Shown here: in pieces, positions 1 to 64,000 of the stretch
How the letters are laid out: every line of letters starts with the position of its first letter
Position numbering within the stretch: the first letter of the stretch is position 1
From: Balanoglossus misakiensis
Lineage: Eukaryota > Animalia > Hemichordata
Assembly (NCBI GenBank): GCA_040954595.2
Contig: CM082584.2
Coordinates: 13,447,337-13,511,336 of the forward strand
Direction of reading: 5' to 3'
Length of the DNA: 64,000 bases
The notes under the pieces: model-generated
The model's database searches: none
What the model was told of the DNA's origin: nothing
What the model saw: the letters and a program-made list of their open reading frames with translations, nothing else
Program-made: the position numbers and the translations under genes

Positions 1-447
1 GTGATGATATAACATCAAGACGTAATACTTCGCCGGAGTCGTGACACACGAAATCCCATGCGCGTGTCTAGTGGCAAGTCTGTCATAGTAGGCGGCAAAA
101 CCTCGGAATGGATCCTCTAAAACCTACAAGAGGCGAACCAAGGCCGCTTTAACTTGATATTTTATTTGAGAGAGGACCATCGGAGATACCGGGGGCATTA
201 ATAATTCAAACCAGCTTCCTAGCCGACGTCATTCTGGACACTGCAACACTTCCGCTTCAAATCACGACTCACAGTGAACGCGACCCATGAAAATGTATGC
301 CTTTCAAATACAAACAGGTGTAAATCTGTACGTTTTGAAGGGTTGACATCGTTGTAATTACGGAACGGCTGTACAAATTGTCTTCGAACGTTTTAATGTA
401 CAGGCAGCGAACGGAAAAATAAAACATTCATTCCTCCTTCTGCCTGA

Positions 448-461
448 GTTTCCATGGCAAC
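448..461. promoter_or_regulatory. RFX X-box-like motif GTTTCCATGGCAAC
   Basis: Matches the X-box consensus GTTNCCATGGNAAC, in a CpG-containing region about 1 kb upstream of POLE4. Target gene unknown. Confidence 0.35.
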
Positions 462-1460
462 TGCGCGCTACTCCAAGATAGTCTATCGTTTCGTCTCGAA
501 TGACAATTAAGAAATAAAAAGCAGTTGTGACGTTGAAGTTTCTAAGCGACGCAAGCAATTAGAAGAAATGTTCCTGACGGATGCATCTGTGAATTGTGAT
601 TGGACTTTGTTTTGACTTAATGCATACACCCGATGCAGTCAATTAAGTCACGCCAAATCCCGTGAGAGCATCTCGTTAACGACCACAGGTGATGTGCTTT
701 GAAGTGGACTGCATCAAAACGACTCCTTAGATAGCCCAAGGTGTGAGTTCAAAGTATTGATTTTGACGGAGTTTTTATCACAGACACTAAAGTCTTCGGA
801 ATATCTTCAATTGAGGAATTTCGAGGTACAAGAAGTATAGTTGAGGAGTTTGTGATGTTGAGTATCTACAGCTGCTATACGGAGATTCTCCCAAGGAGAA
901 TGGATTGAAAATTAGCTGCTTTACCGTGCATTCTCAAAGCGACCGCGAAAGAGAAACAAGAACCCGAAGCCGCAATGAGCATGTTCGGCAATAATGCGAC
1001 AAAAAGTGCTGTGAACTCGTCGCGGCGTAGCCTCAATATCCTGTCGCATTGCAAACTGTTTAATGGCGTGAGTGAAACAGGCTAGCTTCCGTACTTTTTA
1101 TCCAATCTCCAATTCTTACAATATCCCCTCCTCACACACCGCAACCTGTCAACTTTGCGCACGCTACACTACATTCGGGTACCCTTTTGATTCAGTGGCC
1201 ATGGCTTCTCAGGGGAAATTGTGCTCGTGTTTCCCTGCGTTTCCCCAAAATCAAGGATATGGAGCATCGGTGAGGCGAGAAAACTTGAGTTGAGTTGACA
1301 CTCGAAGTTAGTTTTCCCTCCCTCCGTCCAGGCCTGCCCTCGCCCCTTCCTTTTGAAGAACGCCCCCAATGGCCAAACTTATTAGCAGCGGGTCAACACT
1401 GGGTCAAAGAGGGTTCATGAGGTCACAGTATACTCAACAAACAAACACACACAAATCAAA

Positions 1461-2385
1461 ATGGCGGACGAAGAACCGCGCGAAATAGAAATCGAGGACT
1501 CCACGCAAAACACAGAGGAAAAGAAGCAGGCCAGTGAGAAACCACGGAAAGTCCCGGGCGAAGAAACAGTCAGACTTACGAAATTTCCACTGACAAGAAT
1601 AAAACATATGATGAAAATGGACCCGGACGTCACGCTAGCAAGTCAGGAGTCAGTGTATTTGATCTCAAAAGCAACGGTATGTACATTGTACGTCGGTAGG
1701 GGTTAATGTGGTACATGTACCTCCAATCTCCATGGCCTATGGCTTAGGGAACGTCTTGGAGTCGCTAAAATACATGTAATTGAGAAAGTATATGTGTTGC
1801 ATTTCAGGAGATGTTTGTACAGCACCTGTCACAGTATTCTTACAAATATACATCACAAAGTAAGAGGAAAACGATACAGAGAAAGGATGTAGGTAAGTCC
1901 CCCCCCCCCCGAACTGTTGTGCATTACACAGAAGTGCAGAAATGGGTTACAATACATATAGTTGAAGTGAACTGCATAATATGGTTACCATGGTCACATG
2001 TAAACAGTTCAAGTAAACTAATGCCATTTTTTCTGTATTTCTGCCTATTGTAGAAAGTGTAAAAATGTAGCATCAAACATTTCTCATTTTTCCTTATTTC
2101 TCCCTTATATGTCTTTCAGATTCCTCAGTGCAGGCGTTGGATGAATTTGCATTTCTTGAAGGTGAGTTGAGATAAATCTGACAACGTTTCAATACATTAT
2201 GTTTTTTTGTTTCTCGCATGTCTGATAACACGATGGGTCAGCTGTTCTTTCAGAGTCCATCCAATGCCTGGTAGGATGAGAATACAACCACTACTTTTCA
2301 GGACAGTAGCTGTAATCTTGATATGTTATGCTTTGTGTCAACTAGTTTCTTTATTTTTTCCCCTGTAGGTACCTTCGATTACTGA
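1461..2385 (+). CDS. POLE4: DNA polymerase epsilon subunit 4 (histone-fold protein), 4 exons
   Basis: Exons 1461-1676, 1808-1892, 2120-2161, 2369-2385 with GT-AG boundaries in consistent phase. Translation has FPLTRIKHMMKMDPDVTLASQESVYLISKATEMFV...KRKTIQRKDVD...DEFAFLEGTFDY*, the POLE4/Dpb3-type histone-fold signature. Confidence 0.92.
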
Positions 2386-3251
2386 CACAGTGACTGATGA
2401 CATGAAGAACACTCCCAAATTTAGACAGTATCATTAATTTAGATTATGTGAGCAGTGTGGGAGCACAGCAACCAATTGGGACTAATTTCTCTCACCTGGG
2501 AGTGGCTATTTTGCAACTTCAGTTTTAGAGTTCTGTAAATCATGAGAGGAAATTCTTTTTGCAGAATTCGGTAAAAATCTGTCCTGAAGGTTGTTTCAGG
2601 TTGAAAAGGTGTTTGGTTTCTGGAGGAGCCAACAGCTTTAAAAGTCGAGTTGTATTTGTATTTTATTATTCTAAGTCAATGCACCCATAAATTGATTTTC
2701 ATTCACTGAATTGTCAAACAAGACTTTGCAGTATTGGTGAATAAAAATAGGATAAGTTTATTGTATTAACTAGTATCATTGTTCCTCAGCATGTTATAAT
2801 ATCTACATTTTCATATGAAGTGCACGTTGTTGGTAGCCTAATTTAGGGGTGCACCCAAGGTCAGCGCCCTCAGGTCGCTCTTGGTGGCGCTGGTTAAATT
2901 CCAGTGCTCATGGCAACCCCGAACAGAAGCGTTCGTATTCCAACGCGCCTGCTTTTCCATCGCGTCTTTTTCGAGCCATGCAGCTTGTTTATTGTGTGTG
3001 AAATTGTTTAATTGTTGAGTCTAAGTTTAAAAAAAACAATATTAATATACTATGATTTTGACTAGTCGGAGAAAATGGTAAGCGCGTCGAAAATGATGAG
3101 GAAGGGTGTTGTCATTTATCGTCCGCGTCGAGGCGTGGCACGCAGTCGATCATGTTCGATGGAAGTACATGTATAGAACGCTTCAGACAAACACAAACAC
3201 GAATGACGCGTGTTCTCTAGGCATCACTGCTAGTGACACTTGCATCGAGAT

Positions 3252-3767
3252 ATGGATATCACAGTCAAATATTCGCACTACCTCAACGCTGTGACCAAAT
3301 TTATGAACGATCGCCTTCAGGATCTGCAAGGGACCTTCAAAGTCACGGACAGCAAATTTTTGGAGCTGGAGAATTCAACTTCGATGGGAGGTGGTGGTGG
3401 CGTCGACGCCGTCATAAATGGGTATGACAAGTTCAAGGCGAAAATCTCCGACTTGAAGAAGCAAGTGAAAGAATGCAAAGTCTTGGAAGACGTTGTCCAG
3501 AAGATGGAAAGGCTGGACGAGGAAGTCCAGGCGCTCAAAGAGCAGAAAAGTGCGACCAGACGAGAAATGTCGCAGGCGGAGAGGAAGATGGAGAAAATGA
3601 TATCAGAAGTAAAAGAGTGTCGATATTTGAATAAGTTGTTGATGAAACTGGAACAGGACGAAGCAAAGCTGTGGTACTCATTTGTTGGGGTTGAGGAGGA
3701 AACCATGGAAACCGAGATTGGAGACACACAGGACGCCGAAGATCTCAAATTCACCGTTGAATGCTGA
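3252..3767 (+). CDS. Uncharacterised coiled-coil protein (171 aa, single coding exon)
   Basis: First in-frame ATG at 3252 (in-frame TAG at 3231). Long ORF with coding-like composition and E/K/L/M heptad pattern, containing two similar segments (VKECKVLEDVVQKMERLDEE / VKECRYLNKLLMKLEQDEAK). A probable 5'UTR intron lies at 3078-3220 (GTAAG...CTAG). Confidence 0.6.
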   Translation: MDITVKYSHYLNAVTKFMNDRLQDLQGTFKVTDSKFLELENSTSMGGGGGVDAVINGYDKFKAKISDLKKQVKECKVLEDVVQKMERLDEEVQALKEQKSATRREMSQAERKMEKMISEVKECRYLNKLLMKLEQDEAKLWYSFVGVEEETMETEIGDTQDAEDLKFTVEC

Positions 3768-4893
3768 CGTCATCGACTCCAAGATGTGATTGGCGTCTAA
3801 CAAAACTTTCTTCGATGAGGCTGGACGCGTATGGGAAATGCGTGCCATTAGGCCCCATTCAGAACTAAAATTCTATTGGAGAGTTATTCTTATTTTTACT
3901 TTAATATCACCTCAATATATAGCAAAAAAAAGGACAATTAGTTAAAGACATGTTCATGTTCAAGCAGACCTGATCAGACCTTTGTACCCCCACTATCTTG
4001 TTGGTGGAGTGAAATTAATAATAAATTTCACGGTTTAATATCTTTCTTCTATAAAATTGACTCGCTTTCTTTTGACGCAGCGATGATCTGATCCTACAGT
4101 ATTCGCGTGAGATTCTCCTTCAAAAAAGTCTTCCTTCTGAGCCAACGCGGAACGCCAAATAAACTTTCTGGCAAGAGAATTATCCATTAGGAGTATAGGG
4201 TTGACGCAAAGATCTAGCAAAACACATCATTTTTTCTCAGTTAAAGTGACAAATGTTAATTTTAGACAAGGGACTCTTCCAACTTATGACTTCTCATAAC
4301 CCAATGCCAAAATCTTCAATTATCATCCAAAAGGCAGTGAAATTGTATTTCGAACGATTTGAGCTGGAAAAGAGCTTGCTCCCGTTGCTATGGGTTATTA
4401 TTTCAATGTGACTCAAATTCCTGTTCTAAAAGGCACATGATGTGATTCCTATGATCAACGAAAGTCTGTTTTCGTTGTCTTTTTTTCCGATTAACATTGG
4501 CCTAAACTTTAGCTTTATGTTGGATGACCGGTACATTACATCCACACCATAACGTCCATCCCCAGTCGAATGATGGCGTTATCTCACCAACAAAGTTGCA
4601 ATCTGACACCATGTCCGTTGCCAGGCGTGACACGAACACACGTTGCAGGGCCCATCGCCATCTGCTGCTGTGCTGTTGTGAAAATTATGCACTTTCACTC
4701 AAAATAGCCTGTTCATATTTTGCAGTAAAATGGCTCATTTTTGCGCGCGTTCTGCATCCGAAGATGATGGAGGAGAACAGCGTTTTGACGAAAGATGAAG
4801 AAGTTCTTAGTTCTCGTGAAATAACCGCGAAGTACACGTCCCTTGAGAGATGCAGTTCAACAACACTTCCGTCATGCGGAAATATCTAAAACG

Positions 4894-7800
4894 ATGGCGG
4901 TAATTTTGATTCGCCACGTTTGCAGTTTCCATCGCATCATCGTCGTCTGCTTCCTGCTGCTCAATGTTTTCCTATGTCGGTGCAATCTTAACAGTCCGTG
5001 CGAGGAAGACAGAAATGGGGTGATAGTTTACAACGCCTGTATGAGTCGGATGACATCGCTTAGTAACCTAGCCGCCGACATCACCGTGAGAGTTGACCCC
5101 GAGGATGCAACTTGTGGCATTTCATCATCAACAACGACGTGGTGTTCAATGGTGAGTTTTCCTGTTTTACATTACAAGTTACTACATTATTTTTTACGGA
5201 GGCTGGTTCGTTACACTTGTTAGGATCTTGTCGCTGACTTAATTTGCTTGTTTATAGTATACCGTTATATTTATTCGGAATATTATGATTCGGAAAATGA
5301 TGACCCGTATATTTTTTGAGGTCACCATGATTGTACAGATACGTACGTGTGTATTTGCTCTCTCGTGTTACGTGATCATGAATACACAGTGAGGTAAAAC
5401 TCGCATATGAAACTCGGGCTAAAAAAAGCCCAGTATATAAGTCGGTCAAACGAACAACCGGAATACGTGGCAAGGTTTAATTAATTTTAGCTAGTTATTC
5501 TAGTAGTAATTTATAAATTATAGGTTTTCTTTGGGAGCACTGCATCTCTGCATGTAGAGCCGACAGGTAGAGCTGACAGGGAGGCTTATGAGGTCTGAAA
5601 ACATAACAAATAGCTGCCAGCAGGCAGCCAGACTGTTTTCGTTCTGCGTCATTCAGATTTCATACATTTTTGTTCACATTTTAAGCCCTTTAAACCACAC
5701 ACAGATTGCAAATCTGCAGCTGTTGACTCATTTAACCATATTTTGTATAAACTGTTATTTTGTGTACAACAATGCTGAGACGCATCCAATATGACAGTAG
5801 ATTTATCAACATGTAAAGTCACACTTTTGTTGTTTATATTCACATGATAATAATTAAATATTAAAGACTCTTTAATATTTAATTATTATCATGTGAATAT
5901 AAACAAAGACATAGTTGTGTTCAACTTATTGTGAAAATGAAAATGACAGTTTTTGGCCTGAAGTACATGCAGCTGTTCATAGGATGGCATTGACCATTGC
6001 ATGAACTCATGGTGCAGAAAAATCAAACTGATGAGTAATCCTGGCATTAAATGACAATTTGTTCACACAATAATAGAAGTGGCAAAGACCTTTTGCAGCT
6101 GGTGTGGTTTATTTGGCTGGGCATGAACTGGCAACGGTCATGATCATGATATTGCAGTCACTGGTATGTTTCATCAGTGACAATTTCCTGTTTTTCTGAA
6201 TTCTCATTTCTCTTGTCTCATTTCCTGGGTCATTGGGAAGTGCACCTTCAGGCTTCAAGGCAATTGGAGCATGTGTGTTTATATTAATTTGTGAATGGAT
6301 ATATTATTAAATCAGGAGGTTATGTCATATCCAGTTGGTGACTGTTATTTGATTTGGAGAGGGACAGCGTCATAGAAATTTTATGAAAGGATCATTCCCA
6401 TTCATCTCTACTGTTTACTGTGATGTAAACATTTAGACACAATCTAATTATTATATCAGTGGCTGGCAGCTTTTTGACTGGCCTGTTTTTTAAGAATTTG
6501 CTAAAACTAGTTGATGGATTTGTTAATTGTGGATGAAATCTCAGGTAAACTGACTGGCAAAGATAATTGCAAGGCTGTGCTAGTGATTTTTGAGGGACAA
6601 CATTGCCATGGAACTCATGGATCGGACAAAATATGTACCTGTATTTTTAACTTATTTAGCATGTAACTGATGACCGCACAACAAATAATTACTGGTATCA
6701 TTCTTCAACTGAATTGATATGAACAATTAATGAAATAAACTGGCGAAATTAACAAGGGAATAATGACAGAAAATAGACGTGTATCGTTGGTTTGATAGTT
6801 AACTGCTGTGTTACATATTGTGGACTATCTGACAATTGATATTAAAACTGTTTGTCAGCTTACTATTCACAGTGCAAGAGGTTGTCTAAAAAGTTGTGAT
6901 ACTAATGGACGTTAATGGATCCACCCGATGTGTATCTGACTCATTGTCCCGTGATACACTTAGTATTGTCAGTTGTGTATTGTCCTACCAGCATGATGTC
7001 TGGTCACAACTGTTGTGATGGCCGCGGCCATGGTGGTGGCTGAATGGCACATCAATTCAGCTTGCTGGGCGACACACTGGCACATTCCATTATTCTAACA
7101 GGTGGTATTAAAGCTGTGTCTGGTCCCAGGATTGGATTAATTGTTAAAGAATTAGTGGTTGCATCAACTGTTACAATATCACACTGCTGACACACTGCAT
7201 GTATTGGCATTTAATGAACAATTTTCTGAACTGTTTGTTTGCTGTGTGAACCTGTACAAATTTACTGATTGATTGATTGATTGATGGAGAAAATTTTTAT
7301 TCTGCTGAAGTGATAGTCCTGCATGTAATTCAATACACTATTATTTAACTCTTTGTTTTAACTTCACTTGGAAAAAAACATGTCAGTGGTCACTGGGAAG
7401 TACTTTCAATGTAAAAATTTACAGCAACTCTTTCAACTAATTTTCTATTTTCCTCCTTTCTGCAGTTGTCTGCCACTTCCGAGTGTTATGTGTGTGCATC
7501 AGATGTGCCAGCTTATGCCCATCCTCCCCATCTCGTCATCGACCAAGAGCAGGAAGGGAGTCCGCCAACATTCTGGCAGTCGGTCACCTGGAACAACTAT
7601 CCCACTCCACTGGAAATCTCCCTCACTGTGTCCCTGGGAATCCAGTACGAACTCCATGATGATATCAAAATAACATTCCAGTCTGGACTTCCCAGGAAGA
7701 TGATCCTGGAAAAATCCTTGGATCACGGAGTGACTTGGAACACCCTACAGTACTACGCTACAGACTGCGAATCTGACTTCAACATGACTGCAGGTGTTAA

Positions 7801-8457
7801 TATAACCTCTCCGAGCCAAGTTGTCTGTACAGAAAGATATAGCCCTCTATTGATATCAAACTTTGGAGACAATGTTGAGTTCTCTATAAACGATCGATTT
7901 GCTCTCCTGGCTGGACCAGACAGCAACAATCTAGGCAATGTCTACTACCAACTAGAGACGAACAAAAGTTTCAGTGATTTCATTACATTGACAGATCTAC
8001 GCTTAAGACTCTTAACACCAGCGTATCGCACTGATGTCACTGACATACAGTCGCTAAATCAATATTATTATGCTATTTCCAACATAGCAATGCAGCTGAG
8101 GTGAGTATGTCCTTAATTCATGTCCAAACAAAAGATTTACAAACTAAATCTGTGGTGGCAGTCTCCACGGTGGCACGATTTGGCAAAAACCTCGAAAAAA
8201 GTAAAATAAACATGGTTGTGGCAATATCCTTGTTAATTTCAGGTGCAAATGTAACTTACATGGACAATATTGTCAAAATGTTGATGGTGAGATGACTTGT
8301 GTCTGCAAACACAACACTGAAGGAAGGCAGTGTGAACGGTGTCATCCAGATTATATGGTGGTACCATGGCAACCAGGCTCCTACTTACCTTATCCAGATG
8401 GCACAGTGAATGAATGTAAAAGTAAGTCATGCATCATCATCGTCATCCTCATCCTCC

Positions 8458-8502
<45 letters not shown>

Positions 8503-11500
8503 ACTCACTGGCTCATATACCGTAGGGGGAGCCCTTCTAAAGTTTAAAAAAAAATGTCATGGGCTGGTACAAATACACCATACCCTCCTATGAAGCCAGC
8601 TATTGGATGAGAGTCTGTGTATAATAAGCAATTCATTTGTGTGCTATTTTCTAACACGACTGGCATTTTCCATTTTGGGGTTCCACTACAAAATTGTTAG
8701 TAAATGAATTGGATTGAAATTATGAATTGTCATGCATGCTCTTGCTTGCATGGGCACTTCATTATTTGCATGAACCATGAACTCTAGTTGCACTTGAGTG
8801 AATGGATGACTGTGTGTGTACATTAGGTGCATGCTTGCTGATGCATAGGCAGGCATGATCACAGAATATAAATGAAATATAAATGAATAGAGTTTACTGC
8901 AGTACAGTGCACTTTGCTCTGCTATTCCTACTGACGTCTGTTGAATGAAATATGTTCTGTGCTTCTGTGGACAGCAGATGCTCGATAACATAGCATGTGA
9001 TATTGGCTCAAACAAATACAAGCCAAAATGACTAAGCATGATTTTTGGATTTTACTGTGGCTTGTGAATTTCGTTTACCCTGATATGTTCATTTGTGCAA
9101 TTAAGATACTCTAGAGTCCAATAAATGGTTCAAAACTCCCATACAACATTTATAAACTGTCGCATATTAATGAAGTTTTTGTGTTTGAAAATTAATATTC
9201 ATGGCCATCATATCTACGGCTTCTGAGAATGTTACCTTTAACATTTTCCAACATGACACACTTGTTCGTACATCCACAGATGTTCATATCTTACCATAAG
9301 GATTGTATTTTTATTTCCATATTTTCTTTCCATTAATGTGTCATGAGGTGATCTGACAATATAGCATCATTTTAATGACATATGTCCTTATACAGGCTGA
9401 AATTACCTCTGTAATTCAGTTCATCTTCTGCCGGCCATCATCTGTCAAACACTACCTTACAGTGTGAAATCATTCCAGCATAATCTTTGACACTAGTATG
9501 TGGTCCCTCCAGTCATTCACCTATGAATAACTCTTCTTCACTTCTGTGCTCAAGCTCCCCGTTCCAGTCATACTGACAATCACAGTCAGTCCTCTTCCAG
9601 CTATAACTCCCTCATATCTTACCTCCATCCCCGTTCTCCCCAAACCCCACATCATACCTGTCATCAAAGTCCCATGACCACCTCTCCCCATTGCACCTTC
9701 CACTAAACTTTGCCACCTTTTTTCTACGGTAGGGTCTTTGTGTCTGTGCTTAAATTAATACTGTATCGCACAGAATAGACTGACTGTGATTTGCAATCCT
9801 CAATCCGGAGTCTTAGCATTATATTTTCCATGTCAATTTCATAAGTTGGCTGTCAATAGTAGATAATTTAATTAAACTCATGTCAAATTACTGTCACTGT
9901 GTTGAACAAACACACAAAGCTAATCACTGGAAAGTGATTGACACTTTCTATTAATGACTATTAGGATTAATCCTTTGTTATTCTTTGATCACTTTATATT
10001 CTGTGCAGGACATTTGCACATGCAGTCTGAATTTCTTTAAATGGATCTGTGAACCAATCCTTGCATTAAGTAATTAAAACACATTTTATTAAGGTGTGAG
10101 CCAGAATGTGAGACTAATTTATGATTGTGAAGTTTACCCTATATGTTCCTAATGAAATCTGGAGAAACTCGCAGTTCATGGCCGCAAATGCGTACAAAAT
10201 GTTGCTTTGACGTCAGTATGTACGTATGCTGCATGAATGATGAGTAATCCTGCGCATGTGTGGGATTTAAAATAGCATTATGTTAAAGAGATGCTTCTTT
10301 TGTCATTCAGATACGAACGCGCGTTGTTATGCAAATGAACCGTCATTAATAAGAGAGAGTGGGCAACAATAGGTCACCTTTGTATCGGCTTGCAAATGAG
10401 GGTGGTTTGTGGATAGAATTCAAATTAAGTACGCCATGAATCAGTTGTTTACATGGACCTCGTCGAGTGTGGTTTGCAAGTCGTGTCCGAAATGGAGTAG
10501 CCAATGACATATCTCGCTCAAGTCTGGCCATTGCCTGTGACCTTCCTAGGATCGGTTCAAGTCATGTTATGGCGGTAACACCCCGTAGTGGTCTGTGAGA
10601 ACACCGACTTTTCCTATAGATGTATAGTTTCAGTATATTCCGCATGTGTGATGAAGCCTGTGGTCACTCGTGAATCCAATATGACGTTGTACATGATTGG
10701 TGTCCTGTTGCTGTTGGTGGTACCTCCCAACAACTCCCAGAATTTAACCAACGGTATGTGGCAGGTGTTTCTATTTATTTTCAAACTATCAGCTTCTGTG
10801 TGTTGGCTGTAGATAGGGGCGTCATGATCCAAAACAATTAACAAGTGAAAATGGCTCTTATATTGTATATATACCCCAAGTAAGATGTACAAGCAAGTAC
10901 AATTTTTACCGGTTTTGGGAATTGTCGTTTGGGTGTATGGACTAAGCCCTTACGTCAGTAAGTATCCACAGCATAGATCAACTATAGGACTCTGTAACTT
11001 CTTCAGTAGCTATTCTATACATCAAGCAACAGTTCAATACAAATATAGCTCACAGCAGATAACATTTGCTTTGAGACAGCTTACATCCCTCCGTAAGCAC
11101 ACATACACTTAATATATGTACATATACGTGTTCATGCCGTCGTAGTCTCATTCATTATTTCAGCAGGAAGTTAAGCGGTCTAGAGATCTGATGCTCAGGC
11201 AGGAAACTGAACATTCAGGTTTTAGACAGTTAATTACATTCTAATTTTGCCCCAAATGTGGTCATTAAAAATAAAAACCATTTTGTAATAAGCAAAGGTC
11301 ATAGTATGCCAGTATAAATGTCTCTGGATAAATTCCAATCAACGTACTGTGTTATCCAAGGGGTTTTAATTTTTATTTCAAGGTTAAATGAAATTTCGCT
11401 AATGGGTGAATTGTCTGGTTTGATCTTTGTTCGTTAATGCTGAACTGAGGTCATATTATATGTTTAATTGTTTCAGTGTAGAGAACACGCATATTGAGAG

Positions 11501-14500
11501 AGTATTGTGTGTGTGTTTCAGTTCACCTATGTACAAAGATGCATTTTTTATGTGGTCAAAGACATTGTAGTGCCTGCACATTATATTCTAGAGTTCATCT
11601 GATGGATGGACTGTATGTGGGTACATGCATGGTGCCAGTCTAAATTAAGTGTTAAATAAATAAGCTGAATCACTGACTGTGAGATGATATATGGCACACT
11701 TAATTTCATGAGATGTTTCAAATTGTATGATTATGAAAATCGTTTACTTCATGACCCAGATATTCCAGATGTGAAAATAGCCCTTTTTTTCATCATTTTC
11801 TTTTTAATGTTCAGTGTTAGAGAAATTCATTTGTCCTCTTTATCTACTGACTCAGATCATATAAGCAACATCTCCTGGTAAAACAGCCATGAGCTAGCTC
11901 TAAGCCTCTTTGTCAGGTAAATATGTTTAATTCCACAATGCTTCAGTAAGAAAGATCATTCCAAGACACACATTCGCAATGTGAAGCACCTCAAATGGCC
12001 TCCCTATCCTTATAGGTTACAACATTCATGCACCTGTTGTACTCTTGTTTGACAAAAAGGAACTGACCAATCAAAAACAACCTTACGAGACCCCTGCCCA
12101 CGCAAACGCTGTCATCGACAGGAAACAGATAGTGCACAATAATCTACTAGAACTTGAACTAGTGGAACGCTCTGATGGGTACCGTTTAGTTGATACAAGT
12201 GTACTCAACAGTTCATTAATATTCACACGTGTAAATTTAGATTTGATTTTGTGACATGTGTGGGCATAAATGCATCTGTAGGTGTGTCAAGCAATTTGAT
12301 AATGAGGTGTGGCAGATTTTTGTGTATTTATGGAAGCAAATATGATATGTCAGGTTTGAAGCTTAAATTGAATTTGTATGATGTCTATTGTGGACATTTT
12401 TGGCATAATGGAGAAAAGTTTAATAACTTATAAGAAAATGCTGCCTACCGGGTACATCATAAAACTTAACTTTTATGCCCCTTGGAGGAAATGTTCCAAA
12501 AATCATTCTACATACGTTTCAAAGGTGAAAAGAGAACCAAGAGGGTCATACAGATGTTTGCCAACTGTCAGCCATATGGCAACATGTAAATATTTTGTTG
12601 TTTCAATTCTGAAATTTACACAATTGCAACCGTACCATTCTCTTGCATGAAATTGATTCAATTGACTCAGTAACCTGAGTAAATTTCAAACACATATCTC
12701 CATGCCTTCAAACAACTATTTCTGCTTAGCCCGGGGTGACTAATGATATTCCTGATATTAAATAAAACTGACCAGGGATAAATCCCACTACTGTTTATTG
12801 CCGGTATAAGTTACTACATTAAGGACAAGTAACTAGGCTAGGTAACAAATTAGCATAGCCTTAGTTCAGTGCTGTACATCAGTGCCCATATCACAAACCT
12901 AATGTTCATTCTTGTCAACTAGGGTCAATGTCTGAGCCCTGAAAGCAATTATCTATCATGTGACCAAGCATTAAGTCACTTGATATCAAGAACATAGAAA
13001 CTGTCTAGTTGATTAATGAAAACTGACAAAGATGCAAAGGAAATTATCCATTCATATTTCTGTCTGGCTGCAGATACAATCAGTCAAAATTTATAATATT
13101 CTCCTGTCTGGGACATATGTGGTATGAAATAAAACATGTGTATTTTGATACTTCAGTCTAAAATATAAAAGATGCATTTTGGAATTAAATGCAAAGAAAA
13201 TTGATAAATAGAACTGCTTACATTTATCTGAATTTGTTCTTGAGTTATTGGGAATAACTCATATACCGTAAATGTATGCGTATCCAGTTTAATGATTTGT
13301 TTTGTGTACAGGGAATTGATTGTTTCCGTGGTAGCAATTATCATGTTATTGATACTTGTGGATTTCATTTAAACTTACATCAATTAATATTGCTTAACAG
13401 TACGTGATTGATGATGGTTTTCAAGATATGCTTACTGTGTTTTGCTATAGTTACAGGGGAACATTGGTAAATGACTGGGGAACCCTGGTCTTTTGGTGCA
13501 TACTCCTGGTAGCTGTCATTCTACCACTGCCCATACATTGCATCTATAAAGCCCAACACCAAAACCCCTGGCAAGAAACTATAGTCAGAAAACTACATGT
13601 TCACATCATTTCATGATCCATGCTTAGAAGTGACAAAGTGGCCATCTTCTGATATATTGCTTTTGACCGCTTTATCTTTCATTTCATCACATGGGTCTGT
13701 TAACAGTTACCATGAAAACAACAACAAATCAACAATTAATGCACAAAATAATTTCAAAAGATGCCAACTTTGTCTCTCTCACATGTTCTTCTCATGGTGG
13801 TGGTATGACCATCTCTTCAACTTTCTTTCTCTCTCTCTCTTTCTTTCTCCTCTTCCCCTTCTTGCAGAGTGCCAGTGTAATGCTCACTCCAATGTGTGTA
13901 GATACGATGCCAATTTGGATGAAGTCATCTGTATCTCTTGTCTTCATAATACTCACGGTCGTCATTGTGAACACTGTCTTCCTGGATTCAAACTTGATCC
14001 TTCCAAAGCACCAGATGACCCCGACATTTGCCCACCAGGTAAATATCGTGTACAAGTTTTTGGTAGATTCAACTTAAATATAAAATAGCAGGGATTTATA
14101 ACAAAAAAGATTAGTGTTTTTGGACAAAAATTGACTTCAAAGTACCAGTAAATACTGTGTAGCCCCTTCGACTATCAAGATTTGGTCCAAATATGACTGA
14201 ATCTTTTTCACGGCAAGTTTTGGTGTGTATAAAACAGCAACTAGCAATTTACAATATCCAACGTTCTTAAATTAATGTGTGAAGTTTGTCTCTTGAATAG
14301 TTCGAACATTACATTTCCTTTCATTGTTTGACATATTGCAGTTGGGAGACTGTGGGTGTGAGTGATGTTTTCAATGAGTAATATTTCTTGTGGGTGTGAA
14401 CTGTGTCTGAGATATTAATGCTTTTATGTGGATTTTAGTAATATACTGCCCACATATGTTGGTGATGTGTCCATTAAATAAAAATTAATGAATGCCACAA

Positions 14501-14701
14501 ACGTAATCACCAAATCAACATGCTAGAACTTGTTGCCACTATTTCTGGAATTTCATTTTACTCACAAATAGTGCAGGTACAGTGGCATGTGTGCTATTTG
14601 GAAATCATGTGTAATGAATTCAGAAAAAACTTCCAGAATTTTTAATATGTATGGGCCAATTGTCTCATGTCAAAGGTTATGATCACCTGTTATATCATCA
14701 T

Positions 14702-14759
<58 letters not shown>

Positions 14760-17700
14760 TAGATGAGATGAAGAGAGCAGTTGAGATGGAGTGGAGAAGT
14801 AAAGATTTAGTGGGCGAGTGAGAGAGAAAGAGAGAGAAGGCTTGATAGAGTGGGAGAGAGAGGAAATGTCTGTCCTACATATGCAGGACTACGTGCAGTG
14901 TGGGTTGCAAGGTTATTCAATTTAAGATATACCGTATACTGTAGATCTCCCTCAATGAAATAGAGCATTACTAGAATGAGCACCAAGTTTGAAATGTAAT
15001 TAATTTAAAGACCATTATAACTGTTTACTGTTGTATGAAAAACTATGTGTGCTTTAATAATAATATGGAAATGATAATTGATCAATCAGTGGAGAAAGTC
15101 TATTGGGAAATATCAGAACATAGTTATTGTATGGGTAGTCAGCTGTCATGTGATATGATATGACATACAACCTGAGTAGAGGCCCATAGTAGCCTTGTGT
15201 AACAGCTGAGATCAGTTCATGAATAAATTAAAGGGGAGTATCAATCTTTATGCAGCATAAAGTTATAAATATCTTTCAATTAATTGTTATTTCATGAGGG
15301 GTTTCAAATGAAAAAATGTATGTTTAATTGGGCTAGTGGTATTTTGCAAATGTTTGTACATATTTTATTGTAACTGATGTCCATGAGAAAAGGATTATAT
15401 TAAAATTCCACATCAGCTGCATGAGTAGTGAGATTAAAGGTCAGCCAAGGTTAAATGTTGTAGTTCAAAATGTTGATTTCTGGGAAAAGCAGCTGGATTG
15501 CATTGTCTCTTGAAAGAATTTGATGCAGACCAAAAAATGTTCTACATACAACGTATTAAGTAAACTATAATTCTTTTCTTAGTAAAGGAGTATGTGTATT
15601 TAATGGCTTTTTTGGCAAAACCAAGCAGGTCAGAAATGCATCAAGCATGATATGGTTATCTAATATGAATAAACATTAAGAATGCATTATGAAATTATAT
15701 CACATGAGAGAGCTCATCAACTAGATATGATGACCTAATATTTCTCATGGATCATGATGGCTACACTATGAATATTAATCAAGTCTTGGTGGCGAGCGAA
15801 GTCTGGAATTCACTCAAGTAAAACAATGATCATTGAAGCTGAAAAATTAAAAGTGATGTGCAGTAATGGTTCTTCTTTGGTGATTATTTGCCTGTTTGAA
15901 TTTTCTGTGAGAATTGCCTTCACTCGTTAAAGTGTTATTAGGTCATCAACTGAGTGTTAGCTCCAGGTTGATTGAATGATGAAGCTGAGACCAGACTGTC
16001 ATAAGCCTTGAAGTAATATAGGCTGAGTCTAGCTCATAGTGTATTGATGAGTATACAGTAGCGTTATAGTAATTTTTTCAGAATTATAAATTGGTTTTGT
16101 CACAAACATAGAATTGAAGTTAAAATGGGTTTTAATATAGGATTTGTAGCGACTTGAGGGATGACCATGTACAGTTGTTTAAATACGTTCCTTGTAAAAA
16201 TGCTTGTATCCCCGTATCATATACCAGTACATACATACATATTCAATACACTATACATCTTGGATTTCACAGTATCTGAATACCCGTATGAATACAGATT
16301 TCCTGCAAGTGGAGTACGTATCCCAGGTGGTGGTAGTATTAAAATTCAAATGCCAGGTATCCATTGTCTCTGTCATCTTGGTGTCTTTCTGATCGATGTA
16401 CATTTTATTTCATGTAAATATGTTGTAATTGTATCATAGATGTTCACTGTACAGTCGATGTGTTTGTGGCATAGTAGGTCTCGTTGCTTGTAACTTATCT
16501 TTGTGAGAATGACTAGGAATTTAAGTGTAGAACTTCCTAAAGATCAGAATAATTATTGCAGATGTTATTTTTCAGAATTTTATTTTTAATTCACATTTAT
16601 CACTGGCACATTTTTGATGATATGGATGTACATGTACATGACGTATTCTGTGAATGCATGCATGTATGCATTAAAGCACATCAAAGCAATTATATTGAAT
16701 GTTGCGTACCATCAGTGTTTTTGCTAAAGGTTCACCAAAGCATGGTGGGTAAATGTCTTGTGACTGATCTTTCAGCCGAGGGGGTAACAACATCTTAGGT
16801 CTGCAGGACTCATAGAGCCTTATCAAAAACACTGATGGACTTTTAATATATTAAGATTGAATCATCTTTGAGCACCGGATTAGAATAATGTTGCAGGAAC
16901 ATCTGCCCAACTTATTGCTTGAAACAACGAATTATGTTTTGTTAGATTTGCATGATTTGTCTTTTTTTTTGGGGGGGGGGGGGTTATTGTTCTCCTCAGA
17001 GATGATTTAAGAGCAATCTGTTAATCGATAGGTAAAACACTGCCCCATCCACTTTTCCAAAATTGATCAATCTACTGCTTACTTTCCACAGTTCTTTGTG
17101 AATATTTTGTGTAGTCTCACTGCCCTTAATGGATATTTGCTTCCTCTAAAGTTGGCCAACTTCTTCTGGGGAGAACAAGTTTTCCACTTTAATAATTGCA
17201 CTTAAGTAAATGTCTCTTTGCATATTGAGACTGGAATGACTGTATTGCATGCATTATATCTTTTTTTGTTGCATTCTGTTACAGATCAGTCTGTTTCCCC
17301 AACAATGAACAACTCCGATTTACTCGCACCAACCCTGTCACCAAGTATGCCGTTCAGCATGCCATCCTCACTTGCCGTGTCAGCGTCCAGTGCAAGTGGA
17401 CAGCTGCAACCAACTCCTGCACCTTCACTCTCTGTCTCCCTAGCAACGCAATCCCTTGATGTCTTGCCTGCATCACCAACACAACCCCTCCCTTCTGCAC
17501 CAGTTCTGACAAACTCTCCCAATGTAGTCCCATCCACTCAAGTGCCAGCTGTCACCCCTGCATCCACATTTAATCTGGTCCAAACTGCCAGCCCCACTCC
17601 AGATTCAAATTCAACCGCTCCTCCGACAGAATCACCGGATCCCTGTGACCCGAACCCTTGTCTGAATGGAGCAACCTGTATACGTAGTGGCTCTCAGTAT

Positions 17701-20700
17701 ACCTGCAATTGTTTACCAGGTTATGAGGGTAAGTTGAATCAATTTTGGTGAGAAAAAAAGTCCAACTGAATGCCGTACTGTATTGTAACAATTACATGAA
17801 GTGGTATCGTTGGTCGGAAGTAACACTGGAAAACCACAGGAAGAATTGGAAATCCTGGATTTTTGTGTAACTGGTGCAACCCGCAGACTTTTCTTTCAGA
17901 CATTCATGAACTTCTTTCTTCTTTGCAGGTTCACTTACAAATTGTTCTCTTAACATTGATGAGTGTGCATCTCAGCCCTGTGTAGAAGGTCTCATCTGTG
18001 TTGATGGCGTGGATGAGTATACATGTTTGACCCCAGGGCGAATCAATCCTTGTGATCCAAACCCATGCAAACAAGGAGGAGTGTGTGAAGTTGTTCCCAG
18101 TGCAGATTTTCTCTTCAGATGCAATTGTCCGCCAGGCTTTGAAGGTTAGATTAACATTTTACTTTAATGTGCGCTGTGAAAAAAAATTACATTACCAGTA
18201 CAGTATTATCAAGAAGATGTTCATTACAGTATAGGAATATACATGTGACTGGTTGGAATGTACAAATCTCAACACTCGGTTTTCATTTGAATTTTTTTTC
18301 CATATGTTCCACCTTTAGGACCGGATACAAGATGCAGATACGAAATTGATGAGTGTGCTACAGAACCTTGTCGAGCAGGATTGGTCTGCAAAGATGGCAT
18401 TAACTCGTACACCTGTGAGCCAGTAAGAGCACCTGATGAGGAGGATAATGATCTGGAAACTGTAGATGACACTGAATCTGGCCCTGTAAGTCATTATTCA
18501 CATGATTATCCTGTTTTCCAATGAAATCATCAATATCTGTTCATTTTCATCATAATCATAATCTTGTGATTTTTCAGAAACCTCTCTCACAGATGATGAT
18601 CATTGTCATCGCTGTGTGTTCTGCGGCCGTCGTGTTCTGTATCATCTGGACGGTATTCTTTGCCTGGTACACCATGCTGGATCGCTCGGGCAACCATGTC
18701 ATCAAACCGCCCAGGCTCAGTAACCCTCTGTCTCCCATGGCCAAGATTGTGGAGGAACAGAAGAAGAAGTTGAAAGAACAGAACCAGAATAATGCAATGC
18801 TTATAGAGAATGCTTCACTACAGGATCAGATGGGGGTAAGTTTTTTTGTCAGGCCAAGGTAGGGTAAATTTAGTAGTTGGTCACAGAGGCATGTAGAATA
18901 TATGTGAGTGTTGTACCGGTACATTTTTGTCGTGACCCGTTATCTATTTATAGCTTTGTTTGTAAAAGTACCTCTACATTCAGGCGTAGCGTGTCAAAAA
19001 TTGCAGGCGATTGAGTGATCGAGGCAGTCTGTGTCAGGTTCTAAGTGGTACCAGTTTGATGGTAGTTATTGATGGTAGTTATTGATTCGATGAGAATTTT
19101 ACAGTCACTGTACAGTTGTCTAGTTTGACTAGACATTATGGCTTCAGTTGTAGAGGTGAGATGCAATTGGGATTCATTTGGACTCATAAATAGGAATTCT
19201 GCGTGCATTTGTGTCTCGCCGTGTTTGTGTGTCTGCAGGCAAGTGTGTGCGTGTGTAAGAGTGATGTACTTTCTACCATTACCTGCATTTGTTACAGGTT
19301 AAAGTCTTCTCTGAAAACGTTTTATTTCTTCTCTCTACTTTCAGAAAAAATCCCAACGGGTGCCATTAATCCCTGACAGAAGCTCCTCAGTGAAAATGCA
19401 CGCCTTGAAGGCAAAATGGAATATTGAAGAGAAAAACCTGAAGTTGTCGCGACTTCTAGAAAATGGTGAATTCTGCTACATAAAGGAAGGGCAGTACGTC
19501 AGGAAAGACGAGTCCGAAGTCAAAGTGGCATGTAAAGTTCTAAAAGGTAATTTTGAAATTTGTCTGTGTGGACTCTGACAGATGTAGTCATCCAAGCCAT
19601 CAAAATTAAAATCTGCTATTCATGTTGACATTTTTTGATTGGGAGAAGCTTAGGTCTCACCTAGAAAGTTCACAATTTAAAGATTGATTTATGGAATGTT
19701 TCTTTCAGATCCCCGAAATGAGCAGGCAAACCGAGAATTACTGAACGAGTTTGAAATATTAGCACACTTGTTGCCTGATCCACGAGTTGTTGTCTTACAT
19801 GGACTTTGCAATCTTGCTCAAGAGAGAAACCAATTTTCAAGTAAGTTGGTTTTGTTTACTGTTGCAGCCTCTTAAAAATTCAGAGTATGCTAGAACCAGT
19901 TTCTAGAAGGTTCCATCAGTGCTGTTGAGGTTTGTTTACACACATTTGGGTTGCATGACAAATGACAGTCTGTCATGAATTCAAATTAAAAACAATCAAA
20001 ATCCTTCTCTGTGTTTTTCAGCTCAGTATTGTTTAGTGACAGAGTACGTCTCTAATGGAAGTTTATTGAGGTACATGAGAAGATGTCGGAGCAGGAAGAG
20101 AGATGAACCCCCACGGTATAATATTCCCCCAGCGGAACTTATGAATATTATTTGTGATGTTGCACTGGGGATGAAATTTTTGGTCACACAAAAGGTATGT
20201 GTTTTGGAAGTATCTTTGCAGACACTATGCAATTGCTAAGTTCAGGTTTAGTTTTATCAAAAACACTCTTTTTTAATCTCTTTGATATGATGATCTTTGA
20301 GGCTGGAGTATTGTTGTATTGTCATAGCGTTTTTGTACAATATGTATCAAGCTCATTTATCACACGACCATATTGTGAGTTGAAGTCCAACAGATGTTTT
20401 CCCAGATCGTCAAAATAGCCTGCTGACAGAACCATGCTTTGAAATGTTTTCATCGGACAAACAACATATTGAATTAGTAACAGGCTCTATACCAGTAGAA
20501 ATATTGGACTCTTTGTCCTGGAGTGTAAATGGTTTCTGGCTGAAATATTTTTTAATAATAAATTGGTAGCGCTATGTAAATGTTTGCGTTACTTTCATAC
20601 CAGTATGTGTAAATATTGACTAGATTTCTGTCATATATGTGGATACACAATTTTGACTCAATATTTGTGTAAAAATTGTAACATTCATGGCAACTATTTT

Positions 20701-22056
20701 TGTTTATTTTTCTCAAATGATACAAGTTTATTGTTCATCCAATGCTTATAGAAAGCTAAATGCTCACTTTATTTGATTTTTAACAAATTTTACCACCTAT
20801 CAGTTTGACTGCAGAGGACTGCTCAAAGTAACTGAATGTATATTTGATTACTTTACAGATTGTACATAGGAAACTAGCCGCTTCCAATGTTTTAATAACT
20901 TTCAATAACAGGGCAAAGATCTCTGACTTTGGCCTTGCAGCTGACATGTTTGAATTTGGAGATTTTGTTCGAACCAATGAACCAGTAAGGGTAAGTCACA
21001 AATTGTCTTTCATAGAATCCTGGAACTTTGTAGATTTTCTTTCTGAGATACTATTTCACATGAAAGTTGATTCAACCTAGGCCAAATCTGATGATCCCTT
21101 TGTACCAATACTCTGCTGCAGACATGGCCACTGTCTGTGCTGTACCCTGACTGACTATTAATCTTGATATTAGACAACAAGGTTCTTTAGGGGCTTACCT
21201 GACAGTAACTGCAACTTGTACCTCATTTGTAGCCTTCACTGAGAAGATGGCTGGCCTATGAGAGTTTACTGGATGGTGTCTTTAGTCACAAAAGTGATGT
21301 GTAAGTAACTCTCTTTCACATGATCACAGTCTTACAACAGAGTTTTTTTTAAATCACTTCTTTTATGAACTGCTGGATAAAAATATTATCTTCTGAGTGT
21401 GTACATTATCATGAGGGCGGTGCAGATAACAGTTGTTTTTTTTTCAATCTCTTTTGCCTCAGGTGGTCGTATGGTATATTACTTTGGGAAATCGCAACGC
21501 TTGGTAAGTGTATATTCTGTTTGATCTCCGTCCATGTTACAGGTACTGCATGTCATTCACATTGTTGTTTACCCTTCTTTCCATTTTAGAGTAAGGTGTA
21601 CAACAGAAACACATTCAGTCTATTCCATGTTTTTCCCTCTCAGGTTCCATTCCTTATCCCGGAATCAGTATGAAAAGATTGCCGGAAAAGCTAAAAGATC
21701 ATTACCGGATGGAGAAGCCCAAGCATGTTTCCCAGGAATATTACGATGCCATGCTGCGATGTTGGCACCGTAAACCGGAAAGCCGACCCACTTTTGATCT
21801 TCTTTGTAAAGAAATGAAAAAACTTCAAAAAATGGGAAAGGTAGGGCTTGCTGTTGTTTTTTTCCCACAAAGACCAGTGGCTTTCTGACTCAGTCATATT
21901 CTATTGATCATGTAGCTGGGAAACTGCATGGAAATGACCATTATTTTTCTTTTTTCTTCGCAGACCCATATCTCTTTAAAAGATTACACTTTTGTACACT
22001 ATTACAGCCTCAGGCCGACGCCCGACAGTGAAGATGAAGATGACTCATTTGTTTAA
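4894..22056 (+). CDS. Netrin-G-like (LN-LE-LE)/mucin/EGF transmembrane receptor tyrosine pseudokinase, 16 exons
   Basis: Exons 4894-5151 (signal peptide, LN start), 7466-8100 (LN), 8243-8421 (LE1), 13868-14038 (LE2), 17285-17728 (S/T/P stalk + EGF), 17929-18144, 18319-18485 (EGFs), 18578-18835 (TM), 19345-19546, 19709-19840, 20022-20194, 20859-20990, 21233-21300, 21463-21503, 21644-21840, 21964-22056 (kinase and tail). All GT-AG and phase-compatible. Netrin-G motifs: TFWQSVTW, MILEKSLDHGVTW..QYYATDC, RCKCNLH, WQPGSYLPYPDGTVNEC. Kinase motifs: VACK, HRKLAASN, KISDFGLA, RWLAYESL, SDVWSYGILLWEIATLG. Confidence 0.8.
5830..5906. repeat. Perfect inverted repeat, 38-bp arms with 1-nt spacer
   Basis: ttgtttatattcacatgataataattaaatattaaaga-c-tctttaatatttaattattatcatgtgaatataaacaa; the arms are exact reverse complements. 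Confidence 0.95.
8431..8501. repeat. (CAT)n microsatellite, imperfect at the 5' end
   Basis: Direct reading; lies just after the LE1 exon donor. Confidence 0.9.
10681..10753 (+). CDS. Candidate alternative first (signal-peptide) exon within intron 3 of the Netrin-G-like receptor
   Basis: ATG-initiated MTLYMIGVLLLLVVPPNNSQNLTN followed by G|GTATGT phase-1 donor, matching the phase-1 acceptors at 13868 and 17285. CpG dinucleotides are noticeably more frequent just upstream. Confidence 0.55.
14702..14755. repeat. (GA)n microsatellite
   Basis: Direct reading, followed by degenerate purine-rich sequence to about 14862. Confidence 0.9.
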
Positions 22057-25000
22057 TGCCAACAGTCCTTCCGAAATGAACCAACTCTTTTGAACAGAGA
22101 AATGAAAACTCCATTTTCGACAGCTGTGTGCATCATGTCAGCAGTATTCTCTGTTTCATTTTGTACACATCCATTTCACATTGAAATGGATACATACAAA
22201 CCAGAAATGGACAGACGAACAGTTACGTCACACTCCACAGACACATCAATGATTGATATTTAAACGTACATTTCCACAGATTTTGTGAAATCGAAGAGAA
22301 GATGACTCTTTCTTTTTAGAAATGCAGAGTAGCTTTGATAGCAAACCAAGCTTTTACATTTTCGAGGTTACACAGGTAAAGTTTTATGCAAATAGAGGGA
22401 TTATTGCAAACTGGAAAGTTTTACGTACAAAGATGGGAAAATTACTTGCAGCAGGAATGCAGGTCTTGAACTGTCAGTGTGAAGGTTGCAGGATTTGTAC
22501 ACCTGTTGTGCACCTGTTTGAACAGTTAGTTTACAAGTGGATCCACCAATCAGAAGCAGCCTTATATGAGACCAGTTTATATCAGATTCTGGGAATCTCT
22601 GTCTTTCTCAGAAATCAACATTCTAACACTCCTCACAATTAATGAGCAATATTAAACAGACTGCACATTTCATTTTATGAAATTAGGATTTTTCATGATT
22701 TAAATTACATCCATTGTTAATTTCTCATGTATAAAGAAACTGATCAACTCTTATATAGGGTTAGGGTTTACGGGAAGTGTTTCAAGCATTTCTTGATTCA
22801 TCGATAATTTGGCAGGTTGCTTAGAACTTGGTGAACCAATTCATTATTCTACAAGAGAAATTCTTTTACTTCACTTTTTGCTTTGATTATTTTCTTCAAA
22901 AATTTACCAGTATCATTGGTTTGATTGTATTGTGATTATTTCTTTTCTCATTCTATTAATTATTTACTTTGTTCATTTTTTCACTTCACATCCATTTTTT
23001 TTACCTGCAAGCTGGACAACAGGGTCCCTTTAATTCATTGTAATATAGGACATGTATGAAATCAATCAATATGATAATTATAATATGGGACTTTTTAATG
23101 CTCTTCTATTGATTTGTGAACCTTGTAGATAAACAACTCATATTTTTGTCCTAAAACTGATTTTTAAGATTTTTGTAACAAATTGTTCAATTATGTATTA
23201 GTTAACTTGTAAACTATTGCATGACAGTTCTTGAAAGCACATTGTGAGAGACCATTGCACAAATACAGTGATACTAAGAGAGATAGCTAAGACTGTGGAA
23301 GAAATTATCACAACTGATACTGGTGCGAGGACAGGAGAGAATTACCTTGCCATGTTTAGGTTCTGAATACCAAATGTTTTATCATGCATGTTCTTCCTAA
23401 TAATATCTCCATGGGATGGTGCTTCTGTGTTCATATGCATGATAAATGAACTATGAATTTTGATATCATTAAAATGCAATCAGCCTTGTCGGTCTTGCAT
23501 TTGTAATGATCAGTTATTCCGTCATCCTGAAATATTTTCTCTTCAATTTGTAGCATAGTGGAAAGTCAGTGGTTTTGCTTTGTTTAACAAATGAGTTCTG
23601 GGGATATATGAGAACAAACAAACTGGATATCCAGGCTATAGTTTGGACAATCTGATATACGTAGGATGTAAAGAATTATCGGTATTTTCACTAGAATCGA
23701 AGTAAAGACCACAGACAGATTCAAGCAAATAATACATTGGGTTTTAATCAGATTGTAGGTTTTACTAACTGTTGATATTCATTCATTGATATTCATTCAC
23801 TGCCAAGCTGCTTTGGAATTCTTAATGAACATAATGCAGAAATGAGAATAGCTCAATGATATTAGATTATATGCTGTGGGATATACCAGCATGTACAAGA
23901 GATGGGGGAATATTGGTGCAATTATGAATCTGTAATTATCTATATGAAAATCAAGACACATTTGTAGAATATTCATTGATAGTAGTATTATTCGTAGCAA
24001 TATTGTAAATTGGAGATTGGTTAGAAAAGGAATCTTGCTATTTCAGAGTTTTTTTTAAAAGTGGTAGTGAATAATATTACCACAATTTACAGTATGGGGG
24101 AAATGTCCATGCAAATGGGCCTAATTGTGTCCTTGTGATTTAAAATCAAAATTAAATTTTAACATTGTTCATATACTGTTTGTAATATGGTTATTTTTTC
24201 CCAACATTGTAGTTGATATACATGTAGTGTGAACAACCAAGAGTATAATTGGAGCAGAGAAGCAGACTATATACAACTGGAAGCTTCTTGTTGTTTTTCT
24301 GAATCTTTTTTCTTTTGCTTTTCTAGCAGTGACCAAAAACAAGTTTTATTTATTGCATGTACAAATGTACATACATGTAAATAGGTAAATGTCGCTTTCC
24401 CAGTAGCTCTTGTCAAAGACAAAAGAACATTGCTTTATACCGTTGGGGGCGACAATTAACAGCTGGGCGCTGCACACTACAAGCAAGCAGGTAATAAAGT
24501 TTCACAATTCTGTTGTTGAGAAGATGACTTCACCTGCATTCCACGTACACCTCCGTGTCAGACACCGTCTTACGGCAGGCTAAAAGGGACAGTCTGTATT
24601 CTTTGTGTGTTTTAAGATCCCGAAACTGTATTTCGAGCTCAGAAAGTGACCACGCCCACCAAGGCTAGAGTACTCGTTTTTGCCTGTGAGTGCCTCCATG
24701 AACGAATGTAACTGTAAGTTCGCATTCTGTAATGTTGCATGTGCAATTTGTTGATTTTACTAGTGAACTGAGATGTAAACAATGTTCTCGAAGTAACAAA
24801 CTTGAACTTTGAGATATAACTCGAGAAACGTGACGTTCCTATTATGCAATATGTATATCAACAGACTAGTATGCACTAGCTATCAGTGGTTCCTTAGCAA
24901 TATCCTTAGCAATATCTTCAGATCCGGTTTGCATGCCGTGTAGTGTTATCAACTACCAAAGTTATTAGCATTTGTGTCTAGATTCCCAGTACATTATTTC

Positions 25001-25187
25001 ATCTACTGCTGGTTAACTCGCTATATATCCTGTCAGTGTCAAATCTGGCATCCTCTGTACAGTTTGAGGGTACCTAAGGCTGTCTGCCATTTAATTGCTA
25101 CTGGTTAATATCATAGGTTTTTGTTTTTACACACAATGTACTAGGATATGACTTCACTAATTCCTTGTAATTTCTCTCTTCAGAATA

Positions 25188-28100
25188 ATGGAGGCTAAAA
25201 AAGAAACTAAAGAAGATGAAGGGGACAGAAAACCAGAGGCGGCAACTGCCACTGCAGAACCTACATCCAGTTCAAGCAAAAGTTCAGCATTTGCAAAAAG
25301 TGGTTTTGATGAAGAAAAAATTAGTGCTGCTCTGAGTGCGTCACAGGATCTTGACAGAAAATGTGAGTATAGTTACTTTTTTCCGACTCCAGGTTAAATG
25401 TTCAAGGCAGAGGAATCACGATAGTGTATTTCTCTATCGTCACCTGTGTAACTCTGTATATGTAGCAGTGTGTGTGTATGTGTCTGTTGTGAACAGCATC
25501 TGGCCTATATTACACTCAGAATTGTTTGTTCATGTGTGTGTGTGTGTGTTTGTTTGTTTTTTTGTTTGTTTATTTATCAGATAATCACATGTCACCAACT
25601 AAATGTTCATGAATCGATCTCATTGACATCGCTAGGGCAGGAAATGCAAGACAAAATGAAACAACTGACTGTGCTGATGGCCAAAAACATGCAGGCAATG
25701 CTTGGGGGAGCTGTTCCGATCAGCGAAGAAGACAAGAAGCAAGTACTGGATGAGCTTACTCTGGAAGGAGTTGTCAAGTACATCAAAGATGGCAAATGTG
25801 AGAACATGTATAGAATATACTTTGAAAGTGTCTTAACATATTGATTGGTCACTCACCTGGGCTTAATGTGAACACTGTATGTATAAACAATGTCCCTGAA
25901 GACACACCATTCCTCCTGGCAAGATTTCAAGGATTAAATTGTTGTACAAAAATATACTTCTTTTTATCAAATTATTGATTTTCTTTTATTATCATTTTTT
26001 TAAATAGGTAAGAACATAATAACTATGGCTGGAGCTGGCATATCCACAGGTGAGAGGGAATTTCATGGACTGCTTCATTTCAAGCATTTATAATCATAGA
26101 CAGAGTTCATGTTTGTCAACAGTACTAGAGAAGATAGCTGTACAGATAATACACAATGTATTGTTAGGTGATGGATTTAAAACGCATACAGTGGTAATTT
26201 CTCAGAATTATAATTGCACATGCTTGAGTGTTTCATCTGTTAACATTTCAGCTGCGGGTATTCCTGATTTCCGAAGTCCCGGCACTGGTCTGTACAATAA
26301 ACTGGAAGAATATAATCTGCCTTCACCACAGAGCTTGTTTGACATCAACTACTTCAAGGTACACTTATCTACAAATAGAAAATGTTATACTGCAACAATC
26401 ACAGACTCTTTGTTATATTCTGGGTCATATTGAATTCATTGTTTCTGACAGAAAATGACATGTTTGTTTTGTGACATGTTTCCAGAAAAATCCAGAGCCG
26501 TTCTTCAAGATCAGAGTGAGAGAGTTTTACATGAAAGTTGGAGAGTACAAGCCGACACTCAGCCATTATTTTATTCGCCTGCTTGCTGAAGAAGGCTTGT
26601 TGCTAAGGCATTACACACAGGTAACAAGGGTTCTTTTTCCTCTTGTATTTATTCAATATTTTCCCTTAATTTTGGACCAACATTCATTCATTATTCATTC
26701 ATTCTTTCAGAATATTGACACTCTCGATAAGAAGGCTGGTATTCCTGAGGACAAGACAGTATTGGCACATGGATCTTTTGAAACTTGGCACTGTCTTGGT
26801 GAAGATTGCAAGACGTCTTATTCACTGGACTGGATCAAGAGTGAGTGTTTGACAATTTTTAGCAAAGATGTTCCTCTGTATGTGTGTTAGAGGTCACCCA
26901 AGGGTACTGTAAATCTTGGTGGATCACTGCTACCTCTATGTCAAGTTGGTCTTAGCTTTATGAATGCAATGCACAGCATTAATATTGCAGCACACAAAGT
27001 AAACTCCTATGGATATCTGTGCATGTATTGGGCATAACCAAGAAGTTTGTAAATTGATAAGTTGTACTTGTCAAACATTAATTTGATTTTCAATCATGTT
27101 CTATTATCAGAGGAGGTGAAAGCTGACAAGATCCCAAAATGTACAAAATGTGGCATTGTTATCAAACCAGGTGAGTCAGAGACCCACCTTTGCTTAAGGT
27201 GTGGCACTGCAGTTTCCATGGCAATTCTGGCCAAATGTTGACTAAAACTCTTTTTGTTTATCGATGTTAAACCAATATGAGAAGGGTTGCAACAAGAGTG
27301 TCAATCACTCCAACAAATCAAGCAGTAAAAATCAATCGATCAATCATTTCTGTTGCAGGCATTGTGATGTTTGGTGAAGCTTTGCCGGAAAGATTCAGGG
27401 AACTATCTAATGAGGTTTGTGTCTTGCTTTAAGTATTACAGTCAGTTTGTCTGCTCAGTGAAACATTGGAAGGCTCCATAGATGCCATGCTGGATTGCAC
27501 AGCGCTCTCATCCATAGATGACCTATTTTGGGTCTTGACTCCATTGCCATAGAGTAGTCTTCCCCCACTTGTTGATGCATACTGACACTACAATAGACCA
27601 AACGATGATGATGAGAGTGAAATCATAATGAATAACCCGACATTCTTATCTTCTTTTATGAATGACTGTGTGACTTCACTTTCAGGATTTTGAACAATGT
27701 GATCTGTTGATAATCATTGGCACATCTCTGGCTGTTCAACCATTTGCTTCACTTGTTAACAGGTATGTGGCAGTTTTCATTTCAAAATGATTTGAATTTG
27801 ACATCACAACACTGAGATAAAAGGATTACAGTATCACAGCTGATGTTGATATTATCTGAGCAGTGTCTATTGGTTGCCATGAGGTTTATATTTTTATTCC
27901 ATGCGATAATAGCATTATAGTTTACAGATATGTCATTGATAAAAGCAAAAGCTGAGAAGGCTCTAGAAAGCAAATTTAAAGAAAATCTTTTCCCTCTTTC
28001 CCATTTCAGGGTACCAGTGTCTACTCCAAGACTTCTCATAAACCGGGACAAACCTTCTGCCACTCAAGTGAGTACTGTCAATCATTTCCACACATAACAC

Positions 28101-28849
28101 AGTAGCTACACACAAGTTTCATGTCTGTAAATTTGGCGCATGCGCGTAAGACGACCCTCACTCTTTAAAAGACCAGAATAAATATCGCGGTATTTTTAAT
28201 TCAGTCTGACGCCATGGGAGCGCTTTTTGGAGTATCACCCACGACGCATTTCCAGTTTGACATGGAAGATAACTATCGCGATGTTGCCTACTTCGGTTTG
28301 TGTGACGATGGCTGTGGTCGTCTAGCCGAGCTTCTTGGTTGGAAGGTACGTTATCACTCACCTTGTGAGATTTATTGTCTTGATGTGGTTGCTGGAAATT
28401 TAGAAATTATAGGAACGCTACATGAGTATTGGAATTGCTTCCTGAGACATAAATTTATTGCTAAAACCAAATTACCGTACAGACACCATATTAAGGACAT
28501 GTCATCTTATCTTCAGGGGATTTCTGCCCAAAAGGCGTCCCATACTAAGTTGGAGGCTTGTAAACATGCATTTTACAGAAATCATGGTGCAGCAAGCATA
28601 CTTGGTTAAGCATTTTCATAATGACATCTGGTATGAATCGTGACTGGGTCAGATTGCATACTGGGATTTGACGTGAAGCAACTAGTTTTATCCATGAATA
28701 GAAAAATCAATCAGCTGAACAACTTCTTTTCTTATTTCATCTGTTCTTTGTAGAAAAAGCTGGAGCAGTTCATGAAATCAGATTCCTCCAGCTCTTCCAG
28801 GAAACAAACACACCCACACTGTGGAGCCAAACACAAGGGGACCAAGTAA
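25188..28849 (+). CDS. SIRT2: NAD-dependent deacylase, sirtuin-2-like (class I sirtuin), 12 coding exons
   Basis: Approximate exons 25188-25362, 25636-25797, 26008-26049, 26252-26358, 26486-26620, 26711-26840, 27111-27170, 27359-27414, 27686-27762, 28010-28067, 28206-28346, 28754-28849. Motifs: [47 protein letters not shown], four Zn-binding Cys, [36 protein letters not shown]. Confidence 0.88.
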
Positions 28850-29146
28850 TACAAGTTTTTTTATGTGTATGAAATGAATTTGAATAAAGAACATACCGTG
28901 GTACATCATTTACAGAATGAAAAAAACAACTTTTCTACAGATGAAGAAATTTTGAAACCAGCCAATTTTACTGCGCTGATTTACATATTTAGTGAAGCAC
29001 TCCCAATTTTCCACATTCCCTCATTAACAGAAACCTGTAATTACTTGTATATGATTTTGTGTAATGTATTAATGGGAATACAAGTGAATCTGTCTCATTT
29101 TTATTTTTTAATTCAACTGTTCAGTTCTTGTTCAGAGACATCCAAT

Positions 29147-32101
29147 TCAGACAACCTTTTGTTCATCAGAAACACTTCCTTCATTGTGATTCACTTCTTC
29201 ATCACCATGGAGACATGTTTCATTGTTACTTATATCTGACCCATCATTGGCACGCAGATGCTGTGTTTCAGGCACGACATCACTTTTGATGCTGTCAAGT
29301 TCATACGAGGAAAGATCAGCTTTTTTCTTGTCAAGGCACCGCTGAACTTCAGCTGGTAGAATAGACAATACAGCACACACAAAATAAATGACTGCAACCA
29401 AATAGAATCCTGTAACATAGTCCCCTTGGATGTCCCGTAGCCAACCTGGCGAGAAAGAAAGAAACAAAATAATCAAAATTACAACTTATGTCCCTTAAAT
29501 GGTATAATGTCCAGCTTCTGGTAATTTCATTTTCATATTAGACTCAATGACATTTTGACAATTGTATACCATCATGATTATATACTCACCTACAAATGGT
29601 GACATGAGTATGGCGCCTAGGCCCTGTAACTGCATGAACATCGAGAGACCAGAGTCATATTTTTCAGGCCCCAGAAAGAAGAACAAAACTACAGGAAACA
29701 TAGGGATGTAACAAGCAATACCAAAACCAAACAGAATCATGTACGTCAACTGACCTGAAATGATACAAAATAATGTCACTTAAATAGCTCTTCCATTACA
29801 TCAAATCCATTTATTAAGCTCATCTTTTTTGTCACAAGTTTTATCTTCTGGTGTCTTCATAATTTTAATATGCACAGTATGCTTAAATGTTTGATGAACA
29901 TCAAAAGAGAGTTTACAGTAGAATGTTTACTGTATGAAAACACATGCACCTTGGCCCCTTCCCAAGATATCAAATGGATCACACTTGTAGTGGATATACA
30001 ATGTATTTCAGAAGTTGTCTGATGACTGAAAAAAAATGAAGAAAATTTCTCTGGTTTCAAATGTGTAGTGTTGTTTAATCTGTGAACCAACCTGCAAAGG
30101 TCTTTGTGTAAATGCTGATCAGAGTAGCCACTCCACAAAGTCCCATACTGAAACCATAGAAGTAGTAGGGCTTTAACTTCTTGAAGCGTTCTCCAAGGAT
30201 GCCCCAGAATATTCTACCAATACACTGGGTCAGGCCTGTTACTGCTGGAAGACTTGAACTTTCAATGGCTGATAGGCCGAAATCTCTAGCTCTCTTTACC
30301 TGTGGGTTAAAACATTTCATATTCTGTGTGATGCACATGTTTATTTGCTTGATGAATGGATTGATATCTATGGTATGTAATAACAAGACAAGTCCATTCT
30401 GCATTTCACTTGAAAAAAAAATATGTTGTCTCTATTGCTGAAACCAACATAATTGGCTCACCACATGAGTGAAAACTGTGTAGTGTCCAGCTCCTTGGCC
30501 AAGCGATGTCAACAAAAATAACAACACCACAGTGTCGCGAAGCACATTTATGTCATAAATCATTGTGAAATATTTCTTCACTTTGGCAGTAGCATAAGAA
30601 ATATATCCTCCACATGTATAACAGCAAGTATTTTCTTGGCTTTTGCTGTAGCTAATCTCATTCTTCTCAACTTTGGAAGAATCAATGTTTTCTGGTCTGC
30701 CTGTTGTGTTCTCCCTCATTTCCGAAGTTTCATTGAGTTCTTGACTTTTCAGTGGAAGTTTAGGGTTCCCTTCATTGTGGAGTTCTGTCAGCTCTGAAGG
30801 ATCTGCTTCCAGTGGTCTCAAGAGGGCGCCACCCACACAAATGTTGAGAGTCAATCCAGCCAAGAGAAGGAGTGTTCCTCGCCAACCATATGTGTTTAGC
30901 AGTATTTGTATACCAACAGAGAAAATAAATTGTCCAAACCCTGCGCCAGACAAAGCGATTCCCATAGCCAGTGACAGTCGCTTCTTGAAGTACTTTGAAA
31001 CCATGGTTACCACAAGAAATGGGAGAGTCCAGTAACACAAACCTGTCAAATTTGAAATGTATAATGTCATGATTATGGCTTTATATCAAGAATGGCTTGT
31101 TCTGTATCTGAGGGTTGAAACAATCAGAATCACTGAAAATTGTAGGGCTTTTCTTGAGCTTTTCTGCAAGCTTTATATGTATCCTAAAGTGTCAACAGTG
31201 AGACTGCCCCCGTGTGCAAAATATGGACAAAATTGCTCCGTGAACTAACTGTGCTTCCAAGCAGACAATTGATGGTTGCACATGTAATAATTTCATATTT
31301 ATTTTTAGAATGTTGCTCTTGTACAGAAACTGCTGCATCATGTTTTACGCATGTTAAGACGGGCATGATTTGGTTTTCTGATCAAAACCTGCGTGTGTCA
31401 CAAAAATAAACATGGGTTCATCCATCATATGTGTCAAAGCACCTCAAAGGGCAATGAGAAAGTTGCAACTCTGGGATAACTTTGCTGATTAGCTGCATCC
31501 TAATGCATGGTTGCCATGGACACCCATGCAGTAAGGGTATAATACAGGGCCAGAACTTACTTGCCATAAAGCCATAGGTAAATGCAATTTGCTGAATGTT
31601 AGTTGTAAATGAGCTTAGAATCATCGATATTGCAGCCCCAATGCCAGCACCAATCACTACTCTGCGATGACCGAACTTGCTACAAAGTGGCAATGCAAAT
31701 GCATGTCCCAAGATGGCAAAACCAGCAAACAACGATCCAACCAGAGCTGTGGGTATAAGAAAAGTTTGTTCATTCATGGTGCCTTTACAGTGTCTTTATC
31801 TTTTGCATAACTTCAAACACATGTGATAGATATAGGACGTAGGTCCGGGTGTTATTAGATTCGAAGGTTATAGGCCTAGATTAGCTACAACGAGGGTCCC
31901 CCCCCCTCCGAGGCCCACACCCCCTTCCCCCAGATTACCTGTATCAGCCTTCGAACCTCCAAATGCGTCGAGGAGGGCGACGAACAACACTCCGAATGAG
32001 TAGCTCGTCCCGCCGACAATTGTGAAGATAACAAAACCAGCCAGGACGATGACCCAGCCATACCCTCCATCGGGTGGAGTGGTCTTGAGTCGGGTCCCCA
32101 T
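29147..32101 (-). CDS. Monocarboxylate transporter (SLC16/MCT family, MFS), 6 exons
   Basis: N-terminal PPDGGYGWVIV signature of SLC16, then YFKKRLSLAMGIALSGAGFG, YGWRGTLLLLAG, large central loop and C-terminal GWLRDIQGDY. Approximate exons 32101-31939, 31747-31561, 31042-30461, 30300-30092, 29754-29590, 29445-29147. Confidence 0.9.
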
Positions 32102-32965
32102 ATCGAAATGGACAGGGAGGGATGTGTTCGTTTCAAATCGGCTCTGGGCGCTGCAGCTGGAGCTACTATGTCATCGGAGACACTACACTGACTGACGATG
32201 ATAGACTCTCACTCTCCATAGCCCCTGCTCAAAAAACCTGGGCAGCTGTGCGATCGAGACCCCGGAAATAGAGTGCCCTCGGGGTCGTGTGTGTCTGTTT
32301 ATAACCTTCCCTTTAATATTTCCCGTCATGCAATCGCGAACTTTTCGTCTTTTGGTGCTCATGCTATCCAGAGCAGCGATGTTTTGGAATGCTGATTTTC
32401 CCATTGAAATTGATGACATTCATTGCAACTTCTTTATAATCATAACTTTTTTTTATTGATCAAAGTAATATTTTACACCAAAGATCTATAGGCCTAAGGG
32501 ACTGGTCAGTTTCTTCAGCCTGGGAGGGGGAGTGGATTAATGGGGGGCCACCCTGTTTAATTGGGTGATGGGGGTCACCTTGTTTTGGAAATGCTGAATG
32601 AGGGACTAATAATTGCTTTTGAGTCCACAAACATGCAAGTTTCGAGCTCTTTATATTTCTAACGTGGGTGGGGACACGTCAGGTCTTACGATCACTTTAC
32701 CAGAATAAGTTTCCGCTGTTCGCAAATCTACGCATCCGCGTTTTGTCTGGTGTTTGCCGACTTTATCAGCGAACAAGATGGCTTGAATCTGTCAACAGTC
32801 ACTGAGACCATTGGCAGCCGATGCAGCAAAGAATAGGCTACTGTCCACATTAGCATATGACAGGTCAAGGTGCGAGGCCAGTCTTTTTGTCCCAGTGTTT
32901 GTCAAGCATCTTACGAAAAGTTCAGTCTATCAGGCGAGTGGTGCCTGGAAACAGGAGTGACCAAC

Positions 32966-34207
32966 ATGGCATTACACCTTCTTGCGTGTGCTGTCGTCCT
33001 TTTCGTCTCTAACTGCTGTTCAAATGTCGCTGGAATCTGTGACACCGATACGACATTCCAGGTGTTCTCGGAAGACTTTCGGGATATTGTAGGCGATAAC
33101 CCCGTTCTGGAGCTTCTGACGGAATCCGCAAATCAGGCCATCGAGTTCCACGAGGGCCCAGTGTACTTCTCGGACGACCGCGATGGATTCTTGCTGTATA
33201 CAACCCAACCACCTGCTGATTATTCTGACCAAGACACCGGGCCGCAAATCACCATCCGTCGGTATGACATCGCATCTGGCACAATCACCACGTTTCGCAA
33301 CGAATCACAGGCGAATATGCCAAACGGACAGACCAAGGACTCCAAGGGACGCTTATTGACTTGCGAGCAAGGTTTCAGGTCAACGCCCGCTAGAATATCT
33401 CGGACTGACATGACAACTGGAGAGGTCGAAACTATAGTCGATTCATATTATGGAAGGTTGCTGAACTCCTTGAACGACGTCGTTGTAAAGAGCGATGGGA
33501 CTGTATGGTTCACTGATCCATCGTACGGACACCAGCAAGGCTATAAAGCTGAGCCTGAAATTGGTGACTTCATTTACCGTTATGACCCAGACGGACCGGA
33601 CCCAAAACTAACTGTGGTTGCAGACGATTTCGAGAGACCGAACGGACTGGTCTTTTCGCCGGACGAGCGATATCTGTACGTGAGTGACAGTGGCGCCATT
33701 CAGGGATCTGGGAGCTATCGTACAGATCTACCCCACCACATTCGAAGACTTGAAATACACGAAGGGAGATACCTAAGAAACAATCAGTTATTCGCTGTCA
33801 CCGTCGAATGTGTTGACAAGGCAGAAGGCGAACAACCCGGAATCCCCGACGGAGTCAAAGTCGACATTTGCGGCAACGTGTACGTCGGTGCTGGCGATGG
33901 CGTACAGGTTTTTAATCCTGATGGTTTATTGATTGGGAAAATAGTGCTAGGGCGAGGTGCTCCTAATTTGGTATTTGGAGGGAAGTATGGTAATGAGCTG
34001 TACATCTTGGCCGACGTAGCGCTGTACAGAGCTAAACTCAACATCCAAGGGGCTGAATTTGCTGACGTGGCCACGGATGGTACTTCGGTGAATTTCATCT
34101 CAGAAGACCAATGCCCATCAAGCGATGCTTCGAAAAGTCATCATTTTCTAGGGTCTTCTTATTTGTTGGATCTGCTTTTCGTGGCAGTGATTGGGAGCAA
34201 TTTCTGA
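32966..34207 (+). CDS. Secreted, putatively GPI-anchored SMP-30/gluconolactonase/LRE six-bladed beta-propeller; intronless CDS (413 aa)
   Basis: ATG at 32966 starts hydrophobic signal MALHLLACAVVLFVS. Motifs FHEGPVY, MPNGQTKDSKGRLLTCEQG, GRLLNSLNDVVVKSDGTVWFTDPSYG, FERPNGLVFSPDERYLYVSDSG, PDGVKVD..GNVY, NLVFGG. C-terminus has small residues followed by a hydrophobic tail. Confidence 0.88.
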   Translation: MALHLLACAVVLFVSNCCSNVAGICDTDTTFQVFSEDFRDIVGDNPVLELLTESANQAIEFHEGPVYFSDDRDGFLLYTTQPPADYSDQDTGPQITIRRYDIASGTITTFRNESQANMPNGQTKDSKGRLLTCEQGFRSTPARISRTDMTTGEVETIVDSYYGRLLNSLNDVVVKSDGTVWFTDPSYGHQQGYKAEPEIGDFIYRYDPDGPDPKLTVVADDFERPNGLVFSPDERYLYVSDSGAIQGSGSYRTDLPHHIRRLEIHEGRYLRNNQLFAVTVECVDKAEGEQPGIPDGVKVDICGNVYVGAGDGVQVFNPDGLLIGKIVLGRGAPNLVFGGKYGNELYILADVALYRAKLNIQGAEFADVATDGTSVNFISEDQCPSSDASKSHHFLGSSYLLDLLFVAVIGSNF

Positions 34208-36131
34208 ACAAGCTTAGTATTATAGACAAGGCACGGATCGTACCCAGACTCTGAAGTCTGTGTTAACACCCCGTTGTACCTACACCGTTATTTTCCTATC
34301 ATTTTTCAAGAACAGCACCGCAAGCGAATACTTCAGTACAGGCTCTCCTTGAGCGCAATACTTTAAAACCAGCAGTACTAACCCATCATTCATTTTCTGG
34401 AGCCAGTTAGTTTTTTTCCCGTGACAAGTTAGTCAGTAGTGTATTGTTGTTGTCTTTTGATAAAATGTACTTGTTTCTAGTCATATTCTGGAGAAATAAA
34501 ATTAACCCAAAACACGTGCACGGATCTTAATACATGTCAACCTTTATAGTAGTAGCACCCACTACAATCATTGCAGCTATGAAAACATCTCACATTTTAT
34601 GAATTGAAAGTAAAGTCATATACATGTACACGAAAAGAGAACTAGTTTGATCGTTTATTTCACTTCTCTATTCAGCGTCAAATGGAAAGTAGTTCCGGGT
34701 CAATGCGGACAAGCGATGGTTCCGCGACATTGAGTACGTCAACAAGTTTCCATAGAAAATAGTTCTGGCGTGTAAGTGTTAATGATTCACACTAAGGAAA
34801 GTAGTTCAAGTAGTGTCCGTTTGACCTTTTAATCCTACCAGCACGCATGTACGATGACTGAGTTTCCAACGCGATGTTTTTGTGCAAAATAAAACAAATC
34901 TGTTGTCGGCCTGAGCCAAAGAACAACCAATATACATGTAACCAGTCGACCGTCGGTATATTCGATTGTGTTACGTTGTTCGGCATTTGTTTGCCTGTAT
35001 AGAATTTTTATCACCGACATATGTGCTTTTGTTCAATATGTGTGTTGGATATTGGCCGTACACCTATTACTCTGTAGACCAACGGAAATATAACGAACTT
35101 AGTGGTTTAAACATAATTCGAAAACCTGATATAATCCGGTAATGTCCAAATGCCTTTTTATATTTTTGTTAATTTTTACTCGTGACAGTAGGGAGATGGG
35201 GGGGGGGGCACATTAAAATTTTAAAAAAGTAAATAAACAAATACAGTAAACTATGGTACAGAAGTAAAAACCTCAATAAAGAAGATAGTTTTTAAAGTCT
35301 TCCCCCACATAATTTAAGGCTGTTTCCATGCGACAGATTACCCGGCTATGGAAAAGACCAGTCAACCCAGCGATGATTCACAGTGCCGCGACTATTGAGC
35401 CGTGACGTTTACTTCTCTGGTGTTTATCTATCGACAAAAGTTGAACCACCCCTTGTTATGACTACAAGACTGTAAACCTTTCTCAAGGCGTGGAGTGTAA
35501 ACCAAAGAATCGTGCGTGCGTGTTTGCACTGGAGGCCTCGATCACTGCACTGCTGTTTATCATGTAAATGAGCTCCGTCGTTAGGAAGCCATGTGAATTC
35601 AGTGCTATGTTTCGGTGTGGAGTCCTTATGATATTCATATTGCGATCTCCTCAGCGAAATGTCTGAAAGTCTTAGACATGCAATAGACAATCGAATCAAA
35701 ATTTACCAAATACAGGTATAGTTAAATTTAAAAGCGCCTATTAAAATGCTAACCTTTGACTTTAGTGTTTGGCACTTAACCCCTGCGCAGGTTTCGTTGC
35801 CGTTCAACGCAATCTTGATATCTCGCAAGGAATAACTTGATAAATCACTCTAAACTGTCCATTTAATATTTAAATGTGATTGCTTTATCACAAAATCAAT
35901 GAAGGCCAATGTTTGAATATGTATTATCTTATTAACATACTAGCTATTTTGGATCAGAAGAAAGCAACGTTAAACTAAGAATTTTTATTCATTTGCCTGG
36001 AGGTCCTTGTCAGGAGAATATCTGATTCGCGTGAATCAGGTGACGTATTAACATGTTTGAGTAAAGAGTACAGAGGCTACATGAATAAGTATATGTACTG
36101 ACGTCCATGTTGTAACGACATATTGCCCAAA

Positions 36132-39100
36132 ATGTCCATTTCAATGGCGTCGTTTTCGCTAAATTTTAGGATATGTCTATTCTTCACAGTAATGTGTCAC
36201 ATAGGAAAGGCTACAGGTAAGACACTAGTATACTGCACATAATTTTTTATCAAGGACAGGCACTAATTTTAGGGCTATACAGACATTATATATATGCACG
36301 ATGTTTTGTATATATTTCATTTATAAGTTCGGCCGTGTCAGTGATTTTCACAATCCGATATTTCGAAAAACGAAAGCGTGGCCCGGAACGTGAGCAGCTG
36401 TCGGGGTTTAACATTGAACAAACGACCTGTGTGCCCCATTTTTGTCGTATCTTGTGCGTCTGGCAGCTTTCGCAGGAGGAATTGAAACCTGTAACTGAGT
36501 CGAAACGAGACAGGGAAGTGCACGTATACGCGTCGTCGCCCGGATGTCGACATTGCAGGGCCCGCATATAGGTTTGTACGATGTGCACCGAACATCGCAA
36601 GCATTGGTGTCGAGCCGAACATGAAATATCAGGTTGTCTTGTCGATCTCCGTTTAATCGTCATTTTAGCTCACTGTGGCCTCAATACATAGTAAAATTGA
36701 AAGCGATCGTTTTGTCTTGCCGCAATCAACTTGAAGGCTTCGACCCGTGACATGATATCGATAGATTTTCTGCGGCATAGCCGACAGGTGGTTTTATCTG
36801 CAAGTCACGACGGTTTTATGAAAGTAGACAGTAAATGGTCTTAATGGATCCTTCTTGTCGAAGCTGTCATCGCTGATTTAGTGCCAAGGGGAGAAAATTA
36901 GGCAACATTTTCTGAAATTTACACATTGATATTAACACCGTCAAACACGTATGACGCAAAGGTGTGACTACCAGCGTTTTGACTGCTCATATAGAATTGT
37001 TAAGGCAGAGTTCAAGGAAAGACGTCGACGTCTGACAAGCGTCGCATTTGTTCATACGGAACACATGATATAAACATGCCTGTTTGAGTTGCCAAGCAAC
37101 CTATCTTTTAGTGGTCATACATAGCTCTGTATCCAAAACCTAGCGATTAGGTCTAGGCCTAATTGCCTGATGGGAAATACAATCACGAGCACATGTTCGG
37201 AAATTTTAGGGTGCGAGATATAAACACTTGACGTCAATAACATCTCATAATAAGTAATGGGCCTTTATAGCCGTGGCATTATGCCAACTTCTTGTAAATT
37301 GTACTCTGGTGGAAATAAACAATACCTGCCCTCGACAACTGACAATAAATATTCAGGTAAAATTCCGTCCATGTCTATCCTTATTGAATTCTGAATGGAG
37401 ACCGGTACAGGAAAGAGGTTTTTGATATTATTATATATTCACTTCGGCGATAGCGCAATGATATGTTCGTATCAAAACACTTTCTTGTGTGTATTTTCCA
37501 GTTTACATGGATGACAATTGTGGTCAGCGAATAACTCTTGCAGGCGACAGGCTGAAGTCGCAACAGGCTGCTACTTACAAATCGAATATGGACTGCAGGA
37601 TTACGCTGCAAGCCCCGAATACGGATTCGAGTTCTACGATGACGATAGTTCTAGATGTGAGTAATGGTTTCATTTGCCTGTCAGGGAATTTACTTCTTCT
37701 TGTTGACACGTGTGTATTGTTATCGTTTCGCGTTTTCCTCCACATCCTCGCGCAGGTCTAACAGCATTTAACCTAAGACCAAGTTTGACCACTTTGAAAA
37801 TAACGTTTATTGAGTAAATTAAATGCCTGCTTCGATGATTTCAATTCTATCATCAGATATATATATATACCTTTCCCTTCCACAGTTTGAGTCGATGAAT
37901 TTAGAGTCTGCGACAAGTACCTCCTGTTACGATTTTCTGGAAGTATATGATGGACCGAGCACAAACTCACAAGACCTGGTTCTAAGAGCCTGTGGTTCGT
38001 CTATTCCATCGAACATCTATTCAACAGGCGACACACTCACCCTCCGCTTGAAGACGGACGGAACTTACAGATTCAGTGGATTTTCTCTCATTTTCACAGC
38101 ATACTACTCAGGTATGTAATTAGAAACCCAAATAGGGCATATTTTTGCTTCCATGATTATATTTTGTCTAGTACATGATTTTCTCTTGTACTTACTGTAG
38201 TCATAGTGTTCTGAATGTTTATACGTTGTCGTGCCCTTTAACCCTTTCACCACCATGGGTCAGTCCAAACCCATTGTTGTCTACGGTTAAGTTGGACCTC
38301 TAAAGAGGGAACTAGGGGTGAAAGGGTTCAACTACCCATTACACATCAATATTAAACGATAATTTAATATCCAGGTTCATGCATTGATGACGACGAGGAA
38401 TTCTACTGTAGTTCTGGACGTTGTATAGATTCATCATTGGAATGTGATTGTAAAGACAACTGCGGTGACGATTCGGATGAATTCAGTTGTTCAACTTGCA
38501 AACCCGATGAGATCTACGGTAAGCCTAAGAAGTAGAATACATTCCAGATGGATGTAAATGTATAAATACTAGTAATAATAGATGTATATATCGAGTCTTT
38601 GTTTAGAAATGGAAGAATGACAGTGTTCGGTGTAAACAGGTAGAAACCAACTCTACGTAGAGTTTTAATTCTACTGTATTTGTGTTCACTTATTATTCAC
38701 AGGGGCAGATGTTGGTCTTTCGGCTGGTGCTATTATTGGCATTGTGGTGGCCGTTTTAATTGTGGTTGTGGTCGTCATAATCATTATTTGTGTGGTGTGT
38801 AACAAGAAGCAGAAGACAACCCGAGCTGTTGGTTCAAGTCATACCATGACGTCATCACGCACAGGTGGCCACCCTCCTCCTCCGCAGCCACAAATGCTTC
38901 ACATGTACCCTCCCCCAGCGCCTGGACCACCGCCTTACGCACCGCCTCCCTATGCACCGCCAGGCTACAGTGTGTCTATGGGCACTGCACCTGGTTACTA
39001 TCCTCCACCTCCCCAACAACAGCCATTCCCCCCTCAGCAACAGCAACAGCCGCCATTCCCCCCTCAACAACAATCACAACCGCCACCAGAGATGCCTGCC

Positions 39101-39295
39101 CCGGGCACTATATACAGTGACCAAGGCAATTCACCGGGAAATCTACCGGAACAGCCGGCACTTCCAGACCCAGCATACCCACCTCAAGGTGCACCACCTA
39201 CGGGGAACACAGGACACGGACCGCCAGCCCATGCTCAAGGAGCGACTAATCACGGTTTCCAAGACGACCCTGCATATCCACCAAGAACGTCATGA
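36132..39295 (+). CDS. CUB + LDL-receptor class A single-pass membrane protein with Pro/Gln-rich, PPxY-containing tail
   Basis: Exons 36132-36216 (signal), 37502-37656 and 37886-38111 (CUB: YKSNMDCRITL, CYDFLEVYDG, LKTDG...SGFSLIFTAY), 38375-38518 (LDLa: CSSGRCIDSSLECDCKDNCGDDSDE), 38703-39295 (TM, then PPPYAPPPY). Phases are consistent. Confidence 0.82.
38240..38328. mobile_element. Short MITE-like element with terminal inverted repeats (copy 1)
   Basis: Begins AACCCTTTCACC and ends GGTGAAAGGGTT (12-bp TIR). Intronic; related copy at 55369-55457. Confidence 0.65.
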
Positions 39296-40533
39296 ACAAA
39301 GACTGAGTAAAAGTCACATTGTAAATACTTTATACAAGAGCCGTGGAAAACAATCGTGTATTTGGAAATCACCAAAACGACTGGCGAATATACATGAACA
39401 AATAATATCCCGAGGCCCAATGTATGTATCGCTTTACAATTATTTTTTACTGATCTTTATTTTTTAAATTTTGTGTATCAAAGACAGCTTAATTGTCTAC
39501 TCGCGGCTTGCAAATGCATGATTAATGTCGTCATTGTTGACAATAGAATAACTCTCAGGACATTAACTCAATTGTCAACAATCAAAGCAATACCCTTTTA
39601 TTACAACCATATCATAAATCCAATATGGATTACATTTAGGGCGAACGACACGAAACAGGTATCGACAAATGGAATGAAAATACTGGGGGGATCAAAAACA
39701 ATCGTTGGGGTTTTAAATTCTATAATAAGCAAGCAAGCAAGACTGAACACATGATTTGACTAAATACACGAAAAAAACGGAGGAATTACAAGTGTACTTA
39801 ATTGGATGAAACGATGACGAGAATTTGTCTTCGTTCACCAAGATGCAAACCGTCCGCTTTCTAATTTTGATAATTTATTATTTTGACCTGAATACAGATT
39901 GTTTGAATCACAACCCTTTTAAATGTCTTACTATGCAAATTAATGAATGTTGCATAGACCCACTCAGCGCGAAATGTTCTGCAACTTGCTAGTTCTCTAA
40001 ATGCGTGTAATCTTGTGATTAATCGACTTAGTCCCGGTCGATCCATCTTGTAGTTAATTCCATTTACATGTATATAAGAATTCCTTTCCAACTGAGACTG
40101 ATGATGTTTTTCAGTGTCAGGCGCAATACAAGCGTCGATTGATTTGTTTTGACATCTTGACAACAGAACATAAATATGTACTGATATAACCAGTTAAACG
40201 TTATCGATTCCGTCTGTGCCTGTTTGCTTTTGGTTCCTGTAACGACATAATACTCGCGTGTATTTTAAACATAACAAACAAAGAACAGCAAATCGATGTT
40301 TATTATTTACATAGTTACAAATTCATATTTTTATCACATTGTTTTAAACACCACATGGGATCTGTCAGTATACTGACCGATGTCAACAACAAAGGCGTCT
40401 CTATCTTGGAACAATATACTTATTTGTGCATCATAGTATAAAATACGTTATTTGTCTGAGTAAAATGTTCAGTTGTTCCACTTTAGCAAATTGAAAATGT
40501 ACGCGCATTTCCAGTTTTTGACCTATGACCTAA

Positions 40534-42052
40534 CTACGTCACTACAATCAAGATGCCGATGACGACAATGCCGTAAATGATGAGACCACAGACAACGCCC
40601 ACATTGGACACCTTCAAAGCGATATCAGTGTGTGCGTCAGCTTTCCTCGGGTTGGTACTTCGAATGCAAAATGCCTGTCGTCAAGAAAAAGAAGAACATT
40701 TGTAATTTCTAATTATGTTGGCTTAACGAAATGGAATATTTGCTTCTGGTTGTTTTGGCAGCATTAATACAACATGACAAAATATTTTGACCAATCGATA
40801 ACGATTTATCAAACGCAACAAAGCAAAACAAACCATACAGGAGAAATCAAAATTTCGCTGGACTTACACTGATAGAATATATGAGCGCAACTATCCCCAG
40901 TATGAGACAGCAGAACAAGCCAGCTAGTATAGAATATATTAGAACAATAACGTCCTTTTTGAAAGATCCAGAGCCACCTGGCGGCTGTTCACTTGTTCTC
41001 TCAACAATAGTTATGTGTTGAACATCTGGGTAAGGCGCCATCTATGACAAAACAGAGACAATATCGTCAGTGTACTGCGCATCTCAGTGCCGGCAGCAAA
41101 ATCGCCCATTGAAGAGTCAGCACGTGTGAACTAAGGTTCTGAGATTGGTTCTGGGACAAAAAGGTAATATTACTTTATTTGTGTAGGATTACTCGATCCA
41201 CTTACACCAGAATGAGTCTGATCTGAGTATTGCCCATAAAATATTTGGTCACTTCCTTCGATGTTGTGAGGTGAATGATATTCTTGTCTTGGATACTGAA
41301 TGCCTGTCGAGGTGGATGGCGTCATCCATGCAGCATGCTGGGAATATTGTCCATGATTCTTGCCACCTGTTGGATTATTCTCCGCTCCCGCTGAGGAGAT
41401 TGCTTGGTCGTAAGAGGGCGGTTGTTCGGGGTCACTTGGATGTGCCCCCTCAACGTTCTGGATTTCTGTGGGCAGTAAACCATAGCACATACCAGAGATA
41501 TAAATGTTGTTCCACTGTTCTGTCACTGTCAACGAATCGGGTGGACCCCGGACTTTGGAATGACAAGTGTCAGCTGATGAGTCTACTGTTTAGTATATTC
41601 TATTTCCCCTTTCCCAAGTTTGTTGTTTTTGATTTCTCATGAAGAAATATGAAACAGGCTAAATCACATCACATCATTTTAAGGATTGTAAAGACAATCA
41701 TGATATACGTGGCTGTTTTTGTGACTTATGTTAGGAGTGTAATTTATGACAAGTACGTTTCATACAACAAAATTACTGACAAAAAATTGTTTTCGGTTAT
41801 CACTGCTATAGTGATATTGATGATTTATATCCACGAATTTTCAGCAAAATGGCGATCTGTTCTTCTACCAATGAAATACATTGATGCTACCTGTCTACCG
41901 AACTGATAATTCATTGATATCACTCTGGTCATGCATGTTTCATGTTAATAATGAACGACCAACACATACGAGTACGTTCTCTGGACGGTCAAATTCAATC
42001 GGGCAATTCGGAATCAATTAAAAGCGAGTGAATTACCTGGGCTCTCGGCCAT
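40534..42052 (-). CDS. CD225/dispanin (PRRT/IFITM-like) protein, paralog A
   Basis: Exons 42052-42037 (MAESP), 41465-41206 (Pro/Gln/Tyr-rich, PPSY), 41041-40868 (KDVIVLIYSILAGLFCCLILGIVALIYS), 40674-40534 (C-terminal TM). Confidence 0.8.
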
Positions 42053-42827
42053 TGTCGTCTTCTTCCTGAAATGGAACCAAATGTTCTGTTCTTGTTTGCA
42101 ACTACAGGTACGATAAGGTTGCTCTTCTGTACTCCAGCTTTATCGGTTGATAATTAACAGTGATGAGTTTTTCAGTGCGTCAATTGATGCGCCCTAGTCA
42201 TCCCATCGGCAGATGACGTCATGATGTGTTGTTGCTTTTTTAATTCTACCGAAAACAAATGTTAATTGCAATATTATCCATACATTAACCGAAGACAGGG
42301 TTCCATCATATGATATTATTGTTATCGACGTCACCATTGTCTATTTGTCCTAACACTGTGGACCACACAAACGACTTTTGATAGTATTAAATTAATATTT
42401 TTTGATGAGAATATTTTTCATAAAGTGACTTTTAATGATGACAAATAAAACTCCATACAAAGTACATGTATAATATAGTTGAAGAAATTAAGCAATTGAA
42501 CCGCTGTATATCTCCTCCGAAGTAGGTCAACAGCTGTTTATTAGTCTGCTGTATCTGTTTACTGAGAGGACCAAAACGGTTAAATATTGACCATATATCG
42601 ACGTCCTAACCACCACTGCAGGTAACGACATGATTTCTGAATAACTTATTTTAATAAAAACAATATGTACATCATTTGCACTCGAAAACTGTAGATGTTA
42701 TCGCTCCATCAACAGCAACCTTTTTTCATTAGCTATCTTGTCTCCACTTCTGTTGTTTGACTGGTTCGAGCGTGATAAAATATCTGGTGTTTAGTTCATC
42801 AGCATTGACATGAATGTGCAGATTGGC

Positions 42828-43929
42828 CTACGTAACTGAGACAATAATGGTGTATATAATAATCCCTAACCCTACTAAAGTTGTGAAAGTTGAGATTATC
42901 AAAGAATATTTAGTGAATCGATCAGCTCTTCCGTCCAATCCTGGTCTACCACGATACGACACGGCCTGAAATGAGAAAAAAGCATGTTTTGAGAACCAAA
43001 GTCCAGTACAGTTTAGCTATTGGCCTCGCCCAGAATATTACAAAACTACAACATGACAAGACAATGTTTGTTTAACCGTTTCCACACCAGTGATTTAAAA
43101 CTTGTCTGGCTATGTACTTACCAAACCAGAAAATACGATGGCAACTGTTCCAAGGGGACAGAAACAGAACAGACAGGCTACAACAGAGTAAACCAGAGCT
43201 GCGATGTCTTTGTGTACATTGGAATGAACTTGGTCTGATTCTCGCTGTATCATTGTCACTTGCGGTTGTTCGGGCTGCAATAAAAATAAAGTTCAGAGGT
43301 TATTGAAGCCACTGGTTTGGCATGTTGTATCATAGGCTTATGGCGAGTACTTCAAAATCAAACCACTGTCTCTCGACCTTCCATACTTCGATTGTTACAA
43401 ACAGTCAGTGAAATTCAAAATGCATGAAACGTATACCTCTTGACTTTGTATATTTGTACTGCATCGGTAATATTCCACAGTGACAGGAGCAAAATCTTGA
43501 TTCGGGTTCACAGGTGCGTAGGCAGGTTGGTCGGGGTATGGAACTGGTGTCTTTGTGGACATGTCACTCTGATTATTGTAAATGTCATGATACTGTGGAG
43601 GTGGATAGGATGGTTGAGGTGGGTCCAACGATGGTTGTGGTGATTCATCAACTGTTGGGTTTTCTGTGTGCAAAATACAACATCATCATCATCAGCAACA
43701 AGGCTTTTGTGGATTGTCAATAAGCAGGACTCAAACGCCATGAAATTATGATGACACAGCACTCTAATTGGTGTGAAGTGAGCTTGGCGTGGCGACCGTA
43801 CAGTCGCCATTACCAAAAACCGTGGACGGCCCAAATTTTCAGTTATGATACGTGTATCTCATCTTAAGCACAAAAACAAATATCTGTCCAGACAGACAAC
43901 TTACCAGGAGGATACTTCTCAGAAGCCAT
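42828..43929 (-). CDS. CD225/dispanin protein, paralog B
   Basis: Exons 43929-43905 (MASEKYPP), 43663-about 43437, 43274-43122 (KDIAALVYSVVACLFCFCPLGTVAIVFS), 42965-42828 (AVSYRGRPGLDGRADRFTKYSLIIS...TM). Confidence 0.78.
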
Positions 43930-44438
43930 ATCGATGTACACTTTCAAGGGTCCTTATTCATGGAAAAGTTCCTTTCAAACACACTGTGTTGATCACGTCT
44001 TCAACGGTCACAGTTAGCCCAATACTGACAATGACTATCTTGAAGTAGATTAGTAACATATTGTTAATCTTTGTTGTCTATTAATTGACATTTTTGTATC
44101 ACGGGTAGTGACTTCTCTGTTCAATGTGAACAGTTTTGGAACGGATGGCGAGTCATATGTGTGTGACAGAGGTGATATTTAAGCTGAAAATTAGTGCCAT
44201 TTGACTTGGATTAAGTATGTTTCTTTCGCTCATATGTCTCATAACACGCAAAAGACACCAAGAAAACCCTATGTTGCTAATTATTATAATATGTTTATTT
44301 TCTTTCTCACATTGCTGATTGGTGACTAACCAGATAACATCTCGAGTAATTTTAGGTGTCAGTGTAAAACATGTAACTGGCATAAAATAGGATTGTCATG
44401 ATAATTATACATTGAAACTCGTTGAGCAGTGTGGCGCC

Positions 44439-44585
<147 letters not shown>

Positions 44586-44609
44586 GTATCCCTTTTATCA
44601 GTCATGTTC

Positions 44610-45938
44610 TCAAGAAGTACATATGACTATGATCAGGCTTATTATCAAGATGACCCCGATTGCCGTGGCGACGGAGGAGAGGATCAGCGAGTACTTGGTG
44701 TACTGGTCAGCTTTGTCGTCTAGCCCGATCCTGCCACGGTTGGCCAGCGCCTGAAATAATAATAGTACAGCACGTTAGAAGAAACAATTAAGCGAGACAG
44801 ATTCTTTCCAAATAGAGAAGTGAAACAGGTTGCAGTTTAAACGACAGGACATAGTGATGTGCACCGTTCCGCGTGTGTTATCAAGCCTCGAAATGACACT
44901 CTGGAAACTTTTTTGGTTTAATATCAAAACCAACTTCCTGCGTCAAATTAGAACTTCTGATAGATGGAGGAATGGCACAAGGCAGCGTTCTCTGTTTGTC
45001 ACCAGACTATACTCACCATTCCAGAAAATACGATGGCAATAAGACCAATCGGCCAGAAGAAGAAGAGACATGCGCAAATTGAGTATATCAAAGCTCCAAT
45101 GTCTTTGCCTGTGGTTTCCTTTGGTGGTGTTTGAGTGACATCACGTTGCATCGGCGCGATGGTTTGTGGGTAGGTCTGCTGCATCTGGAATGAAAGTTTG
45201 AAATTAAAGATTGCTGGTAAATCAATTTAATTCGTGACAAAAAGTTCAAACCAATCGCATCAATTTGCATCTTCTGTGTACCCAAACTTTTTTCGCCACC
45301 TTTCTCATCTGTAATGGAAACTTTAGATATGACAAGTTTCTTAATGTATACCATTGGATACTGTGTGTTTTGTCCATAGGCGGGATAGCCAGGTGCATTT
45401 GTTTGGTAGTAGCCATACTGTTGATTCGGATAAGCTTGCTGGACAGGGTAAGGAGCCGTCGAGTCTGGAAGCGGTGCTTTTTCGGTCATGGTTTGTTCGC
45501 CTTGTCCGGTGTGAGGAACGGTGTTAGCGTAAGAGTACTGGTACACAGGTGGTGGTTCGTTTGGTGTTGGTGCTGTTGGTGGTGGGACGTAAGGCTCAGC
45601 ACCCGGCACATTCGCTGTAAAATTAACGGGACTAAATGACTTTTCTAAACTGGACAGCATTAGATGCTATACAGAAGGAACACGTAGGTATACGGATGAC
45701 ATTAAAATGTCAGGCAAACTCGATGTTGGCACTTTACACAAAAATTAGTCGCCTATTGGCAGTGTGGGTACTTTTCCAAACTCAATGTCAACAAAATGAT
45801 ATAATGACATCGCTGTATGTCGCATTATCTATATGTTATGAAGATCTCGAGAAAAGAGTTAGATATCATTGACAGTTTACATGCCATGTATATCGTCGTC
45901 ACGTCGCTGTATAACTCACCTTCACTCTCTGATGCCAT
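44610..45938 (-). CDS. CD225/dispanin protein, paralog C
   Basis: Exons 45938-45920 (MASESE), 45614-45352 (P/Y/Q-rich), 45184-45017 (KDIGALIYSICACLFFFWPIGLIAIVFS), 44750-44610 (ALANRGRIGLDDKADQYTKYSLILS...TM). Confidence 0.8.
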
Positions 45939-48252
45939 GTCAGCTCTGTGTGTCTATAAATGGGAGCAGGGATCGGCCAACGAAGATCGTGGTTCAAGTT
46001 AAATTTTCTGTGTCTTACTCAGCAACGCACATCCGCCTCAGTCTCTTCCTATCAGATATTAAGATATACACGTCAATCCGTTAAAAATTAACTCTATGAC
46101 GGCAATCACGAAAGGAATTTAACATTTGTTATGATCATACAGAGAAGTGTCCGAATTAACACAGAGGGTCAAACACACCAGATTTAGAAGTTAAGAAGAA
46201 GGGACTCGGAATAAAGTGAGACAATTTCTGTTTAATTATTAAAAGCGGGCACATTTGGATCAGATCTCTTCAAATGTGAATATGGTTTGAGCAAATAGAT
46301 ACTATTTTCACGGAGTACAAAGTTCAGCATGGTTGAAGCAAAGCTTTGTCAATGGTTTCTGAAATACATAAAGCGCCGACAGCCTATATGTGTATTTTTT
46401 AACGCTGCCGTTGGTGGCGCCGTACCAGGAAGTGAAAGTGGTCAGCAACAAGATCAGCTGAAATATGGCGTCTACGAGGAAGTGAAAATTGACACATCGG
46501 TTTCTGGCGTTTTTATGACGGGTGAGTACGAAGATTTGTTCTTGAAAGTTTCTTCTATATCATTTAGTTATGTTAGTTGTCTGATATTGCTCAGAAAATA
46601 GTTGGAATCCTTTCCCACGCCCCGTGAATCACGTCGACGGTCTGTTTACGTTTTATCAGTGCACTATACATACAGATACGAAAAGGTCAAACTTTAGGAA
46701 GCTGTATGTAATCTCTCAGATCAGAGAGTTGTTGTATAATGGATCGGTGACGATCTGCCGATAAGACATCAGTGGTGTCAAGGAAAGCGTTGAACTTGCA
46801 TACGATCGTCCGTGTGTCGCCGATTGTTTTTTTCGACTTCACGATCGACGATCGACAACAACATTTCGGCCACGCCCGCCACTTAACACCTCCAACAGGA
46901 ACTATCTCAGTGTGTTCGTGTTAATTGGATCCAAGGCGTTACTGGGAAGAAAACATTCTCTTTGTAAACGACTGATGACGTAAACATTCTCTTCGTTTAA
47001 TCTGTCGTGTCACTGTCAGACACATTTTTGTTGCCTTATCAAATCGTTTGAAAATACTGAATTTTACCACTTATTTGCATAACAATTAGAAAGCGAACGC
47101 GGAAATGAAAAAAAAAAAACTTTGAGAAAAATATACGTACTAGGCACTGTATTTACTTCAGTTGTAATGTTCAAATAATAATAATAGACATATGCAAAAT
47201 TTGCTTTTAAGTTTTTAAAAATTGGTCGATCGTGATTGGGTTGCAACTGTGTCTCTGACCTCAGTGACCCTGACTGGCAGAAATGCCCAGGTGGTACCTG
47301 GCCAGGGGGTAGCCAGCCTGAAGTTGAAATGAAGTGTCACTAAATATGATGTGAAAGACAAACTACTTGATAATTACTAAAAAAATGTATTTGGATACCA
47401 CTCATAAATCAGTGAGCGAAAAAAACTTTGCAGTTGACCATCATTGACAGAACGTTGCGTCAAATACTGGTCTATCCTATGTTGCTGTCGAGCCTGAGGG
47501 AATGCCTCTAGCATGTTGTTTTACTTTGATTTATATTTCTGTCACATCCTTCATGCAGGCTCCTTGTATAAAGTACGTGTTGTAACAAAACACACAGCAA
47601 TGTTTATAAGTGTCAGTGGTATGACTACTTGTTGCTGTTGACAGTGACAAGTTTCTGAAGTGGGATTCCTTGTTAGTGCCCTCAACGATATTCTAATGAA
47701 TGCTTTTGTTTTACATGTATATCTGATTTCAGTCAATTTAAAAAGTAAAAAGAAAAGTACTGAAACAATGCACTCAGCCACTTAATGATTTTTTTCACTG
47801 AGAAAAGGTCAAAAGCTCATGAAAAGTTTCAAAATGTTCATGATTCATCATGGTTGAAAACATTTTTTGCAACTGCAAAAAGTTCTGTGCTGTGCTTGTC
47901 CTGTCAGGGTCAGGTAAGGGACACGGTTGAGGTTAAGGACCCTTTATAATCAATATGTTATTTTTCACTGAATATCCACTGAGAGATTTTCATGATTGTG
48001 TCAAGATTTTGTAAGAGGAAAATAGACCGACTCTGGAATAAAATGTAGCGTAGGCAGGGTTCTATGGAAAAGGGATGTGGTATATAGTCATGTGATAGTG
48101 GTACAACACGTAGACAAAGGTAAATGTGGGTCAGCGAGTATGCAGGATTATGCATGTGTCTATAGCCATTTCATGTACATTTGTGTGTGCGTCTTATGCT
48201 AATGGTTTCATCTATTAACAGTTCCTTTGTTTTTGTTTCAGAAAATTCAGCT

Positions 48253-51200
48253 ATGGGCTTTTTCTCCTCCTGTGTTTTTGTGTTTTGTGTCATAGCAACA
48301 CTTCCTGGTTCAGAGGGTAAGTGTGTGTATTATCTGGTCACAATAGAAAATTATGCATGCCACTTACAGCAGCAACTGGATGCTTCACGTATACACATAT
48401 ATGCACACAACACTGAACTGTAATGACTGGTTTATTTGTATAGAAAGGTCGACAGTACAAAAACCAAATCAGTCTTTCACATGTTCATATATTATGCAAA
48501 TATCCAAATCAAGAGATGCATTGAAGGAATGGAAATTTTATTTCTTTTAAGTGTTCAGATCAGACACATTATCCCAAGACATGAAATATGTTTCTTTTTA
48601 CTTTGTTATTGTTTATGCCTAATTCAGTTCATGCCTGACATGTGTATGATGTATGTACCGATAAATGTAAGTAGAGTTCAAGCACCACGATATTTTACAG
48701 TGTGAGTGTGAAGTGATGTCCAAGTGTGAAGGGTGTGGGATGACTACTGCAAAATAAGAACAATAGTGCTTACTTCTGCTATATTTCTGTTGTTGATTTG
48801 CTCATTTCAGGTCAACAGTCGTGTTCCACTTTACCAGTCATAAGAAATGCCGTTTTATCAAATACATGTAGCACAGGGCAAGTAAATGGAAGCACCTGTA
48901 CTGCTTTCTGCATGAATGGATATGATTGGTCTGATGGTTCTACTTCCATCACTGTGACATGCAATAATGGAACATGGAGTGAAAGTCCCATAGAATGCAC
49001 AGGTGCTGATTTCAGTGACAAATTTTGGATGGAACAAATATTGAATACTTGTTTACATATTACAAAAAAGCTGATGTTACTTATAATTAAGTCAGATGCA
49101 TGAAAGCATTCTACATTTGTTTTCAGCCTGGTCCTGCTCAGAATTGTCTGCTCCTACATCTGGAAGTGTTTCCTGTCCAAATGGTCAGTTTTACAACAGT
49201 GTATGTACATACAGCTGTAACACAGGCTATGATGGATCTGGAACAAATGCAAGATTTTGTCAATCAACCAGAGATTGGAATGGAACTGATGATTTTATGT
49301 GTACAGGTAAGTGTTGTAGTTTCAGTTGATTGCAGTATTTTCTGCATGTGTGTATTCAGTCTGTTTTGCTGTGTTCAATTAATCGACTTCAAACACTCAA
49401 ACATGGTGTACTATTAGGGTAGAAGAACGTATGCATATTTTCCACAGATAAATTTTAGGGTCATCCCATTGGTAACACACTGATTTCATAAAGGTGGTTT
49501 CTGTGAACAGCCAGATTGATTCATTATTATTGGGCATTTATTTTTAGCTTGGTTATGTCCATCATTATCTCATCCAACATCTGGGAGTGTTTCCTGCACA
49601 AATGGTCTTGGTTACAACAGTGTATGTACATACAGCTGTAGTACAGGTTATGATGCATCTGGAACAAATCCAAGAATTTGTCAATCGACCAGAGATTGGA
49701 GTGGAACTGATGATTTTATGTGTACAGGTTAGTGTTGTAGTTTCAGTTGATTGCAGTATTTTCTGCATGCGTGTATTCAGTCTGTTTTGCTGTGTTCAAT
49801 TAATCAACTTCAAACACTCAAACATGGTGTACTATTAGGGTAGAAGAACGTATGCATATTTTCCACAGATAAATTTTAGGGTCATCCCATTGGTAACACA
49901 CTGATTTCATAAAGGTGGTTTCTGTGAACAGCCAGATTGATTCATTATTATTGGGCATTTATTTTTAGCTTGGTTATGTCCATCATTATCTCATCCAACA
50001 TCTGGGAGTGTTTCCTGCACAAATGGTCTTGGTTACAACAGTGTATGTACATACAGCTGTAGTACAGGTTATGATGCATCTGGAACAAATCCAAGAATTT
50101 GTCAATCGACCAGAGATTGGAGTGGAACTGATGATTTTATGTGTACAGGTTAGTGTTGTAGTTTCAGTTGATTGCAGTATTTTCTGCATGTGTGTATTCA
50201 GTCTGTTTTGCTGTGTTCAATTAATCAACTTCAAACACTCAAACATGGTGTACTATTAGGGTAGAAGAACGTATGCATATTTTCCACAGATAAATTTTAG
50301 GGTCATCCCATTGGTAACACACTGATTTCATAAAGGTGGTTTCTGTGAACAGCCAGATTGATTCATTATTATTGGGCATTTATTTTCAGTGTGGTTATGC
50401 CCAACATTATCTCATCCAACATCTGGGAGTGTTTCCTGCACAAATGGTTTTTATTACAACAGTGTATGTACATACAGCTGTAACACTGGCTATGATGGAT
50501 CTGGTACAACATCAAGAACATGTCAACTCAATAAAGTATGGAGTGGAGATGAGGAATTTACATGTTCAGGTAAAGATTGTGCTGATATAGTTTAAGAAGG
50601 AGATGGATGGTGCTGTATTTTCAGGATATCACTATTTTTTGCACCTTCTCATAATACCATGGAGCTACATGCATGCTACTAGTTTGTGGCTGCATGTATG
50701 GATGGCTGGCATTTGATTGAATGCATAGTTTTATCGAATTTGTATGGTCACTTTAATGTTAGTCTAATACGACAAGTAAAATTGATGCTTTAAATGTATA
50801 ATTTAATTTACAGAATGTCCAGAAAACACCTATGGAGATGGATGTTCAAGTGAATGCACATGTGTCACAAATGCTGATTGTAACCATGTAGATGGATCTT
50901 GTACTTGTTCTAAAGAATTTGATGGCATGGTTTGCAATAAAAGTAAGTGGTGCAAGAGTATGATGGTTTGTGTGTGTGTGTGTGTGTGCGCGGGCGTGTG
51001 CGTGTGTGTGTTCTGAAAACACATAAACAATATTTGTTCAGATACAATGCTTAGAATCTTACAGATTCGCAATGGGTTTACTCCAGCCAAGCAATCCAAA
51101 ATGTGTATTCTAAGCCTGACTGTCGTGCGTTTGTTTTATGTCCATGATCCACCCTTAAACAGTGTACATTCTTTATTTTCTATATTTATAGATCAGCTTG

Positions 51201-54200
51201 CAGTGTCACTCATACTACTAAATCCTTATGCCCCTGGCATCATCACAAACACCACAGATTTATTATTACTGTGCAATGTTAACCTTCCAAGTGTAGATGT
51301 CACTGTGAAATGGACCAAGAATGGTGAAGAATTACTAGATTCTGCAGTACCAGTAAATGGTTTTTTAACATTAACAAGGCCAAGTCCAGTCCCTGTTGAG
51401 GACAGTGGTGTATATGCATGTGTTGCTACTACTGACAATGGACCTGGGGGTAGCTTTACAAATACATCTTCTTCTGCTGTCTCTGTGGATGTACAAGGTA
51501 CATGTAAATTGTAATTACACACTGAACTGAACAGCTCATTTGATATCAAAGCAGAAAGTTTGAGTCTTTAAAAACTCAAGCAGATCATCTATGTATATTA
51601 TTATTGTAAACAAACAGCAATTATTCATTTCTGAATATTGTTATATGAATACCTTATTTACCGGGTACATCCTTTTAACTTTTTGTCGTCAGTACCTGCA
51701 ACAATCACAGAAAGTCCGGTTGGAGTCAACCTACCACTATCACATAGTCCAGAATTCACTTGTGCTGGTCATGGTAAACCTCTACCAAACGTTACATGGC
51801 ATAGGGGATCATCAGAAGAAGAAGAACTGAGTAATGGAGGAAGATATGATGTCACAGAGACTGACAATGTGTATAGCAGGTCAAGTGTGTTGAGAATTAA
51901 TTCCCTGGTGAGATCTGATAATGGTGAATACTTCTGTCGGGTGAAAAATGGATACAACAATTTGGATGTAAATTTTGATGTAGTAGTTCTGGGTAAGTAA
52001 GACAGTTTGTTTTAATTAAAACACCAAAACATCAAGAAGAAAATCAGATTAAATGTTTACAGTGACTATATGTTGATATAAACTCAACACACTGCTCTTA
52101 ATTGTTGTCATCTATGTTTGATCATGGATGTAGCATAGAGCTGAAAATCATCATGGCATATTTCCATATTTTGTTGCCTTCACAACACACCATGTCTCTT
52201 CTATACGAGATATTTCATTACTTACTAAATTCTCATGAGATTTTTCGCCATCAAATACTTAAAATAATTTTAAAAAAATAATTCTTTCATATCAGCAATA
52301 TCCATAAAATTTGAAAGTTGAACTTTTTTTTGAAAACTCAAAATATATATATTGTTCTTTTAATGTAACCTGTTTGAAAGAGAATATCTACAAAAAGGGA
52401 AGAATTACCAACAACAAAATTACCGGTAGTCTAGTGTACTTCACATCTTTGCATTTCTAATTGCAGAGGTGCCTGACCCTGTAAGAATCCTCAGTTTCGT
52501 GGCAAAGAATGCGGAACGCATTGACCTCAGCTGGGAAGTGACATACAGTGGAAACCTGGACATTATAAACTGCACTGTGGAGTACACATATCTGGAACAG
52601 AGTTCAGCATGGTCGTCATGGGAACACTATGAAACAGTGGAAGGGTCAGCATCGATGGTACAGATAGAAGGCCTTACTCCATACACATATCATAAAGCCA
52701 GAGTTCGTTGCAGAAATGACCAAGGACTAAGTAATGCAACAGAAAGCCATAAGGAACGGACAAAATTTACAAGTAAGGCAGTATATGATACTGTAAAATT
52801 TACAAAATACCATGCTTTGTTTTTGTTCCTTTATCATGTATTTTTTGTAGATTGGATATTTGTCCTGCGAATCACAACTCACTATATTGTATAATCCTTA
52901 GCCTCATGTTTAGTCAGCAAGAAATGGTTTTAGCAAGTTTTATTTTGCAGATAAATAGTGTTCTATCATGTGGTTGGTTTTCACTTGAGTCAACTGTTAT
53001 ACTTCCCGATAAGGTCCTGATCCACCAACTGATGTCACCCTAGAAGCAATATCTGAGAGTCAGCTGAATGTGACATGGACAGCACCAGGAAGTGTTTATG
53101 GTATTTTGAATTCGTACAAAGTGTATTACAAAAAAGAAGGAGAGAGTGACTATGGAGAAGAAAAGCAAAGTAAGTTATTAAGTTACATAATTGTATTTTG
53201 AATAATGATGATCACCATTTCTCTGTGTCAGACACATTGGCATTTAAAGTCAAATTTGAGTTTTTGGTGGCCCATTAAACTCACTTTTCAAAGATTTGGT
53301 GATACGGTCAGCAAAATTCATTACCACAAGATAGTGGATCAAACAGTTTCAGAATCAAGGCTATAGACTTTTTAATCAAATGTAATGAACTATAATCACA
53401 CTGTAAGTATTCAACACCTGGGTTAGATGGGGAAAAGACCAAGCTAGTGACTTATGTGTATTTGAGTTACTTTGCCAAGAACTTTAGATTTTCCCTCCAT
53501 TTGGAATGAGTGTTTGATCGCATATTTGCATTGGATTGTTTGTACAGATGTACCGATATAATATGATAGTGAATTTTTTCTTCAGCTTCTGGCACAGAAA
53601 CATACCTTATTGTTGATGGTTTAGATGCTTACACAGTCTACAACGTCCAAGTAACTTCTATTAACACGGAAGAGAACAGTACTGAAACGAATGAAAGTTC
53701 ATTTTCAGATATGAGAAGTGAACGAACTTTAGAAGGAGGTATGTACAGAAAAATGTGTACAGGTACAATATTAAAGTATGAAACCAAATTAATTGTGGTT
53801 GAACAACAGTTAATATCATTATAAAATGATGGAAGAATCTAAAAGAAGAAGTCATCATTGTATGCTGAAAGAAAAATTAAGACATCTCCATTGTGCCCAA
53901 TGAAGTTTTCTCTCATGTAATGCTGTCTGTTATCAATAATTTTTATACAGCAATTAATGTCAATTAGAAATATGTATGTAATATTAAATCAAATTATTTA
54001 CCTTTTTCAAGTTCCAAGCAGAGCGAATTTAGTTATCTTTGAGAATATATCTTCAACGGAACTTAAACTGGAATGGAAGCCACCTCAATATCCAAGGGGA
54101 GTCACTGTCTTATATGTGCTGAAACTTGTGGATGATGACTCACGTTTGAAAGTTCAAGAACATGACTTCACAAATGTTGAAACACCAGAGGATGTGCGGA

Positions 54201-57200
54201 CAGATTATTCATTCACTTTCAGAAATTTGATTCCATTTACATCTTACAATGTTATAGTAAGTATTTTTGTAGACTGAAGTGCAGTTATATACACATACAT
54301 GTATTGAACGGCCATGAATGTAACAGCATATATTTGCACACAACATTGTCATCTTAGTTGCATCCTTGTATATTTGACGGACAGTGTGTACTGTACTTTT
54401 GTGTTCTTTTTGGAATGAAACACACTCCAAAGATGTTCAACATTAATAAAACCGAAAGACAGAAAACAAGGATATTCTGACAAAGCATTCAGTTTGAAAA
54501 AAAAGTTTGTTCATCTGAAGTCACAGTTCAAAATACGATTTTATTTTATTTTATCAATTATAGGTTATTGTTTGCAACAGCAGAAATTGTAGTGGTGAAG
54601 AAAGTCAAAGTGCTACTACGGGTCATGGAAGTAAGTTAAAACATGTAGCAAATAGTTGATCCCATGAATTTAAACCAGATATAATGTTGGTGTATATAGT
54701 CAGCTACTGGACAAACACAAATTTGCGATGTATGAATTTTGTGAATGCCAGTGTTCAGTGTAAAACTAGGACTATACCTGAAACCTAGTCCATACAATGC
54801 TTGTAATTCAATATACATGTTAAATGATATGTCCTTCTGTTGCAGAACCAGATCCTCCAATATTAGTTCAACTTTGTGATGGAACTGAGCCAGACTCGCC
54901 TGACTGCAATGTTTGTTGGGATGAACCAAGAGTTAAAAGGGGAATCATTACATATTACAAGGTGTGGTAGAATGCAACTCAAAACAACTTGCATTATTCC
55001 TGTTTAAATTCATGCTGTGCTTACTCACAAACAGACGACTACCAACTATGACTGTGTTAATGTACCGGTACATCACTTCTAACAGTATCATCATCTTTGT
55101 GTCTCAACTCTGTATCGTACAGCTTGAATACACCGTACACAAACGAAACGAACGTGGATTCGATATGAATCAAGATGACAACGGACATTGGGTGGTTGCA
55201 GGTGATTCTGACAGATATTCTGAATCCAAAGATGGTCTGTGGCCGTACTCTGATTATCAGATCAGAGTGAGAGCTGCAACGTACGCAGAAGAAAGTGACC
55301 TGAGTGGAGATACTGTCAGCTGTAGAACCCAACCAAGTGGTAAATATTTACTGTTCAGACCTTTAATTAACCCCTTTCACCACCATGGTTGCCCCAAATC
55401 CATTGTTTTCTATGGTAAAGTTGGACCTCTATATTGGTAATTGGGGATGAGAGGGTTACAATGAAATCTTTTGTACAATGTGTACATGTAGTAGAGTTAG
55501 ACACTATGGTGCATTATTGATTTCCTTTGGTATTGTTATCTATGAGTTCAAATCCCAATGAGATACAATTCTATTTTATTTTCTTATCTGATAGAGCCAC
55601 CGACCATCACACTTCCTCAAATGGACAAAATACCAACATCTCATAAAGGCTTTCAGATGCAGTTGTCTGAGGCTTCCAACAGGAATGGGCCAATCAGGTT
55701 AGTTTTTCTCTGGCAATCAGTAATCATTTTCAAGCAGGTGTTTTACATGCCTTAGAAATGGTTTTAGCTACTATATATGTACTGGTACACATGAGTCAGT
55801 GACAGAAATCCTAAGCAAGATGGCAGATTGCTACTGAGATGCAAGTGTAAATTTTGGAGATCATTCATGTATTTATTTGCAAAATTGTTAACTGTTTTAC
55901 TATGATTTGCAGTTGTTATGAGGTGATAGTTGTCAAGCTAGCTGTAAATAGTGAAAGTGGCTTAGAAGAATATGACTCATCTACTCAAGATCCTGATATG
56001 ATTTTCCCACCTGGTGAAGTTGTTGATTATGCAACAGCAAAGGGAAACCCAGGAACAGCCTATGTTGCCATCAAGATGTCTGGGTAAGTGAAACACATCT
56101 TATTTTGACACTGTCATACACTATACGGTAGGAGATACACTCACAGTGCAACATTATGAAATAGGGGCATTGTGCTAACATTTTATTGGCCATCTCCAAC
56201 CACAGTCCTAGTACACCCTTTCCACCTAAGCTTAGTTTTGTTCAACAAGAATGTGTGTATGCACGTTGTTGAACCATTCTTTGGTGGCAAGCTTCACACT
56301 CCAGACATCTTCCATTCATGCATTTAGCACTTGTATATGTACATTTCAGAAACAACTTCCAAGAATTTGTACAGGTTGGCTCCAACAGCAGGACTTCATG
56401 CAAGGGGGATGGGAGCTCCAGAAAACGCCGGCAATCTGTTGAAGATGACACAGTGTACAATGGAGAACTTCAGCCAGATTCTTCCTATCAAGCTTTCCTC
56501 AGAGCTTATGTTGAAAATCCAGATGGCGGAGATGTAAGTCAGATCAATGAATTATCATAATAGTTTACAATCCTTTGTGGTCGAATTAAAAAAAAAAACT
56601 TTCCCCATTCACTCGTCTACTCGTGATGCACTTGCCGCGCCAACTAATATGTAATAAGAAAAACAACCAAGTGTTGTTTAAATCACTATATGATAATATT
56701 ATATCAGATGGCTTCTTTCATATCAGTTTTCGAGTTTATCTACAAGTTAGCTACTTTTTGTTTTTGCAGCCATTTTATTCATCCAGTCCATTCATTGAAG
56801 CTGTTGAAACTGGTAAGTTTTTCCTACACAGCTTTTCATACTATAGTACCGGTATAACATAGCTGAAGGAATTCTTTGTATTATACAGATACATGTACAT
56901 GTATGTCATCATCAAAATGAGATATGCCTGTTGTTATGTGTAGATAGAACGTTTGCAGTGAGTTTTAAAGCATTTCTACATGACAACATACATATATTTT
57001 GTAACCTGGTGATGGAATTTTACTGTTGACAATCTGCACATTCATGGTGATTCTCCTCTCATGCAAATTCAGGCTCAGCACCACAAACTGCCGCCATTGC
57101 TGCCATCAGTGTCGTTGTTGTCATTCTTGTCATCGTCATCATCATTCTCACAGTCATTCTGGTCAGGTAAGTATAAAAATCTTGGGAGATTTGTAATGAC

Positions 57201-60200
57201 TGAACCCATGCTTACAAAAGTTGTTGCCAATTGGAATGTTGTGTGTAGTTGCATCAATTCACATGAAATTTGTTCATTTCAGACGTTTCAGGAGAAAGTC
57301 TGAAGAGCCACGCACAGGCAATGGTGGCATGTGGATGAACTCATTTAACAGAAGTGGCAAAACAAATCAAAGTTTCAGTGGTGAAGGTAAGGCATAACAA
57401 ATCACACAGTTTCCTCTAATAGAACATTTTCTGCTCAGGCAAGATCTTGCGAGACTTTATCAGATCTCGCAAGACTTTATCATTTTCTGTTCTGGCGAGA
57501 TCACGTGAGACTTATCAACAATAATGTTAAAGCTACGCTGTTAATGTCCAACCCACCTGACAGTTTTAATGACTTTTCTTTTAGGCAATACTATCACTAT
57601 TACCTACCCAGCCATTCCTAATGAAAGGCTTCCCCAGGTGTATGCTGATAAACATGCAAATGAGAACGCACTCTTCAAAGAAGAATATGATGTAAGTCAT
57701 TACTTTTATACTCATATTGGTTTGATTCATGTGAGTAGAGTTGCAGTATATTGTTTATTTCACAGTCAGCTGAAAAATACTTTACAGAAAGTGCCTGCTC
57801 TGTTTTGTCATGAAAGTATGGTAGCACTGGAGTTTGAATTTTACCAGAAATATTACTTCAAATCCACACTTTCTAACCCCTCTCCGACAAACATTAGAGG
57901 GAATGTTGGTTATAGTTGACACTGACTACTGTACGCAAAGGTAAATGTAGTTTTCTGGAAGTCCTGCAATTCCGTTATTGCCAAGTTAAAGTAATTGTTT
58001 TGTGTTATCTGAACAGAACCTTCCCAGATCATCTCGACCCATCACTGTTGAAGCATCAAGCAAACCCGAGAACAAATCCAAGAATCGATACATCAACATT
58101 CTGGCATGTAAGTTCCATGCTCTGAAATTATTCAGGCATTCATTGCCTGTGAGTCAGTTACATGTACATGTGTAGTTTTCGAAAACTGAGTGAGCCTAAC
58201 ATATCTACACACATTTCAGTATATGTTTGTCTCTATCATGTATCTACCTGTATCTGTCCACTTATACTGTAGCAACTTAAGAAATCTGACATATTGTTAT
58301 TCTTACTAGTCTTCTATCTTTCTGCAACACAGATGACCAGAGTCGGGTTAAACTGGAGATAATTGATGATGATGAAGATTCTGACTATATCAATGCTTGC
58401 TATGTTGATGTAAGTTGTGTATTTCATATTGTTAATTACTTTGACCAAAGTTCCAGATGTAATTTAAGTGACATCCTATCTGATTTTTTCTGATATGAAC
58501 ATAACCTGAATTTGAACTCTGTAACATGCATACGTACATTGAAGTTGTTTTCTTTCATTCCTGCAGGGATACAAGTCACCAAACAAGTTCATCGCTGCAC
58601 AAGGTAGAGATCAGCTCAATTTTCTTGGATTCTTTCATTGCATTTCCCTGATTATGGGTCTGAGCTGTGAGGTTGAACACAATAGTCAATCTTTGTTCAA
58701 CTGTGTACATTAGCAAATGTACCTTACTGATGGGAAATGACATAGAAACACAATTTCCTACATCTATTTTCCATGTAACCCAATAATAGAGTTAACAAAA
58801 ACATTGGGCTAAATAGTTCAAATCACATGTAGAACCATGAATTTGAAAAGGGGATCATACCTTGCTTGATGTATGCAATTCATTACAGGACCTAAGGATG
58901 ATACAATTGAGGATTTCTGGAGAATGATTTGGGAGCAGAAAACATTAACCATTGTTATGGTAACCAAATGTTTTGAGAATGGCAGGGTAATTATTCCTCA
59001 TTTATTTATGGAATCAGGAATATATTATGAATCATAAATTAAATATTTCACATTCTTACAAGGTATCCTTTCTTTCACATGAATTCTTTATTAAGGAAAT
59101 CTCACTCCTTTTCACTTGATCATCACTTTGATTCTGAAATTCATGTGAAGAAACTGTTTGATCAATAGCAAATTGATGTCTGTTTTCTAAATTATGTAAT
59201 TCAGCATTTCCTCATAAATTTTCAGGAGAAGTGTGCCCAGTATTGGCCTGACAGTGGAACTGATCAGTACGGTTACATTGAAGTCACATTTGAGGAAGTG
59301 ACTGCCCTGGCTGACTACCAAATCAGAACTTTCTCGATCTGCCATGTATGTATATGTTATTGTTATTGTTATCCTTTGAACAGTGCGAGACATCCATCTA
59401 GAGGAAGAGAGTTTTTCTAATTAATGATGGTTTATACATCTGTGTATGTGAAACTTTCAAACTGATCTATTTCTGGAAATAACAGACAGGAAGTACGGCA
59501 AGCCATAATGCATCCTTTAGATAATGGAGGGACACTGAATATAAACACATTCGTTGAGATTTTCTAGAAAGGAAAAATGGGTGTCTGTGAAATGAGTGTT
59601 TGTGTCAAGCTGAACTGGAATGTCATTGTAGAAGTATTGGTGGGAGGGTTTCTATAGCATAGAATATTGGCATATATGCATGCCACTGAGACATCCAGCT
59701 GTGAACCATTCATCTGAAAGTGATTATTTACTTTTGGTGCAGTGAGGTTCATTTCCTGGAAATAGTAAATGTTCATGAAAATCACGGACTAGTTTTCCTC
59801 ATGTCATTCTGGAAGTGAAAGTGTTGTTAAAATAACACTCATGTTCCTGCTGATAACAACATCCCTTCCTGATAGTACTTCCTATAGCATGTACCTAAGA
59901 ATAAATTTGTATAATTTCACAATTCTATTAATACCAGTATCCTGGTGCAGTGTTGTTTAGGCTTCATGCAATAAATGTAATGCATTCAGGATTTTTTTCT
60001 GTGTAGAGACAGTAATGTTGCTTTCACATGTCTTAGATATCCTTCAACAAAAGTTTTAAACTAGAACAATCCAATAAATGCATGTACATGTATCTCCAAT
60101 GCTGCAATTTGCAACAGATTTCAGACGAGGAAGAAAAGAGGAAAATAACCCAGTTACATTACACCAGCTGGCCCGATTTTGGCGTACCTGGGTCTCCGAT

Positions 60201-63132
60201 TGGAATGTTGAATTTTATCAAGAGAGCACGAGCAATCAACCCGGCCAGAGCTGGACCAATGGTTGTCCACTGCAGGTAATGATTGTACAAATACATGTAC
60301 ATGTACTTCCCAGCTGTAAAGCCCTCATGCTTGTATCCCTGAGCATGTACTATTGCATCTATCATAACACTGAATATACATATACTAATATCAAACGTAG
60401 ACTGCTGTATAAAGAGTCTATATCAAATATAGATTGTTAGTCTGTATGTCCTGTTTAGCATACCAGTACTGTAACTCAGAGATGCGAATTGCAAGGCGGC
60501 AGCAGAGGCTAAGGTCTTTCTTTAATGGCAATTTAGTTATCCAAATCATATCACCAATTGTACCATTTTCTTCCTTCATCAGTGCTGGTGTTGGTCGTAC
60601 TGGCACCTTCATCGTTCTGGATGCCATGATGGATCAAATGGCAGCTGAAGGCAAAGCTGATGTCTTTGGATTCGTCTCTCAGATCAGAGGACAGAGAAAT
60701 CACCTTGTGCAAGCAGATGTAAGCAATTTGACGTTAAACATGTTTTATAACAAAGTAGACAGATTCATAAGGGGTCAAAGAGAAGAATTACTGTGGGGGT
60801 AATTTGAGTGAATTTTGGTGAAGAAATCCACCAATGTTGTGTGAGTCATTTAATTAAAACTCAACAATTTTTTTGAATAGGTCCAGTACTTTTTCATCCA
60901 CCAAGCCTTGGCAGAGCATTATCTCTATGGCAACACAGAGATTGATGTTGGCAACTTGCTGATTCATTGGCACAAACTCAACAGGAAACAGCCAAATTCT
61001 GACAAGACTGGATTAGAGGTTGAATATGAGGTATGCTTAATTCTATGTCAGGATTTATTTTATTTTTGCCACTCGGTTTGTGCACCACTGTGTGAAAATT
61101 ATGTCTGTTTGGTGTAAAATTAAGGGGGAACTAGTGTAAAATAGCACCACATTTTGTCACGCTGGAGATAATGTGGCGTTCGACTAAGCATTCTGTTGTC
61201 TCTCACAGAAACTGATCGATACAGCCATAGAAAATGTGGTCATCACTGAAGCCCACCATGAAGCAAACAGAGGCAAAAACAGGGTTGTGAACATTGTACC
61301 ATGTAAGTAAATTATGTCATGTTTGCATTGGATAAAAAAGACAAGATATGTAAAAGAATATGAAGTTACATGACTCAAACTGCTTCCAGAAATTAAAGTC
61401 ATCATGGATTAACACAGTCATCTTTCAGTGCATTACTGCAAGAGTATCTTACAATGTTCAGATGCCATTGCTAAGCACTTTGTCTCAACAAAAGGAAATT
61501 ATTAATAGAATACATGTATGTTCATTTGTAACTGCAGCAAATTTGTGTTTTTTCCCCCCAGATGATGGCAATCGCTTCAAATTGATCCGACTGATTGGAA
61601 AGGAATATTCAGATTATGTCAATGCATCTCTAATTGACGTGAGTCTTAGATTTTGTCTCCATGGTTCAGACTACTTTTTTCATGGTTTCACCACCAAGTC
61701 TTTCACACCAACTACTTCCAACTGTGTTGTATTAACAGCTAACATTGTCAAACCTGATGCCATTTTCAGGGCTACAGACAGAAAGGTGCCTACATTGCTG
61801 CACAGGGACCACTGCCGAACACACTAGAAGATTTCTGGAGATTGATCTGGGAATGCAGAACAGGATCAATTGTCATGTTAACAAACTTGATGGAGAGAAA
61901 TCAGGTACTTTTCAGCTTTGTATCTTAATATTTAATGTGCCTGTGGCTTAAACTATTTTACTGTCAGTTTTTTCATCCAAATCCTTATTGTATGTCTCAT
62001 TAGTTGGCTCCAGTGCCTCATGGGATGAATATTTATTTATTTAAATGTTGGTAATACATGATTTGATGGCTTTAACAGGTGAAGTGTGAGCAGTACTGGC
62101 CAGAGGAAGTAGAATCTGAGGAGCCTGAAATGTTCGGAACTCTTGCTGTGATCAAAAAGAAAGAAGAAGATTATACTGCATACACTATTCAAGAATTCTT
62201 TGTTACAGATACCAAGGTATTGGATACGTTATGTGTTTAAATCCACTCCTGTTAGTTGTGGTGGTGTATTTGTGATGTGTTGTGTTGTGTTGTCTTGTGT
62301 TGTCTTGTCTTGTCTTGTCTTGTCTTGTGATGGACTGTGAATTGTACTTTAATCATTGTGAGACAAAATGATGTGATGTTTTTTACTATTTCAGTGAAAT
62401 ATTTATAGGACAATGTTTTTGTCTGTGCTTTCAGAATTCATTTTCACCTTTTTTATCTTTTTGTGTCAGGGTGGAGAGACTCGCACAATCCGTCACTTTC
62501 ACTACACAGATTGGCCGGAGATTGGTGCGCCGGAAAGAGGTACCGGAATGATTGAAATGATGGGACAGATCCAGAAACAACAACAACAGACTGGAAATAA
62601 ACCCATTCTTGTACACTGCAGGTACACTAGAAAAATTTATCCATTGATGTTTTTAATAAAAGGCTCATTAATCTCTTGACACCAGCCATGTAACCCGGTG
62701 GATGGTACAAATGAAATAATCAAAATCATTTGTCATTTCAGTACGGGAGCAGGAAGAACTGGTGTCTTCTGTGCATTGAGTACTGTCATTGAGAGGATCA
62801 AGGCAGAGGCCATTGTTGATATCTTCCAGACTTACAAAGTTTTACGCCAACAGAGACCTAACATCATTCAGAGCATTGTAAGTATAGTTGAATCAAGTGT
62901 TTTGTTCTGCCAATAGGTTGTACATTTATTCAGCATTGTAAATGTAGTTTCATTTTAAAACGAATAAGAAATCATGATTAGAGAGATGTTTATGTCCAGA
63001 TTTGCTGCTCAGCTAAATCAGTTCTTTATAAAATCTTGTATCATTTCCCCCATACAGGATCAGTATCACTTTGTGTACAAAGCAGTGCTGGATTATCTTG
63101 ATTCCTTTGATTCCTATGACAATTTCAAGTAA
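48253..63132 (+). CDS. Receptor-type protein tyrosine phosphatase: signal, 5x Sushi/CCP, EGF-like, 2x Ig, about 4x FN3, TM, tandem PTP D1 and D2
   Basis: Signal exon 48253-48316. Sushi exons start at 48811, 49127, 49548, 49969, 50390; EGF-like about 50814-50942; Ig about 51192-51497 and 51693-51992; FN3 about 52467-55339; RKRR at 56420-56431; TM about 57073-57166. D1 motifs [49 protein letters not shown]2 motifs [22 protein letters not shown]. Ends [14 protein letters not shown], similar to PTPRA/E-type C-termini. Confidence 0.9.
49127..50569 (+). repeat. Tandem 421-bp exon+intron repeat (about 3.4 units) encoding Sushi domains
   Basis: Exon starts at 49127, 49548, 49969 and 50390 give an exact 421-bp period. 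The three intervening introns are nearly identical. Confidence 0.95.
55369..55457. mobile_element. Short MITE-like element (copy 2, diverged)
   Basis: AACCCCTTTCACCACCATGG...CCATTGTT..CTA.GGT.AAGTTGGACCTCTA...GAGGGTT aligns by eye to 38240-38328. Confidence 0.6.
62275..62327. repeat. (TTGTG/TTGTC)n pentanucleotide microsatellite
   Basis: Direct reading; intronic in the PTP gene. Confidence 0.85.
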
Positions 63133-64000
63133 GTCATTCCGAGGATGAAACACTTACCAAGGTCAATCTGATCCTACTATTTCCTGAGGTCACGTTGGGA
63201 GTAAAATGCATGACATTGAAATGCAACAACCATGTTTTGCTGCTGCTGATTTTTATAGTTTTATATTGCAATTTTGTAGAAGTCTTAGTTTTATCCTGTA
63301 TCATACATCAACCTATTTACGACCTATACATCAGATGGTTAACATTTGAAAATGCCTTTATTTAAAAACCTAGCCGTTTTGTAATGCACTAATATATGAA
63401 ATGAGAAGTGATATTTTCATCTTAATCAACACATAGGGTTTTTCCAATACTCTTGAGTACAGCCGATGTACATCTTTCAAGAAGAGAATTTTAACTCTGC
63501 TAAAAGGTTCCTTTTTTTCAGGAAATAGTGTCAACAGTTTGGCCAAATTTTAGAAAGTATTGGTATCATAAATTGGCAGGAAAATGTGCCTTATGTAGAT
63601 TCAAAAGGTCATTCCAAATTTAGTCAAAATTTGATCAACTGAAAATGCATCTAAAACCATTCTGAATCATTCCCAAAAGAGAAAGGAAAATTTTGAAATG
63701 ATCAAAATTAAGAGTAAAAATTATGTACTTTTCTACAAGAATACATCATAGTATTTAACCTTGTATCAAATTTTCATGTGAAATAATGCTGTGCATTTAT
63801 TATTATAATTAAAGTGAATAAAATTATATCTAGGCTTTTAAAAATATATACAAGTGGTAACCAGTGTCATTTACAAATATAAGGAAGTATATATGTTTAT
63901 TTTTGGAGTATTGTAAGTTTTTGCTTTAGAAATTGTCATATTTTGTACCTTTTGGATGTTAAGATTTGTAGATAGCTTAAAGAATTTACTGTTAAATGCA

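Follow-up and report, generated by a model that had tools for sequence, protein, structure and literature searches.

The window is a stretch of 64,000 nucleotides from the acorn worm Balanoglossus misakiensis, and all features described here lie on its forward strand. Between positions 4894 and 22056 it contains a chain of 16 exons (3366 nt), which translates into 1121 amino acids with a single stop at the end. All 15 introns have an AG acceptor and a GT donor at the modelled boundaries. The encoded protein consists of a signal peptide, an LN domain, two LE repeats, a mucin stalk, EGF units, a TM helix, a tyrosine-kinase fold, and a PDZ-type tail, in that order. In a tblastn search with the X1 protein of Ptychodera flava, all coding exons are matched, in order. 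Pfam scans of single exons (15 pieces) find Laminin_N (E 4.6e-39), EGF_laminin and EGF in two exons each, and PK_Tyr_Ser-Thr in four exons, three of them above the cut-off; 5 of the 15 pieces have no match. A first-pass annotation had proposed one open frame from LN to kinase, encoding a single receptor whose LN-LE head is of the Netrin-G type and whose Tie/Ret-like kinase fold follows a TM helix. The exon chain, the Pfam matches, and the predicted fold agree with it.

The ectodomain is encoded by the first seven exons. Exon 1 (4894..5151, aa 1-86) carries the ATG, a hydrophobic, signal-peptide-like N-terminus, called by hydropathy alone, and the start of the LN domain; it is 64% identical to aa 1-87 of P. 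flava X1. Exon 2 (7466..8100, aa 87-297) holds the LN core, which is of the Netrin-G/laminin-beta-gamma-like type. Exon 3 (8243..8421, aa 298-357) encodes LE1 (EGF_laminin, E 2e-9), and exon 4 (13868..14038) encodes LE2 as a symmetric phase 1-1 cassette, which is left out of the P. flava isoforms X2 and X4 and is missing from echinoderm members of the family. Exon 5 (17285..17728) begins in phase 1, compatible with the end of LE2 as had been claimed, and encodes the mucin-like stalk (50% S+T+P) and the first classical EGF. Exon 6 (17929..18144) adds an extra EGF unit found only in B. misakiensis and P. flava, and exon 7 (18319..18485) contains the EGF end, a truncated EGF, and an acidic linker. 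Alongside the LN, LE, and EGF units, the Pfam scan finds no NTR (netrin) domain and no Ig-EGF-FN3 or cadherin-like ectodomain of the Tie/RET type. Nor does the protein show the long run of LE repeats, the L4 domain, or the long coiled-coil arm that laminins have.

A GPI or stop exon that would end the LN-LE part in introns 3-4 was sought and not found. No GPI, LE3, or EGF exon is detected there by tblastn with 11 queries. By a simple acceptor rule, which weak sites can escape, 3 of 15 acceptor-like sites open at least 25 aa, and each of these stretches has at most one Cys. If intron 3 were retained, a poly-Ile read-through would follow LE1; it stems from a trinucleotide microsatellite and we regard it as accidental.

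Intron 3 does contain an alternative first exon (10651..10753), with an ATG, a hydrophobic 34-aa leader, and a phase-1 GT donor. Its translation matches the N-terminal end of P. flava X5 (70% over 30 aa, E 2e-10; the runner-up in the window has E 1.3), and on sequence grounds the resulting isoform has no LN domain and begins with LE2. Corresponding internal first exons occur in P. flava, Amphiura, and Holothuria records. Exon 5 also has an in-frame internal acceptor at 17630, use of which would give a stalk-less form like P. flava X3 and X4. Both elements had been overlooked in the first-pass annotation, and both match P. flava isoforms. The P. flava gene models include four LN-plus-kinase splice forms.

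Exon 8 (18578..18835) encodes a single TM helix at about aa 696-722 (18593-18673), followed by a juxtamembrane segment. Hydropathy reaches its maximum of 2.87 at aa 696, and the TM segment is 79-89% identical across three hemichordates. The tyrosine pseudokinase domain (19345..21840, aa ~800-1085) is divided among exons 9 (19345-19546), 10 (19709-19840), 11 (20022-20194), 12 (20859-20990), 13 (21233-21300), 14 (21463-21503), and 15 (21644-21840). Exon 12 contains codon 20871-20873, AAA, which places Lys950 at the HRD Asp site. Exon 16 (21964..22056) encodes three tail tyrosines, an acidic patch, and a terminal S-F-V, which we take to be a class I PDZ-type motif, before the stop.

The B. misakiensis kinase retains beta3 Lys840, alphaC Glu857, and DFG Asp968, and lacks the catalytic-loop Arg (Ser954), two G-loop glycines, and the activation-loop tyrosines. 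The same pattern runs through the family. The HRD Asp is present in 0 of 12 members versus 27 of 28 comparison kinases, and G-loop Gly 1 and 3 in 0 of 12 versus 25 of 28. The catalytic-loop Arg remains in 2 of 12, the DFG Gly is gone in 5 of 12, and members have 0-2 activation-loop tyrosines. Because the Asp site is occupied by Lys, Asn, Ala, or Arg, the position is unconstrained. With the fold conserved, these losses place the domain among receptor tyrosine pseudokinases, for which one missing catalytic motif residue is enough; judged by its residues, it is a pseudokinase in all 12 members. Since the beta3 Lys, alphaC Glu, and DFG-Asp are retained in 12/12, ATP binding or trace activity is possible. 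At each distance compared, the kinase is more conserved than the LN domain (identities 92/73, 78/55, 75/49, and 48-51/30-37%). The kinase fold predicted for the P. flava orthologue from a 53-row alignment is RET-like (TM-score 0.81, 35% identity, pLDDT 91.6); a 7-row version (pLDDT 45.9) was set aside. The C-terminal end is also fixed, with S/T-F-V in 11/12 members, F-V in 12/12, and 2-4 tail tyrosines in 12/12.

The receptor had been suggested to be lineage-specific, which is too narrow. A search for the Laminin_N plus kinase architecture finds both domains in single records from nine further species (gene models, mostly from one pipeline): the hemichordates P. flava, Glandiceps, and Saccoglossus, and the echinoderms Amphiura, Acanthaster, Anneissia, Antedon, Apostichopus, and Holothuria. 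A Pfam rerun on seven of the nine recovers both domains in 7/7, and the Holothuria record (KAJ8040007) comes from outside RefSeq. All joined records are uncharacterised or misnamed, for instance as "FGFR3-like", and in the protein atlas generic tyrosine-kinase clusters alone are matched. No echinoid record includes the LN domain, the Patiria LN record holds LN-LE1 only and no kinase, and the products of two intronless assembly contigs are LN-less or partial. The LN-less echinoid form may appear as an orphan RTK in the 2006 sea-urchin RTK survey by Lapraz and colleagues. Taken as sequences, these proteins likely represent an undescribed, over-500-million-year-old family of enzyme-dead receptors.

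The protein follows the plan of an RTK, with a signal peptide (by hydropathy), an ectodomain, one TM helix, and a tyrosine-kinase fold; the HRD Asp and GxGxxG loop are absent. In the kinase tree the family forms a clade (100/100), split into hemichordates and echinoderms as in the LN tree, and joins Tie-like kinases (95/96), including those of amphioxus and sea star. Its members score at least 543 against the family kinase profile, and the next match scores 250. Compared with Tie-like, RET, FGFR, and Cad96Ca RTKs, the family shares the kinase fold but lacks an Ig, FN3, or cadherin ectodomain and the catalytic Asp, and it forms its own long-stemmed clade. HER3, PTK7/CCK4, ROR, RYK, EphB6/A10, and STYK1, none of them in this tree, are likewise single-pass receptors whose kinase domain is conserved yet impaired in catalysis. 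To our knowledge none of them has an LN-LE ectodomain, nor do we know of any RTK class that does. The first-pass annotation had said the same of standard RTK classes, and no description of an LN-LE plus kinase architecture was found in the literature searched.

The head resembles Netrin-G. Against solved Netrin-G1/G2 the LN exon reaches 181-190 bits (Netrin-G2 190), versus at most 65 for netrin-1 (65) and laminin alpha/beta/gamma. Vertebrate Netrin-Gs have a C-terminal GPI anchor and no cytoplasmic domain, and they bind NGL/LRRC4 proteins. With Netrin-G1/G2 (NTNG1/2) and the amphioxus and Ciona netrin-G, the receptor shares the LN-LE1-LE2 head (LN exon ~46-49% identical to vertebrate-type), a classical EGF preceding the membrane anchor, LE exons that can be skipped, and the loss of laminin-type motifs. 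Where Netrin-G has a GPI signal, the receptor has a TM helix and a cytoplasmic part of 400 aa; it also lacks LE3 and occurs outside chordates. The likeness does not extend to the NGL-binding loop-I motif NPY, which is found in 0/11 family, 0/2 amphioxus, and 0/4 tunicate-type rows versus 9/9 of the vertebrate clade. This motif sits at the NGL interface (PMC3230378). Published surveys describe Netrin-G as GPI-anchored and chordate-only, with no member outside chordates (PMC3516229, PMC10084454).

The laminin-beta/gamma-like chains, the Fahey and Degnan group as presented in PMC3516229, are also of the LN-LE type. The LN and LE motifs on which the first-pass annotation based the Netrin-G identity occur for the most part in them too, and were rejected as diagnostic since a Patiria laminin-beta/gamma-like chain (P0021) shares them. 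Patiria owns this chain plus a member of the LN-kinase family. Unlike such chains, the family has no further LE array, L4 domain, coiled coil, TDG, or P[LM][YF]N. The latter LE1 motif occurs in 12/13 laminin-type rows, 0/11 family rows, and 0/15 Netrin-G rows. A classical EGF stands ahead of the anchor in 8/8 family and 5/6 Netrin-G rows, and at that place in none of 11 laminin-type rows. In LN-LE1 trees the family is a clade (99/96 to 100/99) in which hemichordates and echinoderms each form a subclade. A 50-row LN tree places it inside the Netrin-G/laminin-beta-gamma-like clade (100/99), leaves the deep node unresolved, and pulls tunicate rows to the base. A 29-row tree, which leaves out 4 tunicate-type rows, 5 distant outgroup rows, and 12 others, makes it sister to chordate Netrin-G (84/89; 844 of 1000 bootstraps versus 69 for the main alternative). 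The bit scores speak for a Netrin-G-type head, and the tree supports Netrin-G orthology moderately; the cited motifs do not tell Netrin-G apart from laminin-beta/gamma-like chains. The receptor is probably, as far as these alignments indicate, the ambulacrarian orthologue of chordate Netrin-G, and the missing invertebrate counterpart of a synapse protein known from vertebrates.

Alternatively, the same receptor may have taken its head from a laminin-beta/gamma-like protein independently of chordate Netrin-G, the likeness being convergent truncation. Laminins gave rise to netrins on three occasions (PMC3516229), products of the same laminin gene are also anchored by a TM helix in Patella and Owenia, and Apostichopus shows a further reshuffling of the LN-LE1 unit. 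A tree uniting the head with laminin-beta/gamma-like chains of the ambulacrarian type is not rejected by AU tests (p=0.21, with four such chains, and 0.12), and the 69 bootstraps and shared motifs fit it too. Against it stand the best tree, the motif losses and pre-anchor EGF common to the family and Netrin-G, and LE2, which among non-family queries is closest to amphioxus Netrin-G (57%, E 4e-16; others 36-40%). We consider this origin unlikely.

Predictors might also have joined a secreted or GPI-linked LN-LE gene to a separate, LN-less receptor pseudokinase downstream, with its first exon at 10651. That the internal first exon is genuine in four species would fit such a chimera, as would the LN-less echinoid, LN-LE1-only Patiria, and intronless contig records and the hydrophobic tail from intron 3 retention. 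Joined records in nine species, one of them outside RefSeq, and the P. flava splice forms point the other way, as do the empty search of introns 3-4, the concordant LN and kinase trees, and the splicing of the internal exon into LE2, itself Netrin-G-like. A chimera is very improbable. Somewhat less so, but still doubtful, is an active or weakly active atypical RTK that autophosphorylates upon ligand binding. The retained Lys, Glu, and DFG Asp, the predicted intact RET-like fold, and the Asn at the Asp site in 6/12 members, a change known from the weakly active HER3, would allow it; the unconstrained Asp site, the loss of the Arg and DFG Gly, and the variable count of activation-loop tyrosines, with none in B. 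misakiensis, speak against it.

We consider it probable that the locus is a single gene encoding a receptor that crosses the membrane once, in which an LN-LE head of the Netrin-G type sits on a mucin/EGF stalk and the kinase domain is Tie-like but without the catalytic Asp. It belongs to a hemichordate/echinoderm family, likely signals as a scaffold without enzyme activity, and is probably orthologous to chordate Netrin-G on the ambulacrarian side. What we observe directly is the chain of exons, the order of the domains, the range of the family, the loss of catalytic residues, the strong conservation of the kinase, and the fixed F-V end. The "signalling-competent" label proposed earlier needs a qualifier, the domain being a pseudokinase as judged by sequence. 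By analogy with receptor tyrosine pseudokinases, scaffold signalling is likely. The LN-LE1 head, raised by the stalk, would bind a matrix partner or one on another cell, using the same loop face as Netrin-G but not the vertebrate NGL-binding motif, and binding would cluster the receptor. The pseudokinase could then dock to or allosterically partner an active kinase, as in HER3, PTK7, ROR, and RYK. Tail tyrosines would be phosphorylated in trans, and the receptor would be linked by its PDZ-type end to a scaffold at junctions. The LN-less, ligand-blind form would come from a second promoter and tune or bypass the head.

The ectodomain is what defines an RTK class, and no class with LN-LE was found in print. 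The family is old, and its conserved members in acorn worms, crinoids, sea stars, brittle stars, and sea cucumbers go by labels like "uncharacterized" or "FGFR3-like". Netrin-G is a human neurodevelopmental disease gene family, and its origin would shift back to the deuterostome ancestor, the NGL-binding motif being restricted to vertebrates in this sample. Tentatively, the Netrin-G of that ancestor may itself have been a TM receptor with a Tie-like (pseudo)kinase tail, kept in acorn worms and echinoderms and trimmed in chordates to a GPI-anchored ectodomain; the tail may instead have been gained in ambulacrarians. An ancestral tail, if true, would account for the co-receptor need of vertebrate Netrin-G and hint at a former signalling route. 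The family would also add an independently evolved receptor pseudokinase that is open to knockdown in standard embryo models.

The receptor gene was rebuilt from sequence as 16 exons with AG acceptors and GT donors, running from 4894 to 22056, and this model bears out the exon coordinates and phases of the first-pass annotation. Its reading frame encodes 1121 amino acids and has one stop only, at its end. Exon by exon, Pfam recognizes Laminin_N (LN), two laminin-type EGFs (LE1 and LE2), two EGF-bearing exons, and pieces of a tyrosine kinase. Hydropathy shows an N-terminal hydrophobic stretch and a single transmembrane (TM) helix near residue 696. The first-pass annotation had joined the LN-LE head to the kinase rather than to a hidden GPI exon. 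No GPI exon was found in intron 3 (8422-13867) or intron 4 (14039-17284), on either side of the LE2 exon (13868-14038), nor was an LE3 or EGF exon.

Ptychodera flava has five isoform models: the full form; three forms that lack LE2, the mucin-like stalk, or both; and one that has no LN and starts from a separate leader. Matching signals are present in the window. An alternative first exon at 10651-10753 encodes a 34-residue hydrophobic leader, with a phase-1 donor compatible with LE2, and is 70% identical to the leader of P. flava model X5 (E 2e-10; next match E 1.3). An in-frame internal acceptor at 17630 is compatible with the stalk-less isoforms. LN-less forms beginning directly after LE1, with short leaders, also occur in Amphiura and Holothuria records. 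The predicted long transcript of the window is supported by conservation.

Two local features accompany this gene. Directly 3' of the LE1 donor lies a trinucleotide microsatellite (8422-8525). Retention of the intron would append a hydrophobic run of Ile residues and then a stop, resembling a membrane anchor; the mimicry is likely due to chance, since a similar repeat lies at 44391-44754. An additional EGF unit at 17929-18144 is present in the window and P. flava and absent from Glandiceps, Saccoglossus, and the echinoderm members. It has the appearance of a ptychoderid tandem duplication.

The receptor belongs to a wider family. When longer proteins were searched with the LN exon, 21 matched; the best three come from P. 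flava and Glandiceps and combine Laminin_N with PK_Tyr. A query made of the P. flava intracellular region scored 316-693 bits against proteins of Saccoglossus and echinoderms, above RET at about 196. Cluster look-ups found LN and kinase within a single record in nine species: P. flava (XP_070563209), Glandiceps (XP_077982054), Saccoglossus (XP_006813789), Amphiura (XP_072027705), Acanthaster (XP_022109922), Anneissia (XP_033108235), Antedon (XP_071953444), Apostichopus (XP_071842550), and Holothuria (KAJ8040007). These records establish the architecture and taxonomic range of the family. Their annotated names are uncharacterized, splB-like, or Netrin-G1; LN-less isoforms are called FGFR-like. 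In the look-ups and a kinase profile search, the echinoids Strongylocentrotus, Diadema, and Lytechinus have LN-less records only, and the Patiria record holds LN-LE1 only. The profile, built from seven members and scored on 8000 candidates of 175-734 residues, gave six matches at 543-585 bits (next best 250) and no family kinase beyond acorn worms and echinoderms. Because the searches were word-limited, absence elsewhere is weak evidence.

In a second Apostichopus protein, XP_071826210 (P0216), a near-copy of the family LN-LE1 is attached to a pair of HYR domains, an FN3 domain, and a TM helix, with no kinase. It lies on a contig other than that of the family member, and reflects either another round of shuffling that reused the head or an erroneous gene model.

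Judged by its residues, the kinase domain of the family is a pseudokinase with a dead catalytic site. The HRD aspartate is kept in 27 of 28 comparison kinases and in none of 12 family members, where its place is taken by Asn (six), Lys (four), or else Ala or Arg. G-loop glycines 1 and 3 are missing in all 12 and the catalytic-loop Arg in 10, while the beta3 Lys, alphaC Glu, and DFG Asp are always retained. There is no activation-loop tyrosine in the window or P. flava domain. Nevertheless, this is the best conserved large part of the receptor. Identity to the window protein is 92% in the kinase and 73% in LN for P. flava, 78% and 55% for Glandiceps, 75% and 49% for Saccoglossus, and 48-51% and 30-37% for LN-bearing echinoderm members. 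Sixty-six of 295 positions are invariant in the family, 19 of them rare among other kinases. The P. flava domain has a confident predicted fold (pLDDT 91.6), with RET as the closest structure (TM-score 0.81). A 40-row kinase tree, whose rows do not include vertebrate Tie, STYK1, PTK7, ROR, or RYK, recovers the family as a single clade (100/100) and groups it with amphioxus and sea-star Tie-like kinases (95/96). The 92% kinase identity and the trees indicate that the window most likely derives from a ptychoderid acorn worm distinct from P. flava. All 12 members have 2-4 tail tyrosines and end in F-V, preceded by S or T in 11. The family is under purifying selection, with a conserved tail.

Netrin-G is nested within a laminin-beta/gamma-like group, according to PMC3516229, and the motifs that the first-pass annotation took as Netrin-G-specific also occur in a Patiria laminin-beta/gamma-like chain. 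The window LN exon scores 181-190 bits against solved Netrin-G2/G1, versus at most 65 against netrin-1 or laminin alpha, beta, or gamma. A 50-row LN-LE1 tree recovers the family as a clade (100/99) but does not settle its sister group. With tunicate-type rows and distant outgroups removed (29 rows), the sister is amphioxus plus vertebrate Netrin-G (84/89), found in 844 of 1000 bootstraps against 69 for four ambulacrarian-type laminins. AU tests do not reject grouping with those laminins (p=0.21, 0.12). Orthology is favoured because two characters are common to the family and Netrin-G. All 11 family and all 15 Netrin-G rows are without the P[LM][YF]N motif of LE1, which 12 of 13 laminin-type rows carry. 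A classical EGF precedes the anchor in 8/8 family and 5/6 Netrin-G rows, and the pattern occurs in 2/11 laminin-type rows, both mid-chain. The head is quite likely an orthologue of chordate Netrin-G, and the family a probable ambulacrarian Netrin-G.

Owenia (CAH1785885, P0234), Patella (P0238/P0325), and the database protein P0250 show short arms of laminin-beta/gamma-like type that terminate in a TM helix followed by a cytoplasmic tail whose last residues are G-S-L/M-V. The Patella vulgata form has an LN-LE1 identical to that of its full laminin isoform, which suggests that spiralians splice a laminin chain into a membrane-anchored form.

The first-pass annotation left two histories open, an ancestral signalling Netrin-G or an exon-shuffled receptor. 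Unlike the family, amphioxus Netrin-G lacks a kinase and finishes with a hydrophobic tail of GPI type. Since the laminin outgroup shows neither a GPI signal nor a kinase, it gives no polarity to the two states found on the two sister branches. Intracellular-part and kinase-profile searches gave no chordate relic of the family kinase, and the former gave many ambulacrarian Tie-like kinases with varied ectodomains. Together these fit a gain of the kinase by exon shuffling; its loss in chordates is a less probable alternative.

Several other genes share the window: a histone-fold protein (1386-2053), a coiled-coil ORF (3237-3767), a Sir2-family deacetylase (25161-28609), an MFS transporter (29147-32170, minus strand), a CUB-domain membrane protein with a proline-rich tail (37462-39295), and, 27 kb downstream of the receptor gene, a receptor tyrosine phosphatase with Sushi, Ig, and FN3 exons (48744-61827). 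An uninterrupted 448-residue ORF at 32861-34207 with an SMP-30/gluconolactonase domain (E 1.4e-29) lies within the window's most GC-rich block and is intronless within an intron-rich genome.

Full-text literature searches, covering text outside subscription papers and supplements, found no description of an LN-plus-kinase receptor. A review states that Netrin-G occurs solely in chordates (PMC10084454), Hemichordata and Echinodermata are marked as lacking it (PMC3516229), the main text of a holozoan tyrosine kinome paper never mentions laminin, netrin, or echinoderm (PMC8662651), and an echinoderm matrix review never mentions netrin (PMC10381214). Because public domain annotations already show the architecture, it lacks a name but has not gone unseen. 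The family is a real, conserved, and apparently undescribed form of receptor tyrosine pseudokinase.

Loop-I Pro-Tyr mutation in Netrin-G abolishes NGL binding, as reported in PMC3230378. These residues sit within an NPY motif in 9/9 vertebrate-clade rows. The motif is absent from all 11 family, two amphioxus, four tunicate-type, and 13 laminin-type rows, and the family head is therefore unlikely to bind NGL in the vertebrate manner.

In HER3, PTK7, ROR, and RYK, kinase domains serve as scaffolds or allosteric partners. By analogy, the family kinase domain may be a scaffold or allosteric partner of an active kinase, with the tail tyrosines and PDZ-type end as possible outputs. The receptor would function in adhesion or guidance, its head engaging a partner, and the LN-less isoform would act independently of the head's ligand.

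Follow-up and report, generated by a model that had tools for sequence, protein, structure and literature searches.

Organization of the gene

The window (the whole 64,000-nucleotide stretch of Balanoglossus misakiensis contig CM082584.2 that was analyzed) carries on its forward strand a gene of ~17 kb, positions 4894–22056, whose parts are collinear with a P. flava protein by tblastn. In order, the gene encodes a putative signal peptide, a Laminin_N (LamN) domain, laminin-EGF, EGF repeats, a predicted membrane-spanning helix, and a kinase fold (Table 1). Such an ectodomain, one predicted transmembrane helix, and a cytoplasmic kinase fold in one gene correspond to the predicted layout of a single-pass type I receptor. 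Seven ortholog models have a matching architecture, but Lytechinus is without LamN. In P. flava, isoforms vary by cassette exons right after the first laminin-EGF, and the laminin-EGF 2 exon is missing in isoforms X2 and X4.

The kinase part (19345–22056, forward strand) comprises eight exons, and all seven introns are GT..AG. The spliced kinase frame of 1038 nt holds 345 codons with zero internal stops, and the gene is intact. The original prediction had counted seven clean exons; these are present within 19345–21840 with GT..AG introns, but the reading frame continues into an eighth exon, which holds a conserved tail and ends in the stop codon.

Contigs of three public runs (X1, X2, and X3), all from one sample, cover the locus. 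The X3 contig (record 17) joins 20192>20857, 20989>21232, 21300>21463, and 21502>21643, all GT..AG, and connects kinase exons 3 to 7 precisely as predicted. The type of this run is uncertain ("DNA?"), and the spliced contig could represent a retrocopy rather than cDNA.

Table 1. Features of the receptor gene in the window
Feature	Position	Strand	Basis
Exon 1: start codon and hydrophobic signal-peptide-like N-terminus	4894..5151	+	tblastn of P. flava isoform X1 (P0121), 64% identity; donor GTGAGT
Laminin N-terminal (LamN) exon	7466..8100	+	Pfam Laminin_N E 3.3e-39
Laminin-type EGF 1 exon	8243..8421	+	Pfam EGF_laminin E 1.4e-08
Laminin-type EGF 2 exon; cassette exon in P. flava isoforms	13868..14038	+	Pfam EGF_LMN_ATRN E 1.9e-10
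Ser/Thr/Pro-rich mucin-like linker and EGF 1	17285..17728	+	Pfam EGF E 1.2e-10; 46% identity to P. flava
EGF exon, two EGF-like modules	17929..18144	+	Pfam EGF E 3.1e-08; tblastn
EGF-like module and acidic stalk	18319..18485	+	tblastn 66% identity; cysteine pattern judged by eye; zero Pfam matches at E <= 0.01
Predicted transmembrane segment and juxtamembrane	18578..18835	+	26-residue uncharged hydrophobic run, then basic residues; 87% identity to P. flava
Kinase exon 1: N-lobe, degenerate Gly loop 19453-19482, VACK 19525-19536	19345..19546	+	Motif reading
Kinase exon 2: alphaC helix, conserved Glu codon 19747-19749	19709..19840	+	Translation, family alignment
Kinase exon 3: hinge, basic kinase insert, alphaE	20022..20194	+	Pfam PK_Tyr_Ser-Thr E 3.2e-07
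Kinase exon 4: HRKLAASN 20865-20888, Lys codon AAA 20871-20873, DFG 20925-20933, start of activation segment	20859..20990	+	Pfam E 2.9e-10
Kinase exon 5: end of activation segment, AYE for APE	21233..21300	+	X3 spliced junctions
Kinase exon 6: alphaF, DVWSYG	21463..21503	+	X3 spliced junctions
Kinase exon 7: C-lobe, alphaG to alphaI	21644..21840	+	Pfam PK_Tyr_Ser-Thr E 5.3e-13
Exon 8: tail with two invariant Tyr 21982-22011, C-terminal SFV 22045-22053, stop TAA	21964..22056	+	Translation, family alignment

Degenerate kinase motifs and their conservation

The kinase domain of the window has HRK for HRD and ExGxxC for GxGxxG; beta3 Lys, alphaC Glu, the catalytic-loop Asn, and DFG are present. 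The motifs quoted in the original prediction (LLENGEFCYI, VACK, HRKLAASN, and DFG) are found at the positions in Table 1, and the activation segment reads as quoted, spanning the junction of kinase exons 4 and 5. By sequence, a pseudokinase is defined by the absence of beta3 Lys, HRD Asp, or DFG Asp. Here the HRD Asp is Lys, and the designation as a probable pseudokinase is thus borne out.

Orthologs were found in three hemichordates (P. flava, Glandiceps, and Saccoglossus) and five echinoderms (Apostichopus, Antedon, Acanthaster, Lytechinus, and Holothuria), which together with the window make up the nine family sequences counted below. They were aligned with 49 receptor kinases from outside the family (58 rows). 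The catalytic Asp is present in none of the nine, the position being occupied by K, K, K, K, A, R, N, N, and N, whereas all 49 outside kinases have Asp there. HRK occurs in 4/4 hemichordate sequences, and Asp is missing in 5/5 echinoderms, three of which read xxN. The first and third loop glycines, which are absent from every family sequence, are present in 49/49 and 48/49 outside kinases, respectively; a single glycine of three is left in each family row, and at the first position the echinoderm members have a bulky residue (F, Y, or R). Chance does not account for so regular a contrast. The tyrosine-kinase-specific Arg of AAR is gone from 6/9 family rows, and the DFG Gly remains in 4/9 rows of the alignment (5/9 sequences in a separate motif count). 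All nine retain beta3 Lys, alphaC Glu, the catalytic-loop Asn, the DFG Asp, and the APE Glu, and the adenine-contact positions (Ala of VAxK and the Val/Ile after the loop) are mostly retained as well. The replacement of activation-loop Tyr by Phe, also part of the original prediction, is present in the window but does not extend to the whole family: Glandiceps and Saccoglossus have Tyr at the first site, and the second site is Tyr in 4/9 rows.

The replacement for Asp differs between the two phyla, and therefore no shared role for that residue is evident. The loss of Asp and of the first and third loop glycines is common to hemichordates and echinoderms and so most likely arose before the phyla split, more than 500 million years ago.

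The Lys codon was also followed in the reads. Genomic contigs of X1 and X2 span the codon, and the spliced X3 contig spans the entire HRK exon with 0 differences; no variant is found at the codon in contigs of any of the three runs. The presence of the Lys codon in all three speaks against an assembly error. Neither orthologs nor reads show the HRD that would have counted against the original prediction. Kinase exon 4, which holds this codon, is 100% identical to that of P. flava. That the window gene is a paralog of the P. flava gene is unlikely, a single P. flava gene with the exon being found in the protein collection.

Identity between the window and P. flava is 64% for the N-terminus, 69% for LamN, 74 and 67% for the laminin-EGF modules, 46% for the mucin linker, 64 and 66% for EGF, 87% for the transmembrane and juxtamembrane part, and 92.5% for the kinase. 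Judged by these values, no part of the protein evolves more slowly than the kinase domain. At the 40 of 75 variant places listed for the kinase, its exons hold at least 11 variants, 10 synonymous and 1 non-synonymous; this synonymous excess has P = 1.6e-6 when all single changes are taken as the expectation and P = 1.7e-4 when transitions alone are. In the LamN exon, by contrast, 7 variants are synonymous and 8 non-synonymous (P = 0.036, Fisher test).

Pfam PF07714 (PK_Tyr_Ser-Thr) matches four exon open reading frames of the window, at profile positions 70–123, 117–178, 187–205, and 200–257, and P. flava isoform X1 matches positions 1–257 with E 1e-69. The kinase part of P. flava, a 92.5%-identical ortholog and not the protein of the window itself, was modeled by AlphaFold2 with pLDDT 90.0 and pTM 0.90. 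The top Foldseek match of this model is RET (5amn; E 9.5e-30, target TM 0.91, rmsd 2.5 A), and the predicted fold is a canonical receptor-kinase domain. A model of full-length P. flava isoform X4 from a 10-row alignment had a mean pLDDT of 47 and was left unused. The confident model, the variant ratio, and the high conservation of the domain support the selection on the fold that had been proposed from the intact motifs and exons.

Relatives of the kinase fold and of the ectodomain

The nearest kinase sequences and folds to the family are those of Tie, RET, and FGFR; RET and FGFR are 35% identical, with target TM 0.90–0.91. These kinases have HRD, GxGxxG, and an activation-loop Tyr, in which the family differs from them, and their Ig, FN3, and cadherin ectodomains are not found in the family, for which Pfam gives Laminin_N, laminin-EGF, and EGF only. 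In the kinase tree, which contained no EGFR-family sequence, the family clade is sister to a Lingula "FGFR3-like" kinase, P0014 (SH-aLRT 98), and this pair is sister to a five-row group that includes three Asterias Tie-like kinases (SH-aLRT 97). Assignment to the FGFR family, after the "FGFR3-like" names given to some models by NCBI, was rejected, as Pfam finds no Ig domain and the clade stands apart from the Branchiostoma and Planococcus FGFRs. The Tie family was likewise rejected: the members have neither Ig nor FN3 and no catalytic Asp, and the clade is a sister lineage of the group containing Tie-like kinases.

The ectodomain resembles netrin-G. Against the PDB, the LamN exon of the window matches netrin-G2 with E 4e-55 and netrin-G1 with 1e-52, and netrin-1 with just 7e-17. 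The P. flava LamN and first laminin-EGF together match netrin-G1 (chain 3zyj_B) with E 2e-83 and netrin-G2 with 3e-80, and are ~46% identical to mammalian netrin-G1. Thus LamN is followed by a laminin-EGF of netrin-G type, and the best PDB matches lie far above netrin-1. Both netrin-G and the family receptor are membrane-tethered; however, netrin-Gs have a GPI anchor and no cytoplasmic domain (PMC10084454), whereas in the present gene the ectodomain is followed, instead of a GPI anchor, by a predicted transmembrane segment and then by a cytoplasmic kinase fold of 345 residues. The EGF repeats, like the transmembrane helix and the kinase fold, belong to the family and not to netrin-G. A laminin-like protein of Antedon comes close in similarity (44%), and the LamN tree, which has no external root and a chosen root with support of 63, does not separate sisterhood to netrin-G from sisterhood to laminin-beta/gamma-like proteins. 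Neither the netrin-G-like ectodomain nor an Asp loss that most likely predates the hemichordate–echinoderm split was part of the original prediction.

Netrin-G has been called vertebrate-exclusive (PMC4706652), and also chordate-specific and absent from hemichordates and echinoderms (Table 1 of PMC3516229; a passage of PMC10084454). Ambulacrarian LamN proteins may be placed under laminin-beta/gamma-like in the supplements of PMC3516229. The combination of LamN and kinase was found by Pfam in none of 24 scanned proteins from outside Ambulacraria (23 multi-domain candidates among the best 150 of an exhaustive search, and Lingula P0014). Among the literature matches listed, no laminin-N or netrin-G-type receptor kinase or pseudokinase is described, and PMC8662651 makes no mention of laminin, Saccoglossus, echinoderm, or hemichordate.

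We know of no human receptor pseudokinase of the PTK7, RYK, ROR, EphB6, EphA10, and STYK1 set with a Laminin_N ectodomain. These proteins (with ROR1 and ROR2) are single-pass, have an impaired but conserved kinase fold, and signal as scaffolds or co-receptors, as outlined in the relevant passage of PMC13259870. According to Table 2 of that article, PTK7, RYK, ROR, and STYK1 retain the Asp (HKD) and have a changed DFG, EphB6 and EphA10 are without beta3 Lys and the DFG Asp, and the combination of HRK, DFG, and ExGxxC occurs in none of the human receptor pseudokinases tabulated. HER3 (ErbB3), a receptor with a tyrosine-kinase fold, resembles the family in having lost the HRD Asp (it reads HRN) and kept beta3 Lys and DFG; three echinoderm members share its Asn. 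HER3, however, has an intact GxGxxG and a His for the alphaC Glu, where the family has ExGxxC and has kept the Glu, and its ectodomain is unrelated. HER3 is described in PMC13259870 as an allosteric or scaffolding partner.

Catalysis, signaling, and the origin of netrin-G

Since neither the window nor any relative examined has the catalytic Asp, the domain is predicted to be catalytically dead. By its sequence, this is an ancient, selected receptor pseudokinase, and we consider it probable that the cytoplasmic kinase-fold domain of this netrin-G-like single-pass receptor is a conserved, non-catalytic signaling module. The invariant beta3 Lys, alphaC Glu, catalytic-loop Asn, and DFG Asp suggest that the pocket would probably bind nucleotide, or keep an active-like conformation that partners could read, as in HER3, and the protein may be a non-catalytic co-receptor that still binds ATP. 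Output would probably be carried by the two tail tyrosines, invariant in 9/9 family members, after phosphorylation in trans by another kinase. A class I PDZ ligand has the consensus S/T-x-hydrophobic at the C-terminus; the window ends in SFV, S/T is found at –2 in 8/9 members and a terminal FV in 9/9, so that a putative PDZ ligand (S/T-x-V) probably offers a second output route. Ligand or cell-contact specificity would come from the LamN and laminin-EGF head.

How dead the domain is, and whether its pocket is open, are matters on which other readings must be weighed. A weak or atypical working kinase, with low activity like that of HER3 or with a residue compensating for the HRD Asp, would account for the ATP- and metal-binding residues kept in 9/9, and for HER3 itself, with HRN, ATP binding and weak autophosphorylation are reported (a title cited in PMC13259870), the Asn being shared by the three echinoderm members that read xxN. 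By this analogy, "dead" may mean "very weak". However, the catalytic-base position holds K, A, R, or N but in no case an acidic residue, the rest of the catalytic loop offers no conserved acidic residue either, the AAR Arg is lost in 6/9 and two loop glycines in 9/9, and the activation-loop Tyr is not conserved; we regard a working kinase as improbable. A nucleotide-free scaffold with an occluded pocket, as in ROR, PTK7, and RYK, in which the Lys–Glu pair and the DFG Asp would serve fold stability alone, is unlikely in our view but has to be taken seriously. The loss of two loop glycines, with one of three left in 9/9, and the bulky or charged residue at the first position could occlude the pocket, which speaks against ATP binding; 5/9 alignment rows are without the DFG Gly, and four human receptor pseudokinases with Lys and Glu have occluded pockets (Table 2 of PMC13259870). 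Yet the occluded human proteins keep the HKD Asp and alter DFG, the family shows the reverse, as does HER3, whose pocket is given as accessible in PMC13259870, and the adenine-contact positions are mostly kept.

Several motifs are degenerate together, and the protein collection does not contain the protein of the window, which differs from RefSeq P. flava (identity 92.5% in the kinase, 69% in LamN), as might be the case for a decaying lineage-specific duplicate, a nascent pseudogene, or an artefact of assembly or sequencing at the HRD codon. We consider this exceedingly improbable, given 345 codons with no stop or frameshift and canonical splice sites throughout, HRK in every hemichordate and no Asp in any echinoderm, ten synonymous variants to one in the most conserved region of the protein, and a Lys codon present in all three runs, including a spliced contig. 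The conserved non-catalytic signaling module is the reading we retain.

The origin of this architecture invites a further proposal, which is tentative and rather doubtful: the deuterostome ancestor of netrin-G may have been, rather than a GPI-anchored adhesion protein confined to chordates, a transmembrane receptor with a Tie-related kinase already without catalysis, a form that hemichordates and echinoderms would have kept and in which chordates would have swapped the pseudokinase part for a lipid anchor. If true, this would make the family a new class of receptor pseudokinase and, at once, supply the non-chordate netrin-G that has been missing. Receptor pseudokinases are already recognized, and descriptions of them come mostly from vertebrate families; different here are the ectodomain of LamN, laminin-EGF, and EGF, and a pattern of loss that takes the Asp and two loop glycines and leaves Lys, Glu, Asn, and the DFG Asp invariant. 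A predicted dead domain that evolves more slowly than the ligand-binding head would be a natural test of which kinase features serve non-catalytic signaling. With a netrin-G-like head on a signaling receptor of hemichordates and echinoderms, the origin of netrin-G would become directly testable, and Saccoglossus and sea urchins offer tractable embryos for doing so.

The receptor gene, its probable transcription and its surroundings

The kinase region (19345-22056, forward strand) consists of eight exons separated by seven introns, all with GT..AG boundaries, and the spliced kinase frame of 1038 nt runs uninterrupted through 345 codons to a TAA stop. The seven clean exons of the original prediction were found within its range, with an eighth adding the tail, and the motifs that it had read, LLENGEFCYI, VACK, HRKLAASN and DFG, were each located in the window translation (see the table). 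Four exon-bearing ORFs gave Pfam PK_Tyr_Ser-Thr matches (E 3e-07, 3e-10, 2e-03 and 5e-13), and none of the 32 minus-strand ORFs of at least 62 aa across the gene had a Pfam match at E <= 1e-4. By tblastn with the closest database protein as query, the gene is collinear on the forward strand between an ATG at 4894 and the stop codon at 22056. Its product opens with a signal-peptide-like stretch, followed by a Laminin_N domain, a pair of laminin-EGF modules, a linker rich in Ser, Thr and Pro, and three EGF-like modules; a hydrophobic segment of 26 residues and a juxtamembrane region then lead to the kinase. The gene is intact and encodes a single-pass receptor.

Features of the receptor gene and other Pfam-matched features in the window
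Feature	Position	Strand	Remark
Kinase exon 1	19345-19546	+	
Kinase exon 2	19709-19840	+	
Kinase exon 3	20022-20194	+	
Kinase exon 4	20859-20990	+	
Kinase exon 5	21233-21300	+	
Kinase exon 6	21463-21503	+	
Kinase exon 7	21644-21840	+	
Exon 8 (tail)	21964-22056	+	
Gly-rich loop LLENGEFCYI	19453-19482	+	
VACK	19525-19536	+	
Catalytic loop HRKLAASN	20865-20888	+	Lys codon AAA 20871-20873
DFG	20925-20933	+	
Laminin_N ORF	7415-8101	+	Pfam E 3e-39
Laminin-type EGF ORFs	8205-8522 and 13585-14085	+	Pfam
EGF ORFs	17206-17748 and 17910-18146	+	Pfam
26-residue hydrophobic segment	within 18578-18835	+	
Histone-fold NF-Y-like protein fragment	1386-2050	+	Pfam
Sir2 family exons	26023-26887	+	Pfam
Major Facilitator transporter fragment	30435-31085	-	Pfam
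CUB + LDL-receptor class A exons	37823-38532	+	Pfam

Read evidence was provided by three coded runs, X1, X2 and X3, all from one sample. Genomic contigs of X1 and X2 span the Lys codon, at which no variant is listed, and a 399-nt contig of X3 crosses the HRK exon with no differences. An assembly artefact at HRK is ruled out by these contigs; the codon stands in the reads as originally read, and no HRD variant is listed. The junctions of the X3 contig (20192>20857, 20989>21232, 21300>21463 and 21502>21643, all GT..AG) match four predicted introns exactly, and the splice model is therefore right for exons 3 to 7. Since its listed contigs are confined to exons and none of its depth falls within the long intron 3, X3 is probably cDNA, though labelled 'DNA?'; a retrocopy is a possible source of the spliced contig. 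The gene is very probably transcribed.

The sample also carries a strongly diverged second allele in intron 3 (17 differences and 26 gap letters in the 257 nt of 20183-20439) and in the Laminin_N exon (10 differences in the 149 nt of 7466-7614, with six of nine listed differences non-synonymous), which reflects either very high local heterozygosity or a close paralogue. The P. flava orthologue has five NCBI isoforms (P0121, P0002, P0123, P0001 and P0122), which differ by skipping of the second laminin-EGF exon (window 13868-14038) and/or a mucin-like exon (17285-17728); isoform X5 has an alternative N-terminus without Laminin_N. We take this cassette splicing right after the first laminin-EGF to resemble that of vertebrate netrin-G. 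A long ATC-type trinucleotide run (about 8425-8500), read as poly-Ile in ORF 8205-8522, opens the intron right after the first laminin-EGF exon.

Downstream lies a receptor-type tyrosine phosphatase gene (49087-63000, forward strand) with four Sushi exons, Ig, FN3 and two phosphatase domains. Two of its Sushi-exon ORFs, 49520-49729 and 49941-50150, have identical translations, suggesting that the exon was duplicated in tandem very recently. An uninterrupted 448-aa ORF at 32861-34204 (forward strand) with an SMP-30/gluconolactonase/LRE-like domain (E 1e-29) is apparently an intronless gene in intron-rich surroundings.

Loss of catalytic residues across the family

A search with the HRK exon returned two candidates, both isoforms of one P. 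flava 'uncharacterized protein' with 100% identity across the exon. At 92.5% identity in the kinase and 69% in Laminin_N, the window comes from a close relative of the RefSeq P. flava or, less probably, holds a paralogue missing from its annotation. Of 3608 candidates in a search with the kinase part, 1098 proteins passed E <= 1e-10. The top matches, from Glandiceps talaboti, Saccoglossus kowalevskii and Apostichopus japonicus (80, 75 and 47% identity to the P. flava kinase), each have Laminin_N and kinase; below them come receptor kinases of the ordinary type, at 30-39%. Four more family proteins came from an exhaustive search of 1.84 billion cluster representatives, and exact look-up assigned them to Antedon mediterranea, Acanthaster planci, Lytechinus (in a 581-aa model that lacks Laminin_N) and Holothuria leucospilota. 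Their NCBI names are 'uncharacterized', 'fibroblast growth factor receptor 3-like' or 'Netrin-G1'. Laminin_N and kinase occur together in none of 24 proteins outside the family scanned with Pfam (23 multi-domain candidates from the best 150 and the Lingula kinase P0014). As far as we have looked, among the proteins scanned, this architecture is confined to hemichordates and echinoderms. A second A. japonicus protein, P0204 (917 aa), has a Laminin_N domain near-identical to that of the kinase-bearing protein (branch lengths 0.05 and 0.02), but HYR and FN3 domains take the place of the kinase. An alternative transcript, a recent duplication or an error in joining the gene model could explain it.

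Motifs were compared in nine sequences, from the window and eight named species. The original prediction of HRK for HRD was borne out in the orthologues: the catalytic base position is Lys in 4/4 hemichordates, Ala and Arg in the two sea cucumbers, Asn in the crinoid, starfish and urchin, and Asp in none of the nine. The beta3 Lys, alphaC Glu and catalytic-loop Asn are retained in all nine, as are the DFG Asp and Phe and the APE Glu; of the window's 345 residues, 78 are the same throughout the family sequences. In a 58-row alignment of 49 receptor kinases outside the family and the nine family members, the HRD Asp and first loop Gly are found in 49/49 and 0/9, respectively, and the third loop Gly in 48/49 and 0/9. 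The Arg of AAR is found in 49/49 and 3/9, and the DFG Gly and the second activation-loop Tyr each in 49/49 and 4/9. Three losses, those of the HRD Asp and the first and third Gly, are thus common to the whole clade and most likely arose once, before the hemichordate-echinoderm split. The Phe predicted in place of the activation-loop Tyr is present in the window and P. flava, but Glandiceps and Saccoglossus retain Tyr at the first site, so that on this comparison the change is later and variable.

Two tyrosines of the tail are invariant, and its last three residues read S/T-F-V in 8/9 sequences (FV at the end in 9/9), in agreement with the consensus for a class I PDZ ligand. The kinase insert contains a basic stretch, RRCRSRKRD in the window (20055-20085, exon 3), which is nearly unchanged in 9/9 family sequences and missing in the three outgroup kinases. 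It could serve as a target site for a basophilic kinase, or in docking or localisation.

Constraint, fold and ancestry of the kinase domain

The selection on the fold suggested originally is supported. Identity between window and P. flava (tblastn, except for the kinase) is 64% at the N-terminus, 69% in Laminin_N, 74 and 67% in the laminin-EGF modules, 46% in the linker, 64 and 66% in EGF, 87% in the TM/juxtamembrane region and highest, 92.5%, in the kinase. The order of Laminin_N and kinase is the same for P. flava against Saccoglossus (55 and 75%) and Apostichopus (39 and 47%). Among the 40 of 75 kinase-region variant places listed (11 exonic, 29 intronic; 20 classified singly and the other 20, at 20220-20503, assigned to intron 3 by coordinate), ten of the exonic variants are synonymous and one is non-synonymous (Ala to Thr). 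The probability of at least 10 synonymous among 11 is 1.6e-6 with all single changes equally likely and 1.7e-4 counting transitions only. The complete list of 15 exonic variants in the Laminin_N exon has 7 synonymous and 8 non-synonymous (Fisher P = 0.036 against those listed for the kinase). Hemichordate terminal branches in the kinase tree measure 0.03-0.14 substitutions per site, the median being 0.4. Constraint on this kinase domain, which is predicted to be dead, is strong; the domain is under purifying selection, stronger than that on the ligand-binding head.

Structure prediction for the P. flava orthologue, rather than the window's own protein, gave a kinase fold. The full-length isoform was modeled poorly (pLDDT 47), and the kinase part alone, with the 58-row alignment, reached pLDDT 90.0 and pTM 0.90. 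RET and FGFR kinase domains rank top by Foldseek against the PDB (best match 5amn, E 9.5e-30, target TM 0.91, rmsd 2.5 A, 35% identity), consistent with the PDB sequence search (RET 3e-56, FGFR3 2e-50). The family forms a single clade (SH-aLRT 99) in a kinase tree of 37 rows, where its sister is the Lingula 'FGFR3-like' kinase (98), which keeps HRD. This pair is sister to a five-row group including three Asterias Tie-like kinases (97), and FGFR, RET, PDGFR/VEGFR and torso are more distant.

The netrin-G-like head and a possible mode of action

The best solved relatives of the ectodomain are netrin-G1 (3zyj_B, E 2e-83) and netrin-G2, and the window Laminin_N exon matched netrin-G2 (4e-55), netrin-1 (7e-17) and laminin beta-1 (6e-12) in the PDB. 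The P. flava head is more similar to mammalian netrin-G1 (46%) than to its echinoderm orthologues (39%). The named top matches comprise netrin-G1 from rat and netrin-G2 from human and fish. In a 43-row Laminin_N tree the ambulacrarian clade (SH-aLRT 94) adjoins the netrin-G clade (97). Because we placed the root ourselves, on four long laminin-like proteins, and the split has support of 63, the family would be sister either to netrin-G or to a laminin-beta/gamma-like group. Netrin-Gs are described as 'only found in chordates' in one account (PMC10084454), and in Table 1 of another netrin-G is marked absent in Hemichordata and Echinodermata and placed within the laminin-beta/gamma-like proteins (PMC3516229). 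No description of a laminin-N or netrin-G-type receptor kinase was met in the literature searched, in part through top matches.

The pseudokinase reading of the domain is supported. The motif states of eight human receptor pseudokinases are given in Table 2 of PMC13259870; none of the eight in that table combines HRK, DFG and ExGxxC (the form of the GxGxxG loop here), unlike the window domain. The nearest human case there is HER3, with HRN, VCIK, DFG and an accessible pocket. In the family, residues that serve to bind ATP and metal and to lock the active-like Lys-Glu pair are invariant, and those serving solely chemistry and substrate handling are lost. Because of this pattern the domain probably binds nucleotide, or takes a defined conformation read by a partner, as HER3 does. 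The alternative, a nucleotide-free scaffold, is favoured chiefly by the degenerate Gly loop. The likely outputs would be phosphorylation of the tail tyrosines in trans and PDZ scaffolding, because of the two invariant tyrosines and the S/T-F-V end, and the netrin-G-like head may supply cell-contact or matrix specificity.

In summary, the gene belongs to an ambulacrarian-wide and so far uncharacterised family of receptor pseudokinases. Their ectodomain is netrin-G-like, and their kinase fold, judging from the sequences compared, has probably been without its catalytic base since the ambulacrarian stem. The family is of some added interest for the origin of netrin-G.
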